Assembly (NCBI GenBank): GCA_047456315.1
Contig: CP179889.1
Coordinates: forward strand, 576,776-640,775
Reading direction: 5' to 3'
Origin: Candidatus Nealsonbacteria bacterium
Lineage (GTDB): Bacteria > Patescibacteriota > Minisyncoccia > Minisyncoccales > JANBVM01
Length of the DNA: 64,000 nt
In this document: positions 1 through 64,000 of the stretch, in pieces
How positions within the stretch are numbered: the stretch's first letter is position 1
How the letters are laid out: each line of letters opens with the position of its first letter
Program-made: the position numbers and the translations under genes
The notes under the pieces: generated by a model
Database searches by the model: none
The model's input: the letters and a program-made list of their open reading frames with translations, nothing else
Told to the model about the DNA's origin: nothing

Positions 1-271
1 AAACATCAATCTTCTGCCCCTTTTTATACTCTGAAGCATCAGCTTTAAATTCTCTTAAATATCTAAACGGCTTGCTCTTCTGGCTTTTTTTAACTTTATT
101 ATCTTTTAAACGTAAAAAGCCGATCTGAACAGAATCATAACCATCTTTTTCTTTGCTTTTTAACTGAGTAATCTCACAGGGTCCAGCTTCAATCAAAGTC
201 ACTGGAATCTGTTTTCCATTTTCATCAAAAATCTGTGACATCCCTATTTTCAAACCTAGTATAAATTTCAT
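1..271 (-). CDS. rplC: 50S ribosomal protein L3, N-terminal part (runs off left edge)
   Basis: Minus-strand translation from ATG at 271-269 gives MKFILGLKIGMSQIFDENGKQIPVTLIEAGPC..., a canonical L3 N-terminus. It lies downstream of rpsJ as in S10 operons. Absent from the ORF track because it is truncated. Confidence 0.8.
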   Translation of the reverse strand, partial: MKFILGLKIGMSQIFDENGKQIPVTLIEAGPCEITQLKSKEKDGYDSVQIGFLRLKDNKVKKSQKSKPFRYLREFKADASEYKKGQKIDV

Positions 272-294
272 AAATCTCTTGCCTAATAACTGAA

Positions 295-313
295 AACCGG
301 GCATAGCCCGGTT
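295..313 (-). promoter_or_regulatory. GC-rich hairpin in the rpsJ-rplC spacer
   Basis: AACCGGGC-ATA-GCCCGGTT forms an 8-bp stem. On the minus strand it is followed only by a short TTT. It sits in an unusually long 149-nt gap between rpsJ and rplC. Confidence 0.35.
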
Positions 314-420
314 CTCAACCATTGGCTATTTAAAACTAACTTATAACTTTTTAATATTTAATTTTATCATTTTAATTCTATAAAAGAATTGTCCAAAAAT
401 TTAATCTGTTAAATAATCAA

Positions 421-762
421 CTACATCTTTATTTCAATATCAACGCCTGCTGGTAAATTCAAGCTCCTTAAAGCATCAATTACTTTAGGGTTTGGCTCTA
501 AAATATCAATTAATCTTTTATGAATTCTAATTTCAAACTGCTCCCTGCTTGTTTTATGAATAAAAGTTGCTCTGTTAACAGTGTATTTCTTAATCTCTGT
601 GGGCAAAGGAACAGGGCCTAATGTTTTAACTCCATAACGCTCGGCTATTTCAATAATTTGCTTGGCTGAAGTATCAATAACCTTATGGTCATAGGCTCTG
701 AGTTTAATCCTGAGCCTACTCTTAATCTCAATTTCTGTGGTATCTGTTTTTTTCTTTGGCAT
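421..762 (-). CDS. rpsJ: 30S ribosomal protein S10
   Basis: Contains [22 protein letters not shown]...GPVPLPT...[12 protein letters not shown], a clear S10 signature, between tuf and rplC. Confidence 0.95.
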
Positions 763-837
763 CTTTACCAGCTAATATGCTGTTATTAAATTAAATTGCC
801 AAATCGTTTTTACAATTTGACAATTTAAGGAATTAAC

Positions 838-2037
838 TTACTTCGATATTTTTATAACAACTCCTGCTCCAACGGTCTTTCCTCCCTCTCTGATAGCAAA
901 CCTTTGTTTTTCCTCCATTGCAATAGGAGCCATTAATTTAATTTTCAGATTAACAGTATCACCAGGCATTACCATTTCTGTTCCTTCAGCTAAAATAACA
1001 TCACCAGTAACATCAGTTGTTCTGAAATAAAACTGTGGCTTATAACCGGTGAAAAATGGTGTGTGTCTTCCTCCTTCCTCTTTTGTTAGAATATAAACCT
1101 GACCTTCAAACTCACTATGCGGAGTAATGCTTCCTGGTTTGGCCAATACCTGGCCTCTTTCTGTGTCTTCTTTTTTAATTCCTCTAAGCAAGACTCCAAC
1201 ATTATCGCCTGCCATCCCTTCATCTAAAATCTTGTTAAACATCTCAATAGAAACAGCAGTTGTTTTAATTGTTGGCCTTATACCAATAAGTTCAACTTCT
1301 TCATTGGGTTTAACAATTCCTCTTTCAATCCTTCCTGTTGCTACTGTTCCACGACCTTCAATAGTAAACACATCCTCAATTGCCATTAAAAATGGTTTGT
1401 CTGTTTCTCTTAAAGGCTCTTTAATGAATTCATCAACAGCTTTAATAAGCTCTACAATTGGTTTTGCTAATTCATCGTCAGCTGATTTAGCGTCTAAGGC
1501 TTTTAAAGATGAACCCTTGATAACTGGAGTTTTATCTCCGTCAAACTTATATTTTTTCAAAAGCTCTCTCATCTCTGACTCAACTAAATCAATAATCTCA
1601 GTATCATCAACCTGGTCGCACTTGTTAATAAATACAACCAAAGAAGGCAGTCCCACCTGTCTTGACAGAAGAATGTGTTCTCTTGTCTGAGGCATTGGCC
1701 CGTCAACAGCTGAAACAACTAAAATTCCTCCGTCCATCTGGGCAGCTCCTGTAATCATGTTTTTAATGTAGTCAGCGTGCCCTGGACAGTCAATTAAAGC
1801 ATAGTGCCTCTTATCAGATTCAAACTCAACGTGAGAAACAGAAATAGTTAAGCCCCTGGCTTTTTCTTCTGGAGCAGCATTTAAATCATCAACTCCTGCT
1901 TCAGTAGCATTTAAGCCCTTAAGCTTTGATATATGCAAGATTGCTGCAGTAGTAGTAGTTTTACCATGAGCAACATGGCCAATAGTACCAATATTGACAT
2001 GGGGTTTTGATCTTATAAATTTTTGTTTTTCAGCCAT
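838..2037 (-). CDS. tuf: Elongation factor Tu
   Basis: [10 protein letters not shown]-loop, DCPGHADY and NKCD motifs; full-length 399 aa. Confidence 0.97.
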
Positions 2038-2189
2038 TGTTTTAATAAAAGTTTAAGATTAAGAGTTTAGTTTTTTAATTAATCAATCTCCTAAACACTA
2101 AGTCTTAAAACCTATCTATAATATTAATTATTTATTGTTTTATAGCAATTTTTTAAAAAATTAGCAATACCTTAAAATAGAATCAAGAT

Positions 2190-4295
2190 CTATTTCTTTT
2201 TCCCTTCAATAATATCCTTAGCTATATTTTTAGGTGTTTCCTGATAACTATCAAATTCCATTGTAAAGGTTCCCCTTCCTTCAGTCAAGCTTCTTATAGT
2301 TGTAGCATAACCAAACATCTCAGATAAAGGCACACTGGCATCAATAATCTTAAGATTTAACCTGTCTTTGGTTTCTTTAATCTTACCTCTTCTGGCTGAT
2401 AAATCACCAATCACATCACCAAAAAAACCTGTTGGGATAACCACTTCCAGCTTCATGATTGGCTCTAAAAGCACTGGATTTGCCTTTCTGGCTGCTTCTT
2501 GAAATGCCATTGAAGAAGCTATTTTAAAAGCAAACTCAGAAGAATCAACTTCATGAAAAGAACCATCATATAAAGTAAGTGACAAATCAACCATTGGATA
2601 ACCTGCTACTATACCTTTTTCCATTGCTTCTCTGGCGCCTTTTTCAACTGCTGGAATAAATTCCTTTGGTATGGTTCCACCTTTAATCTTGTCAAAAAAC
2701 TCAAAGCCCTTTCCTCTTTCTCTTGGCTCTACTCTTATTACAACATGACCATACTGCCCCCTTCCTCCTGATTGTCTGACATATTTACCTTCTGCTTCAG
2801 CCACTGCTCTTATTGTTTCTTTGTATGCAACCTGAGGCCTGCCAATATTAGCTTCAACCTTAAATTCCCTCTTCATCCTATCAACAATAATCTCTAAATG
2901 AAGCTCTCCCATTCCAGAAATAATTGTTTCATTGGTATCAGGGTCAGTTCTCACTGTAAAAGTAGGATCTTCTTCAGATAATCTTTTGAGAGCAACTCCC
3001 ATTTTTTCTTCACCATCCTTGTTTTTGGGTTCAACTCTAATTGAAATAACTGGTTCAGGAAAAGTTATTTTCTCCAGTATAACAGGATTATTTTCGTCGC
3101 AAAGAGTATGACCTGTTGAAGTGCTTTTAAGCCCTACTGTAGCAGCAATATCTCCTGCATAAATCTCATCAACATCTTCACGAGAGTCAGCATGCATCTT
3201 TAAAATCCTGCTTATTCTTTCCTTATTATCAGTAGCAGTATTTAAAACATAGGAACCCTTTTTTAATCTTCCTGAATAAACTCTGAAATAAGTTAGAGAC
3301 CCAACATAAGGATCAGTGGCAATCTTAAAAGCTAAAGCAGAAAATGGCTCATTGTCATCAGTTTTTCTTTCAACAACTTGATTTGTTTCTGGGTCAGTAC
3401 CCTTAACAGGAGGAAGATCAATTGGGCTTGGCAGATAATAAATTACTGCATCCAGTATTGACTGCACTCCTTTGTTCTTTAAAGATGAACCGCAAAATAC
3501 TGGCACCAACTTATAACTTATTGTTGATTTTCTTAAAGATTCTTTTAACTGGTCAATAGATATTTCCTGTTTTGCTAAATACTTTTCTAAAAGCACCTCA
3601 TCTTCTCCCGCAATTTTCTCAATCATTTTTCCTCTCCACTTTTTGGCTTCTTTTAATAACTCAGAAGGAATTTCTTTTTCTTTAACTTCTTCGCCAGAAT
3701 CCCCTTCAAATCTAATTGCTTTCATTGTTATTAAATCAATTACACCTTCAAAGTTTTCTTCTGCGCCGATTGGAAGCTGAACTGCAACAGCGTTAGGGGT
3801 TAATTTCTCCAAGATTGACTTTAAACTCTCATAAAAATTTGCGCCCATTCTATCCATTTTATTAATAAAACAAATTCGTGGAACTTTAAATTTATCAGCC
3901 TGGCGCCAAACAGTTTCTGATTGTGGCTCCACTCCAGCTACTCCATCAAAAACAACCACTCCGCCATCTAAAACTCTTAATGATCTCTGGACTTCAGCTG
4001 TAAAATCAATGTGCCCTGGTGTATCAATAATATTAATTTTGTATTCTTTTTCTCCTTTTTGAGCTAAATCTTTAGGCAGCCAGGAACAAGTAGTGGCAGC
4101 TGAAGTAATTGTAATTCCTCTTTCTCTTTCCTGATCCATCCAGTCAGTAATAGTTGTTCCTTCATCAACACTGCCAATCTTATGAGTAATGCCTGTGTAA
4201 TACAAAATACGCTCAGTTGTTGTTGTTTTACCAGCATCAATATGAGCAATAATTCCAATATTTCTGTATTTTTCTAGAGGATATTTTCTAGGCAT
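2190..4295 (-). CDS. fusA: Elongation factor G
   Basis: [23 protein letters not shown] and NKMD motifs. The start was taken at the second Met ([12 protein letters not shown]), which removes the overlap with the rpsG stop. The ORF track extends to 4319. Confidence 0.95.
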
Positions 4296-4299
4296 AGCT

Positions 4300-4770
4300 T
4301 TACCAGGCAAAATGAGCAAAAGCGCGGTTAGCTTCAGCCATTTTATGAGTATCTTCTTTTCTCTTTACTGCCCAGCCAGTGCCACTGGCTGCATTCATTA
4401 TTTCCTCAGCCAGCTTCTCTTTCATTGCTTTTCCTTTCTTTGACTTAGCTGCCTGAATTATCCAGCGCATAGCAAGAGCCAGCTTTCTATCTCCCCTTAC
4501 CTCTACTGGAATCTGATAGGTGGCTCCTCCTACTCGTTTTGGTCTTACTTCCAGCACTGGACTGGTATTTTTTAAAGCTTGTTCAAAAATCTCTAAAGGT
4601 TTCTTTTTTGTTTTTTCTTTTACAATATCAAAAGCGCCATAAACAATCTTTCTGGCTATAGTTTTTTTACCTTTTTTCATTATATAGTTAATGAACTTAG
4701 CAACGTTTACATTATCATATACAAGATCAGGTAAAAGCTCTCTTCTTTTAATTTTTTTCTGTCTAGCCAT
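4300..4770 (-). CDS. rpsG: 30S ribosomal protein S7
   Basis: Contains [13 protein letters not shown]...[20 protein letters not shown]7 family, in str-operon position. Confidence 0.95.
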
Positions 4771-4773
4771 ACT

Positions 4774-5187
4774 TTATTCCTTTGGTTTTTTAGTTCCGTA
4801 TTTTGATCTTTCCTGTTTTCTTCCCTCCACTCCACTAGCATCTAAAACCCCTCTTACTACTTTATAACTTACCCCTGGCAGATCTTTTATCCTTGCTCCT
4901 CTTATCATTACAACAGAATGCTCCTGAAGATTATGGCCCTCACCAGGAATATAGGCGGTTACTTCCTGTCCATTGGTTAAACGAACCCTGGCAACCTTTC
5001 TTAACGCTGAATGAGGTTTTTTAGGAGTCATTGTGAATATTCTCAAGCACACTCCTCTTTTAAATGGAGAGGGATATCTTACTGGCCTGTTTTTTAAAAC
5101 ATTAAAACTAAATTTAAAAACAGACGCTTTTCTCCGCTTCTTTGGCTTCTTTCTTGCTTTTTTAACTAATTGATGAATTGTTGGCAT
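4774..5187 (-). CDS. rpsL: 30S ribosomal protein S12
   Basis: Contains [10 protein letters not shown]...[37 protein letters not shown], a canonical S12. Confidence 0.95.
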
Positions 5188-5291
5188 AATTTAAAAACAA
5201 TTAAGTGCTTTGGCACTTGTGTGATAAATTTAACAAGGAAAGAAATTAAAGTCAATCCTTTAATTTGCCCTGTCCACTTAAAAACCGTTCT

Positions 5292-5915
5292 TTAGAGAAT
5301 GAATGACTGACCAGAAATCAAAGTATAAAGAATTACTGCTCCTAAAAAGATCAATCTTAAACCGAAAAATATGAATATTAAAAGAAAAACAAGACCGTAT
5401 TGATGAAAAAAGCTTTTGAATTTTGAAAATCTCTCTGGCAACAGGGCAAAAAGAATATGATAGCCATCAAGAGGCGGTATAGGAATCAGGTTAAATATTC
5501 CCCAGGCAAAGTTGTAAAAAGCAATGATAGTGAAAAGAGTAAGAAGCGAAGCATTCAAGGGAATAAATCTTATAAACAAACTGAAAATTATAGCAATTAA
5601 AAAATTGGCTAAAGGGCCTGCTATTGAAACCTTAAGTGTCCCCCATTTCTGGTCACGGAAATTATATGGATTAACTGGTACTGGTTTTGTCCATCCAAAG
5701 ATTGGTCCTTTTCCAGCGCTTATTAAAAATAAAAACAAGGGTAAAAGAACAGAACCAAACGGGTCTAAGTGCTTTAAAGGATTAAGAGTCAAGCGTCCAG
5801 AGTATTTTGCAGTTGGGTCTCCAAGATAATAAGCAACACTGCCATGAGCAATTTCATGAATTATAATTGAAAAAAGAAGAACTATTAATGTAAATAAAAT
5901 AATCAAACCTTCCAT
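5292..5915 (-). CDS. Site-2 protease family (peptidase M50) membrane metalloprotease
   Basis: HEIAHG zinc motif in the first TM helix, LNPLKHLDPFG motif, and a multi-TM profile. Confidence 0.75.
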   Translation of the reverse strand: MEGLIILFTLIVLLFSIIIHEIAHGSVAYYLGDPTAKYSGRLTLNPLKHLDPFGSVLLPLFLFLISAGKGPIFGWTKPVPVNPYNFRDQKWGTLKVSIAGPLANFLIAIIFSLFIRFIPLNASLLTLFTIIAFYNFAWGIFNLIPIPPLDGYHILFALLPERFSKFKSFFHQYGLVFLLIFIFFGLRLIFLGAVILYTLISGQSFIL

Positions 5916-5981
5916 AATCTTTTATTTTACATATTATATAACAACTTGAAAAGATTTTAAAAACGTTTTAGCATTATCTAT

Positions 5982-6203
5982 ATGAAAAAAGAATGTATAG
6001 TTTGCGCTAAAAAATCAAGGATGATGGAAAAGTTGGTAAAGCTTCGTGGAAAATATAATCCAACTTCAAAAAAAAGAAAATATCCCAATTTACAATGGGT
6101 CTTTGTTCCTGTTGGGGTTAAAAGAAAGAAATTCAAACAGTTTGCTGGCAAAAGAATAAAGGCCTGTACAAAGTGCATTAAATCTCTTTCTAAAATTAAA
6201 TAG
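5982..6203 (+). CDS. rpmB: 50S ribosomal protein L28
   Basis: Small basic protein with an N-terminal C-x-x-C and the KKRKYPNLQWV segment, matching the L28 R-x-x-PNLQ motif. Confidence 0.7.
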   Translation: MKKECIVCAKKSRMMEKLVKLRGKYNPTSKKRKYPNLQWVFVPVGVKRKKFKQFAGKRIKACTKCIKSLSKIK

Positions 6204-6221
6204 TTCTCTGCGCCAAAATAT

Positions 6222-6293
6222 CGGGGTATGGTGTAGCGGCAACATGCACCCTTGGGGAGGGTGTGATGGCGGGTTCGACTCCCGCTACCCCGA
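6222..6293 (+). tRNA. tRNA-Pro (GGG)
   Basis: Hand-folded cloverleaf. Acceptor CGGGGTA/TACCCCG; anticodon stem CACCC/GGGTG with loop TTGGGGA; T-arm GCGGG-TTCGACT-CCCGC. No encoded CCA. Confidence 0.85.
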
Positions 6294-6384
6294 AAAGAAA
6301 ACGCTCTTTATTAGAGTGTTTTCTGGTTGATGACAACTTGATAATTTAAAAGATTTCTGGTAGAAAGATTTTAGGAATCACAAG

Positions 6385-6645
6385 GTGATAAATGTGAATC
6401 TAAAAGAATTAAAGAAAAAACTAGAAAAGAATGAAGGAAAAAGAATAGAATTAAAAATTTCCTTTAAAGGGCAAGAAAGGACAATAACGGGAACCTTAAA
6501 AGAAATTGGCTTTCAAAATGTTTCCATCGAAATTAATGAGGAGGAAACCTCAATTATTCCTCTAGCGCCCAAACCCAAAGACCCAATAATGGATACAATA
6601 AAGGAAATCAAAATTAACGGCGAAGTTATCTTTTCTCAAGAGTAA
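6385..6645 (+). CDS. Hypothetical protein (86 aa)
   Basis: ORF only; no family recognised. Confidence 0.35.
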   Translation: MINVNLKELKKKLEKNEGKRIELKISFKGQERTITGTLKEIGFQNVSIEINEEETSIIPLAPKPKDPIMDTIKEIKINGEVIFSQE

Positions 6646-6690
6646 CTCAAAAGAGTAAAACAGAAAAGATAACCTTGCTTTTTTTTTACC

Positions 6691-6711
6691 AAAAAACCGC
6701 GCTTGACGCGG
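6691..6711 (-). terminator. Intrinsic terminator (minus strand)
   Basis: Minus strand reads CCGCG-TCAAG-CGCGG followed by TTTTTT. Confidence 0.5.
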
Positions 6712-6718
6712 CTTTCTA

Positions 6719-6850
6719 GTGCCCTATACTTTCTAGGAAACTTCTGGAGAAAATTCCAGGTGGGTGCCAAAGGTGTATTCCACGGAACACACATCATTTT
6801 AGGCTCCCGTTGTTAAATCATTCCCAGATTTAACTAGAAAGTCAGGGCAT
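6719..6850. ncRNA. Unclassified structured element (candidate small RNA or structured 3' UTR)
   Basis: 6719-6736 pairs with 6834-6850 (9 bp + small bulge + 6 bp). This encloses the hairpin CTGGA-GAAAAT-TCCAG (6744-6759). The region is ORF-free and is followed on the minus strand by the terminator at 6691-6711. Confidence 0.25.
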
Positions 6851-6899
6851 TCTTTATTTTATCTTTTTTCAAACACTGTTGTCAAAGCCAACATTTAAA

Positions 6900-7964
6900 C
6901 TAAAGATTAAAGATTTCAACAAGCTGTTTGATTAAACCTACTGTTACTGGCTGGGCAAGTAAACTATAAGAATCAACGCCTCTATCATCTTTAACAATCC
7001 AGGGATTTTCTTTGATTTTTACTTTTTTTGAATTATTATCCCATTCAAAAACATACTCAGGAGTAATTTCATAATCATCAATATAGTCTTTAGCAATATC
7101 TGCTGGCACTGAGTTTCTTAACAGAACTTTTGGAATTCCATAAAGAGATAAAGCTCTTTGAATCAACTCTTCATCTTTTTTTAACCTTGCTTTAATTGGT
7201 TCAATTCCAAACTCATCCCCTTCTTTTGGCTCCATTACTATATTTTCACAATCCGGATTATCACAGAGGAGATAAAACTCTCTTTTATCTTTATTGTAGT
7301 TAATTATTGATGTTGGAAGTAATTTTAAATTTCTTGAGGTTTTACATTGAGGACAAATCCTGCGCCATTTAATTCTTTCATCAATAACTGATTCTGGAAT
7401 ATCAATTAAAATAAAAACATCTGGGTCATCTCTGTAGCCAATTAAATCTCTAAAAAACAAAGAAAAATCTATTTGACCTAAGTCTCTTGGAAATCCATCT
7501 AAGAAAAGAGTTTTTCTGCCAATAGTTGCTACTTCTCTTTTTATTAAGGTTAAAATAAGCTCTGTTGGAAGAAGTGTTTTTGTGCTTCTATTTTCTAAAG
7601 CTGATATGATTTCTTTTAAATTCTTTGAACCTCTGTAGTTTTTCTCTAGAAAAGCAATCAGTTCTTTTTTCTTTTTAGCATCAGCCAGTTCTTTATCCAC
7701 GCTTCTGATCATATCGCCTATTGAAAAGTGTTTTATCTTTTCAGGACCAACTAAACGGGCAAGCATTTTTGAATATGTTCCTTTGCCAGAATTTTTCTTT
7801 CCTAAAAAATATGCGATGAAAGTGTTTTTCTTTAAAAATTCTTTTAGCTTTTCAATTTCTTTCCCTGCTTTTCTTTCAAAATATTCTTTTTGCTCTTTAG
7901 GATCTATTAAATTGAATTTTTTATCCAATCCTTTAATTTTTGTTTTAAAAACTGGAAACTCCAT
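6900..7964 (-). CDS. Adenylate kinase family protein with N- and C-terminal extensions
   Basis: GKKNSGKGTYS P-loop, SIGDMIR motif, and a Cys4 lid (CPQC...CDNPDC). At 354 aa it is far longer than a canonical Adk. Confidence 0.65.
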   Translation of the reverse strand: MEFPVFKTKIKGLDKKFNLIDPKEQKEYFERKAGKEIEKLKEFLKKNTFIAYFLGKKNSGKGTYSKMLARLVGPEKIKHFSIGDMIRSVDKELADAKKKKELIAFLEKNYRGSKNLKEIISALENRSTKTLLPTELILTLIKREVATIGRKTLFLDGFPRDLGQIDFSLFFRDLIGYRDDPDVFILIDIPESVIDERIKWRRICPQCKTSRNLKLLPTSIINYNKDKREFYLLCDNPDCENIVMEPKEGDEFGIEPIKARLKKDEELIQRALSLYGIPKVLLRNSVPADIAKDYIDDYEITPEYVFEWDNNSKKVKIKENPWIVKDDRGVDSYSLLAQPVTVGLIKQLVEIFNL

Positions 7965-7973
7965 AATTTGTAT

Positions 7974-8828
7974 TTAGTATATTATGTTTTGACCATCAGA
8001 GATGATTTTAATATCACCAATCTCATCTGTTCTTAAAACTTTTATACCATAATCATTTAAAATATCCAAAACCTCTTGATGAGGATGCCCGTATTTATTA
8101 TCTTTTCCAGCTGATATCACAGCTGTTTGAGGACTAACTGCTTCCAATAATTCTTTTGAAGTAGAAGTTTTGCTTCCATGATGCCCGACTTTTAATATAT
8201 CTGAAGCAAGATAAATGTTTTCCTTTATCAGTTTTCTTTCTATTGATTTATAGGCATCGCCCAGGAAAAGAAAAGAATTGTTATTAAAAACTAAACGAGC
8301 AATGATTGAACTGTTGTTGGTATTTTTAATATTCTGCCCTTCTAAACTCACAAAAGGATAAAGTATTTCAAAAAATAAATTAGGTGTAATTATTCTCTGA
8401 CCTGCTTCAGCTATTTTTACATTAGAATCCTCGTTTTCAATTAATCTCATCCATTCCTTGTATTCTTCTGTGTCTCTTAATATTCCTGTCCGTAAAATAT
8501 TTTCCACTTTATATCTTTTTAAAACTTCAATTAATCCTGAAATATGGTCGTGCTCTGGATGCGTAAGAATTATCAAATCAATTGTTCTGTCCCAAAAATT
8601 CATTTCCTTTCCTAATTTTTCTAAAATAACAGAATTAGGACCACCGTCAATTAGGATTTGATAACCTTTTGGGGTTTCAATAAAAATACTGTCACCCTGT
8701 CCTATATCAAAAAAAACAACCTCAAGAGGTTGGGATTTGATTAATTCATAAACAACTGCCCAGCCATAAATATTAGCTATTATTAGAATTCCCAGAATTA
8801 AAAAGACAAATCTTCTCTGTAGTTTCAT
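7974..8828 (-). CDS. ComEC/Rec2-type metallo-beta-lactamase fold protein (membrane anchored)
   Basis: N-terminal TM helix, HPEHDHISG motif, and GHHGSKTSTS near the C-terminus, as in the ComEC C-terminal domain. Confidence 0.75.
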   Translation of the reverse strand: MKLQRRFVFLILGILIIANIYGWAVVYELIKSQPLEVVFFDIGQGDSIFIETPKGYQILIDGGPNSVILEKLGKEMNFWDRTIDLIILTHPEHDHISGLIEVLKRYKVENILRTGILRDTEEYKEWMRLIENEDSNVKIAEAGQRIITPNLFFEILYPFVSLEGQNIKNTNNSSIIARLVFNNNSFLFLGDAYKSIERKLIKENIYLASDILKVGHHGSKTSTSKELLEAVSPQTAVISAGKDNKYGHPHQEVLDILNDYGIKVLRTDEIGDIKIISDGQNIIY

Positions 8829-9070
8829 GATTTCAAAATTATACCAAGAATCTGAGCCAATAGCTCTGAAACTAGATAAAGACTATAAATCAGTTAAAAA
8901 TCATAAAACAACTAATAATTCACCATCAGATTATCTTAACAGCCTAAACAAAAAAAATCTTGCTGGATTTATCAGAATAAAATTATTAGCTTTTTTAGAA
9001 TTTTTAAAACGAGAGAATCATCTAAGTAAATACAATATAACAAATATTATATAATCTGTCAATATTACAG

Positions 9071-9099
9071 CTCCAGGGACTGGACGAGGTTAGAACTTG
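9071..9099 (-). repeat. Copy A of the tRNA-Asn-3'-end-like repeat
   Basis: Minus strand reads CAAGTTCTAACCTCGTCCAGTCCCTGGAGCT. It matches copy B (32.66 kb) at 27 of 31 positions by eye. Confidence 0.7.
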
Positions 9100-9337
9100 T
9101 TTTTATGATGACTTGGAATAAAAAATAGAGATTAATTAACATGGCAGTTGTCTTGGGAATATTTAGTTTCCTTACAAACCATTTCTTGAGCCTGTTCTTT
9201 ATCTGTAAGATGGTTCATATCCTTAAGATTAACCACTGTTGCTTTTTTTTATAGGAAATGAGCTCAAAGAGCAAAACACCAGCCCGAAATGAGCTGGTGC
9301 TTTGAAAGACCTCTAAAAGGCCCTTAATGGTCGATGA

Positions 9338-9499
9338 TTAGGCTTTTCCTAAGATTCTAAACATTTTTGTTCCGCATTCTGGACAGGTTCCAGTCATAGC
9401 TCTTCTTTTAGTTCCTCCTTTCCCTTTCATCTCAACTTCTTTTTCGTTAAGCATGTCCTGCTTTTTTTTGCATTTTACGCAGTAAGCTTCTGTTGCCAT
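9338..9499 (-). CDS. DUF5679-like zinc-ribbon mini-protein (53 aa)
   Basis: Own translation: MATEAYCVKCKKKQDMLNEKEVEMKGKGGTKRRAMTGTCPECGTKMFRILGKA. It has CxxC...CxxC and a GTKMFRI tail. It is followed by the hairpin CACCAGC...GCTGGTG plus a T-rich run. Too short for the ORF track. Confidence 0.55.
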   Translation of the reverse strand: MATEAYCVKCKKKQDMLNEKEVEMKGKGGTKRRAMTGTCPECGTKMFRILGKA

Positions 9500-9795
9500 A
9501 AAATAAGTCTAGGTTAGATTGGTCTGAATTGAGCTTAAAATAAGCATCAAAGAAAATCGACCTTTATAATATTTGTTCATGAAATGAACTTATCCACAAC
9601 ATTACTTTACCTTAAATGAAGCAAAAATTATAGTCAAGTCCCCTTAAAAATTATTCTAGCCAGATCTGTCTTTCTCGTACATTAAAGCAATAATGGTCTT
9701 GGCATCTATAATCTCTTCATTTTCTATTATTTTAACGCTTTTTCTAGATAATAACCTTTCTCTTATAAATATCTTTAACTTGTTCTTCTTCTATA

Positions 9796-10350
9796 CTACA
9801 AGTCTAAATCATTTGATATTTTTTGCATTGAATTTAATGCAATACCTACAAATTCCTCTAAAGACAAGTTCAAATATTCTTCGCATTTTTTAATGATTTC
9901 CCTATTAGCTCCTTTGGCAAAGGCCTTCTCTTTAAAGCGCTTCAATACACTTTCAGTGCTTATATCATTAATCTTTTTTGAAGGCAAGACCAGGGTGGCA
10001 GCCACAATAAGTCCTGTTAAAGGGTCAACGCAAAACAGAGCTTTGGCTATTAAGCTCTCTGGCTTAATACCATGAGCTTCATTATGAGTTAAAACTGCTT
10101 CATAAATATCCTTGTCAAAACCCAGCTCTTTTAACATATCTGCGCCTTGCTTTGAGTGTAAGTTTTCATCACCAGAAGTTTTCTCATAATCAATATCGTG
10201 AATTAATCCGCAAATCCCCCATTTTTCAACATCTTCATTAAACTTCTGGGCCAAACCTTTCATAGATGCTTCTACTGCTAAGCAGTGTTTAAGTAAGTTT
10301 TTGTTTTTTAGATTTTCTTTTAATAGATCGAGTGCCTGGTCTCTTGTCAT
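9796..10350 (-). CDS. HD-domain metal-dependent phosphohydrolase
   Basis: H...HD motif (GLIHDIDYE). Start placed at MTRDQALDLL; the longer track ORF adds an implausible hydrophobic leader that overlaps the ppaC start. Confidence 0.75.
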   Translation of the reverse strand: MTRDQALDLLKENLKNKNLLKHCLAVEASMKGLAQKFNEDVEKWGICGLIHDIDYEKTSGDENLHSKQGADMLKELGFDKDIYEAVLTHNEAHGIKPESLIAKALFCVDPLTGLIVAATLVLPSKKINDISTESVLKRFKEKAFAKGANREIIKKCEEYLNLSLEEFVGIALNSMQKISNDLDL

Positions 10351-10414
10351 AATTATGTTGAATATTATACTAATTTTATTTAATATAACATATATAATAA
10401 CATAATAAACACAT

Positions 10415-11350
10415 ATGGAAGAAAATGAAACAATATATGTAATTGGACACAAACAGCCAGACACAGACAGTATCTGTAGCCCTATTGCCTATGCCAATTA
10501 TTTAAAGCAAAAAGGTAAAAACGCTGTTGCAGTAAAATCTGGCAAAATAAATCCTGAAACAAAATATGTTTTAGATTATTTTAAAATTCAAGAACCTGAA
10601 ACCTTAACTGATGTATCGGGAAAAAAGATAATTCTTCTTGATCATAATGAAAAAACGCAAACCCCAGATAATATTGATAAAGCTGAAATTATAGAAGTTA
10701 TTGACCATCACAAGATTGCTTTTGAATGTTCAAATCCAATCTATTTTCACAATGAACCAATTGGCTCTACCGCAACAATAATTGCTAAAAAATATTTTAA
10801 TGACCAAAACGTAAAACTAGACAAAAAGATTGCTGGAATACTTTTATCAGCAATACTTTCTGATACTGTTATATTCAAATCCCCGACTTCAACAGATGAA
10901 GATATTGAAATTGCCAAAAAACTGGCTGAGATTGCTGAAATTAAAAATATTGAAGAGTTTGGCCTGGAGATTAAAAAATCTAAAGCAATCCTAAAAGAAA
11001 TGAGTTCAGAAGATATAATTCTTTCTGATTTTAAAACATATGAGTTTGGGAAAATAAAGCTTGGAGGTGGACAAGTTGAAGTTATTAACTTTACTGAAAT
11101 AAATGAAAGAAAACAGGAATTACTCAAAAAAATAGAAGAAATAGCAAAAAAAGAAAACTACGATATTCTCATTTTAACGGCAACTGATATTATAAAACAA
11201 GACTCATTGCTTTTATTCTTTGAAAAAGAAAATTATATTGAAAAAGCTTTTAATAAAAAACCTGAAAACAATACTCTCTATTTAGAAGGAGTAATGTCAA
11301 GAAAAAAACAAATTCTGCCTCCTTTGGCAAAACTCTTTTCAGAAAAGTAA
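10415..11350 (+). CDS. ppaC: Family II (DHH) manganese-dependent inorganic pyrophosphatase
   Basis: GHKQPDTDSICS, LLDHNE and DHHK motifs, with a DHHA2-like C-terminal half. Confidence 0.85.
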   Translation: MEENETIYVIGHKQPDTDSICSPIAYANYLKQKGKNAVAVKSGKINPETKYVLDYFKIQEPETLTDVSGKKIILLDHNEKTQTPDNIDKAEIIEVIDHHKIAFECSNPIYFHNEPIGSTATIIAKKYFNDQNVKLDKKIAGILLSAILSDTVIFKSPTSTDEDIEIAKKLAEIAEIKNIEEFGLEIKKSKAILKEMSSEDIILSDFKTYEFGKIKLGGGQVEVINFTEINERKQELLKKIEEIAKKENYDILILTATDIIKQDSLLLFFEKENYIEKAFNKKPENNTLYLEGVMSRKKQILPPLAKLFSEK

Positions 11351-11361
11351 ACTTTTAATTC

Positions 11362-11643
11362 TTAGCTTGTTAATTCTTCCACTTCTTTTCTTCCCTCTTC
11401 CAGCTCCTCTGCATGCTCTTTGTCAAGCTTAACCAGTAAAGCCTCGAACTCACCAACGTGAGTTTTTTCTTCTTTGGCAATATCTAAAAGAATCTTTCTA
11501 ATATTTTCATTTCCAGTCATGGCAGCCATTTGCTCATAAAAGCTTACTGCATCAAGCTCAGCAATCATTCCAGCCCTTAAGATTTCTTTATCTATATCTT
11601 CTTTTTTTACATTCTGAAGATTGATTGGTAATTGTGATAACAT
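11362..11643 (-). CDS. Small ferritin-like protein of the encapsulated-ferritin (EncFtn)/rubrerythrin type
   Basis: Two E-x-x-H-type half sites: AELDAVSFYEQ and AKEEKTHVGEFEALL, in a 93-aa two-helix protein. Confidence 0.55.
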   Translation of the reverse strand: MLSQLPINLQNVKKEDIDKEILRAGMIAELDAVSFYEQMAAMTGNENIRKILLDIAKEEKTHVGEFEALLVKLDKEHAEELEEGRKEVEELTS

Positions 11644-11701
11644 GTTTGTTTTTATTTAATTAATAAATTAGACCTTTTTTTAATTATTTTGTTCTAAAAT
11701 T

Positions 11702-12454
11702 CTACGATGAGAACGACTTAAGAAGCAACATTAAACCTATGCCAAGCAAAAACACAAAAAAATAACCGCTTGTTTTCTTTAAGTCTGTACAGGCTTTTAT
11801 TTCAGGAATTAAGTCTGAGGAAGCAATATAAATGAAGTTTCCAGCAGCAAAAGCAAGCAGAAAAACAATTGAGCTCTCTATTTTCTCTGAAATGAAATAA
11901 CCAACGATTCCACCGAAAACAACGCTAATAGCTGATAAAAAGTTTAAAAGTAGAGCTTTTGTCTTTTTAATTCCTCCATAAATCAGAATTCCGAAATCCC
12001 CTATTTCTTGAGGAATTTCATGAAAAGCTACTGCCAAAGCAGTAACCACTCCAATAGGAAAGGAGGCAACAAAAGAAGCTGCAATAACTATTCCATCAAT
12101 AAAGTTATGAACAGCGTCTGAAATCAAAATTAAATAAGAAAATGGCATTATCTTAGGATGCTCTCTTACATGATGATGGTGCCACTTAATAAAATTCTCC
12201 AAAACAAAAAAAGCACAAAATCCTAAGATAACGTACAGAAACACATTCAAACTATTTTCTAATCCAACGCTTTCAAGTGCCTCAGGAATTAGATGTAAAA
12301 ATGCTCCTCCCATTAAGGCTCCTGCAGAAAAGGCAACTAAAAAAAGAAGGATTTTATCCAAAAGCTTTTCTTTTAAAAACAAAATCAATGCTCCGACAAA
12401 AGCAATCAGGCTGATTAAAAAAGTAGCAATAATTATATTTAGAAAAACTGTCAT
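11702..12454 (-). CDS. ZIP-family divalent metal transporter (ZupT-like)
   Basis: Eight predicted TM helices, HNFIDG and HEIPQEIGDF signatures, and a His-rich loop (HHHHVREH). Confidence 0.85.
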   Translation of the reverse strand: MTVFLNIIIATFLISLIAFVGALILFLKEKLLDKILLFLVAFSAGALMGGAFLHLIPEALESVGLENSLNVFLYVILGFCAFFVLENFIKWHHHHVREHPKIMPFSYLILISDAVHNFIDGIVIAASFVASFPIGVVTALAVAFHEIPQEIGDFGILIYGGIKKTKALLLNFLSAISVVFGGIVGYFISEKIESSIVFLLAFAAGNFIYIASSDLIPEIKACTDLKKTSGYFFVFLLGIGLMLLLKSFSS

Positions 12455-12455
12455 T

Positions 12456-13622
12456 TTAAATAAGCATTAAGATCTCTGGCTTAAAAAGAATTATTAGCCC
12501 TAGAATCAAAAGCACAATTCCTGAAATCAGTTTTATGGCTTTAAGATATTTTTCTGAAACCTGGGTAATTCTAAGCGTCCAGATAGCTAAAGCAAAGATT
12601 ATTAAATCGTCAATCATATAAAACAGAATATATAGTAAAAGATAAGAGTAATAAGAAGAGATGCTTAAGTTATAAGTGGTGAGCATTTTTGTAAAAGCTA
12701 AAGGAAATCCCAGAGAGCAGACCAGTTCCACTAAATTAATCCCAGCTGCAACTACAACTACGCCCAAAAGCATTAAAGGCAAAGAAGTTTTAGCTTGAGA
12801 TATTTCCTGCATTTTTTCAAATAATCTTTTTTCAAATCTGACAAATATATTATCTTTTTTAGAAGGATCAACCTCGCAAACCCTGCAAATAACATTATGA
12901 GAATAATCTTTTAACAAAAACAATGAAAACATAATTATAATGATGCCCACTATAAAAGTAATGTAATTAATCTGCTCTAAAACCAAAAACAGATTAAGCC
13001 AGGCTGAGATAAAAATAAAATACATTATGCCTGATACTAAAATAAATGTACCGCCAATTAAAAACACTCTTTCCCTTATTCCTGTTGAAACTAAAACAGT
13101 AAGCAGAAACCCTAAAGCTATCATAGCGCAGGCGTTAAAACCATCTAAAGCTCCTAGAGTTATTGCTAAAACAGCAGGAGAAAGATTTAAAAGAGATATT
13201 TCCCCTATAATTGGAAGAGTGATTTTTCGTTCTTGCTCTTGAGGTTTTGTTTCTGGTATTTTTTCCAACAACTCCAGAACATAGCTTTCTATTTCAGCGC
13301 CCATAGCTTCATCAAAGCCTAAAAAATAGCGCTCTCCAATAAAGGTTATAGGGACAAGCCCATATTCAATAACAGGAACATTATATTCTTCATAATTTTG
13401 TTTGAGAAGTTCTGTATTTTGCTTTTGGAAAGCGTCGTAATCCTCAAACTCAACATTAGGATATTTCTCTTCCAAGCTTTCAAGAAATGGTCTTGCCTTG
13501 GCGCAATGCGGACAAATTGGGCTGAAAAAAGACTTAATACTCACCTTGTCCTGGGCCAAAGAAAAATTAGCGCTAGAAAGCACAAAAAATAAAACAAAGA
13601 TTGTGAAAATGAGTTTTCTCAT
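12456..13622 (-). CDS. Thioredoxin-fold domain fused to a CcdA/DsbD-like membrane thiol-disulfide transfer domain
   Basis: Signal/anchor sequence, CPHC redox motif, then a multi-TM domain with LDGFNACA (similar to the CcdA DGxNPC motif). Confidence 0.55.
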   Translation of the reverse strand: MRKLIFTIFVLFFVLSSANFSLAQDKVSIKSFFSPICPHCAKARPFLESLEEKYPNVEFEDYDAFQKQNTELLKQNYEEYNVPVIEYGLVPITFIGERYFLGFDEAMGAEIESYVLELLEKIPETKPQEQERKITLPIIGEISLLNLSPAVLAITLGALDGFNACAMIALGFLLTVLVSTGIRERVFLIGGTFILVSGIMYFIFISAWLNLFLVLEQINYITFIVGIIIIMFSLFLLKDYSHNVICRVCEVDPSKKDNIFVRFEKRLFEKMQEISQAKTSLPLMLLGVVVVAAGINLVELVCSLGFPLAFTKMLTTYNLSISSYYSYLLLYILFYMIDDLIIFALAIWTLRITQVSEKYLKAIKLISGIVLLILGLIILFKPEILMLI

Positions 13623-13760
13623 ACAGGGTTGATAATCTACATTATACGTAACTAGTGTTTTTTATCAAAAGTTGAAATAATAAATTGTATTTTTAATTTT
13701 ACCTAAATCTGTTAAAATTAAAAGACAAAAGGTCGCTATAATATCAATTTAGTTAATAAT

Positions 13761-14324
13761 ATGGTTTTTTCAATTATTTCTCGTTTAGTCAATGGCGTAA
13801 AGGAAAGCGTAAAAGCAGGATTGGAAGGAGTTAGTGATACTGGCAGCGCTGTTGTTGACGTTGTAAAAAATACAACTGTTACTCTTGTTAAAGGAACCGG
13901 AGAAGTAGTTTCTAAGGGCATTGAAGTGACTGGTTCAATAGTAAAAGGTGCAATATTTGGAGTAGCTGATATTGGCGCTTCAGTAATTGGCACGATAAAG
14001 GGAATTGTCATGGGAGCAATCAATGGTGTCATGGAATCTGGTGGAAAACAAGACCAAGCAGTTCAAGGAGCAGTATCTCAGGTAATACACAGTGCCAAAG
14101 AATTAGGCCTTGATGTTGGCAAAACTGCTGTTGAAGCAGTAAGCGGTTCAGTTGAGGCAGTTAAAAAAGTTGGAGGAGATGCATCTCAGGCAACAAGACA
14201 GGCTGTCACTGCTGCTGTAGAAGCTGCTAGAGATATTAGCGATGAAACATTAACTGCTGTCAAAGACGCTCTTACTACCAGTATTGAAGGTGCTAAAGAC
14301 ATTATTGATACACTTAAGAAATAA
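13761..14324 (+). CDS. Hypothetical Ala/Val/Gly-rich repeat protein
   Basis: Degenerate amphipathic repeats (V..G....V.....AV). The antisense frame is also open because of compositional bias. Confidence 0.45.
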   Translation: MVFSIISRLVNGVKESVKAGLEGVSDTGSAVVDVVKNTTVTLVKGTGEVVSKGIEVTGSIVKGAIFGVADIGASVIGTIKGIVMGAINGVMESGGKQDQAVQGAVSQVIHSAKELGLDVGKTAVEAVSGSVEAVKKVGGDASQATRQAVTAAVEAARDISDETLTAVKDALTTSIEGAKDIIDTLKK

Positions 14325-14402
14325 ATTTTAACAAGTTATCTATATAATTTAAGCTTACTGGATTAAAAAATCCGAAATATTGTTTTTTTCGGATTTTTCT
14401 AT

Positions 14403-15284
14403 TTAGAGCAATATTTTTTCAGACCAAGCCAAAATCATTGTTTCAGGACCGCACAAGGATCCTAATATATTATCAATAATAGTGATAGAGAAAATTTTAG
14501 CATTGAAATTTTGCTCAATCATTTCTTTTAATCTATTAGCGCCTTTTAAATCGTCTCCGTGAGAAATTAATACTATTAATTCATCCTTTAGTTTATTTTT
14601 TTTAACATCTCGTTCAAATGCCTTAAAAATACCGGTTGGAATATCTTTTGCGCCTGTTTTAATTCCTGCCGGGACCAATAACCCATTTTTGAAAGTTAAA
14701 ACTGGTCTAATGCCAAATTTTGCAGCATTTCTGATTAACTTAGCCCCAATTCCTGATATCCTGCCGCTTGCTTCTATATATTTTGGGTCTTTAAACATTA
14801 TAAAGGTGTAGATTTGAGGAATTAATTGTTCAAGTTTTTTAACAATTACTTCTAATTGCAATCCTTTTTCTATCAACTCGACTGCCTTTAAAACTAAGAT
14901 TCCCTGGCCAATGCTGGCGTTTAAAGAATCAACAACTACAACTTTTTTTTGTTGTTCAGATGGTAAAAACTTTACTGCCTGGATTGCTGAATTATAACTT
15001 CCTGAAAGCTTTGAAGTTATGGTAATACAGAGAACTTTTTCAAAATTCTCAAACTGCTTCTTATATGCATTTAAAAAGTCCTTTGGAGAAGGTTGTGAAG
15101 TTTTACCAAAACTCTTAATCTCTCTTTTTTCAAGCTCCCTCATTTTTTCAAAAATATTAGTCCCAAACATATTTTCCAAATCAGGCCAGTCCAGTTTTAC
15201 AGAAACCAACCCTATTTTATATTTTTCAATTGTTTCCTGAGGCAAATCAAGCGCCTCCTCAGCAACAATACCTATTTTTTTCAT
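14403..15284 (-). CDS. DegV family fatty-acid-binding protein
   Basis: TSQPSPKDF motif and DegV length and architecture. Confidence 0.85.
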   Translation of the reverse strand: MKKIGIVAEEALDLPQETIEKYKIGLVSVKLDWPDLENMFGTNIFEKMRELEKREIKSFGKTSQPSPKDFLNAYKKQFENFEKVLCITITSKLSGSYNSAIQAVKFLPSEQQKKVVVVDSLNASIGQGILVLKAVELIEKGLQLEVIVKKLEQLIPQIYTFIMFKDPKYIEASGRISGIGAKLIRNAAKFGIRPVLTFKNGLLVPAGIKTGAKDIPTGIFKAFERDVKKNKLKDELIVLISHGDDLKGANRLKEMIEQNFNAKIFSITIIDNILGSLCGPETMILAWSEKILL

Positions 15285-15582
15285 AAGTATGAATTATTAC
15301 TAATAAATAATATAAATAGTAACAATCTTTTATTATATCTTAATTTTAAAAGAAAGAAAAAAATATTAACTTATCTTATAAAACAACTACAATAAAGCTC
15401 GTGATTATTTCTAATAAGGCCGGCTATAAGTCGAAAGAAGTCTTGATTTTAATCATAAACTGAAGGCAGCTTAATCGGTCACGAAGGGTCGCTTTTAAAA
15501 TTCGTTAATTTACGTTATATATGACTTTCAACAAGTTTGAAAAAGGCCAACAATTCTGCGAGTTTTTTGGTTTAAAAGAAAT

Positions 15583-16293
15583 TTATCTTTCCATTGCTTT
15601 TTTCTTTAGTCCTTGAGGATATTTCTCAATAGCATATCTTAGTGCAGTTCTGGGCATTTTGTCTTTATTTTTCATTACATAATCAAATACTTGTTTTGGA
15701 TAAATATTACTTGTTTCTTTTAACATCCAGCCATATCCTTTTTGAACCATATCATCAAAATCCATTAAAAGAATATCTGCTGTTTTAAAGACATGGCTAA
15801 GAAATTTCTTACTTCTCTTTATTGGATAAATTAATATTACCGCTGAAGCACGCCTTAACCATCTATTTTTTGATTTTGTCCATAATCTTACCTCTGATAA
15901 AAACTCAGGGAAACCATAAATAAAATAACCAAAAGCACGACTACAAAAAATATCACATTTAGCCCAATCGGAAACATATTCCTTAAGCCAGGATTCAAAT
16001 ATTTTAAAATCCTTTCTCTCGTACTGCTTATAAAGACGGAAAGCCCAGTTAAAAGCAATCCCCTCTTGCTCACCATAGCCAGTTTGAAGTAACTTCTCGC
16101 AAAGTAAAAAAATCTCTTTCTTTTTTAAATGCTTAACTTTCTGAAAATATTTTTTTGAAATTTCTCTTACGACAGGAGTTCTAACACCATGCACTTTTAT
16201 TTCTTCTTTAAAAAACCTTTTTACACCCTTTTTATAATCAAGGTCAATGTTCTTCTTCAGTTCTTTACGGATATCACTAAGCAGTTTATTCAT
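15583..16293 (-). CDS. DNA alkylation repair enzyme (AlkD-like HEAT-repeat glycosylase family)
   Basis: Family-typical helical repeats, with W..DW..CD and GYGWMLKE segments. Confidence 0.7.
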   Translation of the reverse strand: MNKLLSDIRKELKKNIDLDYKKGVKRFFKEEIKVHGVRTPVVREISKKYFQKVKHLKKKEIFLLCEKLLQTGYGEQEGIAFNWAFRLYKQYERKDFKIFESWLKEYVSDWAKCDIFCSRAFGYFIYGFPEFLSEVRLWTKSKNRWLRRASAVILIYPIKRSKKFLSHVFKTADILLMDFDDMVQKGYGWMLKETSNIYPKQVFDYVMKNKDKMPRTALRYAIEKYPQGLKKKAMER

Positions 16294-16294
16294 T

Positions 16295-16750
16295 TTAATA
16301 TCTTTTTATACTCAAAAGTTCAATCTCAAATATTAATGCAGCTCCTGCTGGTATCACGCTGCCTGCTCCTCCTTCACCATAACCTAGCTCTGAAGGAATT
16401 GTTAATTTTCTTTTTTCACCCACTTTCATTCCAAAAACCCCTAAATCCCAACCTTTTATTACATATCCAGTGCCTATGGTAAAACTAAAAGGTACATTTT
16501 TATCTACGCTTGAATCAAACTTTGTTCCATCCTCCAGCCAACCAGTATAATGAACTGTTGCCACCTCATTGTTTTTAACTTCTTCTCCTGAACCCTCCTT
16601 TAAAACTTGCACTTTCATTTCTTGTATTTCAAAAACATTTGATTCTAAACCTGTATTTACAATGTCCTGTTCTTGGGGTTTATTTCGAGAAGAAAAATAA
16701 AGTATTGAAGCTATAACTATTAAAGCTACAATTATAATGATTTTATTCAT
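16295..16750 (-). CDS. FKBP-type peptidyl-prolyl cis-trans isomerase (membrane anchored/secreted)
   Basis: Contains VHYTGWLEDGTKFDSS...GWDLGVFGMKVGEKRKLTIPSELGYG. Confidence 0.9.
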   Translation of the reverse strand: MNKIIIIVALIVIASILYFSSRNKPQEQDIVNTGLESNVFEIQEMKVQVLKEGSGEEVKNNEVATVHYTGWLEDGTKFDSSVDKNVPFSFTIGTGYVIKGWDLGVFGMKVGEKRKLTIPSELGYGEGGAGSVIPAGAALIFEIELLSIKRY

Positions 16751-16853
16751 GTTTTTTTTAGTTTTAAATTATTTCTAATCAATTATAATATCAAAGAATA
16801 GAAACCAGGTAAAACTTGACTTTTAGATAAAATTATTACATAATATATAAATT

Positions 16854-18029
16854 ATGGAAGCAATAATTACAATCATTGTTATAATTGGATTTCTATTCTC
16901 TGCCTTTGTTAATTTTGGACCAAGTTTTAATACAAAAAAACAAATTGCAAGTACTATTCAGCCAGAAATTATCCAAGAGCAAGTTATAGAAGAAGAGCAA
17001 GAACCTGCAGTAACAATAGTTACGCCTATTGAGCCAGTGGTAGCAAACAGACCTGCGCCAATGATCAGTTTGATTGAAACTTATATTACTGTTAGTCCAG
17101 AACAAAATCAGATTATAAGTGATACAAATAAGGTTGTTTTTGAATTTAAAGAAAGGATTCTATTAGAACAAATTAAAGAAAGGATTTACTTTGAAACAAA
17201 AATTCTTGGTTTTGATAATGATTGGAACAAAACTTACTCAAACAAAAGAACTGTCTTTTTACCAGCTGGTCAATATATTTTTTTAGTTAGAGCAAGGACA
17301 AAAAACATTATTGATTACAGCCCAGCTCAAACAAGCTTTAAAATAAATATTTCTCCTTATTTTGATAAAGTGAATATCTCAAGCGCTAGAGTTGAATATT
17401 CCTCTAGACCGTCTCTGATAACCTTAAACGCTGATATTAAAGACAATGAAACTATTAATATTACCAACTGGTCTATTGAAGGAAAACAGGGAAAGATTGC
17501 TATTCCTCAAGGAGTGGAAAAATACTACCATTATTATAATTCTTACATCAATGAAGATATATTTGTTAAAAAAGGAGATAGAATATATTTATCAGGTGGA
17601 TATAATCCTTTAGGAAAAGATAAAAACTTTCGTCTCAATAAATGTATGGGATATTTAACAAGCTCATTTGATTTCCCTGTTTCCGTTCCTAAAAGTTGTC
17701 CCAAACCAACAAGGCAAGATGTTTCTTATTTAGAGCCATGCTGCCAGCAATTTATCCTTGGGCTTAAAACATGTGAAATTCCTGATTATTCTGAAAATAT
17801 CAATGTCAGAAGCGATAAAGAGTGTATAGAATACATTAACAAGAATCTAAACAATCAGGCCTGTTTTATAAACCACTCACAAGACAAGGATTTTTTAAGC
17901 AATATCTGGTACATTTATCTTGATGGCAAAGATATTGTTGCCAATGACTGCTATGATACGCTTTATTTAAAAGACCAGAACGGCCTTGTTGTTGACACTT
18001 ATTCTTATGGCCAGCCTGTTTGCAGATAA
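16854..18029 (+). CDS. Membrane-anchored Cys-rich protein with lamin-tail-like (LTD) segments
   Basis: N-terminal TM helix. The NITNWSIEG and C-terminal DTLYLKDQNGLVVDTYSYG patterns are typical of LTD domains. Confidence 0.5.
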   Translation: MEAIITIIVIIGFLFSAFVNFGPSFNTKKQIASTIQPEIIQEQVIEEEQEPAVTIVTPIEPVVANRPAPMISLIETYITVSPEQNQIISDTNKVVFEFKERILLEQIKERIYFETKILGFDNDWNKTYSNKRTVFLPAGQYIFLVRARTKNIIDYSPAQTSFKINISPYFDKVNISSARVEYSSRPSLITLNADIKDNETINITNWSIEGKQGKIAIPQGVEKYYHYYNSYINEDIFVKKGDRIYLSGGYNPLGKDKNFRLNKCMGYLTSSFDFPVSVPKSCPKPTRQDVSYLEPCCQQFILGLKTCEIPDYSENINVRSDKECIEYINKNLNNQACFINHSQDKDFLSNIWYIYLDGKDIVANDCYDTLYLKDQNGLVVDTYSYGQPVCR

Positions 18030-18034
18030 GGCTT

Positions 18035-18064
18035 AAAAAACCGCCGAAAATACGGCGGTTTTTC
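18035..18064. terminator. Bidirectional intrinsic terminator
   Basis: AAAAAA-CCGCCG-AAAATA-CGGCGG-TTTTT lies between convergent genes. Confidence 0.7.
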
Positions 18065-18089
18065 TTGCCCACTATTTTATAAAAATATG

Positions 18090-18365
18090 CTATTTTATTA
18101 TCTTTATTGCTTTTCCTTTTATTAAAGCTTCTGCTATTTTCTTACGAGCTGAAGTTAAAATCCGACCCAGAGTGCTTTGAGAAATTCCCATTTTTTTAGC
18201 TGCCTTTTCCTGACTCAAAGTTTTTAAGTCACACAATCGAAGGGCTTCTAACTCATCTACGCCCAAATCTACTTCTTCTAAAATAGCAAGAGGCACTGCT
18301 CGAGGCTTAAAATAAGTAATATTGGGATCAAACATGATCCTTCTTGGTTTTATTGGTCTTGCCAT
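18090..18365 (-). CDS. DUF134 (UPF0251) HTH DNA-binding protein
   Basis: MARPIKPRRI...YFKP...DELEALRLCDL..LSQEKAAKKMGISQSTLGRIL pattern. Confidence 0.8.
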   Translation of the reverse strand: MARPIKPRRIMFDPNITYFKPRAVPLAILEEVDLGVDELEALRLCDLKTLSQEKAAKKMGISQSTLGRILTSARKKIAEALIKGKAIKIIK

Positions 18366-19228
18366 AATTGATTGAAATTTCTAAAAATCTCTTTAATTTC
18401 TTTTTTAGCCCTCAGATTAGTTTCTAAAATTGGTTTTAGGTTGCTGATGGTTCTGAATATTTCTTTATCATAAGATATTTTCCCCAAGAATTTTCTATCA
18501 GCCCATTTCTCTATCTTTTGACTTAAATCTATATAAATATCCCATTTATTAATAACTAAACCGTAAGGAATATTAAAATGATTAACTACTTTCAAAACTC
18601 TTTTTAAATCAGTAAATCCAGAGGGCGTTGGCTCAGTAATTAAAATAGCAAAATTTGAATCTTGTAACGAAGCAATCACCGGACAACCAGTTCCTGGAGA
18701 AGAATCTATTAACATTATTTCATAATTGAATTTTTCTGCTTCTTTTTTGATCTCAGTAACAATTTTACCAGAACCTGTTTCACCCGGGTAAAGCTGACCA
18801 GAAATCAAGGGAAAACCATATTTTGTTTTTTTGATATGAATTTTACCATTTTGAACTGGTTTTATTTTAATAGCTTTTTTAGGGCATACAATCTCGCAAG
18901 CTCCGCAACCTTCACATAAAAATAAGTTTAATTTGGGCTTTCCCTTTATCATTTTTATTGCCTCAAAGACACAATTTTTGGCACACAAACCGCAACCGTC
19001 GCATTTCTTAAAATCAATTTCTGCCTTGGCTGAAGTAACAACAGAAAAAACCTTATCCCATTTTTTAATTCCTCCTAACCAAATATCTAAATTAGGAGCA
19101 TCAACATCGCAATCTACTGCCACTACTTCTTTATTCTCTGCAAAGAGCATTGCCAAAGCTGAAGTTAACATGCTCTTTCCCACTCCCCCTTTTCCACTAC
19201 AAACTACGATTTTTTTTACCTTCCTCAT
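18350..19228 (-). CDS. MinD/ParA-superfamily P-loop ATPase with inserted 2x[4Fe-4S] ferredoxin domain
   Basis: GKGGVGKS Walker A; CDGCGLCAKNC and CEGCGACEIVCP cluster motifs. Confidence 0.8.
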   Translation of the reverse strand: MRKVKKIVVCSGKGGVGKSMLTSALAMLFAENKEVVAVDCDVDAPNLDIWLGGIKKWDKVFSVVTSAKAEIDFKKCDGCGLCAKNCVFEAIKMIKGKPKLNLFLCEGCGACEIVCPKKAIKIKPVQNGKIHIKKTKYGFPLISGQLYPGETGSGKIVTEIKKEAEKFNYEIMLIDSSPGTGCPVIASLQDSNFAILITEPTPSGFTDLKRVLKVVNHFNIPYGLVINKWDIYIDLSQKIEKWADRKFLGKISYDKEIFRTISNLKPILETNLRAKKEIKEIFRNFNQLWQDQ

Positions 19229-19250
19229 TTTTTATTTAAACCTAATCTAT

Positions 19251-19766
19251 TTATTCAGGAAGAACACCAAAAGTATTATTAAAACGATTAATATAATTAA
19301 AAAGACCGATTACTGAAATAATCTCTACTATCTGAGATTCTGTTAGTTTTTCTTTTAATTTTTCAAAGATTTCAGGTTGATCAAGATGAGCATCTGCTGT
19401 TATATCTTTTACTAATTCTAAAATCTTTTTCTCTTCTTCTGGTAATTCTTTTCTTTGTTTAATTTTTTTTATCATTTCTTCTGTTGCCCCAAATTTTTTT
19501 AACATTTTTGTAGTCACATCAACACAAAAAACACATCTTAACATGTCGGAAACTGTATAAGCTATTTTCCATTTCAAGTAGGGTTCTATTTTACCCTCTC
19601 CCATAATAACTTTAAAAAGTTCAGTGAACTCTTTTAAAATCTTAGGACTATGAGCCATTACCTTGACCCACTCTGGAGTTTTACCAGTTTCTTTTTCAAA
19701 CTTTTCATAAACTTCTTTGGCAATCTCCTTGACTTGATCTTTCTCTAAAGAGGGAATAAGAGCCAT
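19251..19766 (-). CDS. Carboxymuconolactone decarboxylase / AhpD-like family protein
   Basis: All-helical, ~170 aa, with a CxxC (RCVFCVD) as in the AhpD-like core. Confidence 0.65.
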   Translation of the reverse strand: MALIPSLEKDQVKEIAKEVYEKFEKETGKTPEWVKVMAHSPKILKEFTELFKVIMGEGKIEPYLKWKIAYTVSDMLRCVFCVDVTTKMLKKFGATEEMIKKIKQRKELPEEEKKILELVKDITADAHLDQPEIFEKLKEKLTESQIVEIISVIGLFNYINRFNNTFGVLPE

Positions 19767-19770
19767 AAAT

Positions 19771-20607
19771 TTATACTAAATTAAAATCTAATAACTGACC
19801 TTTTGAATAAGCTTCGACTAATTTTTTCGAATAAGGAATTTCTTTTTTAATTTCGGTATTAAATTCTTTAGCGATTTTTTCAATTTCTGTTTTAATTCCC
19901 AAATCAGCTTGATTTAAAACTATTTTAGCTGGCACTTTAAGTTTTTGGCACAAATCTAAAATCAAACTTAAATCATGAGCGCCCATTGGAGTGGGTTCAG
20001 TAACAACGTAAGCTAGATCACAATCCAAAAGGGCAGAAATTACCGGGCAATGAGTGCCAGCAGCTGTATCAAACAGAATAAAATCTGGTTTAATTTTTTT
20101 TACTAAATTGGAGACAAATTTCTTAGTTTGAGTTACTACAGGCCCTGTCTCCTCAAGACCTGGCTTAGCAAGACCAGTCACTAGCCAGTAATCTTTTTTA
20201 ATCTTATTCAAAAAAATCTGGCCAGTTTGCTCCTTTTTCGGTTGAATGGCTTTATGCGGACATACTATCCAGCAAGCTCCGCAAGCTGAACATAAATCTT
20301 TAAGAAATAAAGGATATTTCCCTGAAGCTTGAAATATGGCATTACTACGACAAGTACTAACACATAATCCGCACTTTTGACATTTTGCTTTGTTTAATGT
20401 CGGAAATTCAGCCATTACTTTTTGCCGGGGCTTCTTTAATTTCTGACTCAGAAGCAAATAATCATTTGGACATTCAACGTCGCAATCACAAAGAATAACT
20501 TTTTTGTTTTCTCTAGCAAGTTTATTCGCTAATAAAATGGCAACGGTGGATTTTCCTACGCCTCCTTTTCCGCCTGTAACAGCGATTCTTTTAATTTTCT
20601 TTTTCAT
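19771..20607 (-). CDS. MinD/ParA-superfamily P-loop ATPase with inserted ferredoxin domain (paralog)
   Basis: GGKGGVGKST Walker A; CQKCGLCVSTC and CSACGACWIVCP motifs. Confidence 0.8.
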   Translation of the reverse strand: MKKKIKRIAVTGGKGGVGKSTVAILLANKLARENKKVILCDCDVECPNDYLLLSQKLKKPRQKVMAEFPTLNKAKCQKCGLCVSTCRSNAIFQASGKYPLFLKDLCSACGACWIVCPHKAIQPKKEQTGQIFLNKIKKDYWLVTGLAKPGLEETGPVVTQTKKFVSNLVKKIKPDFILFDTAAGTHCPVISALLDCDLAYVVTEPTPMGAHDLSLILDLCQKLKVPAKIVLNQADLGIKTEIEKIAKEFNTEIKKEIPYSKKLVEAYSKGQLLDFNLV

Positions 20608-21832
20608 CTTTTCTCTTAATTTCTTCTAGAATATTATCTAGATTTTTCTCCGAAGAAATTATTTCAACTTCAATGCCAAAGTTTTCTAAATTTTGCTTGG
20701 CATTAGAACCAATCTGTTTTGTAAAAACTTTATCTGCTCTTACTGCTTTGGCAAATCTTGCTCCGCGGGGATGCTTTTCTTCGAAATAAGGATTCTTAAT
20801 AATCTCTTTTGTTAAAATGTTTTTATCTTTCTTGTCCAGAACTAAATATTTATTCACCCCAAAAAGAGCACTAATTTTCTCTTCTTCAAGAGGAATAATA
20901 ATCCTTTCTCCTAATTTCTTAGGGCCGATTTGTTCAAAACCCTCAAGTACCCCTATTTTCTTTCCTAATTTAGGCAGAATAATGCTCTTTGCCATTTCAT
21001 AGGCTTCAATGGAAATAACTATTTGTTTTAGTTCTGGAATATTTTTGAGCAATCTTTCTTCTAAAACATTGATTATTTTCTGAACATCTTCAACTTTTAA
21101 TTTTGGAGGAAGTTTAATTTTAATTTCAGCAAAATTAGCTGCTCCAATTTTTCTGGTTTTTAATTGAGAGATTTCTATTTTATGAGAAAGGCATATCTTT
21201 CTAATTCTCTCTTCTACATCCTTATTAGCCACATCTAATAAAGAATCAGTAATTTCTCTTCCTATTTGAAATGCTTGATAAAGAATATAACCACCAATAA
21301 ATAAAGCAATTATGGCATCAGCTAAATTAAAATATCTAACTAAACCAAGCCCCACTAAAACACCGATTGAACTAATTACATCTGCCCTTGAATGCTCAGC
21401 ATCAGCCACCAGGGCTAAGCTTTGGTACTTTCTTCCGTAATGAAATTTTAATCTGGCTAAAATTTCAGTAATTAAAATAGAAATAATTATTACAACTATT
21501 GCTCCAACGCTGAGTTTAACTATTTTTTCTTCAAAAAACCTCATCACTGCTTCATACAAAATCCAAATACCGGAAACTGCTAAAAGTATTGTTACTAAAA
21601 AACCAGCCAAGCTCTCTGCTTTCCAATATCCATAGGGATGCTTTTCATCAACTGGCTTTCTAGCTGTCCTTAATCCTAAAAAAATAACAAAAGAAGAAAA
21701 AACATCTAAACTAGAATCTATTCCATCTGCAATTAAAGCTACACTGCCAGTTAAGAAACCGAAGACCAGCTTAGATATTCCTAAGCCAAGATTCACAAAA
21801 GTACTAATTATTGAAACAGATTGAGGATTCAT
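20591..21832 (-). CDS. Cation diffusion facilitator (CDF) transporter fused to a C-terminal NifX/NifB-like domain
   Basis: Six TM helices with the ADGIDSSLD and HSRADVISS metal sites, then a cytoplasmic CDF domain. A further ~110 aa resembles the following NifX-like protein. Confidence 0.75.
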   Translation of the reverse strand: MNPQSVSIISTFVNLGLGISKLVFGFLTGSVALIADGIDSSLDVFSSFVIFLGLRTARKPVDEKHPYGYWKAESLAGFLVTILLAVSGIWILYEAVMRFFEEKIVKLSVGAIVVIIISILITEILARLKFHYGRKYQSLALVADAEHSRADVISSIGVLVGLGLVRYFNLADAIIALFIGGYILYQAFQIGREITDSLLDVANKDVEERIRKICLSHKIEISQLKTRKIGAANFAEIKIKLPPKLKVEDVQKIINVLEERLLKNIPELKQIVISIEAYEMAKSIILPKLGKKIGVLEGFEQIGPKKLGERIIIPLEEEKISALFGVNKYLVLDKKDKNILTKEIIKNPYFEEKHPRGARFAKAVRADKVFTKQIGSNAKQNLENFGIEVEIISSEKNLDNILEEIKRKDEKEN

Positions 21833-21850
21833 AAATAATGAAAAGGGTTT

Positions 21851-22267
21851 TTATCTTTTCCCTCTCCTTTTATTTCTAAAACGTTTTCTTTGATCGAATC
21901 GTGGTCTAGAAGCAGGACGACAAGGCACTGCCTCTGTTGTTTCTTTAAGTTTTCCCTTTTGATACTCTGTAACAGCATCTCGCACGCTCATTGCTGGGCT
22001 ACTAAGAAAAACCTTTATTCCAGAACTGCTTAAAGCTAAAGAAGCGTTAGGTCCAATATTTCCAGTGATCACCACTTTAACTTTTTCCTTAGCTACAATT
22101 TCAGCAGCTGTAACACCAGCACCCCGCATTGCCTGCACCCCAGTATTTTTAATTACCTTAATCAGTTCTCCTTTATCATCAACAATCAAAAAATAAACTG
22201 CTCGGCCAAATCGAGGATCTAAAGGTGTATCTAAATTATTACCAGTAGCACTAATACAAATTTTCAT
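21851..22267 (-). CDS. NifX/NifB-like (dinitrogenase FeMo-cofactor-binding fold) protein with basic tail
   Basis: MKICISATGNNLDTPLDPRFGRAVYFLIVD... is the typical opening of this family. R/K-rich C-terminus. Confidence 0.7.
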   Translation of the reverse strand: MKICISATGNNLDTPLDPRFGRAVYFLIVDDKGELIKVIKNTGVQAMRGAGVTAAEIVAKEKVKVVITGNIGPNASLALSSSGIKVFLSSPAMSVRDAVTEYQKGKLKETTEAVPCRPASRPRFDQRKRFRNKRRGKR

Positions 22268-22272
22268 AAATT

Positions 22273-22488
22273 TTATTTAGATCTAGTCATTGAACTGCCA
22301 CATTGAGGGCATTTATGATTATAACAAGGCACTCCTCTTCTGTGAGGAGTTTTTGTCCTGCACTCAGGACAGATACATTCTCCTCCGGGCCCTAAACCAA
22401 AACCGCTTGGTTGTCGGCCTCGACCACCTCTTCCAGGCGCTCTAAATCTACCGCCAGGAGGAACTGAGGGAATTCTTTTATTCGGCAT
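22273..22488 (-). CDS. Arg/Gly-rich zinc-ribbon protein
   Basis: CICPEC...CPQC four-Cys ribbon after an RGG-like N-terminus. Confidence 0.5.
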   Translation of the reverse strand: MPNKRIPSVPPGGRFRAPGRGGRGRQPSGFGLGPGGECICPECRTKTPHRRGVPCYNHKCPQCGSSMTRSK

Positions 22489-22489
22489 A

Positions 22490-22753
22490 TTACTTTTTCT
22501 TTTTGGTTTCTAACTCCTTTAATCTCTCTCCAATAGACTTCATTTCTTCTTTTAAGTCTTTTAAGTCTTCAATTAATATCTCTTTTTCTTCTTCTCTTGT
22601 TATTTCTGGTATAAAAGGATCATAATTCCAACCCCATCCACGACCTCTTCTTAGACCTCTGCCCCATCCAAAACCTCTTCCTATACAAGGTCCCCATCCC
22701 CAACCAGCACCTGGTCCGTAACCAAAAGGTCCTCTTCCATTAAATCTTGGCAT
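22490..22753 (-). CDS. DUF5320-like protein
   Basis: Gly/Trp/Arg-rich N-terminus (MPRFNGRGPFGYGPGAGWGWG) followed by a short coiled coil (EEEKEILIEDLKDLKEEMKSIGERLKELE). Confidence 0.6.
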   Translation of the reverse strand: MPRFNGRGPFGYGPGAGWGWGPCIGRGFGWGRGLRRGRGWGWNYDPFIPEITREEEKEILIEDLKDLKEEMKSIGERLKELETKKKK

Positions 22754-22818
22754 AGTATTATTTTATTAAATTAATAATTATTGACAATCCCGGCCTTTTT
22801 AAATGACTGCCTATTATG

Positions 22819-22847
22819 AATATATACCCATAACTATAGCTTGTCAA
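22819..22847 (-). promoter_or_regulatory. Sigma70-type promoter of the DUF5320...DUF134 operon
   Basis: Minus strand reads TTGACA - 17 nt - TATATT, about 65 nt upstream of the ATG at 22753. Confidence 0.45.
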
Positions 22848-22908
22848 TAACAATTATCAACAATTAAAAAACCGGTTGAAACCAGTAAAAATAGAGGTAA
22901 AAACGAAA

Positions 22909-23172
22909 CTATCTTCTATTTTTCCTATTCCTGTGATTATTCATATTATCAGACATTTTTTTAAAAGTATTTTCCAGGTTCACCCTATCAGCAATCATCT
23001 CCCCTATTATTGCAAAGGGAATTGCAATTGCCACTATAATTCCAATCATTCTTGGCGTGATTGAAGCTCCTGTTGTTAATTTAATAGCAATAATATCCTC
23101 AGTTATTCCAATTAAAATTCCGAAAAGCAGGAATTCAAACATTACTTCTAATTTTTTCCACTTTGAAACCAT
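22909..23172 (-). CDS. Small two-TM membrane protein
   Basis: ORF with two hydrophobic helices and a basic tail; no family recognised. Confidence 0.4.
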   Translation of the reverse strand: MVSKWKKLEVMFEFLLFGILIGITEDIIAIKLTTGASITPRMIGIIVAIAIPFAIIGEMIADRVNLENTFKKMSDNMNNHRNRKNRR

Positions 23173-23222
23173 AATATTCTTATTTTATCAAGAAAAACAT
23201 TTCAAATAAAATACAAAACTTG

Positions 23223-26200
23223 TTATTTTAAGATTCTTTGCCAAAAGCTTTTAAGCTCTAGCTTAATATTAAAATGAATCGGCTCTCCCTCTCTTACCTC
23301 AAACGCTTCTGATTGATAGCCTTCATAATCAAGCTGCTCTACCTTTATATAATATTTCCCTTCTGGCACTAAAAATGAATACTGTCCAGTTTGATCAGTA
23401 ATTTGAGGATTTTTCTGATCATAGCTTTCTGCTGGCCAAAGAATATAGCCATCTGTAGATTTATCAAATACAAACAAACTGGCTTTGGCTCCCTTTATAC
23501 GAAGCTCACCTCTTTTAAGCTGTTCATAGATATATCCTTCAGGATCAACAAGCACAATCTTTTCCACACTCTTTTCTGTTCCATCAATAAAATTAATATC
23601 AACTCCTAACTTATACTCTCCTGTTACTGGAGGCATATATAAAATAGCTTTGAAAAATCCTTTTTCATCAGGTCCTTCAAACTTAAAGCTTTGGATTTCA
23701 TATGTTTTTGCAAAAACACTGGCCGCAGAAACCTTAGAGATGAAAGGCAGATAAAATGTGTGTTTTAATTCTATTTGAGAAGTTTTCTCAAAGTATAAAA
23801 ATCCTTTTAATGTTGAAATTGGTTTTGAGGGTTTAATAAACACAGCAATCTCTTTACCAGCAATAACATGGGCTCGCTTATCAATTAAATCAAGATCAAT
23901 ATTACCAAAAGCACTGCGCACCATAATAGTGTCTATTCTCACAATTTCAGGTGATACAGAAGGTTGAGGCACAGCTCTTTTTTTGACCACTTTTTCTTCT
24001 AATAATAATTTTTCTTGCAACGGGATTTGTAAGTAAGTCTGGTATGACTTTAACTGACGAATTGGTAGATCAGAAAAATAAGCTGCTCTGTCAATTATTA
24101 AATTAATGCCTTGATCTACCACTTTTATAACTTGGTGTGAAAACTGTGTTATTTTTCTTGTGTTTTCTTGAACTTGTTTGATTATATTTTTAATCACTGA
24201 ATCTCTTGATTCTTTAATTTCAGAGATTGTTGAACTAATTCCCTTGTCTACTGTTTTTATAGTTTGACGTGAAAATTCTGTTACACTTTTTGTAGTCTCT
24301 TGGGTTCTCTCAGCTATATTTTCAAAAGATTCGCCGACAAAATCAGTTATATTATCAATTATTTCAGATGTTTTTATAATTACATCTTGAGTTGTTTCAA
24401 TAATTTCTTTCCCTAGTTCTTTTAAAACTTGAGGTGCTTCTATTTCAATGGGAGGAAATAAAGGTTCTGGTAAAACAACAGGGGGTTCTGGAATCTCTGG
24501 AAGTATTGGAACAGGCAAAGGCTCTTCGATTTCTGGTTCAGGTAAAATCTGCTTTTGAAGCTCTTCTTGAAGTCGCAATATTTCTTTTTGAATATTTATA
24601 ATTCTAATTTTCAAATCTGCAATTAAAAGATCTATAATTATAGGAGACGGAATTTCTTCTTCAGGTTCAGGCGGCGCTTCGCCTGATGGATGCGTCGGCG
24701 CTGGAGCTGTAACTTCGGGAACTTCCTCTTCTTCTCCTGTCAAGGTAAAACTTTTGCTATTGGAGTCATAATTATTAGAGCGAACTATTATATTACCAGA
24801 AGAAGCGTCATCTGGAATTTCGATAGTAATAGACGTATCTGTCCAGACAGAAATCTTGCTGTCTTCAACTAAGACCCCATTAATAGTGATTTTATCGCTG
24901 GAGCTTGCCCTGTTGCCTTGTTCTGGACAAGTTCCTGATTGACAAAAATGATTTCCTGAAATTACAACTGATTCTCCAGCTTGAGCAGAACTGGGACTAA
25001 GACTGGTAATTCTGGGAAGAATTCTAAAATTAGTCCAGTTGTCTGCTTTGCTGTCAGAAGAGCGAGTAAGAACAATATTGCCTGTATAGCTATTATCACT
25101 GATGCTGGTAGGAATTCTTATTGCAATAGCAGTATCAGCCCAGGAATTAACTGTAGCGCTTTCTCCTAACACAGTAATTATTCCTGTTGAATCAGCAAAT
25201 CTATTGCCATTAATCGTTATTATGCCATCGCTGTCTGACGAAGAATATTCTCTAGCTGCATTAGTTATTTGAGGCGTGGTTAAAGAAGTAATATCAGGAT
25301 AAATATAAAAAGTTAAGAGCGAAGAATCATCAACGGCATTAGCTCTGACTATTAGACCATTGCTATTACTTCCGCCAAAAACATTGATATCTGGGGCAAT
25401 AGTAAAAGTGATATTTGTTGAATTCCAGGAAGAAACATCATCGCAAGAAATAGAATAAGAACCAATTTTTACTTTACTTTGCGGCGAACTGCAAGAAGAG
25501 CCAAAATTAGATCCAGAAACAGTAATCTGCTGGTTAATACGTCCTCCATCAGTTAATCCAGGCTCAGTATCATTAGTAAATGAAGTAGCGTCAGGACCAG
25601 AAACCGTGATTAGTTTTGGATATTGAGTGTAAACAGATAAAGCGGTTCCATCTGCCTTGACCATCTTAAAACAATAAGTAGTTGAAGCACTAGCTCCATT
25701 ATCTTCTACTACCCAGTCCCATTCTCCTTTCTCACCTATTTCAATAGCGACAGGATTAGATAAAGAGTTATTTTCTTCTTCATAGGTCTCTAGTTTATTG
25801 GTCTGAGAATCTAATAAGGAGGATGTGATACTAGCTCCATCAGCAGGAGTAGTATTGTTGTATCCACGCCAGATGGTTCCACTTGATATTGCTCCTGTAT
25901 CATACCAGTTAAGACCTGAATCACATGTAGCAGTTGTTGAAGCGTACTGGAGTTTAAATGCTTGAGTAGAAGTAGCTAAAGATGATGAAGCTATCTGAAT
26001 AGATGTTCTGATTCTTAAAACATCATTAGTAGCTACATTGGTAATAGCAGTGTTTTCATCAGCTTTAGGAGTTGTTGGCTGGATATTGTCAATGTTGTCA
26101 TAGAAACGGTAGTAGTTCTGAATAAGAGTGGTGCTGGCTGTGGTTAGCTTTGGATAGTTGGTGTAGGTATTAAGAACACTATCATCTGACTTAACCATTC

Positions 26201-29200
26201 TAAAGCAGTAATCAGTATTGGCTATTGCTCCATTATCTTCTACTACCCAGTCCCATTCTCCTTTCTCACCTATTTCAATAGCAACAGGATTAGATAAAGA
26301 GTTATTTTCTTCTTCATAAGTCTCTAGTTTATTGGTCTGAGAATCTAATAAGGAGGATGTGATACTAGCTCCATCAGCAGGAGTAGTATTGTTGTATCCT
26401 CTCCAGATGGTTCCACTTGATATTGCTCCTGTATCATACCAGTTAAGACCTGAATCACATGTAGCAGTTGTTGAAGCGTATTGGAGTTTAAATGCTTGAG
26501 TAGAAGTAGCTAAAGATGATGAAGCTATCTGAATATTCATCCTGAGTCTTAAAACATCATTAGTAGCTACATTGGTAATAGCAGTGTTTTCATCAGCTTT
26601 AGGAGTTGTTGGCTGGATATTGTCAATGTTGTCATAAAAGCGGAAATCTTTTTGCGTAAAGGTAATAGGAGTAATAAAAACTACATTAATATAATCAGCT
26701 TTTAAGGTCTGGTTTCCTGATGCCTGATAGACTCTAATATAAACCCAATTGCTAGCATCATAATAATAGCCAGGATTGGTATCTATGGTGGCTTCTAAAA
26801 GAAAATCTGTGTTAGCGCTGCAAGTAGTATTAGTAGCCAAGTTGTCCCAACTACTAGAGTTGGAGTTATAAGCCTGAAGATAGACAGTATTGATATCGCA
26901 AGCTACTGTGGTCTGACCATCCCAATCAATATCAATATCATCAGTATTATTGGTATGTTTTTCAGCAAAGAGAAAAATTGGATAAGCTGAACTGCTGGTA
27001 GCTGGGTCATAACTACTATCATCTGTGGCAACGGCTGTATAACCTGTATCATCTAAATAATAAGTTAAATCTGATTCATCAATGGGAAGAGACCCTTGGC
27101 TTGTTTTGGAATATCGCTTAGTTACTGAAGAAACAATGGATAACTGACCATAGCTGGAGTAATTGTCTAAAATTTGGGTATCAGTGTTGTTATAAAGTCG
27201 TAAACAGTAACTAGTGTTTTCTGCAGCATTAGATGTCTCAATCATAAAACCAAACTCAGTGTTATAATCAATATCAAGAGTATGAGCAGAGCTAGTGGAG
27301 ACGTTTTCATGCCATGTCCCATTAGTAAAACCAGTACACCCATCATCACAAGAACTGGTAGTGTCAGTAACAGCAGCACTAATAGCATCTCCGTTTACTC
27401 CAGCCAGACCAAGAGAATAAGAAATGGCTGTAGTACCGGTGGCATCATACCAGGTCTCAGCTGCTGAACATCCAGTTCCGAAAGTTTTAAACTGAAGCTT
27501 GTAAACTTTGCTTGTAGCAGCAGCAGTTCCAGTATTGTCTAATTGAACCCTCCAGATAGCCCTCTCTCCTTTTTCCATTGTTAAAGAAGTGTCAGCATTA
27601 GCAGAATTAGTGTTTGAATTGACATTTGCTCCATTATCATTCTGCCAACGGTAAGAACGTTGGTTGAGAATCGGGCTAACTAGCGTATAAGTAATTCTCA
27701 CTGGTATCCAATCATAAGAATTTGTTCCTGGACCACCCTGTTGATCATGTCTTACCCTTACCCTAAAGTTAGTATTATTTAATTTTGTATCATCCCAAGT
27801 AGTAGCAGAAGTAAAATCCCAATAAACTACAGTTTCACCATTACAATCACTTAATGCTGAACTTACTTGCTCAGCGCTCCAGTTACTTCCTCCTCCATCC
27901 CAGGAAACTGAAATTGCTATTTTCTCGTCTCCGCACGCTTCGTAACCAACTTCTACTTTATCAATACTATTACCCGATAATGAAATATTATAATCGTAAT
28001 AATCATGAGAATCATCATTCGGTAATGAAGTGGCATAACTATCGTTTGAACTATAAGCATTGATTGGATCAGTAAAACCACCCACTACTGCTGCATTGTT
28101 GGTGGGACTATAAACTGTTTCAGCAGCTTTTACTTTTTGCGACTCTGACCTAAAATTAAAAATTGGCCCCATAAAGGAAAGAATAAGCACAACAATCAAA
28201 ACCAGCGAAACAATCTGTTTTGAAGAAATTTCATACTTGATTTGTTCTGGCCATATTCTTTTTATCGTTAACGTGCTTTTCTGAAATATTTCTTTAGCTT
28301 TTACAACACCTTCAATATAGTTACTGAACGCGCCTGATATTTTCCCGTCTATTTTCTGAATTCCCTGCTTAACGCTTACTCCTAGCTCGTTTTGATACCA
28401 TTCAATAAAATCCATAAAACCCAGCACTCTTTCTCCAGTTGAGTTCAATGCTTTTTTAAAAACCTGTTTTTCATCATTGCAAATTTCAAATAGTAATTTT
28501 CTATAATAAACAAGCAGTGCTTTGGTCTTTATTTTTATTCTTTCTTTTTTGTAAACAATCCTGTGCCAAAATCTAATTTTTAAAAGTTTAAAATGTATTT
28601 TAAATTTAAATAATTTTAAGTTTATGTTTTTGAAAATGAAAGCAAGAAGTTGCCTTCTGTGATTTATTTCACTCTTCAGCAACTTCTTTTTTTCTTCAAA
28701 TGAAAATATGAATGATTTGTAATTTTTTAAAAATATTTTTTTATTTTCTTTTTTAAATAAAAATAAATATTTTTTAATTTCTTTTTCTGTTTTAATTCTT
28801 TCTTTTATGAATTCTTTTTTGTACTTGCTAAATTCATACCTTATAATTTTTATTTTTTTACTGGTAAAACGAATTGTTAAAGATCTTTGTTTCAACAAAG
28901 ATCTTTCTAATATTTTAAATCTTTTTTGATAATCACAAGTATATTTTTTGGATAGTTTTTTATACTCATGAATATAATCAGAAATCGCTTTTTTAGCTTT
29001 ATTTTTGATTAAATTTGCTTTTTTAGGTGCTTTATTAAAAACAGCTTGGAAAAACAATTTTTCCATTTCTTTTTGATAGCTTTCAAAAAAATCAATAAGT
29101 TTTAATGCTCCGTTCCCAATAGAATTAAACAGATTTTTAAAAACCTGTTTTTCATCATTAATAATTTCGATAAATAAATTTTTATATTTTATTAAGAAAT

Positions 29201-29642
29201 AATTTATTTTATTTATTTTTTTATTTATTTTTTTAAATAAATTAAATAAAAATAAATATGTTTTTTGAATTTTTTTATTGTGAAAAACAACTTTTTTTTG
29301 CTCATTAAAAAAAGAAATTCCCAAAGATTTTCTTTGGGCTAAAAATTTCAATTCTTTTTTATATACTCTTTTTAATTTTCTTCTCTGCTCTTTGTATTCA
29401 CTCTCAATGCTTTTTATTTTGTTCTTAATCAACAAGATTAATGAAACTATTTGCTTATAAAGCTTCTTTTTTTGTCTCTTTAGTAAACGAATATTCTTTT
29501 TTAAAAATCTTCTAATCTGAACCAACAAAACTCTGATTCTTTTCAAATGAAAAAACCTTCTAACTTGAATTAACAAAACCCTGGTTCTTTTTAAAGACCA
29601 AATTCTGATTTTTTTCCAAATTGTTATGATTTTTTTTGTCAT
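23223..29642 (-). CDS. Giant (2139 aa) single-pass surface protein
   Basis: From the N-terminus: ~475 aa Lys/Arg-rich repetitive region, one TM helix (IVSLVLIVVLILSFMGPIF), and beta-rich Asn/Ser/Thr modules including three copies of a ~178-aa module. Then IPT/TIG-like repeats (ITVSGSNFG, ITINGNRFA, VVISGNHFC), a Pro/Glu linker, a coiled-coil repeat (TEFSRQTIKTVDKGI / TQFSHQVIKVVDQGI), and a C-terminal carboxypeptidase-regulatory-like beta-sandwich. Confidence 0.85.
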   Translation of the reverse strand: MTKKIITIWKKIRIWSLKRTRVLLIQVRRFFHLKRIRVLLVQIRRFLKKNIRLLKRQKKKLYKQIVSLILLIKNKIKSIESEYKEQRRKLKRVYKKELKFLAQRKSLGISFFNEQKKVVFHNKKIQKTYLFLFNLFKKINKKINKINYFLIKYKNLFIEIINDEKQVFKNLFNSIGNGALKLIDFFESYQKEMEKLFFQAVFNKAPKKANLIKNKAKKAISDYIHEYKKLSKKYTCDYQKRFKILERSLLKQRSLTIRFTSKKIKIIRYEFSKYKKEFIKERIKTEKEIKKYLFLFKKENKKIFLKNYKSFIFSFEEKKKLLKSEINHRRQLLAFIFKNINLKLFKFKIHFKLLKIRFWHRIVYKKERIKIKTKALLVYYRKLLFEICNDEKQVFKKALNSTGERVLGFMDFIEWYQNELGVSVKQGIQKIDGKISGAFSNYIEGVVKAKEIFQKSTLTIKRIWPEQIKYEISSKQIVSLVLIVVLILSFMGPIFNFRSESQKVKAAETVYSPTNNAAVVGGFTDPINAYSSNDSYATSLPNDDSHDYYDYNISLSGNSIDKVEVGYEACGDEKIAISVSWDGGGSNWSAEQVSSALSDCNGETVVYWDFTSATTWDDTKLNNTNFRVRVRHDQQGGPGTNSYDWIPVRITYTLVSPILNQRSYRWQNDNGANVNSNTNSANADTSLTMEKGERAIWRVQLDNTGTAAATSKVYKLQFKTFGTGCSAAETWYDATGTTAISYSLGLAGVNGDAISAAVTDTTSSCDDGCTGFTNGTWHENVSTSSAHTLDIDYNTEFGFMIETSNAAENTSYCLRLYNNTDTQILDNYSSYGQLSIVSSVTKRYSKTSQGSLPIDESDLTYYLDDTGYTAVATDDSSYDPATSSSAYPIFLFAEKHTNNTDDIDIDWDGQTTVACDINTVYLQAYNSNSSSWDNLATNTTCSANTDFLLEATIDTNPGYYYDASNWVYIRVYQASGNQTLKADYINVVFITPITFTQKDFRFYDNIDNIQPTTPKADENTAITNVATNDVLRLRMNIQIASSSLATSTQAFKLQYASTTATCDSGLNWYDTGAISSGTIWRGYNNTTPADGASITSSLLDSQTNKLETYEEENNSLSNPVAIEIGEKGEWDWVVEDNGAIANTDYCFRMVKSDDSVLNTYTNYPKLTTASTTLIQNYYRFYDNIDNIQPTTPKADENTAITNVATNDVLRIRTSIQIASSSLATSTQAFKLQYASTTATCDSGLNWYDTGAISSGTIWRGYNNTTPADGASITSSLLDSQTNKLETYEEENNSLSNPVAIEIGEKGEWDWVVEDNGASASTTYCFKMVKADGTALSVYTQYPKLITVSGPDATSFTNDTEPGLTDGGRINQQITVSGSNFGSSCSSPQSKVKIGSYSISCDDVSSWNSTNITFTIAPDINVFGGSNSNGLIVRANAVDDSSLLTFYIYPDITSLTTPQITNAAREYSSSDSDGIITINGNRFADSTGIITVLGESATVNSWADTAIAIRIPTSISDNSYTGNIVLTRSSDSKADNWTNFRILPRITSLSPSSAQAGESVVISGNHFCQSGTCPEQGNRASSSDKITINGVLVEDSKISVWTDTSITIEIPDDASSGNIIVRSNNYDSNSKSFTLTGEEEEVPEVTAPAPTHPSGEAPPEPEEEIPSPIIIDLLIADLKIRIINIQKEILRLQEELQKQILPEPEIEEPLPVPILPEIPEPPVVLPEPLFPPIEIEAPQVLKELGKEIIETTQDVIIKTSEIIDNITDFVGESFENIAERTQETTKSVTEFSRQTIKTVDKGISSTISEIKESRDSVIKNIIKQVQENTRKITQFSHQVIKVVDQGINLIIDRAAYFSDLPIRQLKSYQTYLQIPLQEKLLLEEKVVKKRAVPQPSVSPEIVRIDTIMVRSAFGNIDLDLIDKRAHVIAGKEIAVFIKPSKPISTLKGFLYFEKTSQIELKHTFYLPFISKVSAASVFAKTYEIQSFKFEGPDEKGFFKAILYMPPVTGEYKLGVDINFIDGTEKSVEKIVLVDPEGYIYEQLKRGELRIKGAKASLFVFDKSTDGYILWPAESYDQKNPQITDQTGQYSFLVPEGKYYIKVEQLDYEGYQSEAFEVREGEPIHFNIKLELKSFWQRILK
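25694..26639 (-). repeat. Tandem 534-nt (178-codon) duplication inside the giant gene
   Basis: 25694-26105 and 26228-26639 are near-identical, with only a handful of mismatches by eye. The offset is exactly 534 nt, so the duplication is in frame. Confidence 0.9.
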
Positions 29643-29792
29643 GTTTTTTTTAAAATCAAAAGTATAGCCTCAGCTCAATAGCATAAAGGATATATTAGTT
29701 AATTATACGCCTAATACAAAGAATACGCCTGTGGATAAACCCACCAAGAGCCCAGCAATCATTCAGCTCTTGTCAAAAGCGCAATTATTCTT

Positions 29793-29810
29793 TTAAAGAC
29801 GTTAGAAAAA
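29793..29810 (-). repeat. Copy H (short, degenerate) of the repeat core
   Basis: Minus strand reads TTTTCTAACGTCTTTAAAAG, followed 16 nt later by TTGACA. Confidence 0.35.
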
Positions 29811-30417
29811 AATACAAAAGAAAATTTATTTTAATATTTCGATATCAAGAGTTTTAAAAATCTTGTCAACAATAACACTTACCTATTTTACATTTTTGTT
29901 GGTCACAGAAACTTGATGTTCTTTTCCCTCTGCCATAGTTCTTAAAGTCTGACAAACCAATCAATAAAAGCAGTGTTGTAATAACTGCTTGGTAGTTTGA
30001 AAAAATTGTTAGCAATAATTGTTTTGTAAATTTCTAATAACTTCTTGTTTGTTAAAAAAATTGTTCTGTTGATTTCTGGTTAACAATTATTTGGCTAACA
30101 ATTAAATTAATTTCCATTGCCAAAAATTTCAAACTCGCTCCATTCCCAACCTGAATGACAACCTCTCCAACTATGCTTAATTTGCAAATCATCAGACAGT
30201 GTTTGTGGCTTTAATAAAACATAATTGAAAATTAAAGAGAGGTTGTAATTTCAGTGATAATTATTACAATTGAATCCTTTTTCCTCATAAAATCCTTAAT
30301 AAACCTTAAAAATCATTATAAATCATATCTATTATCAGGATGTCTGAGAAATAGCTAAAATACTTATAATATAAGCAATAATTTCTGGAATAAAACCAGT
30401 AAAAATAGTTGATGTGT

Positions 30418-30445
30418 TTCGAGAAACGAACGATATTAAAACCCA
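30418..30445 (-). repeat. Copy G of the repeat core (overlaps a stop codon)
   Basis: Minus strand reads GGGTTTTAATATCGTTCGTTTCTCGAAAC. The TAA stop of the 143-aa ORF lies inside it. Confidence 0.45.
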
Positions 30446-30867
30446 TTTCTTTTTTTAATAGCTATCACCATAACACCTACCATGCCAATTAAAAAACCAA
30501 GAGGACAAACAAAAATTGCAATAAGGAAAAACGCCACGTGTAAAACTTCTGTCAAATAATTCAATAGAACAATATGACCAGTAATTATACTTAAAGCATA
30601 AAAGGCATTATGCAAAAAAACAAAGATAAAAAATCCAACAGCAGAAGCCCCTGTTAACAGCAAGAACTTTCTCAATACTCCTTTTATTCTTTTTTTCAAG
30701 GTTAAAAATATTAATACTACGCCCAAGAAAGAGAAAATAATAAATGGTAACAAAAAAAGCTCAGAACCTTTAAACAAGTTTCTAATTACTGGAATAAAAA
30801 ATTCACTCAATATAAAAAGAAAAAATCCTACTAATGCCCAGAATGTTATCGTTAAAGATTTCTTCAT
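30436..30867 (-). CDS. Hypothetical four-TM membrane protein
   Basis: ORF with four clear hydrophobic helices; no family recognised. Confidence 0.5.
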   Translation of the reverse strand: MKKSLTITFWALVGFFLFILSEFFIPVIRNLFKGSELFLLPFIIFSFLGVVLIFLTLKKRIKGVLRKFLLLTGASAVGFFIFVFLHNAFYALSIITGHIVLLNYLTEVLHVAFFLIAIFVCPLGFLIGMVGVMVIAIKKRNGF

Positions 30868-30876
30868 TGCTTTACT

Positions 30877-30910
30877 CTACCAAAAAATCGCCCTTTAGGC
30901 GATTTTTATT
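30877..30910 (-). repeat. Direct repeat of the sequence immediately 3' of tRNA-Asn (terminator module)
   Basis: CTACCAAAAAATCGCCCTTTAGGCGATTTTTATT here versus CTACCAAAAAACCGCCTTCTCGGCGATTTTTGTT at 33276-33309. They match at 29 of 34 positions. The sequence also folds as a hairpin flanked by A- and T-runs. Confidence 0.7.
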
Positions 30911-30964
30911 ATAAGCTTTCATTATTGAACGTACTTAAAATTTTTGATTGTAGAATAATTAGAA

Positions 30965-30985
30965 AAGAAATCGAACCGCTTAAAT
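30965..30985 (-). repeat. T-loop-like fragment (GCGGTTCGA) downstream of csp
   Basis: Minus strand reads AAGCGGTTCGATTTC, compared with GCGGGTTCGAGTCC in tRNA-Asn. It comes directly after the csp terminator hairpin (GCACCTT...AAGGTGC). Confidence 0.4.
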
Positions 30986-31029
30986 TAAACACAAAAGCAC
31001 CTTCAATATCAAGGTGCTTTTGTAGAGTA

Positions 31030-31230
31030 TTAGACTCGATTGACGTTTGTAGCACTAGGTCCTTTTTCGCCCTCAGTTACTTCAAATGTCACTTTGTCGC
31101 CTTCTTTGAGTTCGTTGAACTCTACGTTCTTAAGCTCGTTTGAATGGAAAAAGAGATCTTTTTCTTCACCCTCACGACTAATGAACCCAAATCCTCGATC
31201 AGTAAGTCGAGCAATTGTTCCTTCTTGCAT
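31030..31230 (-). CDS. cspA: Cold-shock domain protein
   Basis: Contains GTIARLTDRGFGFISREGEEKDLFFH, the RNP1/RNP2 motifs of the CSD. Confidence 0.92.
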   Translation of the reverse strand: MQEGTIARLTDRGFGFISREGEEKDLFFHSNELKNVEFNELKEGDKVTFEVTEGEKGPSATNVNRV

Positions 31231-31313
31231 AGAATTTAAAGAATTAATAAATAATGTTCGAAAATATAATACTGTAGAACAAAACCCGACTACGTTTTTC
31301 TTACAGTATCAGT

Positions 31314-31342
31314 ATAATACCATTTGTATAATTTTACGTCAA
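31314..31342 (-). promoter_or_regulatory. Sigma70-type promoter of csp
   Basis: Minus strand reads TTGACG - 17 nt - TATTAT. It leaves a ~75-nt leader containing the inverted repeat CTGTAAGAA...TTCTACAG. Confidence 0.55.
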
Positions 31343-31351
31343 TACTTAGTT

Positions 31352-31378
31352 CCAAGTCACGAACGACATTAAAACCTA
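31352..31378 (-). repeat. Copy E of the repeat core
   Basis: Minus strand reads ATAGGTTTTAATGTCGTTCGTGACTTGG, starting 12 nt after the stop of the 68-aa ORF. Confidence 0.45.
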
Positions 31379-31389
31379 TTTTGTTGGCA

Positions 31390-31596
31390 TTATTTAAAAA
31401 TTTTATTCTTAACTTTCTTAATTTCTGGTGGTTTTTCTAATAGTTGTCCTTTATATAATTTATATAAAAGAGGAATAACTCCACAATCTTTACATTTACC
31501 CCAAGCGCATTTTCCTTTCTTTTCTTTAAATAGTCTTTTACACATTGCAATCTCCTTATTAAAAATCTCTTTACTAATAACTTTTTTCTTTTTCAT
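31390..31596 (-). CDS. Small Lys-rich Cys-cluster protein (68 aa)
   Basis: ORF with C-x11-C-x5-C-x2-C (CKRLF...CAWGKCKDCG); no family name recalled. Confidence 0.45.
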   Translation of the reverse strand: MKKKKVISKEIFNKEIAMCKRLFKEKKGKCAWGKCKDCGVIPLLYKLYKGQLLEKPPEIKKVKNKIFK

Positions 31597-31610
31597 ATTC
31601 TTATTTTATC

Positions 31611-31668
31611 AAAAAACCGCCTAAAAGGCGATTTGCCAGGGCTCCGTATCGTGAACGATGTTAAAAAT
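31611..31668 (-). repeat. Copy C: repeat core plus a tRNA-Asn-terminator-like hairpin
   Basis: Minus strand reads TTTTTAACATCGTTCACGATACGGAGCCCTGGCAAATCGCCTTTTAGGCGGTTTTTTG. The CGGAGC and AAATCGCC-N4-AGGCGGTTTTTTG parts parallel the tRNA-Asn 3' end and its terminator. Confidence 0.6.
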
Positions 31669-31938
31669 AATCTAAAATGTTCCTGTTTCGAACTTGAATT
31701 TTGTACAACTATATAAAAATATTGGTCTTAGAAACTATGGAATAAAGAAAATGGTTAAAATTATAATTAAAACCATTTAAAAAAATTAGTCAGGAGGAAA
31801 TTTTAGGGCTTTCTTTATGTCTTCAAGCCCTTTTATTACTGTCTCTGTTTCTTCCTCTTTCTCTTCTGACTTTTTTTCTTCTACATTCTCAAAGAGCGTC
31901 ATATCATTTTATTACCTTATTTAAAGAATTTATCAACT

Positions 31939-31999
31939 AAAAAACCTGAGATAATATTTCGAGTTCACAGCTCTAGAGACTAGATGAGATTAAAACCTG
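31939..31999 (-). repeat. Copy F of the full ~60-nt unit (AT-decayed)
   Basis: Minus strand reads CAGGTTTTAATCTCATCTAGTCTCTAGAGCTGTGAACTCGAAATATTATCTCAGGTTTTTT. It differs from copy B mostly by transitions. Confidence 0.6.
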
Positions 32000-32047
32000 T
32001 TTAATTAAATAAAAAAAGTTGGCGACTAAGCACCAATCTTTAATAGA

Positions 32048-32218
32048 TTAATCTTTACTCCTTTTAAGATAAGCTTTAACTCCGCCTCTCTCTCCTCCAT
32101 TTATTACGTCCATTAATTCCCAGCCCTGCTTACCTAATTCGTTCAACTTATTTACATCCGAGCTATTACCTTTAAGCTTTAAAAATTCATATTCAAAAAT
32201 TTCCCTTATAAAAATCAC
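32048..32218 (-). CDS. DUF4177-like mini-protein (56 aa, GTG start)
   Basis: Own translation: VIFIREIFEYEFLKLKGNSSDVNKLNELGKQGWELMDVINGGERGGVKAYLKRSKD. The LNELG..GWEL core is DUF4177-like. Start codon uncertain. Confidence 0.4.
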   Translation of the reverse strand: MIFIREIFEYEFLKLKGNSSDVNKLNELGKQGWELMDVINGGERGGVKAYLKRSKD

Positions 32219-32277
32219 CTTTAATTTGTAATTTTAATCTACCTCTTTCTACTTCATATTTTGCTTATTGTCAAGTT

Positions 32278-32328
32278 AAAAACCCAAGAAATAATCTCGG
32301 GCAGGTCGTTGAAAGACGTTAGAACCTA
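32278..32328 (-). repeat. Copy D of the unit (core + hairpin + T-run)
   Basis: Minus strand reads TAGGTTCTAACGTCTTTCAACGACCTGCCCGAGATTATTTCTTGGGTTTTT. GACCTGCCCG matches tRNA-Asn GTCCTGCCCG at 9 of 10 positions. Confidence 0.6.
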
Positions 32329-32333
32329 TTTTA

Positions 32334-32606
32334 CTACCTGAACTGAATTACAAATAAGCCCTTTTCTTCAATTTCTTCTTTCTGTCCAAAATCATTAAGT
32401 TTAAACTTCGAAACATAATCTACCAACTTTTCTATTTTCCTTCCTGTGTATTGTCTAGTCTCTGGATTCCATTCCTCTAACACGAATGTGTCCCCTTCTT
32501 TAATATCAAAATCAGCTAACCTTAGCTCAAATCTCTTTTTACCAGAATTTATGAGCTCAAAATAATCTGGCCAGATTTTCTTTTTGATGATTGCCATATA
32601 TTTCAT
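32334..32606 (-). CDS. ASCH/DUF3850-like small protein
   Basis: Contains KKKIWPDYFELINSGKKRFELRLADFDIKEGDTFVLEEW, matching the DUF3850 pattern (K.fE.R..D....GD.l.L.E). Confidence 0.6.
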   Translation of the reverse strand: MKYMAIIKKKIWPDYFELINSGKKRFELRLADFDIKEGDTFVLEEWNPETRQYTGRKIEKLVDYVSKFKLNDFGQKEEIEEKGLFVIQFR

Positions 32607-32612
32607 TATATC

Positions 32613-32675
32613 AAAAACCCGAGAAACAATCTCGGGCTGAACGAAGCTCCGGGGGCTGGACGAGGTTAGAATCTG
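32613..32675 (-). repeat. Copy B of the unit (best preserved)
   Basis: Minus strand reads CAGATTCTAACCTCGTCCAGCCCCCGGAGCTTCGTTCAGCCCGAGATTGTTTCTCGGGTTTTT. Against tRNA-Asn GCGGGTTCGA/GTCCTGCCCGCGGAGC it scores 7 of 10 and 14 of 16, with a 5-nt insertion (ACCTC). Confidence 0.7.
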
Positions 32676-32688
32676 CTTAACACTTAAT

Positions 32689-33243
32689 TCATTGTAAAAA
32701 ATCAGGATCTACCTCTAAAAACTGTTTCATTTTATTCAGGGCAATTTTTCTCATAGACATAGAATCTTTTTCCTCCTGGCTCATTTCTGCAAAAGTTTTG
32801 TTATAGCCTTCTGGTTGAAAAATTGGATCCCATCCGAAACCACCTTCACCCCTTGGCTTCTCTGGTATTTGACCTTTAATTTCACCCGTAAATATCTTCG
32901 CCTCTTTGCCGTTGTAAAGGCAAATAGAGATTTTAGCAGTGACAGTGCGGTTCTTTTCTTGAAAAGCCAAGCACAATCCCTCGTTATCAAGAGTTTTCAA
33001 AATCCATTTAATCAACGCTCCTGGGAATCCTTGCCAGGCCTCAATGTAAAATCCTGTATCTTCAACCATCACTGGTTTTTTAACCTGCTCAAAAGCCCTC
33101 TTGGCCTTATCTTTAACTACCTCTTCTATCTTGAGAGTCTGAATCTCGTTGATATCTAAAAGTATCTTATCAACTTCAAAACCTAGAATGTCTTCTACTT
33201 CTTTAATCTTGTTTTCGCTAGATGTAATAAAATAAAGTTGCAT
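32689..33243 (-). CDS. rdgB: Non-canonical purine NTP pyrophosphatase (RdgB/HAM1 family)
   Basis: Contains FITSSENKIKE...EDTGFYIEAWQGFPG...GFGWDPIFQPEGYNKTFAEM. Confidence 0.88.
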   Translation of the reverse strand: MQLYFITSSENKIKEVEDILGFEVDKILLDINEIQTLKIEEVVKDKAKRAFEQVKKPVMVEDTGFYIEAWQGFPGALIKWILKTLDNEGLCLAFQEKNRTVTAKISICLYNGKEAKIFTGEIKGQIPEKPRGEGGFGWDPIFQPEGYNKTFAEMSQEEKDSMSMRKIALNKMKQFLEVDPDFLQ

Positions 33244-33280
33244 GGGTAAAAATTAATCTTTTATATAATTTCATCCTACC

Positions 33281-33300
33281 AAAAAACCGCCTTCTCGGCG
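33281..33300 (-). terminator. Intrinsic terminator after tRNA-Asn
   Basis: Minus strand reads CGCCGAGAAGGCG followed by GTTTTTT. Confidence 0.65.
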
Positions 33301-33311
33301 ATTTTTGTTTG

Positions 33312-33383
33312 CTCCGCGGGCAGGACTCGAACCCGCAACAACTGGATTAACAGTCCAGCGTTCTACCATTGAACTACCGCGGA
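33312..33383 (-). tRNA. tRNA-Asn (GTT)
   Basis: Hand-folded. Acceptor TCCGCGG/CCGCGGA; D-arm GTTC-AATGGTA-GAAC; anticodon arm CTGGA-CTGTTAA-TCCAG; T-arm GCGGG-TTCGAGT-CCTGC. No encoded CCA. Confidence 0.9.
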
Positions 33384-33397
33384 ATAATTAACAAAAT

Positions 33398-34069
33398 TTA
33401 TGTTTTGAAAAGACCAGATATCCAGCCTATAATTTTTCTCTGTATATTAACATCACTTATTCTTATCCTAAACACACCGTAAATGTTTTTTGTTTTTCTT
33501 AGTCGGTTGGGATTATTTTTTACAATATAAGTTTTTGTAAATTGACTAAGAGGAATTTTGGTAAGTTTTGACCAAAATTTTTTAGCTTTCTTCTCATCCA
33601 AGTTATCATGTAAATATATACTTCCTCGAAATTTCGCTTCAGGTATCTTACAAAATTCTCGAAGCCAACTCATCATAAATTTTATAGAACGGGAATCCGA
33701 ATTACTAAAAGCAACATGTTTATCTCCTTTCTCTCCTTCAGCAAAATACATAGATACCCCAGCTATGAACCTATCCCTTTTTGATAAATCACCTAATTCC
33801 CTTATTCCTTCTTTAATTAATCTTTTTGTTAGTTCTTCTCGCGCTCTTATTTTATTCATTGCTGCAATAATACTTCCTTTCAGGGCACCAGTTTTTTTAT
33901 TTAAATACAATTTTTCAAGTTGACTCTTACTCAATCTAACATCCCTAACCCATAAACTTACAGAAGACCTCGAAACACCTAACGTTTTCTGAATTTCTTT
34001 TATCGATATTCCTTTTTTCCGTAATTTTCTGGCCTTTAATTTTAATTCTAATTTACCTACATATACCAT
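33398..34069 (-). CDS. HTH protein with a LAGLIDADG-like homing-endonuclease-type C-terminal domain
   Basis: N-terminal HTH resembling resolvase or IS30 types (KGISIKEIQKTLGVSRSSVSLWVRDV). The central FIAGVSMYFAEGEKGD...VAFSNSD...FWSKLTKIP segment resembles LAGLIDADG-type endonuclease folds. Assigned from memory of motifs only. Confidence 0.45.
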   Translation of the reverse strand: MVYVGKLELKLKARKLRKKGISIKEIQKTLGVSRSSVSLWVRDVRLSKSQLEKLYLNKKTGALKGSIIAAMNKIRAREELTKRLIKEGIRELGDLSKRDRFIAGVSMYFAEGEKGDKHVAFSNSDSRSIKFMMSWLREFCKIPEAKFRGSIYLHDNLDEKKAKKFWSKLTKIPLSQFTKTYIVKNNPNRLRKTKNIYGVFRIRISDVNIQRKIIGWISGLFKT

Positions 34070-34080
34070 TATTGAATCTT

Positions 34081-34143
34081 CTCATATCGAACCTACAATT
34101 TCAAGTCTTATACCACCCGCACTACCATTACGCCACGACGGAA
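34081..34143 (-). pseudogene. Truncated, degenerate tRNA-like fragment
   Basis: Minus strand reads TCCGTCGTGGCGTAATGGTAGTGCGGGTGGTATAAGACTTGAAATTGTAGGTTCGATATGAG. Acceptor 5' strand, D-arm and GGTTCGA T-loop are recognisable. The anticodon stem does not pair, and there is no T-stem or acceptor 3' strand. The fragment runs into the ATG of the HTH ORF. Confidence 0.45.
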
Positions 34144-34185
34144 TGATATGTAAATATAATATAAAATCTTGAGTTTGTGAAGAGT

Positions 34186-35430
34186 CTAGTATCCCTTTAA
34201 TTTTTTCAAGCTTCTGTGTTCACGAATCTTTTCTAATGCCTTGGCTTCAATTTGACGAATTCTTTCACGAGTTACTCCAAATTCCTGACCAACCTCCTCT
34301 AAAGTATGAGTAATACCGTCTTCTAAACCAAATCTCATTGATAAGATTCTTTGCTCTCTTTCTGTTAAGTCAACTAAAATCTCACCCAATCTCTCTCTTA
34401 ACAGCGATCTGGCTGCATCCAAAGAAGGAGGTATGCCTTTTTCATCCTTAATAAATTCAGCCAAAATCGAATCATCTTCATTGTCACCTACTGGTGTTTC
34501 TAAAGACACTGTACGCTGAGAGATTTTTGCTAAATGACGCACTTTTGCAACTTCAATACCCATTTCAGCAGCAATTTCTTCGGGCAATGAGGGCCTGCCT
34601 AAGCTTTTCAAAAGCTTTCTTCTTACTTTATTATATTTTGAAAGCGTTTCAACCATGTGAACAGGAATTCTGATTGTTCTTGACTGATCAGCTAAAGCGC
34701 GACTAATTGCCTGCCTTATCCACCAAGTAGCATAGGTTGAAAACTTATAACCTCTTCTCCAGTCAAATTTCTCCACTGCCCTAAAAAGCCCCAGATTTCC
34801 TTCTTGAATCAAATCTAAGATGGTTAAATTAGGAGACCTGCCAATATATTTTTTAGCAATTGAAACAACTAATCTTAAATTAGCTCTGGCTAAGTGTTTT
34901 TTTGCCTCTATATCTCCTTTTTCAATTTTCTTTGCCAGTTCTTTTTCCTGATCAGCAGTTAAGAAATCAACTCTGCCAATTTCTTTTAAATACATCTGTA
35001 CAGGGTCTATTTTTCTTTTTTTACCCACAGGCCTGCCTTTTGTTGGTATTAAAAGCTCTTTTACTTCCTTTATCTCAATTCCATTTTCCTCTAATCTGTC
35101 GTAAAGCGCTTCCAGCCCTGAAATGTCTTTCTCAAAATTAGGAAAAGTGTAAAGGATTTCAGAACTGCTGATAAACCTTCTTTCTCTGGCTTTTTCAATC
35201 AATTTCTCAATTTTCTCCTCTGTAAAAATTCCTTTATAACGGCCTCTTCTGACAGGTTTTTGCTTTCTTGTTTCTGCTTTCTTAAAAATCCTTCTTATAA
35301 CCTTTACTCTCTTTGCTGGTTTTGTTTTTTTAACCTTCTTTAGTTTTCTCTTTTTCACCTTCTTTGGTTTTGTTTTTTTAACTCTTTTTTTAATTGAAGT
35401 TCGTTTTGAACGCTTTTTTATCTTTGGCAT
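34186..35430 (-). CDS. rpoD: RNA polymerase primary sigma factor (sigma-70)
   Basis: Regions 1.2 to 4.2 are present ([37 protein letters not shown]; [20 protein letters not shown]). Lys-rich N-terminus. Confidence 0.93.
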
Positions 35431-35434
35431 AAAA

Positions 35435-37162
35435 TTAATTAGTCATTATTTTTTTTGTTAACTGATTAAATCTCTGACTAAGATTTTCTATTTTTTTAAT
35501 ATCCTGATCTTGTTCAGCCTGCCTTATTTGAAAAGAAATATCATCAAGCTTTTTCTTAAGCTCAAGAGATTTTATCTCTTTCAAACAGAATTCAAGCTCA
35601 GATAAAATTTCTTCTTCTTCAATCTGCTCTAGTTCTGCTTTTAAAGAAAGAGGGTTAACAATATTAGAAAGCTCAGCGGAAATCTTATCAAGGCTCTCAA
35701 AGTTATTTATAATTTCCTGGGTCTGAGAAGAAAAGTAAGGAATTATTTTTTTATCTACAGTGCTTAAGTGCTGTGGAGATTTAAAAAGCAAGGTTAACAA
35801 TCTTTCTTCAAGGACTTGTTTTTTTGTTTTTTTATCAGCTTGGTTTTGAAAATCATTAGTTTTAAGAACTGGCTCAGAAACCTCTTCAATCTTTACTTTA
35901 TTTAATTCTACTTCTACGTCCTTTTCTCTTACATTAAGTCTTGCCGCCAACTCCTGAACCCAAGAGGCCTGTTCAATCTTATTAAGAACTCTTTTAATCA
36001 CAGGCAAAAGAGCATTAGAAATCTTTCTTTTTCCTTCAGCAGTTTTTTTATCAAATTGAGAAAATGCATTTTGAAAATGAAAATCTAGGACAGAAACAGA
36101 ATTATTAACTAATTTTTCAAACTCTTTAGCGTCTTTTGAGATTATATCAGCTGGATCTTTGCCTTGAGGCATTTTCACCACCTTAATATTAAAACCCTTG
36201 GCCTGGGCTAAATCTATTCCTCTTTTTGTAGCAGCATCTCCTGCAAAATCCATATCAAAAGCCAGCATTAAATTACTGGAATATCTTTTTAAGACAACCA
36301 ATTGAAAAGGAGTTAAGGCAGTGCCAGCAGTCGCAACCACATTAGCTTTTTCCGCCTGATGAGCCAAAATAACATCAATATAACCCTCTACCAGTATACA
36401 GGAATCATTTTTCCTTATTCCTACTTTTGATTTATCTAATCCATAAAGAATCTTACCTTTATCATATAAGGGAGTATTGGGTGTGTTCATGTATTTAGCA
36501 ACAGCTTTTTCTTTTTCAAGAACTCTCCCCCCAAAACCAATTACCTGAGAATTTAAATCAAAAACAGGAAACATAATTCTAGACCTGAACCTATCATAAT
36601 AAGAACCTTTTTCTGCTTTTATTGATAATCCTGTTTTTTGCATCTCTTCCATTGAGTAGCTTTGTGAACTCAAAAACTCTGTTAAACCCCGCCAGGCATC
36701 AGGAGCCCAGCCCAATCTCCACTTCTTAATTGATTCCTCGTTTATCCCTCTTTTAAAAAGATATTCTTTTGCTTTTTTGCCTTTTGAGCTTTTTTCAAGC
36801 TGTTTTTGATAAAACTTAACTGCTAACTCACAGATTTCGTAGAATCTTTGTCTTTTAGTCCGCAGCTCTGGATTTACTGGCTTTAAATCCACTCCAGCTT
36901 TCTGAGCTAAAACACGCAAGGCATCGCCAAACTCCATGCCCTCTATCTTCATTACAAAGTCAAAAACACTATGACCCTCGCCACATCCAAAGCAGTGCCA
37001 GATTTGCCTTGAAGGAGAAACAAAAAGTGAAGGTGTTTTCTCACCATGAAAAGGACAAAGCGCCTTATAATTCGCACCTGCTTTTGTTAGCTTAATGTAG
37101 CTTTTAATAACCTCGACTATATCAAGCTTTGACTTTATTTCTTCAATTGGGGAAGAAAACAT
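35435..37162 (-). CDS. dnaG: DNA primase
   Basis: Zinc ribbon [25 protein letters not shown] and a TOPRIM domain (EGYIDV...DMDFAGD). Confidence 0.93.
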
Positions 37163-37165
37163 AAA

Positions 37166-37331
37166 TTATTGTTTTTTAGATACTACTGTAACTTTACTAT
37201 TGGGAATTGAATGAATGGATCCATCACTGGATTCAATAACTGTTTTTCTTAAAGTTATCTCTTTAACCCTGCCCTCAATACCAGAAACTTTTATTTTTTT
37301 ATTAAATACAACATACGAAATATCAATAATG
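37166..37331 (-). pseudogene. MscS beta-domain-like fragment without a canonical start
   Basis: Contains VSGIEGRVKEITLRKTVIESSDGSIHSIPNSKVTVV, matching the MscS G.V..I.LR.T......G....IPNS pattern. The only Met of the track ORF lies inside tRNA-Ser. Confidence 0.3.
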
Positions 37332-37417
37332 CGGAGAGGACAGGATTCGAACCTGCAAACCCCCGAAGGGGTCCTTGCTTTCCAGACAAGTGCCTTAGCC
37401 GTTCGGCGCACCTCTCC
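37332..37417 (-). tRNA. tRNA-Ser (GGA)
   Basis: Acceptor GGAGAGG/CCTCTCC; anticodon arm CTTGT-CTGGAAA-GCAAG; long variable arm GACCCCTTCGGGGGTT; T-arm GCAGG-TTCGAAT-CCTGT. Confidence 0.9.
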
Positions 37418-37450
37418 CTATTTAAAAGCCTATCATTTTCCTTTAATTTT

Positions 37451-38347
37451 TCAAACTTTCATTCCCCTTAAAGCTTTTAATCTTTTCTCAACTGGAGGGT
37501 GTGTTAAAAACAATCCTGTTAACCAATTTTTTTCTTTAAAAGGATTGCTGATATATAAATGAGCAGTTGAGCTGTCAGCTGTTTTTAAAGAAGTTCTGTC
37601 TTGAGATATCTTTTCTAAAGCCCTGGCTAAACCTTCTGGATGTCTTGTTAAAAGAGCCCCTGTTGCGTCAGCTAAAAACTCTCTTTTTCTTGATATTGCC
37701 AGCTGAATTAAAGTAGCGATAATGGGCGCCAAAATAGCTCCAACTAATCCTAAAACCATTATTAATCCTGCTGAGGAATCTTTATCTCTTTTCCTTCCCC
37801 TTCCTCCTGAATGAAAACTGATTCGCAGAAACATTCTTGATAAAAGCGCCACAACTCCAACCAACACAACAACTACTGTTCCTAAAAGCATGTCCTTATT
37901 TCCAATATGAGCCAGTTCATGGGCAATCACTCCCTCAAGCTCAGCTCTTTCCAGTTTATTCAGCAGTCCTTTTGTTACAGCAATAACAGCATGCTTCTGA
38001 TCTCTTCCTGTTGCAAAAGCATTGGGTTGAGCTTCATTAATAATATATACTTTTGGTACAGGAAGCCCTGCAGTAATAGCAAGATTTTCAACAATCCTGT
38101 AAAGCTCTGGGTTGTCTTTTTTTTGAATCTCTTTGGCTCCAGTCATTGCTAAAACAATTTTGTCCGAAAACCAGAAACTAGCAACACTTTGAGTAATACT
38201 TAAAACCACTGCAATAATTAAAAAAACATTATTTTCCAATAAATAACTGAAAAACCAGCCCAATCCAATGATTAAAACCAAAAACAAGGTTAATAAAATC
38301 CAAGTCTTGCGAATATTAGAATCCGCCTGAGTATATAATGTAGCCAT
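37451..38347 (-). CDS. htpX: Zinc metalloprotease HtpX (peptidase M48)
   Basis: HELAHI motif, four TM helices, and a downstream EF.AD motif. Confidence 0.9.
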   Translation of the reverse strand: MATLYTQADSNIRKTWILLTLFLVLIIGLGWFFSYLLENNVFLIIAVVLSITQSVASFWFSDKIVLAMTGAKEIQKKDNPELYRIVENLAITAGLPVPKVYIINEAQPNAFATGRDQKHAVIAVTKGLLNKLERAELEGVIAHELAHIGNKDMLLGTVVVVLVGVVALLSRMFLRISFHSGGRGRKRDKDSSAGLIMVLGLVGAILAPIIATLIQLAISRKREFLADATGALLTRHPEGLARALEKISQDRTSLKTADSSTAHLYISNPFKEKNWLTGLFLTHPPVEKRLKALRGMKV

Positions 38348-38354
38348 GTGTTAA

Positions 38355-38906
38355 TTAGAATTTTACCTTTGGAGCTTCTCTTTTTTCCGGCTCTGCTAAT
38401 TCAAAAAGATCCATTTTTTTAAATCCTAAAACACCAACAACTAGATTTGCAGGAAAACTTTCTAATTTAATATTTAAATCCCTGACATTACCATTATAAA
38501 ATCTTCTGGCTGCCTGAACTTTATCTTCAGTGTCACGAAGCTCTCTTTGAAGTTCTAAGAAATTAGTTGATGCTTTTAAATCTGGATAGTTCTCTGAAAC
38601 AGCAAATAAGCTTTTTAAGGTATTACTGAGCATATTTTCTGCCTGACCTCTTTCCTTTATATCCTTAGCTCCCATTGCTTTAGCTCTTGCCTCAGCAACT
38701 TTTTCAAAAATCTGCTTTTCATGAGATGCATAACCTTTGACTGTTTCAACTAAATTAGGAATTAAGTTGTATCTTCTTTTTAACTGAACATCTATATCAG
38801 CCCAGGCCTCTTTAGCTCTATTTTTAAACTTAACCAAACCGTTATAAGTAATAATCAGCCAAAAAGCAACTAAAGCTAATACACCTAATACAATATTTGT
38901 GATCAT
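38355..38906 (-). CDS. lemA: LemA family protein
   Basis: N-terminal TM helix plus the LemA core (WADIDVQLKRRYNLIPNLVETVKGYASHE...ARRFYN). Confidence 0.9.
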   Translation of the reverse strand: MITNIVLGVLALVAFWLIITYNGLVKFKNRAKEAWADIDVQLKRRYNLIPNLVETVKGYASHEKQIFEKVAEARAKAMGAKDIKERGQAENMLSNTLKSLFAVSENYPDLKASTNFLELQRELRDTEDKVQAARRFYNGNVRDLNIKLESFPANLVVGVLGFKKMDLFELAEPEKREAPKVKF

Positions 38907-39020
38907 AGTTTTTAATTCAGTTTATCAATTTGTTTCGACTAATGATAATTATATCTTAGTTTTAGGTTTAACTAAAGCTTACCACCAGCCTTTTAGCTGG
39001 TGGCAAGTAAGAAAATAATC

Positions 39021-40712
<1,692 letters not shown>

Positions 40713-40719
40713 TTAAAAT

Positions 40720-41013
40720 TTATTGCTCTATAACTGCTAAAACATCTTCTTGCTTGGCAATAAGATATTCTTTTCCATCGACTTTAATCTCACTTGGAGC
40801 ATATTTTTTAAACAAAACCTTTTGTCCAGCTTTTACAGCCATAGGAATTATTTTATCAGCTGAAGTTCTTTTGCCCGGGCCAACAGCAATAACTTTGCCT
40901 TGTTCAGAGCTTTCTTTATCAGCTGTTTCTGGTAAAAGAATACCAGATTTTGTCTTTTCTTCTTCTTTGATTGGTTCGATTAAAATATAATCTGATAATG
41001 GTTTTATATTCAT
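40720..41013 (-). CDS. groS: Co-chaperonin GroES
   Basis: Contains IKPLSDYILIEP...KTKSGILLPE; 97 aa, upstream of groL. Confidence 0.95.
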   Translation of the reverse strand: MNIKPLSDYILIEPIKEEEKTKSGILLPETADKESSEQGKVIAVGPGKRTSADKIIPMAVKAGQKVLFKKYAPSEIKVDGKEYLIAKQEDVLAVIEQ

Positions 41014-41053
41014 AATTACTATAAATTTATATTAAACTGCTATTGTTTATCTT

Positions 41054-41080
41054 TTAGCAGGATAGACCTTTGAGTGCTAA
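41054..41080 (-). promoter_or_regulatory. CIRCE-like operator
   Basis: Minus strand reads TTAGCACTC-N9-TCCTGCTAA. The left half is a perfect match to consensus; the right half matches GAGTGCTAA at 6 of 9 positions. Confidence 0.6.
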
Positions 41081-41089
41081 TTCTTCTCT

Positions 41090-41118
41090 ATCTTAATTGA
41101 GACCCCTGCTCTTGTCAA
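41090..41118 (-). promoter_or_regulatory. Sigma70-type promoter of groES-groEL
   Basis: Minus strand reads TTGACA - 17 nt - TAAGAT, immediately upstream of the CIRCE-like site. Confidence 0.55.
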
Positions 41119-41223
41119 GAACTATCCTCTGTATTAGAAATAAAGGCAATCGCCTTTGAAACATGAGCTCCTGTCTTGACTTGATTCTTGATTTGTTAAA
41201 ATTAGAGTGTATAATAAAAACGT

Positions 41224-41601
41224 ATGGAAAAACTATTGTGGTATATTATTGCTGGGATATTATCTTTTTTTCTGGCAGCCAGATTTATTGCTGGTGTAAG
41301 TTTAGAAATCCTCCCTAGTAGCAGTTTCTTAGGATTTACTCTTACTCAATACTGGCATATTTTAGTGGTTATAGGAGGAATACTGGGAATTGTGAACTTT
41401 TTCATCAAGCCAATTCTTGATGCGCTCACCCTTCCCTTAAAGTTCTTGACTTTAGGGCTTTTCTCAATATTATTAAATATGGCCATCATCTGGTTTTTAG
41501 ATGTTTTATTTCTAGAGCTTACAATTGTCGGCCTTAGCTCACTGTTTTTTACAACAGCAATTGTCTGGACCGTTAATTTCTTCTTAGGACTAAAAAGATG
41601 A
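41224..41601 (+). CDS. DUF360 / holin-superfamily-IV-like four-TM membrane protein
   Basis: Contains GILGIVNFFIKPILDALTLPLKFLTLGLFSILLNMAIIW, typical of the YvlD/DUF360 family. Confidence 0.6.
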   Translation: MEKLLWYIIAGILSFFLAARFIAGVSLEILPSSSFLGFTLTQYWHILVVIGGILGIVNFFIKPILDALTLPLKFLTLGLFSILLNMAIIWFLDVLFLELTIVGLSSLFFTTAIVWTVNFFLGLKR

Positions 41602-41816
41602 AACAATATTTATTTATCGCTCAAAGCGTTGTAGCTGTGTTTTTAATTATCTCAATTCTCTTGCAGCAAAGAGATAGTTCTTTAGGTTCTGCTTTTGGAG
41701 GAAGCGGAGGGTTCCATGTATCAAGAAGAGGTGCAGAAAAAAATCTTTTTTGGGCAACAGTAATTTTTGGAATAATCTTTGTAGTTCTATCTTTGTTAAA
41801 TCTTTTACTAAATTAA
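41598..41816 (+). CDS. secG: Preprotein translocase subunit SecG
   Basis: Two TM helices with LLQQRDSSLGSAFGGSGG between them. Confidence 0.8.
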   Translation: MKQYLFIAQSVVAVFLIISILLQQRDSSLGSAFGGSGGFHVSRRGAEKNLFWATVIFGIIFVVLSLLNLLLN

Positions 41817-41854
41817 TTAATCTCTTAAAATCTAAAAAGTAAAAATAATCAGTT

Positions 41855-43867
41855 ATGAGTTATAAATGGCCATCAAAAAATCAATGGCTTCAATTTTTTA
41901 AAACTTTAAGCAGTAAAGAAAGAAAGGTCTTTATCTTTTTTGGTTCTTTATTCCTCTTCTCATTTATCTTTCTTTCAGTTGGTTTTTACGTTAAAAACAC
42001 AGAGATAGTGCCAGCTCTTGGCAGCTCTTACATTGAAGGAGTGGTGGGCTTCCCTAGATTTATCAATCCTGTTTATGCATCGCTTTCAAACGCAGACAAA
42101 GACCTGACAGAGCTTATTTTCTCTGGCTTGATGAGATATGATGAGAATGGCCAGTTGGCCTTAGACATGGCAAAGGATTATCAGGTAATTGATAATGGAA
42201 GAATTTATGAATTCTACTTAAAAGACAATCTGGTCTGGCAAGACGGACGTAAACTGACTGCTGATGACATAGTTTTTACAATTGAAACTATTCAAAATCC
42301 AGACATTAAAAGCCCTCTGCGTTCTATTTGGCTGGGTGTAACAGTGGAAAAAATATCTGAATCAGCAGTAAGATTCACTCTTAAAAACAGCTCATCAATC
42401 TTTTTAGAAAACTCTACTTTTAAAATAATACCAAAACACATCTGGGAAAATGTTTCTGCTAAAAACTTTTCTTTCAGCCCGAACAATCTTAAGCCTGTTG
42501 GTTCTGGGCCATATAAATTTCAGGATTTGTCCCAGGACAATGAAGGAAAAATAACCTCAGTTAATTTAATTAAAAATGTTCTCTATTGTAATGAAGGCCC
42601 ATATATATCGAAAATCTCTTTTAAGTTTTTTGAAACCGAAGAAGAATTGATAGACGCCTATAAAAAAGACCAGATTAAAGGTTTCTCTGTTAACTCTCCT
42701 AATAATATTTCTTTCTGTGATATTTCTTCTAACGGACTAAGCAAATGCAATGACTCAAATCTTTATTCTTTGTATTTGCCAAGATATTTTGCAGTTTTCT
42801 TTAATCAAAATAATTCAAAAGTTCTTTCTGATGAAAACGTAAGAATGGCTCTAAGTTATGGAACAAATAAAAAAGAGCTTATTGAAACGCTTTTCTTAGA
42901 CCATGGAAAAGAAATTAACTCCCCCATTCTCCCTGATATTTATGGATTTCAAGAGCCAACAAAAGTTTATGAATTTGACATTGAAAAAGCAAAAGATATT
43001 CTAGAAAAAGCTGGCTTTATAACTACAGAACAAGGAACAAGAGAAAAAACAGTTAAAAAAGAATTATCTTTTGTATTTAAAAGCACTTTAACTGTTGGCT
43101 CTCAAGGGGCTGAAGTAAAAGAGCTCCAAAAATGTCTTTCAAAAGATCCTGAAATATATCCTGAAGGAAAAATAAGCGGATATTTTGGAAGCCAGACAAA
43201 AGCAGCTGTTATTAAATTTCAAGAAAAATACAAAGAAGATGTTTTAACTCCTTTTGGGCTTGAAAAAGGCACGGGTGATGTTAAAAGTAAAACAAGAGAA
43301 AAATTAAATGAGGTTTGTTTTGAAGCACCAGAAGAAAAACTATCTTTAGAGTTTTCTCTTTATACTGTGGACCAACCTCTTATGATAAAAGCGGCAAGAG
43401 CCCTTAAAGCTCAGTGGAAAGAATTAGGAGCCAAGGTCAGCGTTAAAACCTTTGATATCAATTCTCTGGAAAGTGAAGTTTTAAGAAAAAGAGAATTTGA
43501 ATCGCTTTTGTTTGGAGAGGTTCTATCCTTGATTCCAGATCCATTCCCTTTCTGGCATTCTTCTCAAAAAGGAGAGCTGGGATTGAATTTAGCTAACTAT
43601 AAAAACGACCAGGCTGACAAGCTTTTAGAAATAAACAGGCAGTCATTAGATGAAACAGAAAGACAGCAAAAACTAGAAGAATTCCAGAATATATTAATCA
43701 AAGACTTGCCTGCCATATTTTTATACAACCCAGATTATCTCTATATTGTTCCTGAAAATATAAAAGGAATAAATGAAAAGATTATTACTGATCCTTCCAA
43801 AAGGTTGACTGATATCTCAACTTGGTATATTAAGACAAGAAGAGTATGGAAGATTACAAACAACTAA
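41855..43867 (+). CDS. Membrane-anchored family-5 (peptide/nickel type) solute-binding protein with an inserted peptidoglycan-binding domain
   Basis: N-terminal TM helix and a SBP_bac_5-like body. A PG_binding_1-like insert is present (GSQGAEVKELQKCLSKDPEIYPEGKISGYFGSQTKAAVIKFQEKY). Confidence 0.7.
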   Translation: MSYKWPSKNQWLQFFKTLSSKERKVFIFFGSLFLFSFIFLSVGFYVKNTEIVPALGSSYIEGVVGFPRFINPVYASLSNADKDLTELIFSGLMRYDENGQLALDMAKDYQVIDNGRIYEFYLKDNLVWQDGRKLTADDIVFTIETIQNPDIKSPLRSIWLGVTVEKISESAVRFTLKNSSSIFLENSTFKIIPKHIWENVSAKNFSFSPNNLKPVGSGPYKFQDLSQDNEGKITSVNLIKNVLYCNEGPYISKISFKFFETEEELIDAYKKDQIKGFSVNSPNNISFCDISSNGLSKCNDSNLYSLYLPRYFAVFFNQNNSKVLSDENVRMALSYGTNKKELIETLFLDHGKEINSPILPDIYGFQEPTKVYEFDIEKAKDILEKAGFITTEQGTREKTVKKELSFVFKSTLTVGSQGAEVKELQKCLSKDPEIYPEGKISGYFGSQTKAAVIKFQEKYKEDVLTPFGLEKGTGDVKSKTREKLNEVCFEAPEEKLSLEFSLYTVDQPLMIKAARALKAQWKELGAKVSVKTFDINSLESEVLRKREFESLLFGEVLSLIPDPFPFWHSSQKGELGLNLANYKNDQADKLLEINRQSLDETERQQKLEEFQNILIKDLPAIFLYNPDYLYIVPENIKGINEKIITDPSKRLTDISTWYIKTRRVWKITNN

Positions 43868-44451
43868 TTAAGGACAGAAAACCAGATATCCGCTTCCTTA
43901 ATGACATGAAGGATGTGGTTTATGATAAAGAGTGGATTAAAAACGCTCCAAATGATGAGCTTTATTATATGTACAGGAAGGTTAAAGAGAAAGATGGACT
44001 TGTCAATCATATTACTATTACTCCAGCCAGAATGCTGGGAAAAGAATACATTAAAACAAAGGGTCATTACCATAGCAAGGATAATTATGGAGAGATTTAC
44101 AGGGTACTGGAAGGCAAAGGAATATTTTTAGCGCAAAAGAAAAAAGATGATCCAGAAATAATTGAAGATGTATTTTCTGTCAAAGCAGAAAAAGGAGAAT
44201 ATGTTGTAATTCCTGCTGGATATGGTCATGTAATGATTAATCACTCATCTGATGACTTAATAACAATAGACTGGTCGTCAGAAGATTGCAAAGGGATTTA
44301 TGACCTGTTCATGGAAAAACGAGGAGCTTGCTATTACTATACTGAATCAGGCTGGATAAAAAATGAAAATTACAAACAAGTTCCTGAACTGCGCTCTGAA
44401 AAATCATTAAAATCAATGCCTGAAAACTTAGATTTCCTATATGGAAAATAA
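43846..44451 (+). CDS. Cupin-type glucose-6-phosphate isomerase family protein
   Basis: Contains TKGHYHS...EIYRVLEGKG...PAGYGHVMIN, cupin metal ligands as in archaeal-type PGI. Confidence 0.65.
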   Translation: MEDYKQLIKDRKPDIRFLNDMKDVVYDKEWIKNAPNDELYYMYRKVKEKDGLVNHITITPARMLGKEYIKTKGHYHSKDNYGEIYRVLEGKGIFLAQKKKDDPEIIEDVFSVKAEKGEYVVIPAGYGHVMINHSSDDLITIDWSSEDCKGIYDLFMEKRGACYYYTESGWIKNENYKQVPELRSEKSLKSMPENLDFLYGK

Positions 44452-45331
44452 AAATCAAATTATTACGAAAGTGGTGATCCCAGCTGCTGGCTGGGGAACA
44501 AGGTTTTTGCCAGCAACAAAAGCAATGCCAAAAGAAATGCTTCCTATTGTTGATAAACCAGTGATTCAGTATGTTGTTGAGGAAGTGGTTGAATCTGGCA
44601 TCAAAGACATTATTATTGTCACTGGCTGGCATAAAAGAGCAATTGAAGATCATTTTGACAGATCAGCTGAGCTTGAAAAACATTTACTAGACCACAACAA
44701 ACAAGAAAGATTAGAAGTGATAAAAAAAATTGCTCAGCTGGCTAACTTTATCTATATTCGTCAGAGCGGAGAGCTTTATGGAAATGCAATACCAGTTTTA
44801 ACTGCTGAGCCTGTAATTGGCAATCAACCCTTTGCAGTTGTCTGGGGCGATGAATTTATTGTGGCTAAACCTCCAAGACTGACTCAAATGATTAAAGCAT
44901 ATGAGAAATATAAAGGAGTTATGATTTCAGCTGTAAGAATTGAATCAAAAGACCAGCTTTCCCGCTATGGAATAGCTGATGTGGAGAAAGTTGATGAAAA
45001 TGTTTTTAGAATTAAAAAGATTGTTGAAAAACCAATGCCAGAAGCAGCGCCTTCCAACTTAGCCACTCACGGAGCATATATTGTCCCTCCAGAAATATTT
45101 GATGTCATTAGGAATTTAAAACCTGGTAAGGGTGAAGAATACTGGCTACCAGAAGCCATTAATGAACTTAATAAACAAGGGGTTCCTATTTATGCTTGTG
45201 AAATTAAAAATGGGAAATATTATGACACTGGAAACAAGCTTGAATACTTAAAAACAGTGTTAGAATTTGCTCTTTCCCGTCCTGAATTTTCAAAAGAGCT
45301 AAAACAGCATCTCAAAAAACTAAATTTATGA
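44441..45331 (+). CDS. galU: UTP--glucose-1-phosphate uridylyltransferase
   Basis: Contains KVVIPAAGWGTRFLPATKAMPKEMLPIVDKPVIQY. Confidence 0.9.
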   Translation: MENKNQIITKVVIPAAGWGTRFLPATKAMPKEMLPIVDKPVIQYVVEEVVESGIKDIIIVTGWHKRAIEDHFDRSAELEKHLLDHNKQERLEVIKKIAQLANFIYIRQSGELYGNAIPVLTAEPVIGNQPFAVVWGDEFIVAKPPRLTQMIKAYEKYKGVMISAVRIESKDQLSRYGIADVEKVDENVFRIKKIVEKPMPEAAPSNLATHGAYIVPPEIFDVIRNLKPGKGEEYWLPEAINELNKQGVPIYACEIKNGKYYDTGNKLEYLKTVLEFALSRPEFSKELKQHLKKLNL

Positions 45332-45344
45332 AACCGAAAGATAG

Positions 45345-45427
45345 GCCGAGGTGATGAAACTGGAAAACATACGCGGTTCAGATCCGCGTGCCCATTGGGC
45401 TTGTGGGTTCAAATCCCACTCTCGGCA
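45345..45427 (+). tRNA. tRNA-Leu (CAG)
   Basis: Acceptor GCCGAGG/TCTCGGC; anticodon arm CGCGG-TTCAGAT-CCGCG; long variable arm; T-arm GTGGG-TTCAAAT-CCCAC. Confidence 0.88.
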
Positions 45428-45512
45428 CTAATAAAAATTCAAAACAGAACTATTAACCTAATGGTTTTATGTTTAAATCTCTGTTTTTAAACATAATCTT
45501 GTGTAAAAATTT

Positions 45513-47225
45513 ATGGGAAGAATAATTAGGAAAATAAAAACAACAAAAAGAACGAAAAACGAATTAAGGATTATTCCTTTAGGCGGACTGGGTGAAGTAG
45601 GCCGAAACATGACTCTTTTGGAATACAAAAAAAACATCCTCATAATTGATGTTGGTCTAAGGTTCCCAGGAGAAGACATGCCAGGCATTGACTACATTAT
45701 TCCTAATATTGAATATCTTAAAAATAGAAAAAATGATATTTTAGGAATTGTATTTACTCATGGGCATTATGATCATATTGGCGCTTTCCCCTATATTATT
45801 GTTAATATTTTCAAGAAAAACTTAAAGATATTTGCCAGTCCCCTGACCAGAGGAATAATTCTAAAAAGGCAGGAAGAATTTAAAGGATATCCAAAACCTA
45901 AAATAATAGAAGTAAAAAATGGCTCTAAAATAACACTGGGTTGTTTTAAGGTTGAATTTTTCAGACAGAACCACAATATTCCTGATAATTTAGGTCTGTT
46001 TATTGAAACACCAGTTGGAAATATAATACATACCTCTGATTTTAAGTTTGACCCCCATCCAATAAATGACCTGCCAACTGATTTTGAAAAATTAAAGAAT
46101 TTTGGAAAAAGAAATATTCTTTTAATGATGTCTGACTCAACGGGAGCTGAAGAAGAAGGTCATTCATTGTCAGAAAAAGAAATATCAGAGAACCTGGAGG
46201 AAATCTTTAAAACTGCTAAGGGCAGAATAATTTCTGCTACTTTCGCGTCTTTGATAAACAGAATCCAGCAGATTATTAGCCTCTCAGAGAAATACAAAAG
46301 AAAGGTTTGTGTTGAGGGTTATTCAATGAAAACAAACATTGAAATTGCAAAAGAGCTTGGTTACGTGAAAGCGCACAAAGCAACATTTATTAATTCCAAA
46401 CAAATCAAAAACTACCCTAATTCTCAGGTAACTATTCTCTGTACAGGAGCTCAAGGAGAAGCAAGAGCAGCATTGATGAGAATTGCCAGTAAAAAGCATC
46501 CTTTTATCAAAATTCAAAGAAATGACACTGTTATCTTTTCTTCTTCAGTAATCCCAGGAAATGAAAGAAGTGTTCAAATAGTTAAAGATGAGATTCTTCG
46601 CCAGGGAGCCAAGGTTTTTCATTATAAGATGATGGATATTCATGCTGGTGGTCATGGTAAAAAAGAAGAGTTGGAGGAAATGATTAGAATGATCAAGCCT
46701 AAATTCTTGTTCCCTATTCACGGACAGCACTCAATGCTTATATCTCATGCTGAACTGGCAAAAGAAATGGGCATGAATGAAAACAATATTGTTTTGCCTG
46801 AAAACGGACAAGTTATAACTTTAACTCCCAACAAAATAGCCATTGAAAAGGAAAGGGTGCCTTCTAATTATGTGATGGTTGATGGATTAGGGGTTGGAGA
46901 TGTTGGAGAAATAGTGTTAAGAGACAGGCAAATACTGGCCACAGACGGCATGTTTGTAATAATAGCGATTGTAGACAGGCAGACTGGAAAGGTAATAGGT
47001 TCTCCTGATATAATATCAAGGGGATTTGTTTATTTAAGAGAATCAAAAAAACTCTTAAAAGACACCAGAAAAAGAGTAATTGGTATTATTAACAGAGCCA
47101 CAGGTTCTGGCGGAGCAGTTAACTGGAGTTATGTAAAGGATGAACTTAGAAATAAAATAGGCCAGTTTCTTTTTAAGAGCACTAAAAGAAGGCCAATGGT
47201 CCTGCCTGTAATAATTGAGGTTTAA
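45513..47225 (+). CDS. rnj: Ribonuclease J
   Basis: Metallo-beta-lactamase motif (THGHYDHIG), beta-CASP domain, and the RNase J C-terminal domain. Confidence 0.92.
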   Translation: MGRIIRKIKTTKRTKNELRIIPLGGLGEVGRNMTLLEYKKNILIIDVGLRFPGEDMPGIDYIIPNIEYLKNRKNDILGIVFTHGHYDHIGAFPYIIVNIFKKNLKIFASPLTRGIILKRQEEFKGYPKPKIIEVKNGSKITLGCFKVEFFRQNHNIPDNLGLFIETPVGNIIHTSDFKFDPHPINDLPTDFEKLKNFGKRNILLMMSDSTGAEEEGHSLSEKEISENLEEIFKTAKGRIISATFASLINRIQQIISLSEKYKRKVCVEGYSMKTNIEIAKELGYVKAHKATFINSKQIKNYPNSQVTILCTGAQGEARAALMRIASKKHPFIKIQRNDTVIFSSSVIPGNERSVQIVKDEILRQGAKVFHYKMMDIHAGGHGKKEELEEMIRMIKPKFLFPIHGQHSMLISHAELAKEMGMNENNIVLPENGQVITLTPNKIAIEKERVPSNYVMVDGLGVGDVGEIVLRDRQILATDGMFVIIAIVDRQTGKVIGSPDIISRGFVYLRESKKLLKDTRKRVIGIINRATGSGGAVNWSYVKDELRNKIGQFLFKSTKRRPMVLPVIIEV

Positions 47226-47230
47226 AATTT

Positions 47231-48208
47231 ATGAGAGTTTTTAGCGGAATTCAACCAAGCGGCACGCTTCATATTGGTAATTACTTAGGAGCAATCAAGC
47301 AATGGATAGAGCTTCAGGAAAAAGCTGAATGTATTTTTTCTATTGTTGACCTTCATGCTATTACTGTTCCCTATCAACCCAAAAAGCTCAAGGAAAATGT
47401 TTTAGATGCTGCGATATGTTATCTGGCAGCTGGTATTAATCCAGAAAAATCAATTCTTTTCGTTCAATCAGAAGTGAAAGAGCACACTGAATTGGCCTGG
47501 CTTCTCAACACCATAACACCAATCGGCGAGCTTCAAAGAATGACCCAGTATAAAGATAAGTCCAAGCAATTCAAAAAATCAGTTAATGCTGGACTTTTAA
47601 ATTATCCTGTTTTAATGGCTGCTGATATTTTGCTCTATCAAACTGACACTGTGCCAGTCGGCAAAGACCAAAAACAGCACGTGGAACTGACAAGAGAAAT
47701 TGCTAAAAGATTTAATTCTAAATTTGGAAAAACTTTTAAAATTCCTAAAGCCCAGATTCCAACTCTTGGCGCAAAGATAATGGCCTTAAATAACCCAAAA
47801 AAGAAAATGTCTAAGTCCCTGGGGCCAGAATGTTATATTTCTCTTTTTGACGAACCATTGATTATTAGAAAAAAAATAATGTCTGCAGTTACAGACACAG
47901 GAAGAAAAATTATTTACAACCCAAAGAAAAAACCAGGTATTTCTAATCTTTTGATAATCTATTCTCTGTTTTCAAGAAAATCAATAAAACAACTGGAAAA
48001 AGATTTTAAAAATAAAGGTTATGGTGATTTTAAAAAATCTCTTGCTAATTTATTAATCAACTCTTTAAAACCGTTCAGGGAAAAAAGAAAAGAGCTTATC
48101 AAACGAAAGGTATATATTAAAGAAATATTAAAACAAGGAAGAAAAAAAGCCCAGAACATTGCCATCTTGAATATCTCTCAAGTTAAGAAGAAAATGGGTT
48201 TAATTTAA
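47231..48208 (+). CDS. trpS: Tryptophan--tRNA ligase
   Basis: Contains GIQPSGTLHIGNYLGA and KMSKS. Confidence 0.95.
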   Translation: MRVFSGIQPSGTLHIGNYLGAIKQWIELQEKAECIFSIVDLHAITVPYQPKKLKENVLDAAICYLAAGINPEKSILFVQSEVKEHTELAWLLNTITPIGELQRMTQYKDKSKQFKKSVNAGLLNYPVLMAADILLYQTDTVPVGKDQKQHVELTREIAKRFNSKFGKTFKIPKAQIPTLGAKIMALNNPKKKMSKSLGPECYISLFDEPLIIRKKIMSAVTDTGRKIIYNPKKKPGISNLLIIYSLFSRKSIKQLEKDFKNKGYGDFKKSLANLLINSLKPFREKRKELIKRKVYIKEILKQGRKKAQNIAILNISQVKKKMGLI

Positions 48209-48227
48209 CACTTCTCCTAATCCAGCT

Positions 48228-48788
48228 TTAAATTAAAGTTTCTGGGAAAAATTGTTCCACTTCTTCTGGTCTTAATAATCTAATGTCGTCCGCCACCTTT
48301 GAAAGCCCGAATGATTGTCCTTTAGCTATGCCTATATATTGAACGATTTTCCCAATTAACTGAACTTCCTCTACCGCAGCCACTAAATCAGTGTCAGAAC
48401 TCACTAAATAGGCAATATCATATTTATCTTCTCTGGCAAACCTAATCATTTCTACTGCTAAACGAACATCAACACCTTTTTCATGATAACTTTTATCTGG
48501 ATGACGAATTAATTGTCCCAAAGCCACAATAATGTCTTGTTTTTGTAATTTTCGCAACAATCTTTACTGGTCAGCGTACATTTTTTCACTCTTTTGATTA
48601 TTTAGCTGTCTCTTTACAGCGCCAATATAATATCGAATCTCTATCAACTTATTATATCCAACCAACCATTTAGCAAATTGTCTGAAGTTAAATTCAAGTA
48701 AACTATATTTTTTATCAAGTTTAGATGTTAATTCTTTTAACTTAAAGTAGAAATTACCGCCATCAATAAAAACAAAACCTCTTTTCAT
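48228..48788 (-). pseudogene. NYN/LabA-like (DUF88) nuclease-domain gene interrupted by one in-frame TAA
   Basis: The N-terminal piece (FIDGGNFYF...) and the C-terminal piece (HEKGVDVRLAVEM...LVSSDTDLVAAV) are in the same frame. They are separated by TAA at 48564-48566; the read-through context is ...YADQ*RLLRKLQ.... Confidence 0.6.
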
Positions 48789-48949
48789 AAAAATAAAAAC
48801 TGCCGTCGTTCGCCGAAACGAAGGAAAGCAGTGTGATTAACTATTTTAAGTATAGCAAAGTCAAAACCTTCGTCAAGTCCAATTTTCCCCAAATTATCTT
48901 CATTGATAATAAAATGACTCTCCATAATTTAAAGAATCAAAGTTCTTAT

Positions 48950-50329
48950 CTAGTCGCTATTCCAATCTAGCTTTAAAAAAGAATATTGATTTATTTTATC
49001 TCGTAAGATTTTTTTTATTTTCTCTAAACCATTCTCTGTTTTAGCTTCGACTCTTATGGTAAGCATAGGCTGAGTATTAGAAGCTCTAATTAAAAACCAA
49101 CCATCTTCAATATAACCTCTTATTCCGTCTATATCTATAACTTTGCTGCATTTTGGTCTAAAGTATTCTACTAATTCCTTAACTATTTCAAACTTCTTTT
49201 CTTCCGGGCAATCAATTCTATGTTCTGGTGTTGACGGGTATTTTGGTATCTGCTCCATTAACTGAGATAGTTTTTTATCAGAATTTGAGACAATTTCCAG
49301 CACTCTGGCTAAAGTGTATAAAGCATCATCAAAAACATACCAATTATCAACTATCCAGTAATGGCAACTCATTTCTCCGCATAAAATAGCTTTTTCCTCA
49401 TATACTTTATGGTCTAACAAAGCATGACCTGTTTTCCAGAATATGGGAATGCCACCTAATCTTTTAGTTTCTTCAGCCACAATTTCTGAGTCTTTCAATT
49501 CAACAATAACTTTTCTGCCAGGATTCTTTGGTATTATGCTTCTTATTAAAAGCGTTAAAATCATGTCTCCTAACCATATCTGGCCCTTTTCATCAACAAA
49601 ACCAACTCTATCTCCGTCGCCATCAAATATAACTCCAAGATCTGCCTGATTATCTTTTACTGCTTTTATTAAATCTTTGTAATGAGTTAATTTAGCTGGA
49701 TCAAGAGATCCTCTGGGAAAACTGGGGTCAATCTCACAATAAACTGGAACAGGCTCACAACCTAATTCTTCTAAAAACTCAGGGATAAAAGCAGATGGAG
49801 TAGTGTTTCCGCAATCAACAACAACTTTAAGCTTTCTTTTAAGGTTTATTTTGTTTTTAACAGCTTTAAAGTAAATAGGAACAATATCAAGTGATTTCAT
49901 TTTTCCATTGCCTTTTTTGAATTTTTTTGACATTAAAATATCTTTTACTTTCTGTATTTCTTTTCCAACAATGGCATTTAAATCATGACAAAGTTTTAAA
50001 CCATTCCATTGAGCCGGGTTATGGCTCGCAGTGATCATAACTCCGCCATCAATCTTATAATGCTGACGGGCAAAATAAAGAAAAGAAGAAAGAATCAGTC
50101 CAATATCAACAACATCGCAGCCCACAGATTTCAGCCCATCAATAACAGCTTTCTGGTAGGATTCTGAAGTGCCTCTGGCATCTCTTCCCACTAAAACATC
50201 TTTTGTTCCTCTTTCTAAAAGATAGGTGCCAAAGGCCTTGCCAATTTGATTAATAATATCAGGATTTAAGTCCTCCCCCGCTATGCCTCTGATATCATAT
50301 TCTCTGAATATTTTGTCTTTAATTTCCAT
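48950..50329 (-). CDS. Phosphomannomutase/phosphoglucomutase
   Basis: Active-site TASHNP, the DGDGDR metal loop, and a four-domain length. Confidence 0.88.
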   Translation of the reverse strand: MEIKDKIFREYDIRGIAGEDLNPDIINQIGKAFGTYLLERGTKDVLVGRDARGTSESYQKAVIDGLKSVGCDVVDIGLILSSFLYFARQHYKIDGGVMITASHNPAQWNGLKLCHDLNAIVGKEIQKVKDILMSKKFKKGNGKMKSLDIVPIYFKAVKNKINLKRKLKVVVDCGNTTPSAFIPEFLEELGCEPVPVYCEIDPSFPRGSLDPAKLTHYKDLIKAVKDNQADLGVIFDGDGDRVGFVDEKGQIWLGDMILTLLIRSIIPKNPGRKVIVELKDSEIVAEETKRLGGIPIFWKTGHALLDHKVYEEKAILCGEMSCHYWIVDNWYVFDDALYTLARVLEIVSNSDKKLSQLMEQIPKYPSTPEHRIDCPEEKKFEIVKELVEYFRPKCSKVIDIDGIRGYIEDGWFLIRASNTQPMLTIRVEAKTENGLEKIKKILRDKINQYSFLKLDWNSD

Positions 50330-50375
50330 ACTAATTTATATTGATTTTAATATGTTTTTATTATATCATTGCCCT

Positions 50376-51395
50376 ATGAGCTTCTCAATTGGAATAATTG
50401 GTCTGCCAAATGTCGGCAAATCCACCATATTTAAAGCATTAACCAAAAAAGAAGTTAAAATAGCCCCTCGTCCTTTTACTACCATAAATCCAAATATTGG
50501 AAAAGTTAGTGTGCCGGATAAAAGATTGAAGGATTTAAGCAGGATTATGGGGCCAGAGAAAACCACTCCTACAACAATTGAATTTGTTGATATTGCTGGA
50601 CTAGTAAAAGGTGCTCATAAAGGAGAAGGTTTAGGAAATCAGTTCTTAGCTCAAATCAAAAACTGTGATGCTGTTATCCAGATTGTGAGGGCTTTCAATA
50701 AGCCTGAAATTGAGAATGTTTTAGGAGTAATTAATCCTGAAAAAGAAATTGAAGTAATTAATGTTGAATTGCTAATGAAGGATTTGGAAACATTAGAGAA
50801 TGCAATTTCCAAGATGGAAAAGAAAAGAGAAGTTAAAAAAAGCGAAATTCTAAAAAAAATAAAAAGCCAGATAAGTGAAGGTAATCTGCTCTCAAAGATT
50901 AATTTAACAGATGAAGAAAGACTAGAAATTAAAGAGTATCAGCTTTTGACAACAAAACCAATTATATATATATTAAACACTAATGGTAAAACAGAGTTTT
51001 CCAAACCACTGTTTAATCATTTATTGATTAATTTAAAAGATGAAGAGGGATTTTTAGATCTATCAGAGAAAGAAAAAAAAGAACTTGAGTTTGAATCCCA
51101 GCTAGATGAAGCCATTTTAGCTTGCTACAATAGTTTAGACCTGATAACCTTTTTTACTGTGGCTGGAGGAAAAGAAGTAAGAGCCTGGACAATAACTAAA
51201 GATTCAGAAATTAAAAAAGCTGGCAACGCAGTTCACTCAGATTTCAAGGACAGATTTATCAGAGCTGAAGTTATTAGCTCCAGTGAGCTGGTTTTATCAG
51301 GGTCCTGGTCAAAAGCTAAAGAAAAAGGGCTGGTAAAAACAGTTGGAAAGGATTATAAAGTGAAAGATGGCGATGTTATTGAATTTAAAATATAA
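50376..51395 (+). CDS. ychF: Ribosome-binding ATPase YchF
   Basis: Contains IGIIGLPNVGKST and a C-terminal TGS-like domain (AVHSDFKDRFIRAEV). Start set at MSFSIG; the track ORF adds 31 spurious codons. Confidence 0.9.
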   Translation: MSFSIGIIGLPNVGKSTIFKALTKKEVKIAPRPFTTINPNIGKVSVPDKRLKDLSRIMGPEKTTPTTIEFVDIAGLVKGAHKGEGLGNQFLAQIKNCDAVIQIVRAFNKPEIENVLGVINPEKEIEVINVELLMKDLETLENAISKMEKKREVKKSEILKKIKSQISEGNLLSKINLTDEERLEIKEYQLLTTKPIIYILNTNGKTEFSKPLFNHLLINLKDEEGFLDLSEKEKKELEFESQLDEAILACYNSLDLITFFTVAGGKEVRAWTITKDSEIKKAGNAVHSDFKDRFIRAEVISSSELVLSGSWSKAKEKGLVKTVGKDYKVKDGDVIEFKI

Positions 51396-51410
51396 GTTAT
51401 TGATAAAATT

Positions 51411-51830
51411 ATGCAATTATATCAACTTGATTATTTAATTTCTCCTGAGGCCTCTGAAAAAGATGCTCAGGATTTTGGAAATAAATTAAAATCCTTAATT
51501 GAAAGCGAGGGTGGTCTTGTTGTTAAAACAGAAGTTTTGATAAAACAGGTGCTGGCTTATGAAATCAAAAAATTCAATGAAGCATTTTTAGCCAGTTTGA
51601 GCTTTAATCTAGAGCCAGAAAAGATAGAAGAGATTGAAAAAGAACTGAGAGCGGAAAAGAACATCTTAAGACATTTATTGATTAAAAAGAAAATAGTAAA
51701 AATCAAACCAAAAAGAAGAAAAGTAACCAGGATTGTTAAAGAAGTTAAAACACTAAAAACTAAACCTAAGAAAAAGGTCGAGCTAAAGGAAATTGAGAAA
51801 AAATTAGAGGAAATACTTGGAGACAGCTAA
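51411..51830 (+). CDS. rpsF: 30S ribosomal protein S6 (Lys-rich C-terminal tail)
   Basis: Supported by position in the S6-Ssb-S18 cluster and an S6-like N-terminal ~95 aa. Confidence 0.75.
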   Translation: MQLYQLDYLISPEASEKDAQDFGNKLKSLIESEGGLVVKTEVLIKQVLAYEIKKFNEAFLASLSFNLEPEKIEEIEKELRAEKNILRHLLIKKKIVKIKPKRRKVTRIVKEVKTLKTKPKKKVELKEIEKKLEEILGDS

Positions 51831-51857
51831 TAATTCATAATTATTCATATATATCAT

Positions 51858-52313
51858 ATGAATTTAAATAAAATATTTTTAATTGGAAGATTAACCCGTG
51901 ACCCGGAATTAAAGACGCTACCTTCTGGAAATCCAGTTGCTAACTTTGGACTTGCCACTGATGTTTATTTCACTGACAAATCAGGGCAAAAACAACAGCA
52001 GGTAGAATTTCATAATATAGTTCTCTTTGGCAGGTTAGCCGAGATTGCCTCTCAGTATCTAACAAAAGGTTCTTTGGCTTTTTTAGAAGGAAGAGTTAGA
52101 ACCAGAAGCTGGGAAGACTCATCTGGCAATAAAAAATACAGAACTGAAGTGATTGGTCAACGGCTGCAATTAGGCCCAAGGAGCGCTCCCAAGACAGCAT
52201 CAGCTCAAGAGCAACAGAAAAACCAACCAACAACTAAAGAGGTTAAAGAAGAAGATATTCCAATTATTGAAGAAAACGAACAAGAAATAAGAGTGGAAGA
52301 CGTACCTTTTTAA
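51858..52313 (+). CDS. ssb: Single-stranded DNA-binding protein
   Basis: Contains NKIFLIGRLTRDPELK...FHNIVLFGRLAE, with an acidic tip ending DVPF. Confidence 0.92.
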   Translation: MNLNKIFLIGRLTRDPELKTLPSGNPVANFGLATDVYFTDKSGQKQQQVEFHNIVLFGRLAEIASQYLTKGSLAFLEGRVRTRSWEDSSGNKKYRTEVIGQRLQLGPRSAPKTASAQEQQKNQPTTKEVKEEDIPIIEENEQEIRVEDVPF

Positions 52314-52348
52314 TAAATATTAAAAAACATAATGCATAATTTCTAACT

Positions 52349-52546
52349 ATGGCTTGTTATTTTTGTCAAAGAAACATTAAAGAGATTGATTATAAGAATA
52401 CTAAACTTTTGTCTAGGTTTGTTTCTGGTTTAGCAAAAATCAGGGCAAAAAAAAGAACAGGTGTCTGTTCTACTCATCAAAGAAAACTAGCTCAAGCTAT
52501 TAAAAGAGCAAGAACTATGAGCTTGCTTCCCTATACAACAAAATAG
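52349..52546 (+). CDS. rpsR: 30S ribosomal protein S18
   Basis: Contains IDYKNTKLLSRFVS...GVCSTHQRKLAQAIKRARTMSLLPY. Confidence 0.88.
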   Translation: MACYFCQRNIKEIDYKNTKLLSRFVSGLAKIRAKKRTGVCSTHQRKLAQAIKRARTMSLLPYTTK

Positions 52547-52620
52547 CTAGAAAGAAACATGAATTAAAAAACAGAGCCGTAATGCTCTATTTTTAATTTC
52601 TTTTGAATTATTTTTTAAAA

Positions 52621-53616
52621 TTAAGCCTGCTCTATAATGGCTTTTTTGATTTGTTTAATAATCTTGGGGTTTTCTTTTAAAAACTTTTTACCAGCCTCTA
52701 TTCCGCGACCCAGCTTCATATTCTCATACTGCAGCCAAGCTCCTGATTTTTTAATGAGCCCGTATTTTACACCAGTATTTAGAATATCCGCTAAATATGA
52801 AATCCCTTCATTATAATAAATATCAAATTCAGCAGTCTTAAACGGAGCTGCTACTTTACTCTTAACAATTTTAGCTTTTACTCTGTTCCCAATAATATTA
52901 TCTCCTTGCTTTATCTTAGCGCTCCTTCTTAAATTAATTCTAACTGAAGCATAGAATTTTAAAGCCAGCCCGCCAGGAGTTGTCTCAGGATTACCAAACA
53001 TCACTCCTATTTTCATCCTTGTCTGGTTTAAAAATACAACTATTGTTTTTGTTTTGGAAATTATTCCAGATAGTTTTCGAAGTGCCTGGCTCATGAGTCG
53101 AGCCTGAAGACCAATCTGAAACTGCCCCATTTCGCCTGCAATCTCAGCTCGGGGAACTAAAGCTGCAACTGAATCAACAACAATTACATCTACTTCTCCG
53201 GACCTAACCAAGGTTTCTACGATCTGAAGAGCTTGTTCTCCAGAATCAGGCTGAGAAATTAATAAATCATCTGTATTAACTCCAATTCTTTTAGCATAAT
53301 CAGGATCCATAGCATGCTCAGCGTCAATAAAAGCCCCTACCCCGCCTTGTTTTTGAGCGCTTGCTAAAATATGAAGAGCCAATGTGGTTTTCCCGGTCAT
53401 TTCAGAACCGTAAATTTCAATTACTCTGCCCCTGGGCACGCCTCCTATACCCAAAGCTAAGTCTAAAGAGATAGAACCAGTTGAAATTACATCAATATGA
53501 GAAAATGCAGCCTCTTTAAGCGTCATAATTGAACCCTCGCCAAACTTCTGTTTTATTTCAGCCAATGCTTCATTTAAATTAAGTTTTTCATCTTTTGTTT
53601 TTTTCTTTTTTACCAT
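52621..53616 (-). CDS. recA: Recombinase RecA
   Basis: Contains [10 protein letters not shown] Walker A, plus the IAGEMG...[14 protein letters not shown] segment. Start taken at the ATG (MVKKKK); the track uses an upstream GTG at 53637. Confidence 0.96.
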
Positions 53617-53656
53617 ATTGTATTTTAAGATTATCACCTTTTATCCAGCACAGCAA

Positions 53657-55831
53657 CTAAACTTGCTCCCAGCCCTCATCCTCATTCTCATCTCCGTCAG
53701 TATACTCCTCGCTTTCTTGGACCAGATAAACTTCTCTGGCTTTAGCGCCTCTGCTTGGTCCTATTATTTTATTGCCTTCTAACATATCTATTAACCTGGC
53801 TGCTCTTGCATAACCCACTCTTAGTTTTCTTTGAAGAAGAGAGGCAGACGCTCTTTTGTTTTCAACAACAATAACTTTTGCTTTTTCATAGAACGGGTCG
53901 TCAAAAGGAGAAACTGGTAAATTCTCTACTGGTCCTGCTTCTGTCTGGTCTAGAGCTTTTGTTAAGTTATCCTGAACCTCTTCTATTTCTAATCCTGCTT
54001 CCTGGTCTATGTACTGGTTGTTTTTTGTCTTTATCCAATTTGTTATTCTTTTGACCTCTTTTTCTGAAACATAAGCGCCCTGAATTCTTTTTGGTTTAAT
54101 ATTATCAGCTGAAATAAAAAGCATATCCCCCAACCCAAGAAGCTTCTCTGCTCCTGCCACATCTAAAACAGTACGAGAGTCAATCTGCGAAGCAACTTGA
54201 AAGGTTACCCGAGAGGTAATATTTGCTTTAATTAATCCAGTAATAACTTCAACAGAAGGTCTTTGGGTGGCAACTATCAAATGAACCCCAACTGCTCTTG
54301 CCATTTGAGCCAATCTCACAATCGCACTTTCCACCTCTCTTCCTTTAGATACCATTAAATCAGCTAGCTCATCAATTATTACAACAATGTAAGGAAGAGG
54401 CTCTGTTTCATTTTCAAAAGCCTTTTCATTATAACTTAGAATGCTTTTTGATTTTGACTGGGCCAGAGCTTTGAAGCGCCTGTCCATTTCTTCAGTTAAC
54501 CACTTTAGGGCATTAGTAGCTCTCTGAGAATCAGTAATTACCGGGCATAAAAGATGGGGCAGTTCATTGTAAGCTATGAATTCAACTCTTTTAGGATCAA
54601 TTAAAATAAATTTTAAAACATCAGGCGAATTCTTATAAAGAAGGGAAATGATTAAGTTGTTTAAAAAGATTGTCTTACCAGTTCCTGTTGAGCCGGCAAC
54701 CAGTAAGTGAGGCATTTTTGCCAGGTCGTTATAGATAGTCTGTCCAGAAACATTGCTTCCAAAACAAAGTAAAAGACTGGAAGGACTATCCTGGAATTTA
54801 GGATTGGAAAGCAGTTCTTTTAACCGGACAAAAGTTCTTGCTTTATTAGGCACTTCAACACCCACCAAGCTTTTACCTGGTATCGGAGCTTCAATTCTTA
54901 TTGGATGAACAGCCAGGGCCAGAGCAAGGTCATTTGATAAGGAAGTGATTTTGGAAAGCTTTATTCCTTCAGCTGGTTTAAAAGAGTATTGAGTTACAGT
55001 TGGTCCAATATTTATCTCCGACATTTCAACTGGAATATCAAAACTTTCAAGCGTATTTTTAATTATTGCTGAATTTAATTTAATATTACCAGCAGACGGT
55101 TTGCCCTTTGTTAAATCTAATAAATCAACGGGTGGCAATTCATATCCATTGATTGGGGCCTGTCTAATTTTCTTGGGTTTTAAATCCAGATACTCTTCTT
55201 TTTCAGATTTTTTTTGTTCTTTTGAAGATTGAACAGGTTCAATGTGTTTAACCTTAAAAGAAGGGGCGAAAATCTTTCTAATAAAAGATGGCTTTTCTTC
55301 TTCGTCAGTGTCTTGAGTATCTGTTTCTCGTTTTAATAAACGCCAGAAAATAATCACTCCTATAATAATAGCTGCAGCAAACAAAATCTGAGTTACCCAA
55401 AGACCGAAAAGCTGTAAAAGGGGCCAGATTAAAACAGAGCCCAATAATCCTCCTTGTTTTATGCCGGGATTTAATCTTTCCAGCGCTCCAGAAACACCCA
55501 AGACCGTTATCAGGATAGCTAAAAATGAAGGTCTTAGAATTTCTTTATACTCAGCTAAAAAGAATGAAAGGCCTGTGAGGAAAAAAAGAAAAGGAAGAAT
55601 AAAAAAAGTTTTGCCTATTAAGAAATTAAGGCTGGTAAAAAGAAACTCTCCTATTATTCCTGCTTTCTGAAAATAACTGAGAATAAAAATAATTGATAAA
55701 AGAAAAAACACAATAGCTAGAATATGCCTTTGTGTTTCTTCCGGCAAAGAAAAGGAAAGATTGACAGAATCAATCGAGAAAAGCCCCTTGTTCTTATTTC
55801 TTCTTTTTCTTTTTTTTCTTGCCATCTTCAA
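53657..55831 (-). CDS. ftsK: DNA translocase FtsK/SpoIIIE
   Basis: N-terminal TM helices, motor domain (AGSTGTGKT, VVIIDELADL), and a C-terminal winged-helix gamma domain. Confidence 0.92.
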   Translation of the reverse strand: MKMARKKRKRRNKNKGLFSIDSVNLSFSLPEETQRHILAIVFFLLSIIFILSYFQKAGIIGEFLFTSLNFLIGKTFFILPFLFFLTGLSFFLAEYKEILRPSFLAILITVLGVSGALERLNPGIKQGGLLGSVLIWPLLQLFGLWVTQILFAAAIIIGVIIFWRLLKRETDTQDTDEEEKPSFIRKIFAPSFKVKHIEPVQSSKEQKKSEKEEYLDLKPKKIRQAPINGYELPPVDLLDLTKGKPSAGNIKLNSAIIKNTLESFDIPVEMSEINIGPTVTQYSFKPAEGIKLSKITSLSNDLALALAVHPIRIEAPIPGKSLVGVEVPNKARTFVRLKELLSNPKFQDSPSSLLLCFGSNVSGQTIYNDLAKMPHLLVAGSTGTGKTIFLNNLIISLLYKNSPDVLKFILIDPKRVEFIAYNELPHLLCPVITDSQRATNALKWLTEEMDRRFKALAQSKSKSILSYNEKAFENETEPLPYIVVIIDELADLMVSKGREVESAIVRLAQMARAVGVHLIVATQRPSVEVITGLIKANITSRVTFQVASQIDSRTVLDVAGAEKLLGLGDMLFISADNIKPKRIQGAYVSEKEVKRITNWIKTKNNQYIDQEAGLEIEEVQDNLTKALDQTEAGPVENLPVSPFDDPFYEKAKVIVVENKRASASLLQRKLRVGYARAARLIDMLEGNKIIGPSRGAKAREVYLVQESEEYTDGDENEDEGWEQV

Positions 55832-55929
55832 AGTAAAATTACAACCTAATGCCTTATCTTAATCTAAATCAAAGCCCAAAATCAAGGTTCTTGCTGAAAG
55901 CAAGGTCTTTAATATTATATCTGTTTTAA

Positions 55930-58900
55930 TTACTTTTGAAAACCTGTTCCTGCTGGTATCAGCTTACCAATAATAACATTTTCTTTTAATCCTCTAAGTG
56001 AGTCCTCTTTGCCTTCAATAGATGCCCTGATTAAAACACGAGAGGTTTCCTGAAATGAAGCAGCAGATAAGAATGATTCTGTTGTTAAAGCTACTTTTGA
56101 GATTCCCAGAAGAACTGGGACAGCTTTAGCCAGTTGAATGTTTTTGTCTTTTTTAATTTTTTTCAATTCCTTGAGCCTGATATTTTCTTCCATAAATACA
56201 GTTCTTTCAACGATTTCTCCAGTGGTGAAGTTGCTGTTTCCTGTTTCTTTAATTTTAACACGGGAAAACATCTGACGAATAATAACCTCAAGGTGCTTAT
56301 CATTAATCTGGGCTCCCTGGGAGAAATAAATCTTTTGAATTTCTTTTATTATATATCTCCAGGTTTTTTCTTTATTAGTAAGTTTAAATAGTTCTTTAAT
56401 ATCCAAGCTTCCCTCGCAAAGCTGCTGGCCCTTTTTCACTCTTTGCCCTGGTTCAACCAAGACTATTGTCTGAGAAGAAATCTTATGCTCCACAATATCT
56501 GTTGCTTTCTTTTTTGACTTCTGATTTTTAACTTCAATCTTTATTATTTTATCCTCAGTTATTTCCTTAACCTTACCGTCAGCCAAAGAAAGCTCTGCCT
56601 TTCCTGCAGGAATACGAGCTTCAAAAAGCTCCTGCACTCTTGGAAGACCAGAAGTAATATCTCCTGCGCTGGCAACTCCACCAGTGTGAAAAGTTCTCAG
56701 TGTTAACTGGGTGCCAGGTTCCCCCACTGCCTGAGCTGCAATCACTCCCACTGCTTCACCAAGCTTAACTAGTTTATTGTCTCCCAAATCCAAGCCATAG
56801 CATTTCTGACAAACTCCTCTAACGCTTTTACAGCTCAAAGGAGAGCGAACCATTATTCTCTCTATTTTAGATTTTGCAATTTTCTCCGCCTTTTCTTTGT
56901 CAATTATTTCTCCTTTTTTACAAATTCCTCTGATATTTTCCAGTGAAATCTTTCCTGCTATTTTAAACATAAGGTCTTGGCCAATTTGATCAGCATCTTC
57001 TTTGAGAATTTCGATGCCAGTATCATCCTTGCAGTCTGGCTCTGAGACAATTACTTCATGAGAAACATCAACTAATCTTCTTGTTAAATACCCTGCAGTG
57101 CTTGTTCTTAGAGCTGTATCAGCTGTTCCTTTTCTTGCGCCATGAGTAGCAATAAAATACTCCAGCACAGAAAATCCTTCTTTGTAAGAACTCTTTACCG
57201 GTAATTCAATTATTTCACCAACTGGGTTAATAACCAATCCTTTCATTCCGCACATCTGAACAATTTGAGACCATGAACCCTTAGAACCAGCATTTACCAT
57301 TTGAAAAATTGGGTTTCTTTGAGGCAGGGATGATCTAACCTTTTTTTCTAAATCCAGTTTTGCCTTGCTCCAAATTCCTATTATTTTTCCAGATTTTTCT
57401 TCCGGAGTTAACAATCCTTTTTTAAAGTAACTTTCAATTTTATACTCTTCGTTTTGAGCTATTTCTAAGATTTCACCTTTTTCTTTTGGTAAAATTAAAT
57501 CATTCATTCCCCAGGTAATACCAGACAAAGTAGAGTATTCAAAACCAAGGTCTTTAATTTTATCCAAGGTTATTTCAACAATTTCAGTTGGATATTTTTC
57601 AATAATCTCACCAATAATTTTTCTTAAATCTTTAATGGTTATTAAATGATTTTGAAAAGCAAACTTAGCTGGCAGGGCCTCATTGAAAATAATCCTGCCT
57701 ATCGAGGTTTCTGTTAAATTGTTTGATTTTTTGGAAGTCTTTAATTTAATTTTTGCTTTTAAATCTACTTCATTAAACTCATGGGCTAAGATAGCTTCAT
57801 CTTTAGTCGCGAAAACCTTTCCTTCTCCTTTTAATCCTTCCCAGACATCAGTTAACCAATAACAACCAAGAACAATATCTTGGTCTAAAGATGAAACAGG
57901 AAGTCCGGTTGCTGGCTTTAAAAAGTTTGAACTGCTCAGCATTCTTTCTTTAGCTTCTTTCCGAGCCATTTCAGATAAAGGAACATGGACTGCCATTTGG
58001 TCTCCATCAAAGTCAGCGTTAAAAGCCTTACAAACCATTGGATGAATTCTAATTGCCTCTCCTCCAATCAGTATTGGATAAAATGCCTGAACTCCTAATC
58101 TGTGAAGAGTTGGCGCTCGGTTTAAAAGAATTGGTTTGTCTTTTACCTCTTCTTCCAAGCAAGTCCAGACTTCATCAGTTTTTTCCTCAATTAAACGGGA
58201 AGCTCCTCTGACATTGTAAGCAAGTTCTTTTTGCAGTAATTTTTTAATAACAAAAGGTTTGAAAAGCTCTAGAGCCATTTTCTTTGGCAAGCCCACCTGA
58301 TTAATTTTTAAATCAGGTCCAACAACTATTACTGACCTGCCCGAGTAATCAACTCTTTTCCCTAGTAAGTTTTGCCTGAATCTTCCTTGTTTTCCTTTTA
58401 AAATATCAGCCAAGGATTTTAACAACCTTCTTCCGCCAGTTGTTGCTTTTGTGGTTGTTCCGCGCCGCATTCCATTATCAATCAAAGAATCAACTGCTTC
58501 CTGCAGCATTCTCTTTTCATTTCTAACAATTACTTCTGGAGCACCAATTTCCAGCAAGTATTTTAATCTATTGTTTCTATTAATTACACGCCTGTACAAG
58601 TCATTTAAATCAGAGGAGGCGTATCTTCCTCCATCAAGCTGCACCATTGGGCGAAGATCAGGAGGCAGCACTGGTAAAACTGTAAGAAACATCCATTCAG
58701 GCCGAATCTTCATTCTTTTCATGGCCTGAAGGGTTTTTAGTCTTCTTAAAAGCTTTTTTTTGTTCTGAGCGCTTACTTCTTTAAGCTCTTCTTTTAATTT
58801 TTTAACGTCTTTTGAAAAGTTAATTCCCTGGCAAATCTTCTGAAGTGTCTCAGCTCCTGTTCCCGCATCAAAGATTTCTCCATATTTAAATGAAAAATCA

Positions 58901-59535
58901 CGGTATTCTGCCTCAGATAAAACCTTTGACGGATTAATTGATGTAACCTCTTCTTTAGCTTTATTTCTGGCAGTTTTTAACTCCTGAAGCTTGGAGCTTA
59001 TTGTTTTCTTTAATGTCTTTTTCCCTTTTTTCTTGGCTGTTGATTCTGTTTTTATCCTTTTAATTTTTATTTTATATTCTTTTTCAATGTTTCCTAAAAC
59101 TTCTTTCTTTGCTGTTTCGTTCACATCAATAACAATATATGAAGCGAAATAAACCACTTTTTCTAAATCCTGCTTTGGAAGATCAAGAATCATTCCTATT
59201 CTCGAAGGGATTCCTTTTAAAAACCATATATGGGAAACAGGTGATGCTAGCTTAATATGACCCATTCTTTCCCGTCTTACTGAGGATTTTGTTACCTCCA
59301 CTCCGCACCTATCGCAAACTATTCCTTTGTAACGGATTCTCTTGTATTTTCCGCAATAGCATTGATAATCTTTTTCTGGACCAAAAATCTTCTGACAAAA
59401 CAGTCCGTCTTTTTCAGCTCTCTGGGTTCGATAGTTTATTGTCTCTGGTTTGGTAACCTCACCATGACTCCATGACAAAATATCTTCCTCAGACGCTATT
59501 TTTATTCTAATTGCTTCTAAATTTTCTACTCTCAT
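55930..59535 (-). CDS. rpoC: DNA-directed RNA polymerase subunit beta'
   Basis: Zinc finger CYCGKYK...CDRCG and catalytic NADFDGDQM. Confidence 0.97.
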   Translation of the reverse strand: MRVENLEAIRIKIASEEDILSWSHGEVTKPETINYRTQRAEKDGLFCQKIFGPEKDYQCYCGKYKRIRYKGIVCDRCGVEVTKSSVRRERMGHIKLASPVSHIWFLKGIPSRIGMILDLPKQDLEKVVYFASYIVIDVNETAKKEVLGNIEKEYKIKIKRIKTESTAKKKGKKTLKKTISSKLQELKTARNKAKEEVTSINPSKVLSEAEYRDFSFKYGEIFDAGTGAETLQKICQGINFSKDVKKLKEELKEVSAQNKKKLLRRLKTLQAMKRMKIRPEWMFLTVLPVLPPDLRPMVQLDGGRYASSDLNDLYRRVINRNNRLKYLLEIGAPEVIVRNEKRMLQEAVDSLIDNGMRRGTTTKATTGGRRLLKSLADILKGKQGRFRQNLLGKRVDYSGRSVIVVGPDLKINQVGLPKKMALELFKPFVIKKLLQKELAYNVRGASRLIEEKTDEVWTCLEEEVKDKPILLNRAPTLHRLGVQAFYPILIGGEAIRIHPMVCKAFNADFDGDQMAVHVPLSEMARKEAKERMLSSSNFLKPATGLPVSSLDQDIVLGCYWLTDVWEGLKGEGKVFATKDEAILAHEFNEVDLKAKIKLKTSKKSNNLTETSIGRIIFNEALPAKFAFQNHLITIKDLRKIIGEIIEKYPTEIVEITLDKIKDLGFEYSTLSGITWGMNDLILPKEKGEILEIAQNEEYKIESYFKKGLLTPEEKSGKIIGIWSKAKLDLEKKVRSSLPQRNPIFQMVNAGSKGSWSQIVQMCGMKGLVINPVGEIIELPVKSSYKEGFSVLEYFIATHGARKGTADTALRTSTAGYLTRRLVDVSHEVIVSEPDCKDDTGIEILKEDADQIGQDLMFKIAGKISLENIRGICKKGEIIDKEKAEKIAKSKIERIMVRSPLSCKSVRGVCQKCYGLDLGDNKLVKLGEAVGVIAAQAVGEPGTQLTLRTFHTGGVASAGDITSGLPRVQELFEARIPAGKAELSLADGKVKEITEDKIIKIEVKNQKSKKKATDIVEHKISSQTIVLVEPGQRVKKGQQLCEGSLDIKELFKLTNKEKTWRYIIKEIQKIYFSQGAQINDKHLEVIIRQMFSRVKIKETGNSNFTTGEIVERTVFMEENIRLKELKKIKKDKNIQLAKAVPVLLGISKVALTTESFLSAASFQETSRVLIRASIEGKEDSLRGLKENVIIGKLIPAGTGFQK

Positions 59536-59539
59536 ATGT

Positions 59540-62500
59540 TTACTTTGTCCTTCTTTTAGATTTTTCTTTTACTTCAACATTCAATCCTATTGCTTTTAAT
59601 TCATTAACCAACAGATTAAATGAAGCTGGAAGATTGGGTTCTTTTATTTTCTCTCCTTTTAATATTGATTCATAGGTAGATGCTCTTCCCACAACATCAT
59701 CTGATTTTATAGTTAACATTTCCTGCAAGCAGTGAGCTGCTCCATATCCTTCCAGGGCCCAAACCTCCATCTCTCCAAAGCGCTGACCTCCAAACTGAGC
59801 TTTTCCTCCTAAAGGCTGCTGGGTAATTAAAGAATAAGGGCCGATTGATCTCATATGAATTTTATCCTCAACCATATGGATTAACTTCATCATATATAAA
59901 TAGCCAACAGTAACTCTTTTCGGAAATGGTTTTCCAGTTCTTCCGTCAAATAAAACAACTTTCCCATCTTCAGGAAGCCCTGCTTTTTTAAGCTCTTTTT
60001 TAATATCTTGGGCATTGGCTCCAGAAAGGGCTGGAGTAACAGCATGGTAATCAAGGTTTTTTGCTGCCCAGCCAAGATGAGTTTCTAGCACCTGACCCAG
60101 ATTCATACGGGAAACAACTGTTAATGGGTTTATAATCATATCAACAGGGGTTCCATCTTCCATAAACGGCATCTCTTCTACTGGCAGCACTTTGGAAATC
60201 ACTCCTTTGTTACCATGACGGCCAGCCAGCTTATCGCCTGCCTGAACCTTTCTTATCTGAGCTATCTCAACCTCAATTCTCTTGATAACTCCTGCATTAA
60301 GTTTATGTCCAAGTTCTCTGGAGAATATTTTTACTCCTATAACTCTGCCTCTTTTTCCATGCTCCATCCTTAAAGAGCTGTCTTTCACTTCTTTTGCTTT
60401 TTCTCCAAAAATTGCTCTAAGCAGTCTTTCTTCTGAAGTTAACTCTGCTTCTCCTTTTGGAGAAATCTTTCCAACTAAAATATCATTAGGCCCCACTTCA
60501 GCGCCAAGCCTGACAATTCCTTCTTCATCTAAATCTTTTAATTTTTCTTCTGAGACATTGGGAATATCGCTGGTTGTAACCTCTGGTCCCAGCTTAGTTT
60601 CCCTGACATCACAGGTAAAGCTATCAATGTAAATAGAGGTATAAACATCATCTTTTACCAATCTCTCTGAAACAAGTATTGCATCTTCAAAGTTTCCTCC
60701 GCGCCAAGGTAAAAAAGCAATTAAAGCATTCTGGCCCAAAGACAGATGGCCTTTTGAAATAGCTCCTCCATCAGTTAAAATCTGGCCTTTTTTAACTTTC
60801 TGGCCTTTTTTCACAATTGGCTTTTGATGAAAAGCTGTGTACTGGTTTGTTCTAACAAAGGTTTTTAATTGATAATTCTTGCTGCCCACTTTAATGTGTT
60901 GAGCATCAGCTTCCTTAACTATTCCATCTGTTTCACTAACAATAACTTGCCCAGAGTCCTTAGCCACTCTTTCTTCTACTCCAGTCATTACCAGCGGAGG
61001 TTCTGGAGAAATTAAAGGAACTGATTGTCTTTGCATGTTTGAACCCATTAAAGCCCGGTTAGCATCATCATTTTGTAAAAATGGAATCAGGGAAGTGGCA
61101 ATAGAGATTGTCTGCTGAGGAGAAACATCAATAAAATCAGCTTCATTTTTATCAATTATATCTGGCGATCCTTTTACTCTTGCCTCAACTTTTTGAGATA
61201 TAATGTTTCCTTTTTCATCTACTGGTATTACTCCTGAAGCAATGTTGTAATTTTCCTCTTCATATGCAGAAAGATACTGGACTTTTGAAGTTACTCTTCC
61301 TTCTTTCACTTTAAGATACGGGGTTTCTAAAAAACCATAGGAATTAATTCTGGCATAGGAAGCAAGATGACCCACCAAACCAATATTTGGACCTTCAGGA
61401 GTTTGAATGGGACAGATTCTTCCATAATGCGATGGTTGAACATCTCTTACCTCAAAACCCGCTCTTTCTCTTGTTAGTCCGCCTGGTCCTGTTGCCGTTA
61501 ACCTCCTTTTATGCTCCAATTCAGCCAAAGGATTTTCGTTATCCATAAACTGGCACATCTGGCTGGAGGTAAAAAACTCTTTTACTATGGCCATAACAGG
61601 CCTGGGATTAATAAGCTGAACCGGAGTTAAAGTAGCAGTATCCAGGGTGGACATTCTGTCTTTTACATTTCTTTCCATTCTCATTAATCCTAATCTTAAT
61701 CTGTTGATAAGCAGTTCTGTAAAAGGCCTCACTCTTCTGTTACCTAAGTGATCAATTTGATCAGGTCTTGCCTCTGGGTTATTGTTTAAACGAATAATTT
61801 CTCTTAAAACTATTAATACATCTTCTGGTTTTAAAACTCTATCTTCAATTTCTATTTTCTCATCCAAGCTTTTTTTCTTGGTCTTTGTTGCTGAATTCCT
61901 TCTTAACTCTGGTAATCTCTGCCACATACGCCATCTTCCAACTTTTGATAAGTCATATCTTTCAAAATTAAAGAACATGTTCTCTATCAATTCTCTGGCA
62001 GTATCAGGAGTGCCTAAATCGCCAGGTCTTAATGTTTGATAAACTTCTACTAAGGCCTCTGCTTGATTATGAGAAGCGTCTCTTTTAAAGGTTTCCTCAA
62101 TATAGTCTTTTTCTCCTTTATTTACATCCTGGAATTTTTGTTTGATATCTTTATTATCAACAAAGCCAAAAGCTCTTAAGAGCGTTGTTGCAGCTACTTT
62201 TCTGCGCCTGTCAATTTTTACTCCTATTGTTCCCGAGAGTTCTGTTTCAAATTCCAGCCAGGCTCCTCTGTTAGGAATGATTTTTGCTCCAAAATAGTTC
62301 TTGTCGCCTACTCTTCTGGCAGTAAAAAAAGCTCCGGGTGAACGGATTAATTGGGAAATTGCCACTCTTTCTACTCCATTTACAACAAAAGTTCCTCTTT
62401 CTGTTGGAAGAGGTATGTCGCAGAGATAAATTTCCTGTTCTTTTATTGCTTTGGTTTTTAAGTTAACCAGTCTTGTTTTTACCCTTAGAGCAGATTCATA

Positions 62501-62743
62501 GGAATCATTGTTCTTTTTTGCTTCAACGTATGATTTGTATTTTGGCTTATCCAGCTTATAATCCAAAAACCAAAGCTCCAGCTCTTTTTTAGCATGGTCT
62601 CGAATAGGAGAAATTTCTTCAAACAAGGATTTTAGGTTTTTCTCCCAGAAAATTTTCCAACTTTCTTTTGTTAAGCCCAGTAGATATGGTAAAGGCAAAA
62701 ATATTTTTGATTTGGCAAAGTTTTTTGTTTTCAGGCAAGTCAT
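59540..62743 (-). CDS. rpoB: DNA-directed RNA polymerase subunit beta
   Basis: Conserved rpoB blocks (GRHGNKGV, the rifampicin-cluster region FFTSSQMCQFMDNENPL). Start taken at the ATG (MTCLK); the track ORF starts at an upstream TTG (62776). Confidence 0.96.
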   Translation of the reverse strand: MTCLKTKNFAKSKIFLPLPYLLGLTKESWKIFWEKNLKSLFEEISPIRDHAKKELELWFLDYKLDKPKYKSYVEAKKNNDSYESALRVKTRLVNLKTKAIKEQEIYLCDIPLPTERGTFVVNGVERVAISQLIRSPGAFFTARRVGDKNYFGAKIIPNRGAWLEFETELSGTIGVKIDRRRKVAATTLLRAFGFVDNKDIKQKFQDVNKGEKDYIEETFKRDASHNQAEALVEVYQTLRPGDLGTPDTARELIENMFFNFERYDLSKVGRWRMWQRLPELRRNSATKTKKKSLDEKIEIEDRVLKPEDVLIVLREIIRLNNNPEARPDQIDHLGNRRVRPFTELLINRLRLGLMRMERNVKDRMSTLDTATLTPVQLINPRPVMAIVKEFFTSSQMCQFMDNENPLAELEHKRRLTATGPGGLTRERAGFEVRDVQPSHYGRICPIQTPEGPNIGLVGHLASYARINSYGFLETPYLKVKEGRVTSKVQYLSAYEEENYNIASGVIPVDEKGNIISQKVEARVKGSPDIIDKNEADFIDVSPQQTISIATSLIPFLQNDDANRALMGSNMQRQSVPLISPEPPLVMTGVEERVAKDSGQVIVSETDGIVKEADAQHIKVGSKNYQLKTFVRTNQYTAFHQKPIVKKGQKVKKGQILTDGGAISKGHLSLGQNALIAFLPWRGGNFEDAILVSERLVKDDVYTSIYIDSFTCDVRETKLGPEVTTSDIPNVSEEKLKDLDEEGIVRLGAEVGPNDILVGKISPKGEAELTSEERLLRAIFGEKAKEVKDSSLRMEHGKRGRVIGVKIFSRELGHKLNAGVIKRIEVEIAQIRKVQAGDKLAGRHGNKGVISKVLPVEEMPFMEDGTPVDMIINPLTVVSRMNLGQVLETHLGWAAKNLDYHAVTPALSGANAQDIKKELKKAGLPEDGKVVLFDGRTGKPFPKRVTVGYLYMMKLIHMVEDKIHMRSIGPYSLITQQPLGGKAQFGGQRFGEMEVWALEGYGAAHCLQEMLTIKSDDVVGRASTYESILKGEKIKEPNLPASFNLLVNELKAIGLNVEVKEKSKRRTK

Positions 62744-62903
62744 ATTAATAAATATAAAAATGCTCCTAACAGCCAAAAAGCCCCTATACGTTAATGGGGA
62801 AACGCCTTTTTATAACTTTTCTAAGCTAAAGGAAACAAATTGAAATTATATATAAAAGATTAATAACAATATATAAAAATATAGTCCAAGGACTGTGAAT
62901 GTA

Positions 62904-62932
62904 ATTTTAGCTAGTTTTTAAAAAAATGTCAA
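62904..62932 (-). promoter_or_regulatory. Sigma70-type promoter upstream of rpoB
   Basis: Minus strand reads TTGACA - 17 nt - TAAAAT, leaving a leader of ~150 nt. Confidence 0.5.
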
Positions 62933-63009
62933 GAAGATTAATAGACCTTGTTGTGCTTGTTGATCCGCAGAAATAGTGATTATTATTTTATCCGTAGAGC
63001 TTATATTAA

Positions 63010-64000
63010 CTATTCTTCCCTTAATTCCTTTAATTTCTGAACAATGTCTTGATTGGCAGGATTTAATTCTAAAACTTTCTCAAAAACAGAAATTGCCTTC
63101 TGTTTTTCTCCTTTAGCCGCATAAGCTACTCCAAGAGAATAAAGGCTGTTGGAATGATTTGGCACTATGCTAAGTATTGCTTCAAACTGAGCAATTGCCC
63201 TGTCTGATTCGCCTTTGTTAAAGTAAAGTCTGCCCAAATGAAACTGAGCTTCAACGTTAAATGGATAAGCTTTGACTAATTTTTCTGCTTCTTTAATAGC
63301 TGCATCTAAATTTCCTTCTCTTTCATAAATCAACACTTCTTGAATTAAAGCGTCTAGATAATCTGGTTTTAATTCTTTGGCTTGAGCAAAACTTTCTTTT
63401 GCTTTCTCAATGTTTTCATCTTTTGAAATTAAATAGAGCTTACCAATTTCTGTATAGAGAATTGGATTCTTGCTTTCAAGATTGACAGCTTCCTTAAAAG
63501 ACATGATTGCCCAATCAGCAGCACCGTCAACATATATCTGTATGTCCCTATAAATCATTCCTAAGGTTTCCCAAACAGCAACAGTATTGGGAGAAAGTTC
63601 GGTTGCTTTTTTCCCATAATCAATAGCGCTTATCATGAATCTTTGAATTTTTTCAGCATCTTGCTGATCTGCTGGTTTCTTTAACTCATTTAAAAAAGAG
63701 AATAAATAAATTCTGGCTGAAAATGTTTGATAAGTAAACAACTTAGGATTCAAACTAATAGCTTTTTCTAATAACTCTATTTTGTCTTCTATGATGAAAA
63801 CTGTTTGAGCTTTAGCATAATTAATATCAGCCAGATAAAATTTTACGGCAAAATAATAGCTAATTGAAACAGCTAACAATACCAAGATTAGAATCGTAGA
63901 AAAAATCAAGTTTAATTCAGGCAGGTCTTTTAAAGATATAACTTTAACAGACTTATCTCTATGCTGCCAAGATACTACGCTCAAAGCCAAAATAAACCAA
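63010..64000 (-). CDS. TPR-repeat protein, C-terminal part (probably continues past the right edge)
   Basis: One TM helix followed by about six TPR units (AIAQFEAILSIVPNHSNSLYSLGVAYAAKGEKQKAISVFEKVLELNP). No stop codon lies between the track start (a TTG) and the window end. Confidence 0.7.
   Translation of the reverse strand, partial: WFILALSVVSWQHRDKSVKVISLKDLPELNLIFSTILILVLLAVSISYYFAVKFYLADINYAKAQTVFIIEDKIELLEKAISLNPKLFTYQTFSARIYLFSFLNELKKPADQQDAEKIQRFMISAIDYGKKATELSPNTVAVWETLGMIYRDIQIYVDGAADWAIMSFKEAVNLESKNPILYTEIGKLYLISKDENIEKAKESFAQAKELKPDYLDALIQEVLIYEREGNLDAAIKEAEKLVKAYPFNVEAQFHLGRLYFNKGESDRAIAQFEAILSIVPNHSNSLYSLGVAYAAKGEKQKAISVFEKVLELNPANQDIVQKLKELREE

Follow-up and report, generated by a model that had tools for sequence, protein, structure and literature searches.

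The gene and its reading frame

A single open reading frame of 6420 nt, encoding a protein of 2139 residues, occupies 10% of the 64-kb stretch of DNA analysed here (the window; Table 1). An identical protein is present in the databases (P0001), under the source name 'MAG: IPT/TIG domain-containing protein [Candidatus Nealsonbacteria bacterium]'. The earlier note on this sequence had described a single frame, consisting of a large polybasic N-terminal region (the head), one transmembrane (TM) helix and a modular, adhesin-like ectodomain containing IPT/TIG-like repeats, and had warned that a frameshift or an assembly error might split it. Both the frame and the architecture stand, the head, TM and ectodomain frames being contiguous in five other independent assemblies.

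Table 1. Features of the gene and of its upstream DNA, in window coordinates
Feature	Residues	Coordinates	Strand	Basis or remark
Whole gene (head, TM, ectodomain)	1-2139	23223..29642	-	ATG start
Head, polybasic amphipathic helical repeat domain, predicted cytoplasmic	1-475	28218..29642	-	Composition, open frame, homologues, periodicity
Tandem duplication in head	~16-47	29503..29595	-	TRF: period 48 nt (16 codons), 1.9 copies, 82% matches
Conserved head motif, copy 1 (LFIEIINDEKQVFKNLFNSIG...YQKE)	155-195	29058..29180	-	Alignment A3; DNA repeat D3
Conserved head motif, copy 2	383-423	28374..28496	-	Protein repeat, alignment A3, DNA repeat
Single TM helix / signal-anchor	476-498	28149..28217	-	Sole Kyte-Doolittle segment >1.6 in the protein
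Candidate signal peptidase I site, VKA↓AE	504-508	28119..28133	-	After a Gly-Pro helix breaker; inference only
Module A	510-655	27678..28115	-	Conserved in L003, L005, L006
Modules B1, C, B2, B3	661-839, 840-993, 994-1171, 1172-1349	25596..27662	-	Repeats; homologues P0007-P0011
Three IPT/TIG domains	1350-1636	24735..25595	-	PF01833, E 1.9e-16, three stretches
Pro/Glu-rich linkers, short helix, helical repeat region	1637-1860	24063..24734	-	Translation
Conserved C-terminal beta region	1895-2139	23226..23960	-	Covered by L004 alignment
CarboxypepD_reg-like stretch	2081-2129	23256..23402	-	PF13620, sub-threshold
-10 hexamer TATAAT		29702..29707	-	~60 nt upstream of ATG
Invariant 11-mer TTATCCACAGG		29728..29738	-	Perfect DnaA-box consensus TTATCCACA + GG; ends 20 nt upstream of -10 box
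Conserved non-coding block with repeated TTGACAA / TTGTCAA motifs		29780..30120	-	Upstream of promoter; alignment A6, 5 loci

The ectodomain

Residues 501-2139 are rich in Ser, Thr and Asn, mostly beta, and carry a net charge of -92. A domain of the module A type also forms the C-terminus of the unrelated proteins P0013 and P0014, and AF2 gave module A a beta structure at low confidence. Modules B2 and B3 are a recent tandem duplication of the 178-residue module that the earlier note had picked out, with 86-97% protein identity (three overlapping BLASTP segments) and 93% DNA identity over 300 nt at a spacing of 534 nt; B1 is an older copy. The IPT/TIG match scored 60.3 bits (cut-off 20.9), and this region is 49% identical to the L004 orthologue. 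Further on, the helical repeat region (from about residue 1726) is conserved in L004, where the repeat is expanded, and the alignment over residues 1726-2137 is 33% identical. The IPT/TIG domains, Pro/Glu linkers and helical repeats proposed earlier were thus upheld, but the carboxypeptidase-regulatory-like end stayed below the Pfam threshold (22.9-24.8 bits against 32.3). No PDB sequence matched the C-terminal beta region, and no Pfam family was found for most of the ectodomain outside TIG.

The protein resembles the giant modular IPT/TIG surface proteins of bacteria (PF01833 architectures) in having a very long ectodomain that is acidic, S/T/N-rich and built of tandem beta modules, with three TIG domains scoring above the Pfam threshold, a recent in-frame module duplication and mosaic sharing of modules with other proteins. 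It differs from them by the predicted cytoplasmic polybasic domain of 475 residues before the anchor, by a remaining ectodomain that is mostly without Pfam families, and in that no LPXTG or other C-terminal anchor was found in it. The head, for which Pfam, NCBIfam and PDB sequences gave no match, represents a new domain family within a known kind of protein.

Promoter region

The 11-mer upstream of the gene is invariant in the promoters of all seven family sequences despite diverged flanks, with exactly one copy per locus in L001-L006; the window holds only two perfect TTATCCACA sites. The -10 hexamer is TATAAT except in L003, the only one of the seven sequences with TAAAAT (alignment A4). No recognisable -35 was found in the promoter, and the invariant DnaA-box-like site adjoins the -35 position, which suggests that expression may be controlled by DnaA or another factor. 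DnaA boxes control dnaA itself and other genes of the DnaA regulon in E. coli and B. subtilis; the present site is like those in its exact consensus beside the -35 position and its invariance across species, but here there is a single putative box, 20 or 28 nt from the -10, and to our knowledge surface proteins are not among the classical targets of DnaA. Farther upstream, the reading frame across the conserved block is broken by stops whose position varies among loci. An Rfam search of positions 29600-32700 gave no convincing match, the sole hit (RF02900, 31.4 bits against a gathering threshold of 51.4) lying outside this block.

The head is almost certainly translated

Residues 1-475 contain 20.8% K, 6.1% R, 12.0% I, 10.7% L and 8.6% F, and K+R (26.9%) against D+E (8.0%) gives a net charge of +90. 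Although the DNA of the head has a GC content of only 22.5%, its frame contains no stop, whereas the other two forward frames contain 42 and 56, and 2000 shuffles a mean of 50.7 (minimum 29); at the roughly 0.107 stops per codon calculated from these shuffles, 475 open codons have a probability of ~5e-24. Every internal duplication (48, 480, 534 and 681 nt) is in frame. The head dN/dS was 0.32-0.48 in seven pairwise comparisons (0.32-0.42 for residues 1-475 against relatives), values that are only rough because dS is close to saturation in several pairs.

The start codon is kept in six independent assemblies, and the ATG is conserved in five loci, each with a stop 3-19 nt upstream. The earlier note had considered that translation might begin internally, at the TM helix. 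No conserved internal start was found among the homologues, which keep the distal ATG together with the head sequence, and Met410 is replaced by Ile in L003 and by Phe in L004. An unbroken reading frame, sequence conservation and purifying selection together make it almost certain that the head is translated.

Repeats, motif and helical character of the head

The internal repeats quoted in the earlier note are real. The IRIWSLKRTRVLLIQVRRFF / LKRIRVLLVQIRRFL pair corresponds to the 48-nt duplication, a 16-codon insertion relative to P0002 and P0005 (alignment A1), while the EIINDEKQVF... / EICNDEKQVF... pair (residues 135-224 and 363-443) is 39% identical in protein and, as DNA repeat D3, 76% identical over 71 nt at a spacing of 681 nt. 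The latter contains a conserved motif, with the consensus LFxEIxNDEKQVFxxLxNSxG...YQ and 14 columns that are invariant across copies and species (alignment A3).

Hydrophobicity along the head is periodic, with a peak at 3.6-3.67 residues in all six heads (z 5.5-8.2; 6.2 for residues 1-475), and the hydrophobic moment at 100 degrees has a z of 4.4. The description of this region as almost pure Lys/Arg/Ile/Phe low complexity therefore holds as regards its strongly polybasic character but not as regards complexity: the head is an array of amphipathic helical repeats, poor in proline, with a conserved motif and under purifying selection. AF2 modelled it as all helix without tertiary packing, at low confidence (pLDDT 49.9, pTM 0.20). 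The modelled helices, of 80-130 residues, together with the construction from repeats, would fit a role in oligomerisation, with long coiled coils holding several fibres together in one complex. We consider this very improbable, since the z at the coiled-coil period of 3.5 residues (2.9-5.5) is consistently below that at 3.6-3.67, and like-charged helices with a net +90 would repel each other unless neutralised.

Distribution and evolution of the family

An exhaustive phmmer/HMMER scan of 1.84 billion proteins returned P0002-P0005 only (four cluster representatives, E < 1e-10), and DNA scans added loci L003-L006, of which L004 is apparently the gene of P0005, or nearly identical to it, and L006 likewise that of P0004. 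The head family is therefore narrow, common to a handful of close relatives only. Complete members have a head of 292-560 residues (27-34% K+R, net +64 to +104, ~40% hydrophobic residues, Pro+Gly below 3.5%), followed by one TM and an acidic ectodomain. Other exported proteins of the window have short, ordinary N-regions, and the ectodomain modules occur behind an ordinary signal peptide elsewhere (for example in P0010), from which it follows that the head is a lineage-specific addition.

Head identity is 51-53% where that of sigma-70 is 85-92%, and L005 and L006 are 62% identical in the head against 93% in the ectodomain, indicating a faster rate of change in the head than in the ectodomain, and one far above that of neighbouring housekeeping genes. 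A unit of 170 residues was gained or lost between strains whose heads are 87% identical in the part they share, most of that part being nearly the same. These comparisons support selection that probably acts on head composition more than on exact sequence.

Rapid evolution, variable unit number, the extreme GC content, the lack of an AF2 fold and the very narrow phyletic range could also be read as signs of a functionless spacer, grown by AT-driven, duplication-prone accretion before the signal anchor and tolerated, in keeping with the positive-inside rule, provided that it remains in frame and positive. This is quite improbable. The dN/dS is clearly below 1 in every comparison; six lineages have kept 290-560 codons open although A7-A8 runs are numerous; Asn, which AT drift would be expected to enrich, is not enriched (5.3%); and neither the invariant columns of the motif nor a periodicity well above shuffles agrees with relaxed constraint.

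Membrane topology and a candidate cleavage site

The single TM helix claimed earlier was recovered as one Kyte-Doolittle hydrophobic segment, and one equivalent TM follows the head in every relative. Because the net charge is +90 on its N-terminal side and -92 on its C-terminal side, and no N-terminal hydrophobic signal was found in the protein, a cytoplasmic head is the only reasonable prediction; the charge distribution thus places the basic region inside, as the note had proposed.

A conserved A/V-X-A motif 8-18 residues past the hydrophobic core makes it possible that the head is cleaved off as a giant signal peptide, which the earlier note had not considered. The TM would then be a Sec h-region with an n-region grown to 290-560 residues, and signal peptidase I would make two products from one gene: the ectodomain, freed as a secreted or otherwise attached fibre, and a leftover polybasic membrane protein of ~500 residues made 1:1 with it, or else a long n-region that slows or gates export of the very large passenger. 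A Pro/Gly helix breaker followed by VKA↓AE, ARA↓SE, ARA↓AS, VKA↓AE or AKA↓AE is present in five of six members, the distant L004 included, and elsewhere, as in P0010, modules of this ectodomain function behind ordinary cleavable signal peptides. However, the motif may have been retained by descent, as four of the five sequences that carry it are closely related; L001 has LIA↓ST only; the c-region is long for signal peptidase I; and there is no C-terminal anchor to retain a freed ectodomain. A precedent exists in the extended signal peptides (ESPR) of autotransporters and two-partner secretion proteins, with extensions of ~25 residues, signal sequences of at least 50 residues and proposed roles beyond targeting (Hiss & Schneider 2009, PMC2805444). 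The present protein shares with these the charged N-terminal extension, the normal hydrophobic core, the AXA-like site and the very large surface passenger. Its head is nevertheless 10-20 times longer than known extensions, no match to the ESPR, YSIRK or KxYKxGKxW families was found, and it comes from a candidate-phylum bacterium and lacks a C-terminal beta-barrel translocator. We regard cleavage as unlikely; if it did occur at this motif, an anchoring role of the head would be lost.

Proposed function of the head

We infer the topology, membrane binding, adhesin function and DnaA control from sequence features, and tentatively, at slightly less than an even chance, favour a giant single-pass surface protein whose membrane-adsorbed cytoplasmic head anchors an adhesin-like fibre. 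The protein would be a type II, signal-anchored (N-in/C-out) cell-surface protein, transcribed from its own promoter under putative control by DnaA or another factor. Its acidic ectodomain of ~1640 residues would be a string of beta-sandwich-like modules, lineage-specific ones included, and most likely an extended fibre, a reading that rests on the TIG matches, the composition and one weak AF2 model. The head would remain in the cytoplasm as an array of cationic amphipathic alpha-helices built of duplicating units. As its net charge precludes compact folding alone, it would have to lie against a polyanion, which we propose to be the anionic inner face of the cell membrane; there it may give the fibre a broad footing, both electrostatic and hydrophobic, for anchorage and perhaps for clustering.

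The polyanionic partner that such a charge needs could instead be nucleic acid, the head holding DNA or RNA at the membrane and so tethering the nucleoid, mRNA or ribosomes at the adhesin, or relaying host contact to the genome. Cells of this group are tiny and their nucleoid is always near the membrane, and the high positive charge is maintained whatever the head length. We nevertheless judge this distinctly unlikely. No known nucleic-acid-binding family or fold was detected in the head, and histone-like DNA-binding tails are Ala/Pro/Lys-rich, unlike a sequence with ~40% hydrophobic residues, amphipathic periodicity and Phe enrichment (8.6% against ~3% in the other proteins of the window). 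The head is also more Lys-biased, with a K/(K+R) of 0.77, than the ribosomal-type, sigma and RNA polymerase proteins of the window (0.57-0.70). We count the Phe enrichment and the Lys bias as favouring lipid over nucleic acid.

Several features count against the membrane footing as well. Only ~30% of 18-residue windows in the head are strongly amphipathic by our own criterion, K and R occupy the entire polar face of the helices instead of the interface, and the richness in K, I, F and L is in part what DNA of such low GC content encodes anyway. The acidic/hydrophobic motif, the sole non-basic conserved one in the head, argues for a specific partner that the footing does not require, and could serve in docking it.

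Cationic amphipathic or polybasic segments of 10-60 residues are found in MinD-type membrane targeting helices and in the synaptotagmin-1 linker. The head may be compared with these in its Lys-rich hydrophobic helical periodicity beside the cytoplasmic face of the membrane, but it spans hundreds of residues, has its own conserved motif and repeat dynamics, and its binding is putative. Overall, the interpretation offered in the earlier note is partly supported; the roles that it suggested, binding of nucleic acid or membrane and host attachment or signalling, are hypothetical. In topology and proportions the protein is also reminiscent, by analogy only, of the teneurins, eukaryotic type II adhesion proteins whose N-terminus forms an intracellular domain of a few hundred residues, basic in places, and in which one TM leads to a very large ectodomain of many modules, among them a carboxypeptidase-regulatory/transthyretin-like one; these belong to a different kingdom and have no sequence relationship to it, and its head is a helical repeat array without known teneurin motifs.

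A single giant reading frame with a conserved head

The earlier note had described one giant ORF, and this was recovered as 2139 codons opening with an ATG; the gene is among the largest in its genome. An identical protein, P0001, is deposited as 'MAG: IPT/TIG domain-containing protein [Candidatus Nealsonbacteria bacterium]'. The first 475 residues (the head) are as rich in Lys, Arg, Ile and Phe as had been reported (K 20.8%, I 12.0%, L 10.7%, F 8.6%, R 6.1%), with K+R at 26.9%, D+E at 8.0% and a net charge of +90. The expected transmembrane (TM) helix coincides with the sole strongly hydrophobic 19-residue stretch of the whole protein on the Kyte-Doolittle scale, at about residues 476-498; no second hydrophobic segment was found. 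The remainder, residues 501-2139, forms an ectodomain rich in Ser, Thr and Asn with a net charge of -92.

The GC content of the head DNA is 22.5%. Its reading frame contains no stop in 475 codons, compared with 42 and 56 in the other two forward frames, while shuffled head DNA contained ~51 stops over the same length (at least 29 in each of 2000 shuffles). Calculated from that stop frequency, the chance of a stop-free frame is ~5e-24. The repeats quoted previously are genuine: a 48-nt (16-codon) tandem duplication in the head; the EI(I/C)NDEKQVF... repeat, pairing residues 135-224 with 363-443 at 39% identity (76% over 71 nt of DNA, spacing 681 nt); and the 178-residue module at 994-1171 and 1172-1349 (86-97% protein identity in three overlapping BLASTP segments, 93% DNA identity, spacing 534 nt), of which a third, older copy lies at 661-839. 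Every repeat spacing in the gene is divisible by three. Poly-A phase variation was rejected because homopolymer tracts do not exceed compositional expectation (10 runs of A7 or longer versus 9.1 +/- 2.4 in codon shuffles; longest 8; relatives similar).

With residues 1-500 as a single-sequence query, phmmer was run exhaustively against 1.84 billion cluster representatives and returned only four true head relatives, the proteins P0002-P0005 (E 2e-63 to 3e-12). Another match, P0006 (3909 aa, E 4e-4), was discarded as compositional: this eukaryote-like helical protein is rich in Ala, Arg and Gln. DNA scans with the conserved head motif added four loci, L003-L006, two of which carry genes the same as or near-identical to those of P0005 and P0004. 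L003 is MAG CSMAG_54, L004 is the complete 689-kb genome of Ca. Nealsonbacteria CK12Hparc1 (CP179887.1), and L005 and L006 are metagenome contigs. Every locus has the conserved ATG, a stop codon 3-19 nt 5' of it, and the same succession of basic head, single TM helix and ectodomain. The heads of the relatives measure 466, 560, 292, 305 and 386 residues, and the L004 protein has a full length of 3688 aa. No head paralogue was found in the window. Among the ORFs of the window and the loci, only the giant genes have a long basic stretch ahead of the first TM helix, and the other exported proteins of the window have ordinary N-termini.

Two artefacts that could have produced such a gene were considered. 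Misassembly into a chimeric ORF is contradicted by the recurrence of the head-TM-ectodomain frame in independent assemblies. As for an internal start that would leave the head untranslated, the distal ATG is conserved across loci and the internal Met is not: Met410, the sole in-frame Met near the TM helix in the window protein, is replaced by Ile in L003 and by Phe in L004, and its ribosome-binding site is poor. Pairwise dN/dS was 0.32-0.48 for the head and 0.18-0.34 for the ectodomain, which argues for a translated domain under purifying selection. At the sequence level, then, the three-part frame is intact and conserved, purifying selection acts on the head, and translation of the head is almost certain. 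On L002, the Logan contig encoding P0005, an in-frame TGA directly follows the TM helix; L004 has TGG (Trp) here and reads through into the ectodomain, so a natural gene split was rejected and the TGA reflects either an error in sequencing or a pseudogene specific to the strain.

The head as an amphipathic polycation

The head had been called almost pure low complexity. Instead, an amphipathic periodic helix with a conserved motif is common to all six heads, which have 27-34% K+R, net charges of +64 to +104, ~40% large hydrophobic residues and less than 3.5% Pro+Gly. Hydrophobicity recurs with a period of 3.6-3.67 residues in 6/6 heads (z 5.5-8.2 versus shuffles), and the helical hydrophobic moment has z = 4.4. 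At the 3.5-residue heptad period there is also a signal (z 2.9-5.5), below the 3.6-3.67 peak in each of the six; a coiled-coil bundling domain is the least probable of the roles that we considered. AlphaFold2, run on a five-sequence alignment, modelled the head as near-all helix (seven helices, the longest of 134 residues), with no confident tertiary structure (pLDDT 49.9, pTM 0.20). On these measures we identify the head as a predicted helical, amphipathic polycation. Within it lies a non-basic island, LFxEIxNDEKQVFxxLxNSxGxxxLxFxDxxExYQ, with 14 columns invariant across species and in both copies of the window protein.

Searches with the head against Pfam (E up to 10), NCBIfam (E up to 0.1) and PDB sequences, profile searches included for the last, gave no match, and the ESPR, YSIRK and KxYKxGKxW signal-peptide motifs were likewise absent from the Pfam and NCBIfam results at those thresholds. 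A full-text literature search returned no description of the head domain or of the whole architecture. The head is a new domain family of very narrow distribution, attached to a known kind of protein. Its charge could suit it to binding nucleic acid, a role that we consider quite unlikely: no known nucleic-acid-binding or histone-like family in Pfam, NCBIfam or PDB sequences matched it, and the window head, 40% hydrophobic with 0.4% Pro, is unlike the Ala/Pro/Lys-rich, hydrophobic-poor composition by which histone-like basic proteins are recognised.

The head also diverges faster than its surroundings. Between the window and L003, identity is 92% for sigma-70, 86% for DnaG, 73% for the ectodomain and 53% for the head, and between L005 and L006 it is 93% for the ectodomain and 62% for the head. 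L002 and L004 share 389 aa of head at 87% identity, near-identical for most of that length, and differ by one ~170-aa unit. As read from these alignments, head evolution is fast and proceeds via unit duplication. Such divergence, with gain and loss of units, argues for constraint on charge, helicity, amphipathicity and one motif, on which selection seems to act, and not on a packed fold. A low-constraint spacer might diverge in the same way; set beside the dN/dS values and the invariant island, this explanation is very unlikely. The head would offer a clean natural case of constraint on charge and amphipathicity above sequence, with unit number varying by strain.

The ectodomain

The IPT/TIG repeats that had been proposed were clearly detected: PF01833 scored 60.3 bits against a cut-off of 20.9 (E 1.9e-16) in three stretches, the best at residues 1543-1633, and TIG also matched the L004 orthologue. 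The ectodomain belongs to the giant IPT/TIG surface proteins. The suggested carboxypeptidase-regulatory-like end gave a partial PF13620 match covering profile positions 33-82, whose scores (22.9 bits for the full protein, 24.8 for the C-terminal fragment) fall below the cut-off of 32.3 bits. Identity to the distant L004 protein is 33-49% across the three TIG stretches, the helical repeat and the last 240 residues.

Modules A, B and C (residues 510-1349) have a few homologues, mostly on short metagenome contigs. One homologue of these modules, P0010, carries a short signal peptide of the ordinary kind. Unrelated proteins, for example a subtilisin-family protease, also end in a module of the A type, and the L001 orthologue begins its ectodomain with an extra module that another protein, P0009, joins to modules of the window type. 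The deposited source of two close homologues of the modules, P0007 and P0011 (38-59% identity), both on contigs of ~2 kb, is 'Candidatus Thorarchaeota archaeon'; these seem likely to be mis-binned patescibacterial fragments.

The AlphaFold2 model of residues 501-1000 is all beta, with low confidence (pLDDT 53.8). Foldseek found no PDB match to it at E <= 0.001, with TM-scores <0.25; the top rows (pilins, AgI/II, alpha-2-macroglobulin) point only to strings of beta-sandwiches. No catalytic family was found in the giant protein, and the LPXTG pattern expected for sortase anchoring (LP.[TSA][GNAS]) matched nowhere in it. The architecture thus suggests an adhesin-like fibre.

Topology and possible roles of the head

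The charge distribution predicts a head inside the cell, as had been proposed, with a net charge of +90 before the single TM helix and -92 after it, and the same arrangement in five relatives. The protein has the predicted features of a type II (N-in) signal anchor: one hydrophobic helix only, a positive N-side and no signal peptide at the N-terminus. From the positive-inside rule and the single TM helix we infer an N-in topology. Teneurins are eukaryotic type II adhesion proteins, which the giant protein resembles by analogy only.

A helical array of charge +90 would be unable to pack on itself and would need a polyanion, the nearest of which would be the inner membrane face. The strong Phe/Ile/Leu content and the Lys bias of the head, set against the nucleic-acid-binding proteins of the window, fit the inner membrane face. 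Taken together, these considerations lead us to favour, tentatively, a head adsorbed to the membrane as a cytoplasmic footing that would anchor or cluster the long extracellular fibre. Short cationic amphipathic membrane-targeting helices are a near concept.

The main rival is cleavage, in which the head would be an enormous signal-sequence n-region that remains as a separate protein. In five of the six members, the distant L004 included, the TM helix is followed by a Pro/Gly breaker and then A/V-X-A (VKA↓AE, ARA↓SE, ARA↓AS, AKA↓AE). This motif lies 8-18 residues past the hydrophobic core, where signal peptidase I is expected to have a short c-region, and we regard cleavage as unlikely. The extended signal peptides of autotransporters are again a near concept, with no motif match in the head; there the extra stretch is ~25 residues long, in signal sequences that total 50 residues or more (PMC2805444). 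Were the head cleaved, the known size range of signal sequences would be greatly extended. The proposed roles are not all mutually exclusive.

Patescibacteria, Ca. Nealsonbacteria among them, have been observed attached to microbes of other kinds; Methanothrix carries Ca. Nealsonbacteria as epibionts, and the sole means of attachment suggested there, as a possibility, was type IV pili (bioRxiv 10.1101/2022.04.20.488981). A head that serves as a membrane or nucleic-acid scaffold would provide a handle on the anchoring or signalling of attachment structures in ultrasmall cells.

A DnaA-box-like element in the promoter

The -10 hexamer, ~60 nt 5' of the ATG in the window, is TATAAT in six of the seven family sequences (the window and L001-L006) and TAAAAT in L003; no recognisable TTGACA-like -35 hexamer was found at the usual distance in these promoters. 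The 11-mer TTATCCACAGG, 20 nt upstream of the -10 box (28 nt in L004 and L002), is invariant in 7/7 promoters despite diverged flanks and is present as a single copy in each locus. Its first nine bases match the DnaA-box consensus TTATNCACA exactly, which makes it a putative DnaA site. Neither the window nor L004 is enriched in one-mismatch boxes, and no skew minimum was seen; a replication origin was therefore rejected in favour of a promoter site. This invariant element is unexpected, and the family also shows strain-level variation in head length. The giant gene would couple an adhesin-like fibre to an intracellular domain outside described families, under its own conserved regulatory site.

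Combining the A-X-A motif with this element gives a joint reading to which we assign little probability. Here the 290-560-residue head plus TM helix would be the longest n-region seen, cut by signal peptidase I at AXA, yielding two stoichiometrically coupled products under a DnaA switch; the cut head would persist as an independent, polybasic scaffold at the membrane that binds either lipid or nucleic acid, and the ectodomain would be released as an attachment fibre. If true, deployment of host attachment would be tied to the replication cycle of the epibiont.

Further upstream, a block is conserved between the window and matching stretches of L001, L003, L005 and L006. A small ORF in it (…EHQVSVTNKNVK…) was rejected since it is broken by stops whose positions differ from locus to locus, and Rfam gave no convincing match over the block, which we treat as non-coding and which could be regulatory DNA or the remnant of a gene.

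Coordinates of the giant gene, its promoter elements and neighbouring features
Feature	Sequence	Position	Strand	Remarks
Giant gene	window	23223-29642	-	
Tandem duplication in head	window	29503-29595		
TATAAT hexamer (-10 box)	window	29702-29707	-	
TTATCCACAGG	window	29728-29738	-	invariant promoter 11-mer
TTATCCACAGG	L001	7927-7937		
TTATCCACAGG	L002	17-27		
TTATCCACAGG	L003	9462-9472		
TTATCCACAGG	L004	8488-8498		
TTATCCACAGG	L005	9510-9520		
TTATCCACAGG	L006	9452-9462		
Conserved upstream block	window	~29780-30120	-	~300 nt; TTGACAA/TTGTCAA repeats; kept in five loci
In-frame TGA	L002	1356-1358		
Small hydrophobic protein	window	22909-23172	-	87 aa
Small hydrophobic protein	window	30436-30867	-	143 aa
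Terminator-like hairpin	window	22886-22871		after the 87-aa ORF
Metal/FeS-type gene cluster	window	19771-22753	-	downstream of giant gene
Giant gene orthologue	L004	8579-19645		
IS605 OrfB / Cas12f-like TnpB gene	L004	5851-7092		
Multi-PAS histidine kinase	L005	3945-7472		1175 aa
Protein with C-terminal TM	L005	7580-8812		410 aa

Genomic neighbourhood

The window is ordinary bacterial chromosome, with rpoB/rpoC, EF-Tu/EF-G, GroEL, DnaG, sigma-70, FtsK, RNase J and four tRNAs. In the window, as in L003 and L001, dnaG-rpoD lies upstream of the giant gene at a distance of a few genes; conserved operon partners were rejected, as the immediate neighbours vary between loci. In the window the gene is flanked by two small hydrophobic proteins with no family match. 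The 87-aa ORF begins 50 nt past the giant gene's stop, is followed by the hairpin, and may be co-transcribed with the giant gene. The metal/FeS-type cluster encodes a DUF5320 protein, a NifX/NifB-like Nitro_FeMo-Co protein, a cation-efflux protein fused to a Nitro_FeMo-Co domain, and a MinD/ParA-type ATPase with 4Fe-4S motifs.

Only 24 nt of the deposited chromosome sequence (689,429 bp) follow the L004 orthologue, and the TnpB gene lies ~1.5 kb upstream of this orthologue. On L005 the histidine kinase precedes the giant gene, and the 410-aa protein encoded between the two has a sub-threshold cohesin-like match.

Follow-up and report, generated by a model that had tools for sequence, protein, structure and literature searches.

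A tRNA-Asn locus of a Candidatus Nealsonbacteria genome with probable relics of large serine recombinase attachment sites

The Gene Array Downstream of tRNA-Asn

The window analyzed here, a stretch of 64,000 nucleotides from the genome of a Candidatus Nealsonbacteria bacterium (GCA_047456315.1, CP179889.1:576776-640775), carries a tRNA-Asn gene that is followed on the same strand by short genes and by copies of a degenerate unit (Table 1). The terminator first described directly after the tRNA is present as a terminator-like hairpin and belongs to a 34-nt segment, F2, which recurs, as also described, at 30877-30910 (29 of 34 positions identical) and partially at 31606-31636, where a second copy of its terminator lies 3′ of unit C. 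The block formed by F2, rdgB and a unit is kept in the loci L001, L003 and L053.

The repeat is real and has a single orientation. Its core, GGTTYTAAYNTCGTYC, is matched seven times with at most two mismatches, against 0.78 matches expected and a count of seven that none of 100 shuffles reached. The minus strand carries all seven; six cluster a short way downstream of tRNA-Asn, at 30.4-32.7 kb, and the seventh lies at 9082-9097. With an nhmmer profile made from 112 independent units, matches were obtained at 9103-9069 (E = 6e-8), 32671-32645 (3e-5), 32332-32311 (0.012), 31663-31641 (0.015) and 31382-31351 (1.1). Because no match beyond these five was obtained with the profile in the 64 kb, the unit is not scattered across intergenic DNA; units G and H are too decayed for the profile to score in the window. 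Judged by 5000 shuffles, the consensus (p = 0.0002) and copy B (p = 0.0006) are more like the 3′ end of tRNA-Asn than chance would give, and tRNA-Asn is the best match of both among the four tRNAs of the window; copy A and a decayed copy in L001, taken singly, show no specificity for tRNA-Asn. Copy B agrees with GTCCTGCCCGCGGAGC at 14 of 16 positions, and the 5-nt insertion originally described in it appears as a 5-nt gap in the optimal alignment of the unit consensus with tRNA-Asn.

Homologous hairpins lie 3′ of units B, D and F, those of B and D agreeing at 92%, and TTGACA-like boxes occur, as first noticed, 3′ of units D, E, H and A. The hairpin of unit D (32276-32301) is fused to the unit and TTGACA comes next; TTGACA is likewise next to unit H, which is set in an AT-rich, ORF-free stretch of about 780 nt, and an extended -10 promoter-like site lies 3′ of unit E. 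The modules of the array carry promoter- and terminator-like sites of their own. The further claim that a unit follows the stop of every gene within 0-40 nt is incorrect as stated: 3′ of csp there are a terminator of its own, a GGTTCGA fragment and a terminator copy, with no unit, the 38-aa ORF is 110 nt away from unit C, the DUF4177-like ORF, which has its own terminator (32036-32019), is 44 nt away from unit F, and no gene precedes unit H. Family searches with the 68-aa Cys-rich ORF gave no match. Unit A is preceded by a 28-codon remnant of a gene that encodes 198 aa in a 91% relative without the unit.

Table 1. Features of the tRNA-Asn locus and of the orphan unit A; assignments to P and B arms are predictions.
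Feature	Position	Strand	Evidence or remark
tRNA-Asn(GTT)	33311-33383	-	ARAGORN and Rfam, 72.5 bits; ends GCGGGTTCGAGTCCTGCCCGCGGAGCA, then AACAAAAATCGCCGAGAAGGCGGTTTTTTGGTAG
tRNA-Asn 3′ part, putative B arm of integrase target (attB)	33310-33336	-	GCGGGTTCGAGTCCTGCCCGCGGAGCA
F2, terminator-like hairpin and T-run, then TGGTAGGAT; between tRNA and rdgB	33276-33309	-	Sequence
rdgB/Ham1, 184 aa	32689-33243	-	Pfam Ham1p_like E=9e-47; linked to F2 in all relatives examined
Unit B, putative P-arm relic TAAGCAGATTCTAACCTCGTCCAGCCCCCGGAGCT; antisense LRGLDEVRICL	32645-32679	-	nhmmer E=3e-5
Hairpin and T-run after unit B, homologous to those of D and F	32611-32639	-	Terminator scan; repeat family D13, 92%
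DUF3850/ASCH gene, 90 aa	32334-32606	-	Pfam DUF3850 E=1.7e-17
Unit D, putative P-arm relic, GGAGC end lost	32302-32332	-	nhmmer E=0.012
DUF4177-like ORF, 56 aa	32048-32218	-	Pfam E=1.3e-4, below curated cut-off
Unit F, putative strongly decayed P arm; antisense L*RLDEIKTCL	31969-32003	-	Motif match with 2 mismatches
Unit C, putative "long-tail" P arm; antisense LRIVNDVKNNL	31640-31675	-	nhmmer E=0.015; repeat family D1
Cys-rich ORF, 68 aa	31390-31596	-	ORF list; gene call in CP179890
Unit E, putative decayed P arm	31348-31382	-	Core motif; nhmmer E=1.1
csp, 66 aa	31030-31230	-	Pfam CSD E=3e-21; own terminator 31024-30990
T-loop-like GGTTCGA fragment, upstream of third F2 copy	30967-30980	-	Sequence
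Third F2 terminator copy	30875-30912	-	29/34 identical to post-tRNA copy
Membrane ORF, 143 aa	30436-30867	-	Stop codon inside unit G; gene call in CP179890
Unit G, core only GGTTTTAATATCGTTC, GGAGC end lost	30416-30448	-	Exact match to degenerate core
Unit H, residual core TTCTAACGTCTTT	29790-29812	-	Repeat family D17, 89% to unit D; alone not significant
Unit A, putative well-preserved orphan P arm; antisense LQGLDEVRTC	9069-9102	-	nhmmer E=6e-8

The Unit and a Family of Large Serine Recombinases

The unit consensus, AAACAGGTTCTAAC(A/G)TCGTCC-N7-GGAGC, is present in about 100 species-level genomes, mostly of CPR bacteria. It was found in 102 stretches (about 17 expected by chance), and 264 of the 266 profile matches are co-oriented within their locus. 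Among the 31 tRNAs in unit loci, to which those of the window and L001 are additional, 14 are tRNA-Asn, which lies on the strand of the units and always upstream of them. Conservation ends exactly after GGAGC(T), and the right flanks of units are mutually unrelated. The suggestion that the unit is a miniature repeat that carries a terminator and a promoter and mobilizes genes is not borne out, because its conserved part is only the P arm of about 35 nt and not the 3′ flank.

Coding constraint is apparent on the antisense strand of the unit, where variability is 3-periodic, a 3-nt indel keeps the frame, and D/N and V/I replacements occur. The antisense peptide extends upstream into the sequence of a large serine recombinase (LSR) with a Zn ribbon, a coiled coil and the motif "...VLELAxCPTGL|R..."; PF00239 was found on one fragment, and full-length relatives of 490-540 aa have the order Resolvase, Recombinase and Zn_ribbon_recom. 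The 3′ end of the LSR gene overlaps tRNA-Asn in antisense (attL) in 38 of 80 metagenomic loci, and in others of the 80 the LSR genes end in unit-type tails; the target is mostly tRNA-Asn and occasionally a Gln, His, Trp or Thr tRNA. Because the LSR gene of related loci enters exactly the 3′ part of tRNA-Asn, this part most likely corresponds to the B arm of attB. One element, L185, has the order rpoD, tRNA-Asn, LSR, 8.6 kb of cargo, and unit, and joining its LSR at GCTCC to the distal unit yields ...HHPTVLQLLDEIRTCF and a stop codon in frame, with a product of 499 aa. Since this joining restores the LSR reading frame, the sequence identifies the unit as the C-terminal tail of the LSR gene and the P arm of attP, left behind as attR. 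Neither the window nor the 102 genome loci yielded an LSR gene or remnant, which counts against the link, and the units of the window are tied to an integrase through homology with other loci. The originally proposed cassette-capture system with a recombinase outside the window was right in part: the recombinase now has a family, no member of which lies in the window; its capture of integrase-less cassettes in trans is considered below as an alternative.

From GGTTC to GGAGC, units measure 28 nt and tRNA-Asn 23 nt. In serine integrases, the motif contacted by the zinc-ribbon domain lies 5 bp nearer the center in attB than in attP (Rutherford et al., 2013; PMC3783163), and the 5-nt gap of the unit relative to the tRNA equals this offset. 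The link to tRNA-Asn, the 5-bp geometry and one attL/attR pair are, like the identity of the unit as LSR tail and attP arm, shown by these data.

The usual targets of tyrosine integrases are tRNA 3′ ends. In classical tRNA-linked islands made by such enzymes, the units might represent 3′ ends of tRNA-Asn that were duplicated or displaced and then decayed with age; hotspots at Asn tDNAs are known from Klebsiella (PMC4891358), and an insert in the sister genome CP179890 has a distal repeat with tRNA-type spacing. This origin is highly improbable. The N7 segment does not match the acceptor stem of the local tRNA, so the units did not arise by displacement of local tRNA ends, and every unit has the same 5-nt offset and a consensus of its own. 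The antisense-encoded LSR tail also contradicts it, and no tyrosine integrase was found among Pfam-annotated neighbors or recurrent ORF families. Likewise, the units, first described as copying the 3′ end of the tRNA together with its terminator, are instead probable attP P arms, distinct in consensus from the local tRNA.

The position of the units, 38% of which lie 0-60 nt past the stop of a co-oriented ORF, could also reflect a functional transcript element under selection, such as a tRNA-like 3′ tag, a processing site or a terminator module. Terminator-like hairpins often bracket the units, and RNAalifold gives a small hairpin in the long-tail class, but this hairpin is confined to that class, and by construction its outer stem does not vary. 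Rfam contains no match to the unit, the codon-periodic variability is on the opposite strand, and orthologous copies diverge faster than their surroundings, all of which make a selected transcript element very unlikely. The position after stops is accounted for by the convergent cargo and integrase genes of the element.

Integration, Decay and Accretion at the Locus

The tRNA-Asn site is polymorphic between sister genomes, with two different inserts. The junction of tRNA-Asn and F2-rdgB is empty in the window and is an unoccupied attB junction in this genome; CP179890 (L001) has an insert of 2.66 kb, and in CP179887 (L053) a unit stands directly before the homologous F2-rdgB. The 2.66-kb insert may be of other origin, because the spacing of its distal repeat is of the tRNA type and not of the unit type. 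Between the window and L001, orthologous units are 85.3% identical and the whole segment is 92.2% identical, and 24 of 25 changes in units are transitions; the units of the window thus decay neutrally and faster than their surroundings. The orthologue of unit F in L001 (11241-11275) is well preserved (nhmmer E = 9.5e-6), and that of unit G has a profile E of 6.2. With a polymorphic junction and neutrally decaying units, the first of the original readings, serial insertion at tRNA-Asn leaving decaying att relics, is essentially right.

The most probable explanation (about 0.8) is that the unit is the attP P arm of an LSR family spread across the CPR/Patescibacteria, that the 3′ end of tRNA-Asn is the target, and that the window contains an old hotspot. 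In the free element, attP would overlap the 3′ end of the integrase gene, the last 11-27 codons and stop of which would be the antisense strand of the unit. Crossover would take place in or just 3′ of GGAGC and leave the tRNA intact; the integrase gene would then adjoin the tRNA and read into it with a swapped C-terminal tail (attL), and its former tail would be left at the distal end of the insert, where, as attR, it would constitute the unit. The unit would resemble the tRNA-Asn 3′ end because one enzyme binds both, the shared GGTTC motif lying 5 bp farther from the crossover in the attP-type half-site of the unit than in the attB-type half-site of the tRNA. The 3.5 kb downstream of tRNA-Asn would be an old hotspot of repeated integration and recombination, in which seven like-oriented P-arm relics show where past inserts ended distally; the integrase genes would have been lost, and the survivors would be short co-oriented genes that have promoters and terminators of their own. 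As leftovers of attachment arms of a tRNA-Asn LSR, the units make the stretch a repeatedly used integration hotspot and not a new cassette machine.

Known serine integrases depend on an entire attB and are not known to reuse attL; repeated insertion at one tRNA would therefore need an additional step. For the accretion of one-gene segments we infer a mechanism only: the part of each insert that lies near the tRNA and bears the integrase would be lost, after which the tRNA B arm could serve again with an arbitrary right-hand flank, and segments might also be reshuffled by homologous exchange between units. Unit B does not derive from insertion at the present junction, because rdgB lies between the empty attB and this unit. 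Segments of 0.3-0.9 kb with one intact gene are not an obvious product of random deletion in 10-kb elements; like the position of rdgB, this runs against the preferred explanation.

Homologous exchange might even have built the arrays. The units would then be portable homology for RecA-type recombination, for example after uptake of DNA from relatives, and integrase action would be merely the distant origin of the repeats. At the site of unit E, CP179890 has two units around a 3.0-kb segment with pyrF and pyrD, which begins with a tRNA-type T-arm relic. The two sides of this mid-array indel share 14 nt, and its junction falls within the GGTTYTAAY core instead of at GGAGC, which points to homologous exchange rather than to integrase crossover. 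The identity of the window to L001 steps from 99-100% to 92.2% and then to 96.5% exactly at the tRNA end and unit E, as fits segmental replacement, and unit A is tied to an indel that is not at a tRNA. However, imperfect homology of 15-35 nt is a poor substrate, and neither the source of the P-arm copies nor their constant orientation downstream of tRNA-Asn is explained. Such exchange, unlikely as the sole explanation, complements integration by the LSR and does not replace it.

Alternatively, as in integrons, an LSR whose gene lies elsewhere could act in trans on small integrase-less circles of one gene with an attP-like site and insert them serially at tRNA-Asn, in which case the array would be an active gene-capture platform and not a graveyard. 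One or a few short co-oriented genes per unit are seen in many CPR genomes, the arrays have no integrase remnants, the five units of L035 are near-identical over about 80 nt including the 3′ flank, and NYN-like and 392-aa protein families recur in unit-bounded segments with differing neighbors. Nevertheless, only one of 220 right flanks exceeds the 99th percentile of the control in similarity to the LSR P′ arm, and the best type (L035/L027) is just 1.5-2 sd above control; because the right flanks are unlike P′ arms, complete attP sites are not evident. Moreover, the units of the window decay neutrally, comparison of cassettes between L061 and L048 places a unit boundary on one side only, and no circular form was seen. 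Capture in trans is accordingly quite improbable.

Comparison With Known Systems

No description of such an architecture in these genomes was found in the literature, in agreement with what was first supposed. The family shares with known LSRs, such as the A118-type LI integrase of Listeria, phiC31 and Bxb1, the arrangement of Resolvase, Recombinase, Zn ribbon and coiled coil, short att sites of low attP-attB identity, hybrid attL and attR without long direct repeats, and the shift of the zinc-ribbon-domain motif to 5 bp closer to the crossover in attB (PMC3783163). It differs in its choice of a tRNA gene 3′ end as target, in the overlap of attP with the last codons of the integrase gene, and in arrays of up to seven or more attR-type relics, which a strict attP × attB rule does not predict. 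A large survey of LSRs was confined in its analysis to protein-coding targets and mentions neither tRNA nor Patescibacteria (PMC10083194).

A site inside the integrase coding sequence, a match to a tRNA gene and rearrangement of the gene on integration are shared with the archaeal SSV-type ("suicidal") tyrosine integrases (PMC7253208). The present family belongs to the serine and not to the tyrosine superfamily. Whereas an SSV-type integrase gene is split into two large parts and inactivated, here the last 11-27 codons would be swapped for antisense-tRNA codons, the ORF remaining at about 500 aa.

Repeated partial tRNA copies occur in Prochlorococcus islands and tycheposons. A reusable tRNA 3′ end, nested repeats and strain-variable occupancy are likewise found in tRNA-linked islands that grow by tandem accretion, such as those at the Asn tDNAs of Klebsiella (PMC4891358). 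These islands have tyrosine integrases and repeats that are true copies of the tRNA end, whereas the units appear to be attP arms with a 5-bp offset and the segments are mostly single small genes.

Finally, an array of short same-strand modules ending in repeats that resemble recombination sites, beside a fixed landing site, is common to integrons (IntI, attI, attC) and to the Xer-dependent pdif modules of Acinetobacter plasmids. Unlike integrons, the present array has no tyrosine recombinase beside it and its units lack the inverted-repeat structure of attC; its modules have their own promoter- and terminator-like sites, and its units are most likely half-sites of a serine integrase.

The repeated unit and its surroundings

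Seven matches to the core motif occur in the window against 0.78 expected, and no shuffled sequence gave seven. All seven lie on the minus strand, six of them within 30.4-32.7 kb, in keeping with the original prediction of a repeated motif in a single orientation. Repeat search recovers the core family together with three copies of F2 (the terminator-like hairpin and T-run between tRNA-Asn and rdgB) and the homologous hairpins behind units B and D. When copies from the window, its sister genome CP179890 (L001) and a more distant genome (L003) are laid out without gaps, they give a longer unit, (T)AAACAGGTTCTAAYNTCGTYCA-N5-YGGAGCT. The proposed likeness to the tRNA-Asn 3′ end is greater than random sequence would give (p=0.0002-0.0006); among the four tRNAs of the window, the consensus and copy B are specific for tRNA-Asn, which copy A and a decayed L001 copy, taken singly, are not. 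Units G and H are core remnants only. Matches to the unit profile in the window are confined to the array and the isolated unit A, and the unit is therefore not spread through intergenic DNA. The claim that every small gene is followed by a unit within 40 nt was too strong, because csp has no unit and the 38-aa ORF is separated from unit C by 110 nt. Comparison of the window and 12 unit-bearing loci with Rfam covariance models gave no match at the gathering score other than tRNAs.

The window, which comes from a Candidatus Nealsonbacteria (CPR/Parcubacteria) source, is ~99% identical to CP179890.1 across most of the aligned stretch. On the minus strand, rpoD is followed by a tRNA-like fragment, a 223-aa HTH gene, tRNA-Asn and F2, and then by rdgB, DUF3850/ASCH, a DUF4177-like ORF, the 38-aa ORF, a 68-aa ORF, csp, a 143-aa membrane ORF, ~780 nt of AT-rich non-coding DNA and a 2139-aa gene; the genes that flank the array encode a sigma-70 factor, an HTH protein and a surface protein of giant size. 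The tRNA-like fragment comprises the 5′ acceptor strand and the D-arm, extends as far as ...AAATTGTAGGTTCGAT in the T-loop, and is called by neither ARAGORN nor Rfam. The HTH gene, situated between this fragment and the intact tRNA-Asn, has its first 463 bp deleted in CP179890. Its product was considered as a recombinase and rejected, because it has HTH matches only and is truncated in CP179890; apart from the truncated L001 copy, no homologue was found in the 102 unit-bearing genome loci (L011-L112), and its single-sequence AlphaFold model is poor (pLDDT 52). The surface-type gene begins with three 45-48-nt direct repeats, which encode a basic repeat, and its CP179890 counterpart is called as 4452 aa, a great difference in length between near-identical genomes. 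The non-coding stretch between unit G and this gene (GC about 26%, no ORF >50 aa) is ~96% conserved in CP179890 and holds the core remnant H and TTGACA boxes. After the 38-aa ORF lies a perfect-ended palindrome, AAATGGTTTTAATTATAATTTTAACCATTT, which includes the GGTTTTAAT core start and has no unit score. Upstream of unit A stand the last 28 codons left (…KETKYSQDNCHVN*) of a gene that spans 198 aa in a 91% relative (L201); L201 has no unit at this site, and no tRNA-Asn lies near unit A. An exact-protein look-up of the window RdgB returned no record.

Coordinates of features in the window and in related loci
Sequence	Feature	Position	Strand
Window	Unit A region	9069-9300	
Window	2139-aa surface-type gene	23223-29642	-
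Window	Three direct repeats at start of 2139-aa gene	29503-29619	
Window	AT-rich non-coding stretch	29650-30430	
Window	Unit E	31348-31382	
Window	Palindrome	31749-31778	-
Window	tRNA-Asn	33311-33383	-
Window	223-aa HTH gene	33398-34069	-
Window	tRNA-like fragment	34086-34142	-
L001 (CP179890)	2.66-kb insert	7267-9928	
L001 (CP179890)	3.0-kb pyrF-pyrD segment	11884-14893	
L071	GIY-YIG gene	6386-6709	
L078	GIY-YIG gene	6082-6384	
L119	Integrase locus with a tRNA other than tRNA-Asn	7416-7792	
L185	Unit	420-453	
L185	Large serine recombinase gene	9098-10600	
L185	tRNA-Asn	10561-10633	

In a species-representative genome collection, a degenerate 28-nt pattern matched 102 stretches, where roughly 17 were expected by chance, and about 90% of them belong to Patescibacteria of many classes. 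A profile built from 112 distinct units found 266 copies in these loci, 264 of which are co-oriented within their own locus, and 79% of the units so found come after a co-oriented ORF. On the unit strand, 14 of 31 tRNAs (genome loci, window and L001) are tRNA-Asn, always upstream of units. There is no match between the variable 7-mer (N7) of the units and the local tRNA-Asn acceptor stem, which indicates that units are not displaced local tRNA ends. Viral contigs gave 0 matches to the unit pattern and three weak loci with a profile of large serine recombinases (LSRs). Two CPR loci that are unrelated to each other (L071 and L078) have small GIY-YIG genes (100-107 aa) directly downstream of tRNA-Asn, and two more such genes lie beside tRNA-Gln in L009.

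The serine integrase and its attachment sites

Judged by sequence comparison, the unit is the tail of an LSR gene and, at the same time, the P arm (one half) of its attP. A mechanism can therefore be named for serial site-specific insertion at tRNA-Asn, the first reading offered in the original prediction, which was right in substance. A subset of units is conserved over an extra 60 nt on the 5′ side, and the antisense variability of this extension is 3-periodic, with an in-frame 3-nt indel and the translation ...LRIVDDVRTIIQRQNEYIYIPDL..*. A peptide profile of the antisense tails retrieved only short ORFs, three of which reach further upstream, and a search with the 119-aa ORF of L116 yielded fragments of up to 208 aa with a zinc ribbon (FIYYSCTNAKxICKR) and a coiled coil. 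Fragments of this class share the block ...IFESSEPxEKRAILxFxLQNPxVSGKKLxFxLxKPFxTVLELAxCPTGL, which is followed by either a unit-type (LRIVNNVRT...) or an antisense-tRNA (LRGQDSNLEP...) tail. One fragment bears PF00239, and in L120 a Resolvase ORF and the C-terminal part, with one frameshift between them, run into GTAGGTTCGAATCCTACCGCCGGAGCC, the 3′ end of tRNA-Asn. The antisense of the window units reads LQGLDEVRTC in A, LRGLDEVRICL in B, L*RLDEIKTCL in F, LRIVNDVKNNL in C and FQVTNDIKTYF in E. Two other identities of this peptide were rejected: the C-terminus of a class II aaRS (AsnRS-like 'DNIRDVI'), which lacked Pfam support and was superseded by the LSR result, and the N-terminus of a GIY-YIG protein, for which frame and length are wrong.

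Of 444 confirmed loci that the C-terminal alignment identified in metagenome contigs, 80 were kept, most with ORFs of 490-540 aa. At 38 of the 80 loci a tRNA-Asn called by ARAGORN overlaps the end of the ORF on the opposite strand, and further loci have unit-type tail ends. In L119, L132, L133, L139, L149, L176, L177 and L184, tRNA-Gln, -His or -Trp is fused antisense, or tRNA-Thr lies just downstream, which indicates that the integrase family has switched tRNA targets several times. Full-length ORFs of the related loci L185, L122 and L141 carry the Pfam domains Resolvase, Recombinase and Zn_ribbon_recom, the set by which an LSR is defined. In the 64-kb window itself, tblastn with the L185 LSR gave nothing below E=4.7, and no LSR gene was found in the 102 genome loci or in a check of L001 and L002. 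The insert in L185 is complete and has the rpoD - tRNA-Asn surroundings also seen in the window; a terminator precedes its unit, and a 1205-aa TPR+PIN protein and a deaminase are among its cargo. Its hybrid sites, attL where the tRNA and the LSR gene meet and attR 8.6 kb off, share no long direct repeat. When the LSR is joined at GCTCC to the unit read in antisense, an in-frame ...HHPTVLQLLDEIRTCF* is restored, and in this frame the conserved AAACAG before the unit corresponds to Cys-Phe/Leu plus the stop codon. Candidate attR sites are present on the expected strand in L183, L193, L123 and L145.

The span from GGTTC to GGAGC is 28 nt in the units and in the attP of L116, L113 and L185, and 23 nt in tRNA-Asn. 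In the Listeria integrase system, the zinc-ribbon-domain motif sits 5 bp nearer to the centre in attB than it does in attP, and similarly shifted motifs occur in all but one of several further LSR systems examined (Rutherford et al. 2013, PMC3783163). The '5-nt insertion' noted earlier, a gap which the alignment of the consensus to tRNA-Asn does require, is therefore the 5-bp attP/attB offset. The attP of L116 has inverted outer motifs, GGTTCT...AGTACC, at its ends, 58 bp apart. The crossover maps within or just 3′ of GGAGC, and the bases that follow vary (CC, CA, CT).

Conservation of the units stops exactly after GGAGC(T), and the right flanks are a mixture of terminators, promoters and F2-like hairpins. 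When these flanks were scored with a PSSM of 23 LSR P′ arms, 1 of 220 exceeded the 99th percentile of the controls. Because the flanks are unlike a P′ arm, the units are P|X junctions, that is, attR-like sites. That they are whole attP sites (P-P′) was rejected on this negative test; apparent tblastn support from the flank of L027 vanished on inspection. Between the window and L001, orthologous units have diverged at 25 of 170 positions (85.3% identity, against 92.2% for the whole segment), and 24 of the 25 differences are transitions; the units are decaying relics.

Polymorphism among relatives and origin of the array

Comparison with relatives showed that occupancy of the junction between tRNA-Asn and F2 differs between the window and two sister genomes. 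In L001, an insert lies exactly between the tRNA end GGAGCA and F2, as aligned to the window, and encodes a Big_1 protein, a PycTM (Pycsar-effector-like) protein and two small ORFs; at its distal end is a repeat, CCAGGTTCTAGACCGATTAGGGGAGCA, with the spacing of the tRNA and not that of the units. A left end resembling that of this insert (AGGCTAG...) follows tRNA-Asn in L035. In the second closed relative, CP179887 (L053), a well-preserved unit stands directly before the homologous F2-rdgB. Because the window has nothing inserted at this junction and the two relatives are occupied in different ways, the junction is polymorphic among sister genomes. In the more distant L003, rdgB has another context, with a decayed tRNA-spaced relic and F2 upstream and a unit downstream.

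Before integration, when the element is free, its integrase gene and a cargo gene would converge across attP. After integration, the cargo gene and the P arm would lie at the far end and the integrase gene beside the tRNA, and loss of the tRNA-proximal, integrase-bearing part would leave a gene plus unit, with the intact tRNA before foreign DNA. The sequences 3′ of tRNA-Asn show no conservation in 14 loci. Integration may therefore depend little on the right half of attB, in which case the site could be used again, and repeated cycles would then stack gene-plus-unit modules. The array probably arose through such serial insertion, integrase loss and site reuse, a scheme that would explain why all units point the same way, why they lie so near to stop codons and why the modules have promoters and terminators of their own.

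Units have probably taken part in homologous exchange as well. In place of the single unit E of the window, L001 carries two units that enclose pyrF (OMPdecase) and pyrD (DHO_dh). The junction of this segment lies inside the unit core, its start is a tRNA-spaced T-arm relic (GAGTTCGAATCTATCAGTCCGAGAG), and the identity between L001 and the window steps at the tRNA end and at unit E (99-100% on the left side of the tRNA end, 92.2% between there and unit E, 96.5% past unit E), all of which point to such exchange. Less probably, cassettes without an integrase may be mobilised in trans, as suggested by five ~80-nt near-identical modules in the L035 array and by gene families that recur in unit-bounded segments with differing neighbours.

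On a rather unlikely reading, the CPR tRNA-Asn locus is a platform for gene capture that is active and can be reused, driven by a serine integrase and functionally analogous to an integron. The B arm in the tRNA alone would then suffice as target, irrespective of the right-hand sequence, and inserts, including trans-mobilised one-gene circles lacking an integrase, would stack indefinitely and pass between lineages. Such a platform would supply minimal genomes with accessory genes for defence, nucleotide metabolism and stress.

Comparison with known systems

The ~35-nt motif of about 100 CPR species can be explained as the footprint of one integrase family, and tRNA-Asn as the point at which accessory DNA lands across a whole phylum of bacteria with very small genomes. 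The cargo seen includes a PycTM protein, a TPR-PIN conflict-system protein, a deaminase and pyrF/pyrD, and the unit may serve as a simple marker of horizontally acquired segments in CPR MAGs. The family is also a source of numerous natural attP/attB pairs whose target is conserved universally and which display the 5-bp half-site rule cleanly, and this may interest serine-integrase researchers and engineers, and the stacked attR relics pose the question of whether a serine integrase can reuse a site with a replaced right half. A literature search found no paper linking serine recombinases to Patescibacteria or to tRNA-Asn targeting there; a study of horizontal transfer in Patescibacteria does not mention tRNA or integrases (PMC12455944), and a large LSR survey is restricted to protein-coding targets (PMC10083194).

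Integrons have an IntI-type tyrosine recombinase and attI beside the array, whereas there is no Phage_integrase among the Pfam-annotated neighbours here. Their attC sites are imperfect inverted repeats (R''-L''...L'-R') that fold as single strands; the unit does contain strings resembling GTTRRRY/RYYYAAC, but in the wrong order and spacing and without a dyad, and its conservation is one-sided (the P arm). Identity with attC was rejected accordingly; on folding, a small hairpin appears in the long-tail unit class only. Islands made by tyrosine integrases at tRNA genes end in a distal direct repeat with the sequence and spacing of the local tRNA, whereas in units the spacing is 5 nt longer and the N7 is unlike the local acceptor stem; tRNA-type spacing at a distal boundary was seen in the CP179890 insert alone. 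A dif/Xer-like site gave no convincing match by eye. Group I introns occupy position 35/36 in the anticodon loop of CPR tRNA-Asn, a separate phenomenon (PMC13011429), and a group I intron 3′ end with its tRNA exon was rejected because the unit has no anticodon-stem part. An SSV-style integrase split into large halves was also rejected, since no long antisense ORF lies beside tRNA-Asn in L071 and L078; in the present family the tail alone is exchanged. As read from the nucleotide and protein alignments, this is an LSR att system with an unusual target, the 3′ end of a tRNA, with attP in the last codons of its own integrase gene and with stacked attR relics.

What the first reader, a model, noticed from the sequence alone, without database searches (positions are those of the whole stretch)
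33312..34143. HTH/LAGLIDADG-like ORF wedged between an intact tRNA-Asn and a truncated tRNA-like fragment
On the minus strand, a 63-nt sequence follows directly after rpoD. It has a recognisable acceptor 5' strand, D-arm (GGCGTAATGGTAGTGC) and GGTTCGA T-loop. Its anticodon stem does not pair, and it lacks the T-stem and acceptor 3' strands.

The 223-aa ORF starts about 12 nt after the T-loop. The ORF ends 14 nt before a perfect tRNA-Asn.

The ORF combines a resolvase or IS30-like HTH with a segment reminiscent of LAGLIDADG homing endonucleases. This layout is what one would expect if a selfish endonuclease gene had inserted into, and destroyed the 3' half of, a tRNA gene in a two-tRNA cluster. 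That places a candidate DNA-cutting enzyme next to the repeat array described above.
Basis: partly seen in the sequence, partly recalled or inferred. Interest (0 to 1): 0.6.

Follow-up and report, generated by a model that had tools for sequence, protein, structure and literature searches.

The report
tRNA-Asn-linked LAGLIDADG-like endonuclease gene
A probably selfish DNA-cutting-enzyme gene sits between a dead 5' piece of a tRNA-Asn gene and a working replacement copy, and it belongs to a large unannotated protein family that lies next to tRNA genes across ultra-small (CPR) bacteria.

Summary
Window 34142-34087 (minus strand) is a real relic of a tRNA-Asn gene. A profile built only from relatives' tRNA-Asn genes matches it from position 1 to the T-loop GGTTCGA (E=3.5e-5), and the similarity stops there.

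Close relatives that lack the ORF have one intact tRNA-Asn at that spot after rpoD. These are empty sites.

The 223-aa ORF has an N-terminal HTH and a divergent LAGLIDADG-like domain. A family profile hits I-DmoI at E~1e-4, and the motif Glu is conserved. Pfam LAGLIDADG models and Foldseek do not confirm the fold.

The ORF is under purifying selection (dN/dS 0.06-0.2). Its conserved promoter is built from the relic's anticodon/T-arm region.

In 52 of 53 related loci the ORF lies directly 5' of tRNA-Asn. [quoted passage not shown] The window's tRNA-Asn has no intron.

Distant family members sit the same way next to Lys, Val, Phe, Arg and Met tRNA genes.

Best reading: a free-standing homing-endonuclease cassette that carries its own replacement tRNA. 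The cleavage site and any nuclease activity are untested. The "two-tRNA cluster" idea is not supported.

The parts
34186..35430 (-). rpoD (sigma-70), the upstream neighbour. In many relatives it marks the ancestral rpoD-tRNA-Asn junction.
   Evidence: ORF list. The rpoD C-terminal 274 aa is 55-87% identical in 30 of the 53 ORF-bearing loci and 84% identical in the ORF-less L054.
34153..34181 (-). Promoter-like site (TTCACA-17-TATATT) just 5' of the relic. Probably the promoter of the former tRNA-Asn gene.
   Evidence: Consensus scan, 10/12. Empty-site relatives L054 and L057 show a -10-like element at the same distance before their intact tRNA-Asn. This is an inference. The number of such hits in the region equals the shuffle expectation.
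34087..34142 (-). Relic of a tRNA-Asn gene, positions 1 to about 58. It keeps the acceptor 5' strand, the D-arm, the 5' strand of the anticodon stem, the T-stem 5' strand and the T-loop GGTTCGA. The anticodon loop and 3' stem are rewritten. The T-stem and acceptor 3' strands are absent.
   Evidence: nhmmer E=3.5e-5, model positions 1-57. Alignment A3 with empty-site tRNAs. 40/57 identity then 1/16. Direct repeats D1/D7.
34076..34104 (-). The ORF's own sigma-70-type promoter: -35 TTGAAA (34104-34099), a 17-nt spacer containing GGTTCGA, TG-extended -10 GAAGAT (34081-34076), then 6 nt to the ATG. This implies a leaderless mRNA. It overlaps the distal part of the relic.
   Evidence: A TTGACA-17-(TGn)GAnAAT element scores >=9/12 in 41 of 52 loci, against 8% of shuffles. 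The -10 ends exactly 6 nt before the start codon in 35/52. The window's copy is weak (8/12) and the generic scan does not call it.
33398..34069 (-). 223-aa ORF: HTH (residues 10-43), long helix (48-92), LAGLIDADG-like domain (about 93-223).
33941..34042 (-). Region coding for the helix-turn-helix DNA-binding domain (residues 10-43).
   Evidence: Pfam HTH_23 6.9e-6, HTH_3 1.9e-5. HTH_23 is found in 101 of 123 family members. The AF2 model has three short helices here: 4-18, 23-30, 34-40.
33728..33769 (-). LAGLIDADG-type motif FIAGVSMYFAEGEK (residues 101-114), with near-invariant G104, Y108, E111 and G112.
   Evidence: Family alignments. It aligns with I-DmoI ...FIKGLYVAEGDK.
33311..33383 (-). 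Intact, intronless tRNA-Asn(GUU), 14 nt after the ORF stop. I see no promoter of its own in that gap, so it is presumably co-transcribed with the ORF.
   Evidence: ARAGORN. Rfam 72.5 bits. Co-transcription is inferred from the 14-nt gap.
33281..33301 (-). GC hairpin (CGCCGAGAAGGCGG) followed by T6. A likely intrinsic terminator closing the ORF-tRNA unit.
   Evidence: Read directly in the sequence. The consensus terminator scan did not call it.

Best explanation
The ORF is a free-standing, single-domain LAGLIDADG-type homing-endonuclease gene with an added N-terminal HTH. It probably acts as a dimer. It belongs to a large CPR-wide family whose members live immediately 5' of tRNA genes.

This lineage is tied to tRNA-Asn. 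The unit has three parts:
1. A dead 5' part (positions 1 to about 58) of the resident tRNA-Asn. Its anticodon-arm/T-arm segment has been turned into a promoter for a leaderless mRNA.
2. The ORF.
3. A working replacement tRNA-Asn.

Inferred mechanism: the enzyme cuts ORF-less tRNA-Asn alleles, and repair from an ORF-bearing allele copies the cassette in. This leaves the old 5' part as a scar and the imported tRNA as the functional gene.

[quoted passage not shown] The scar's anticodon loop is rewritten. Both changes would make the carrier immune, which is the logic of collaborative homing.

The sharp end of homology after GGTTCGA recurs in other subfamilies. It suggests cutting in the palindromic TTCGAA of the T-loop, with recognition reaching back to the anticodon region.

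Shown: the anatomy, the empty sites, selection on the ORF, the link to tRNA genes, the association with the intron, and sequence similarity to I-DmoI.

Inferred: nuclease activity, target, cleavage position, immunity and leaderless expression.
For: - Relic: it is real and ends at the T-loop.
- Empty sites: L054-L057 and L059 have rpoD, about 45-160 nt, then a single intronless tRNA-Asn, with no ORF. L054's rpoD is 84% identical, as close as the ORF-bearing relatives at 70-87%.
- Position: the ORF lies 3-88 nt 5' of tRNA-Asn, or overlaps it by 10 nt, in 52/53 loci spanning Parcubacteria and Microgenomates.
- Intron: Rfam Intron_gpI scores 61-109 bits in 11 of 16 loci tested. Intron present in 44 of 52 ORF+ loci against 1 of 17 ORF- loci, Fisher p=6e-9, not corrected for phylogeny.
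- LAGLIDADG similarity: the family profile hits I-DmoI domain 2 at E=1.1e-4 to 1.3e-4. hhalign gives E=2.5e-5, probability 75%. E111, G112 and K114 are conserved.
- Structure model: pLDDT 95.9, with helix-strand-strand-helix after the motif.
- Selection: dN/dS 0.06-0.20, and the ORF is intact in all loci.
- Expression: conserved promoter at a fixed 6 nt from the ATG.
- Distant members (30-37% identity): 8 of 11 assessable have a same-strand tRNA gene starting -38 to +33 nt from the ORF stop. One (L136) has a tRNA-Lys 5'-half scar upstream. Two have T-loop-like GTTCGA directly before the ATG.
- Protein tails: 12 of 131 representatives end in peptides that are translated tRNA D-arm sequence (VAQL.., SSVGRA), against 0 in control windows.
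Against: - The window's own tRNA-Asn has no intron and a normal anticodon loop and T-arm. An active enzyme aimed at tRNA-Asn should cut its own chromosome unless this tRNA variant is resistant. I found no consistent resistance signature among the 8 intronless ORF+ loci.
- No curated LAGLIDADG model detects the protein.
- Foldseek gives no hit at E<=1e-3. I-DmoI reaches only E 0.13-0.26, and OmpA-like folds rank higher.
- Only the first 45-60 residues of the domain align to I-DmoI. There is nothing to I-CreI.
- ORF divergence broadly tracks rpoD divergence, there are no pseudogenes, and dN/dS is low. This looks more like a long-resident, selected gene than a classic invade-decay-loss endonuclease gene.
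- In Microgenomates (L032, L040) the upstream tRNA piece ends at the intron site (..CTGT) and is about 60 nt from the promoter. The T-loop breakpoint is therefore not universal.
- The window's promoter is weak (8/12).
Confidence: 0.6

Rival explanations
1. Domesticated LAGLIDADG protein that no longer cuts DNA. It would be either a maturase that helps group I introns fold (as fungal mitochondrial LAGLIDADG maturases do) or an HTH regulator of the ORF-tRNA-Asn transcription unit. It would be kept by the host, and the tRNA relic would be an old scar.
For: - Strong purifying selection and no decayed copies.
- Broad co-divergence with rpoD across Parcubacteria and Microgenomates.
- Tight statistical link with a group I intron in the adjacent tRNA.
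- The intronless window copy is tolerated.
- The conserved GGTTCGA in the promoter spacer could be an operator for autoregulation.
Against: - The ORF persists without an adjacent intron in the window and 7 loci. An intron persists without the ORF in L071.
- Most distant family members sit beside intronless tRNAs.
- The residues at the catalytic-motif position (E111, G112, K114) are conserved across 123 diverse members.
- Closest relatives lack the gene altogether, which is odd for a host function.
Confidence: 0.22
2. An ordinary HTH transcription factor of unknown role. Its C-terminal domain only superficially resembles LAGLIDADG. The tRNA fragment comes from an unrelated local duplication of tRNA-Asn.
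For: - Databases call it 'helix-turn-helix domain-containing protein' or 'transcriptional regulator'.
- Only HTH models hit in Pfam, NCBIfam and PHROGs.
- Fold searches are not significant.
Against: - The I-DmoI match is significant in three separate comparisons, and it covers the catalytic motif.
- The same ORF-tRNA architecture recurs with different tRNAs, with scars, and with ORF ends overlapping the tRNA.
- Empty sites exist in close relatives.
Confidence: 0.1
3. A transposon or integrative element that targets tRNA genes, with the HTH protein acting as its transposase or recombinase.
For: - The N-terminal HTH resembles transposase and resolvase HTHs: IS21 and IS630 at E about 5e-5, HTH_7 at 8.6e-4.
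- A direct repeat of tRNA sequence flanks the ORF.
Against: - No DDE, serine or tyrosine recombinase domain.
- No terminal inverted repeats.
- The duplicated tRNA part is the 5' part up to the T-loop. From general knowledge, integrase-type islands duplicate the 3' end instead.
- Only one copy in the 64-kb window.
Confidence: 0.05

Closest known systems
I-DmoI and related archaeal LAGLIDADG homing endonucleases encoded in rRNA introns
   Same: Motif helix ...GLYVAEGDK versus ...SMYFAEGEK, followed by a matching strand-strand-helix stretch. The Glu and Lys at the positions of I-DmoI E117 and K120 are conserved. That these two are active-site residues is from my memory of the I-DmoI literature.
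   Different: The window protein has one LAGLIDADG-like domain, where I-DmoI is a two-domain monomer. It adds an N-terminal HTH and a 45-residue helix. It is free-standing rather than intron-encoded. It sits beside a tRNA gene, not in rRNA. Pfam LAGLIDADG models do not detect it.
Single-domain LAGLIDADG endonucleases of CPR rRNA insertion sequences, such as I-ShaI (PMC11270868)
   Same: Same host group (CPR). Single LAGLIDADG domain, homodimer expected. Associated with group I introns in stable-RNA genes.
   Different: Those proteins are encoded inside rRNA introns and are recognised by LAGLIDADG_1/2/3. That paper does not mention tRNA genes, HTH domains or free-standing genes. This family lies outside the intron, next to tRNA genes.
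Collaborative (trans) homing: F-CphI with the psbA intron of cyanophage S-PM2, and mobE with the I-TevIII intron of T4 (PMC3984707, PMC2790892, PMC6083498)
   Same: [quoted passage not shown] Intron presence and endonuclease presence are strongly associated.
   Different: The known cases use HNH or Endo VII-type enzymes in phage protein-coding genes. Here the enzyme is LAGLIDADG-like, the host is a cellular bacterium and the gene is a tRNA gene. The element also leaves a duplicated 5' tRNA part. The window copy has lost, or never had, the intron.
Phage T4 SegB, a free-standing GIY-YIG endonuclease in the tRNA gene cluster (PMC2330249)
   Same: A free-standing homing endonuclease gene embedded among tRNA genes. 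It promotes inheritance of the surrounding tRNA region.
   Different: Different nuclease family. Phage rather than cellular host. No tRNA scar or replacement-tRNA architecture is described for it.
I-TevI (bipartite recognition and autorepression); this comparison is from memory
   Same: A possible parallel. A modular enzyme whose DNA-binding module (including an HTH) and cutting module contact sites about 20 bp apart, so that an intron at the binding site gives immunity. It might also bind its own promoter.
   Different: I-TevI is a GIY-YIG enzyme. Nothing of this has been tested here. It is a lead only.

Membership tests
LAGLIDADG homing endonuclease | LAGLIDADG-type motif helix ending in a conserved acidic residue | tested here: met
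   FIAGVSMYFAEGEK. G104, Y108, E111 and G112 are >=90% conserved in 123 members sharing 27-52% identity. The motif aligns with I-DmoI GLYVAEGDK.
LAGLIDADG homing endonuclease | Significant sequence similarity to a characterised member | tested here: met
   Family profiles against PDB: I-DmoI at E=1.1e-4 to 1.3e-4, with no other nuclease family in the list. hhalign E=2.5e-5, probability 75%, 44 columns. No similarity to I-CreI.
LAGLIDADG homing endonuclease | Match to curated family models (Pfam LAGLIDADG_1/2/3) | tested here: not met
   Only HTH families at E<=10 for the window protein, and only HTH-type families among the 25 most-matched for 123 members at E<=1. NCBIfam and PHROGs likewise.
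LAGLIDADG homing endonuclease | Alpha-beta-beta-alpha-beta-beta-alpha fold | tested here: inconclusive
LAGLIDADG homing endonuclease | Site-specific double-strand cleavage of an allele that lacks the gene | not testable with these tools
   Needs biochemistry.
Homing endonuclease gene as a selfish element | Sporadic presence, with intact empty sites in close relatives | tested here: met
   None of the 80 loci found through rpoD carries the ORF. L054 (rpoD 84% identical) and L055-L057 and L059 have rpoD followed by a single intact tRNA-Asn.
Homing endonuclease gene as a selfish element | Cycle of invasion, decay and loss (pseudogenised copies) | tested here: not met
   The ORF is intact in all 53 loci and dN/dS is 0.06-0.20.
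Collaborative homing (free-standing endonuclease plus ORF-less group I intron) | ORF-less group I intron in the adjacent target gene | tested here: not met
   The window's tRNA-Asn is intronless. The feature is met in about 44 of 52 related ORF+ loci.
Collaborative homing (free-standing endonuclease plus ORF-less group I intron) | Endonuclease target equals the intron insertion site | not testable with these tools
   Indirect only. In L032 and L040 the upstream tRNA piece ends exactly at ..CTGT, the 5' splice site. In Parcubacteria the homology ends at the T-loop instead.
tRNA pseudogene | Recognisable homology to a tRNA, with loss of parts needed for function | tested here: met
   nhmmer E=3.5e-5 to the tRNA-Asn profile, positions 1-57. 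No T-stem or acceptor 3' strand. Rfam's tRNA model gives no hit at E<=10.
Integrase-type island inserted in a tRNA gene | Tyrosine or serine recombinase gene, and duplication of the tRNA 3' end as attL/attR | tested here: not met
   No recombinase domain. The duplicated part is the 5' part, positions 1-58.
Insertion sequence / transposon | Transposase catalytic domain and terminal inverted repeats | tested here: not met
   Only the HTH resembles transposase N-termini. No terminal inverted repeats. Single copy in the window.
Group I intron maturase | Co-dependence of protein and intron | tested here: inconclusive
   There is a strong association, but both ORF+/intron- (window, L001-4, L010, L021, L045) and ORF-/intron+ (L071) states exist. 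An effect on splicing cannot be tested here.

The most novel reading that the evidence does not exclude
A CPR-wide family of thousands of lineages of HTH-LAGLIDADG homing endonucleases that specialise in tRNA genes. They would cut in or near the universally conserved T-loop (TTCGAA). [quoted passage not shown] It leaves the old 5' part as a scar and recycles that scar into its own promoter, so expression of an essential tRNA comes to depend on reading through the selfish gene.
Probability: 0.3. Interest if true: 0.78.

Novelty: new variant of a known kind. Interest (0 to 1): 0.62.

Why it matters
- **A known principle in a new setting.** Free-standing endonucleases that cooperate with ORF-less group I introns are so far documented, to my knowledge, in a few phage protein-coding genes. 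Here they would be seen in cellular bacteria, in tRNA genes, with a LAGLIDADG-type enzyme and on a very large scale: 4118 clusters at 50% identity.

- **Annotation artefacts.** It explains three problems in CPR genomes:
  - tRNA-Asn appears to be missing, because ARAGORN misses the intron-containing genes.
  - Stray tRNA halves turn up.
  - There is a widespread 'HTH-domain protein' of unknown role.

- **Enzyme resource.** If active, the family is a large natural library of small dimeric endonucleases with an extra HTH reader. Each would be tuned to a different highly conserved tRNA gene sequence, which is of interest for enzyme engineering.

- **Promoter origin.** It gives a clear case of a promoter born from a dead tRNA gene.

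Tried and rejected
**Searches that gave nothing useful**
- Rfam on the region at E<=10: the fragment is not called as tRNA, and the other hits are overlaps with the real tRNA.
- Single-sequence phmmer against PDB gave only weak KaiB hits (E about 4e-3) over the linker helix. NCBIfam showed the same. I judged these spurious.
- First AF2 model from 20 close homologues: pLDDT 72.8, and its Foldseek hits were meaningless.
- Second AF2 model: pLDDT 95.9, but Foldseek against PDB and BFVD still gave nothing at E<=1e-3.
- The generic promoter/terminator scan calls neither the ORF promoter nor the terminator in the window.

- Searching the protein database with a 57-aa I-DmoI fragment found nothing.

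**Ideas considered and rejected**
- The 5' fragment and a distant 3' half form one intron-split tRNA with the ORF inside the intron. Rejected: no 3' half follows (14 nt to an intact tRNA, then a terminator), and the fragment's acceptor (TCCGTCG) does not match the tRNA-Asn 3' end.
- The fragment is a chance match in AT-rich sequence. Rejected.
- IS element. Rejected.
- A paralogue elsewhere in the window. None found.
Full report
**1. What is in the window**

On the minus strand the order is as follows:
- dnaG (37162-35435);
- rpoD (35430-34186);
- a 43-nt gap;
- a tRNA-like stretch (34142-34087);
- a 223-aa ORF (34069-33398);
- a 14-nt gap;
- tRNA-Asn(GUU) (33383-33311);
- a GC hairpin with a T-run;
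- an unrelated gene.

The exact protein is on record from a 'Candidatus Nealsonbacteria' contig of 647 kb, named only 'helix-turn-helix domain-containing protein'.

**2. The fragment is real**

Rfam's general tRNA model does not report it at E<=10. I therefore built a profile from 18 tRNA-Asn genes of relatives, spliced where needed, with no window sequence in it. That profile finds two strong places in the 64-kb window: the true tRNA-Asn (E=2e-14) and 34142-34087 (E=3.5e-5). The second match covers model positions 1-57 and ends at GGTTCGA.

The fragment was aligned with the intact tRNA-Asn of a relative that lacks the ORF (L057). Identity is 40/57 up to the T-loop. That equals the score of the window's own working tRNA-Asn against L057. 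In the next 16 nt the fragment scores 1/16, where real tRNAs score 14-16/16.

The repeat finder independently reports the D-arm and T-loop segments of the fragment and of the tRNA-Asn as direct repeats. Both pairs are 759-760 nt apart, so the two copies are collinear. No inverted terminal repeats flank the ORF.

**3. Relatives: empty sites and occupied sites**

A scan for the ORF returned 53 loci, from Parcubacteria to Microgenomates, with 39-77% protein identity. In 52 of them the ORF ends 3-88 nt before a tRNA-Asn, or overlaps it by 10 nt.

A scan for rpoD returned 80 loci, and none has the ORF. The closest ones (L054-L057, L059) have rpoD, then 45-160 nt, then a single intact, intronless tRNA-Asn. 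On the same measure L054's rpoD is 84% identical to the window's. The ORF-bearing relatives score 70-87%. So carriers and non-carriers are interleaved.

The window fragment lies where the empty sites have their tRNA. It is preceded by a promoter-like site, as those tRNAs are.

The fragment is of the 'GGCGCAATGGTAGCGC' D-arm type, like L056 and L057. The working copy is of a different type (GTAGTTCAATGGTAGAAC). In other loci the types are the other way round (L007, L024). This argues that the two copies have different origins. It argues against an ancestral two-tRNA cluster.

**4. The group I intron**

ARAGORN saw a tRNA-Asn after the ORF in only 7 of the 53 loci. In the others the tRNA-Asn 5' exon ends ...CUGU and is followed by 180-280 nt. 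That stretch starts with a GCAG guide sequence able to pair with CUGU (including the U-G pair) and ends ...G|UAA. Rfam calls Intron_gpI at 61-109 bits in 11 of 16 loci tested. The intron therefore sits between anticodon positions 35 and 36, and it has no ORF.

Counts among the 54 ORF+ loci (53 plus the window):
- 41 have both exons identified;
- 3 more have intron-like sequence after CUGU;
- 8 are intronless (window, L001-4, L010, L021, L045);
- 2 are undetermined.

Among ORF-less loci with a tRNA-Asn downstream of rpoD, 1 of 17 has the intron (L071). Fisher p=6e-9. This is not corrected for relatedness, and the two sets differ in taxonomic make-up.

All four combinations of ORF and intron exist.

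**5. The protein**

The N-terminus is a generic HTH (HTH_23 6.9e-6).

The family is very large. There are 4118 clusters at 50% identity with E<=1e-3.

No curated library recognises the C-terminal 130 residues. A profile of 123 members does hit the LAGLIDADG enzyme I-DmoI at E=1.3e-4. A profile of the C-terminal domain alone gives E=1.1e-4. hhalign gives E=2.5e-5 with probability 75%.

The aligned stretch is the second LAGLIDADG helix of I-DmoI plus the next two strands and helix: GLYVAEGDKTLKRLRIWNKNKALLEIVSRWL against MYFAEGEKGDKHVAFSNSDSRSIKFMMSWL. G104, Y108, E111 and G112 are at least 90% conserved across the family, and K114 is the majority residue.

With the deep alignment AlphaFold gives pLDDT 95.9. 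The model has an HTH, a 45-residue helix, and then an alpha/beta domain whose first elements fit the LAGLIDADG order.

My reading is that this is a divergent single LAGLIDADG-like domain. I put that at about 0.75.

**6. Selection and expression**

The ORF is intact in all loci, and dN/dS is 0.06-0.20.

Upstream of the ATG nearly every locus has TTGACA, a 17-nt spacer, and (TGn)GAnAAT. It scores >=9/12 in 41 of 52 loci, against 8% of shuffles. In 35 of 52 the -10 ends exactly 6 nt before the ATG, with no Shine-Dalgarno sequence. I infer a leaderless mRNA.

It is conserved even where the rpoD stop codon abuts the promoter and the rest of the relic is gone (L008, L010, L011, L014, L020, L021, L026, L028). 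So the distal part of the dead tRNA survives because it now serves the ORF. It may act as a promoter, an operator or a homology arm.

The working tRNA-Asn is 14 nt from the ORF stop and has no visible promoter of its own. It is presumably co-transcribed with the ORF.

**7. The wider family**

I looked up the genomic context of 13 distant representatives (30-37% identity). Of 11 that could be assessed, 8 have a same-strand tRNA gene starting between -38 and +33 nt from the ORF stop. The tRNAs are Lys-CTT (three), Val-TAC, Phe-GAA (two, one of them with a group I intron), Arg-TCT and Met-CAT. Ten of the 11 have a tRNA gene within 100 nt, and one has none.

L136 repeats the window's architecture with tRNA-Lys: a tRNA-Lys 5' half ending in the anticodon loop, then the ORF, then an intact tRNA-Lys.

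In L134 and L144 a T-loop-like GTTCGA directly precedes the ATG.

Twelve of 131 representatives end in peptides such as VAQL.. or SSVGRA. These are translations of the tRNA D-arm. Control windows inside the same proteins gave none.

The link to tRNA genes is therefore a property of the family, not of this locus alone.

**8. How it most likely works (inference)**

The enzyme probably acts as a dimer. It would cut tRNA-Asn alleles that lack the cassette. Repair from a carrier allele would then copy in the promoter, the ORF and a functional tRNA-Asn, and would leave the resident 5' part as a scar.

The sharp junction after GGTTCGA fits a cut in the palindromic TTCGAA of the T-loop. Such a cut would leave a 4-nt 3' overhang (TCGA).

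Two other observations suggest that recognition reaches the anticodon region, perhaps through the HTH:
- the intron at positions 35/36 of the functional copy;
- the rewritten anticodon loop of the scar.

On that view intron carriers are immune, as in collaborative homing (PMC3984707).

The main difficulty is the window itself. Its tRNA-Asn has no intron. So either this variant tRNA is resistant, or the enzyme is repressed (its promoter is weak, 8/12), or the protein has been domesticated.

**9. What is known**

CPR rRNA genes are full of group I introns that encode single-domain LAGLIDADG enzymes (PMC11270868). That study does not mention tRNA genes, HTH domains or free-standing genes. Group I introns in CPR tRNAs are mentioned only in passing (PMC8172020). 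My text searches found no description of this family or architecture.

I class it as a new variant of a known kind.

Noticed in passing
L134-L149 (context loci of distant family members): The whole HTH-LAGLIDADG-like family (4118 clusters at 50% identity) appears to be tied to tRNA genes. ORFs end just before or inside the 5' end of Lys, Val, Phe, Arg or Met tRNA genes. L136 has a tRNA-Lys 5'-half scar upstream of the ORF. L135 and L139 have group I introns in neighbouring tRNAs.
   Followed up: partly
Proteins P0133, P0148, P0157, P0168, P0187, P0189, P0210, P0225, P0230, P0237, P0238, P0250: Their C-terminal tails (VAQL.., PVAQW, SSVGRA..) are translations of tRNA D-arm DNA. The reading frames run into the adjacent tRNA gene. 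In L144 and L146 the stop codon is the TAA of the tRNA-Lys anticodon loop (CTT|AA).
   Followed up: partly
L005-L053, downstream of the ORF (for example L018 4700-5032, L025 4725-5035): tRNA-Asn(GUU) with a 180-280-nt ORF-less group I intron between anticodon positions 35 and 36 is common across Parcubacteria and Microgenomates. ARAGORN does not call these genes, so such genomes would seem to lack tRNA-Asn. Five of 16 loci (L005, L009, L011, L014, L019) have an intron that Rfam's gathering threshold misses, which suggests a second intron subtype.
   Followed up: partly
window 35319-35390: A period-24 tandem repeat (3 copies) lies inside the rpoD coding region. It encodes the Lys-rich N-terminal tail ([10 protein letters not shown]...). 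It is a coding repeat, not a CRISPR-like array, and I saw no link to the ORF.
   Followed up: partly
window 34153-34181 (minus strand): A promoter-like TTCACA-17-TATATT sits directly 5' of the tRNA relic, at the place where empty-site relatives have the promoter of their intact tRNA-Asn. If it is still active, it would produce ORF transcripts with a tRNA-half leader.
   Followed up: partly
L011 4706-4956: A Wildermuthbacteria (Parcubacteria) locus has a tRNA-Asn with the acceptor stem TCCCCTG/CGGGGGA, which is otherwise seen in the Microgenomates loci. Its ORF is of the Parcubacteria type (71% identity to the window). This may be recombination or transfer of the tRNA part alone.
   Followed up: no
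L032 and L040, about 110 to 60 nt upstream of the ORF: In these Microgenomates loci the upstream tRNA-Asn piece ends exactly at the 5' splice site (...CTGT). It is separated from the ORF promoter by a further conserved stretch (..TCGTACCA..TCTCTA.TAATAAATA.TTGACA) of unknown role.
   Followed up: no
Proteins P0197 (560 aa), P0223 (504 aa), P0242 (531 aa), P0254 (380 aa): Some family representatives are two to three times the normal length and match the query in two or three stretches. They may be tandem copies or fusions.
   Followed up: no
L071 4212-4560: An ORF-less but intron-containing tRNA-Asn lies directly after rpoD. It shows that the intron can exist without the adjacent endonuclease-like gene.
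   Followed up: yes
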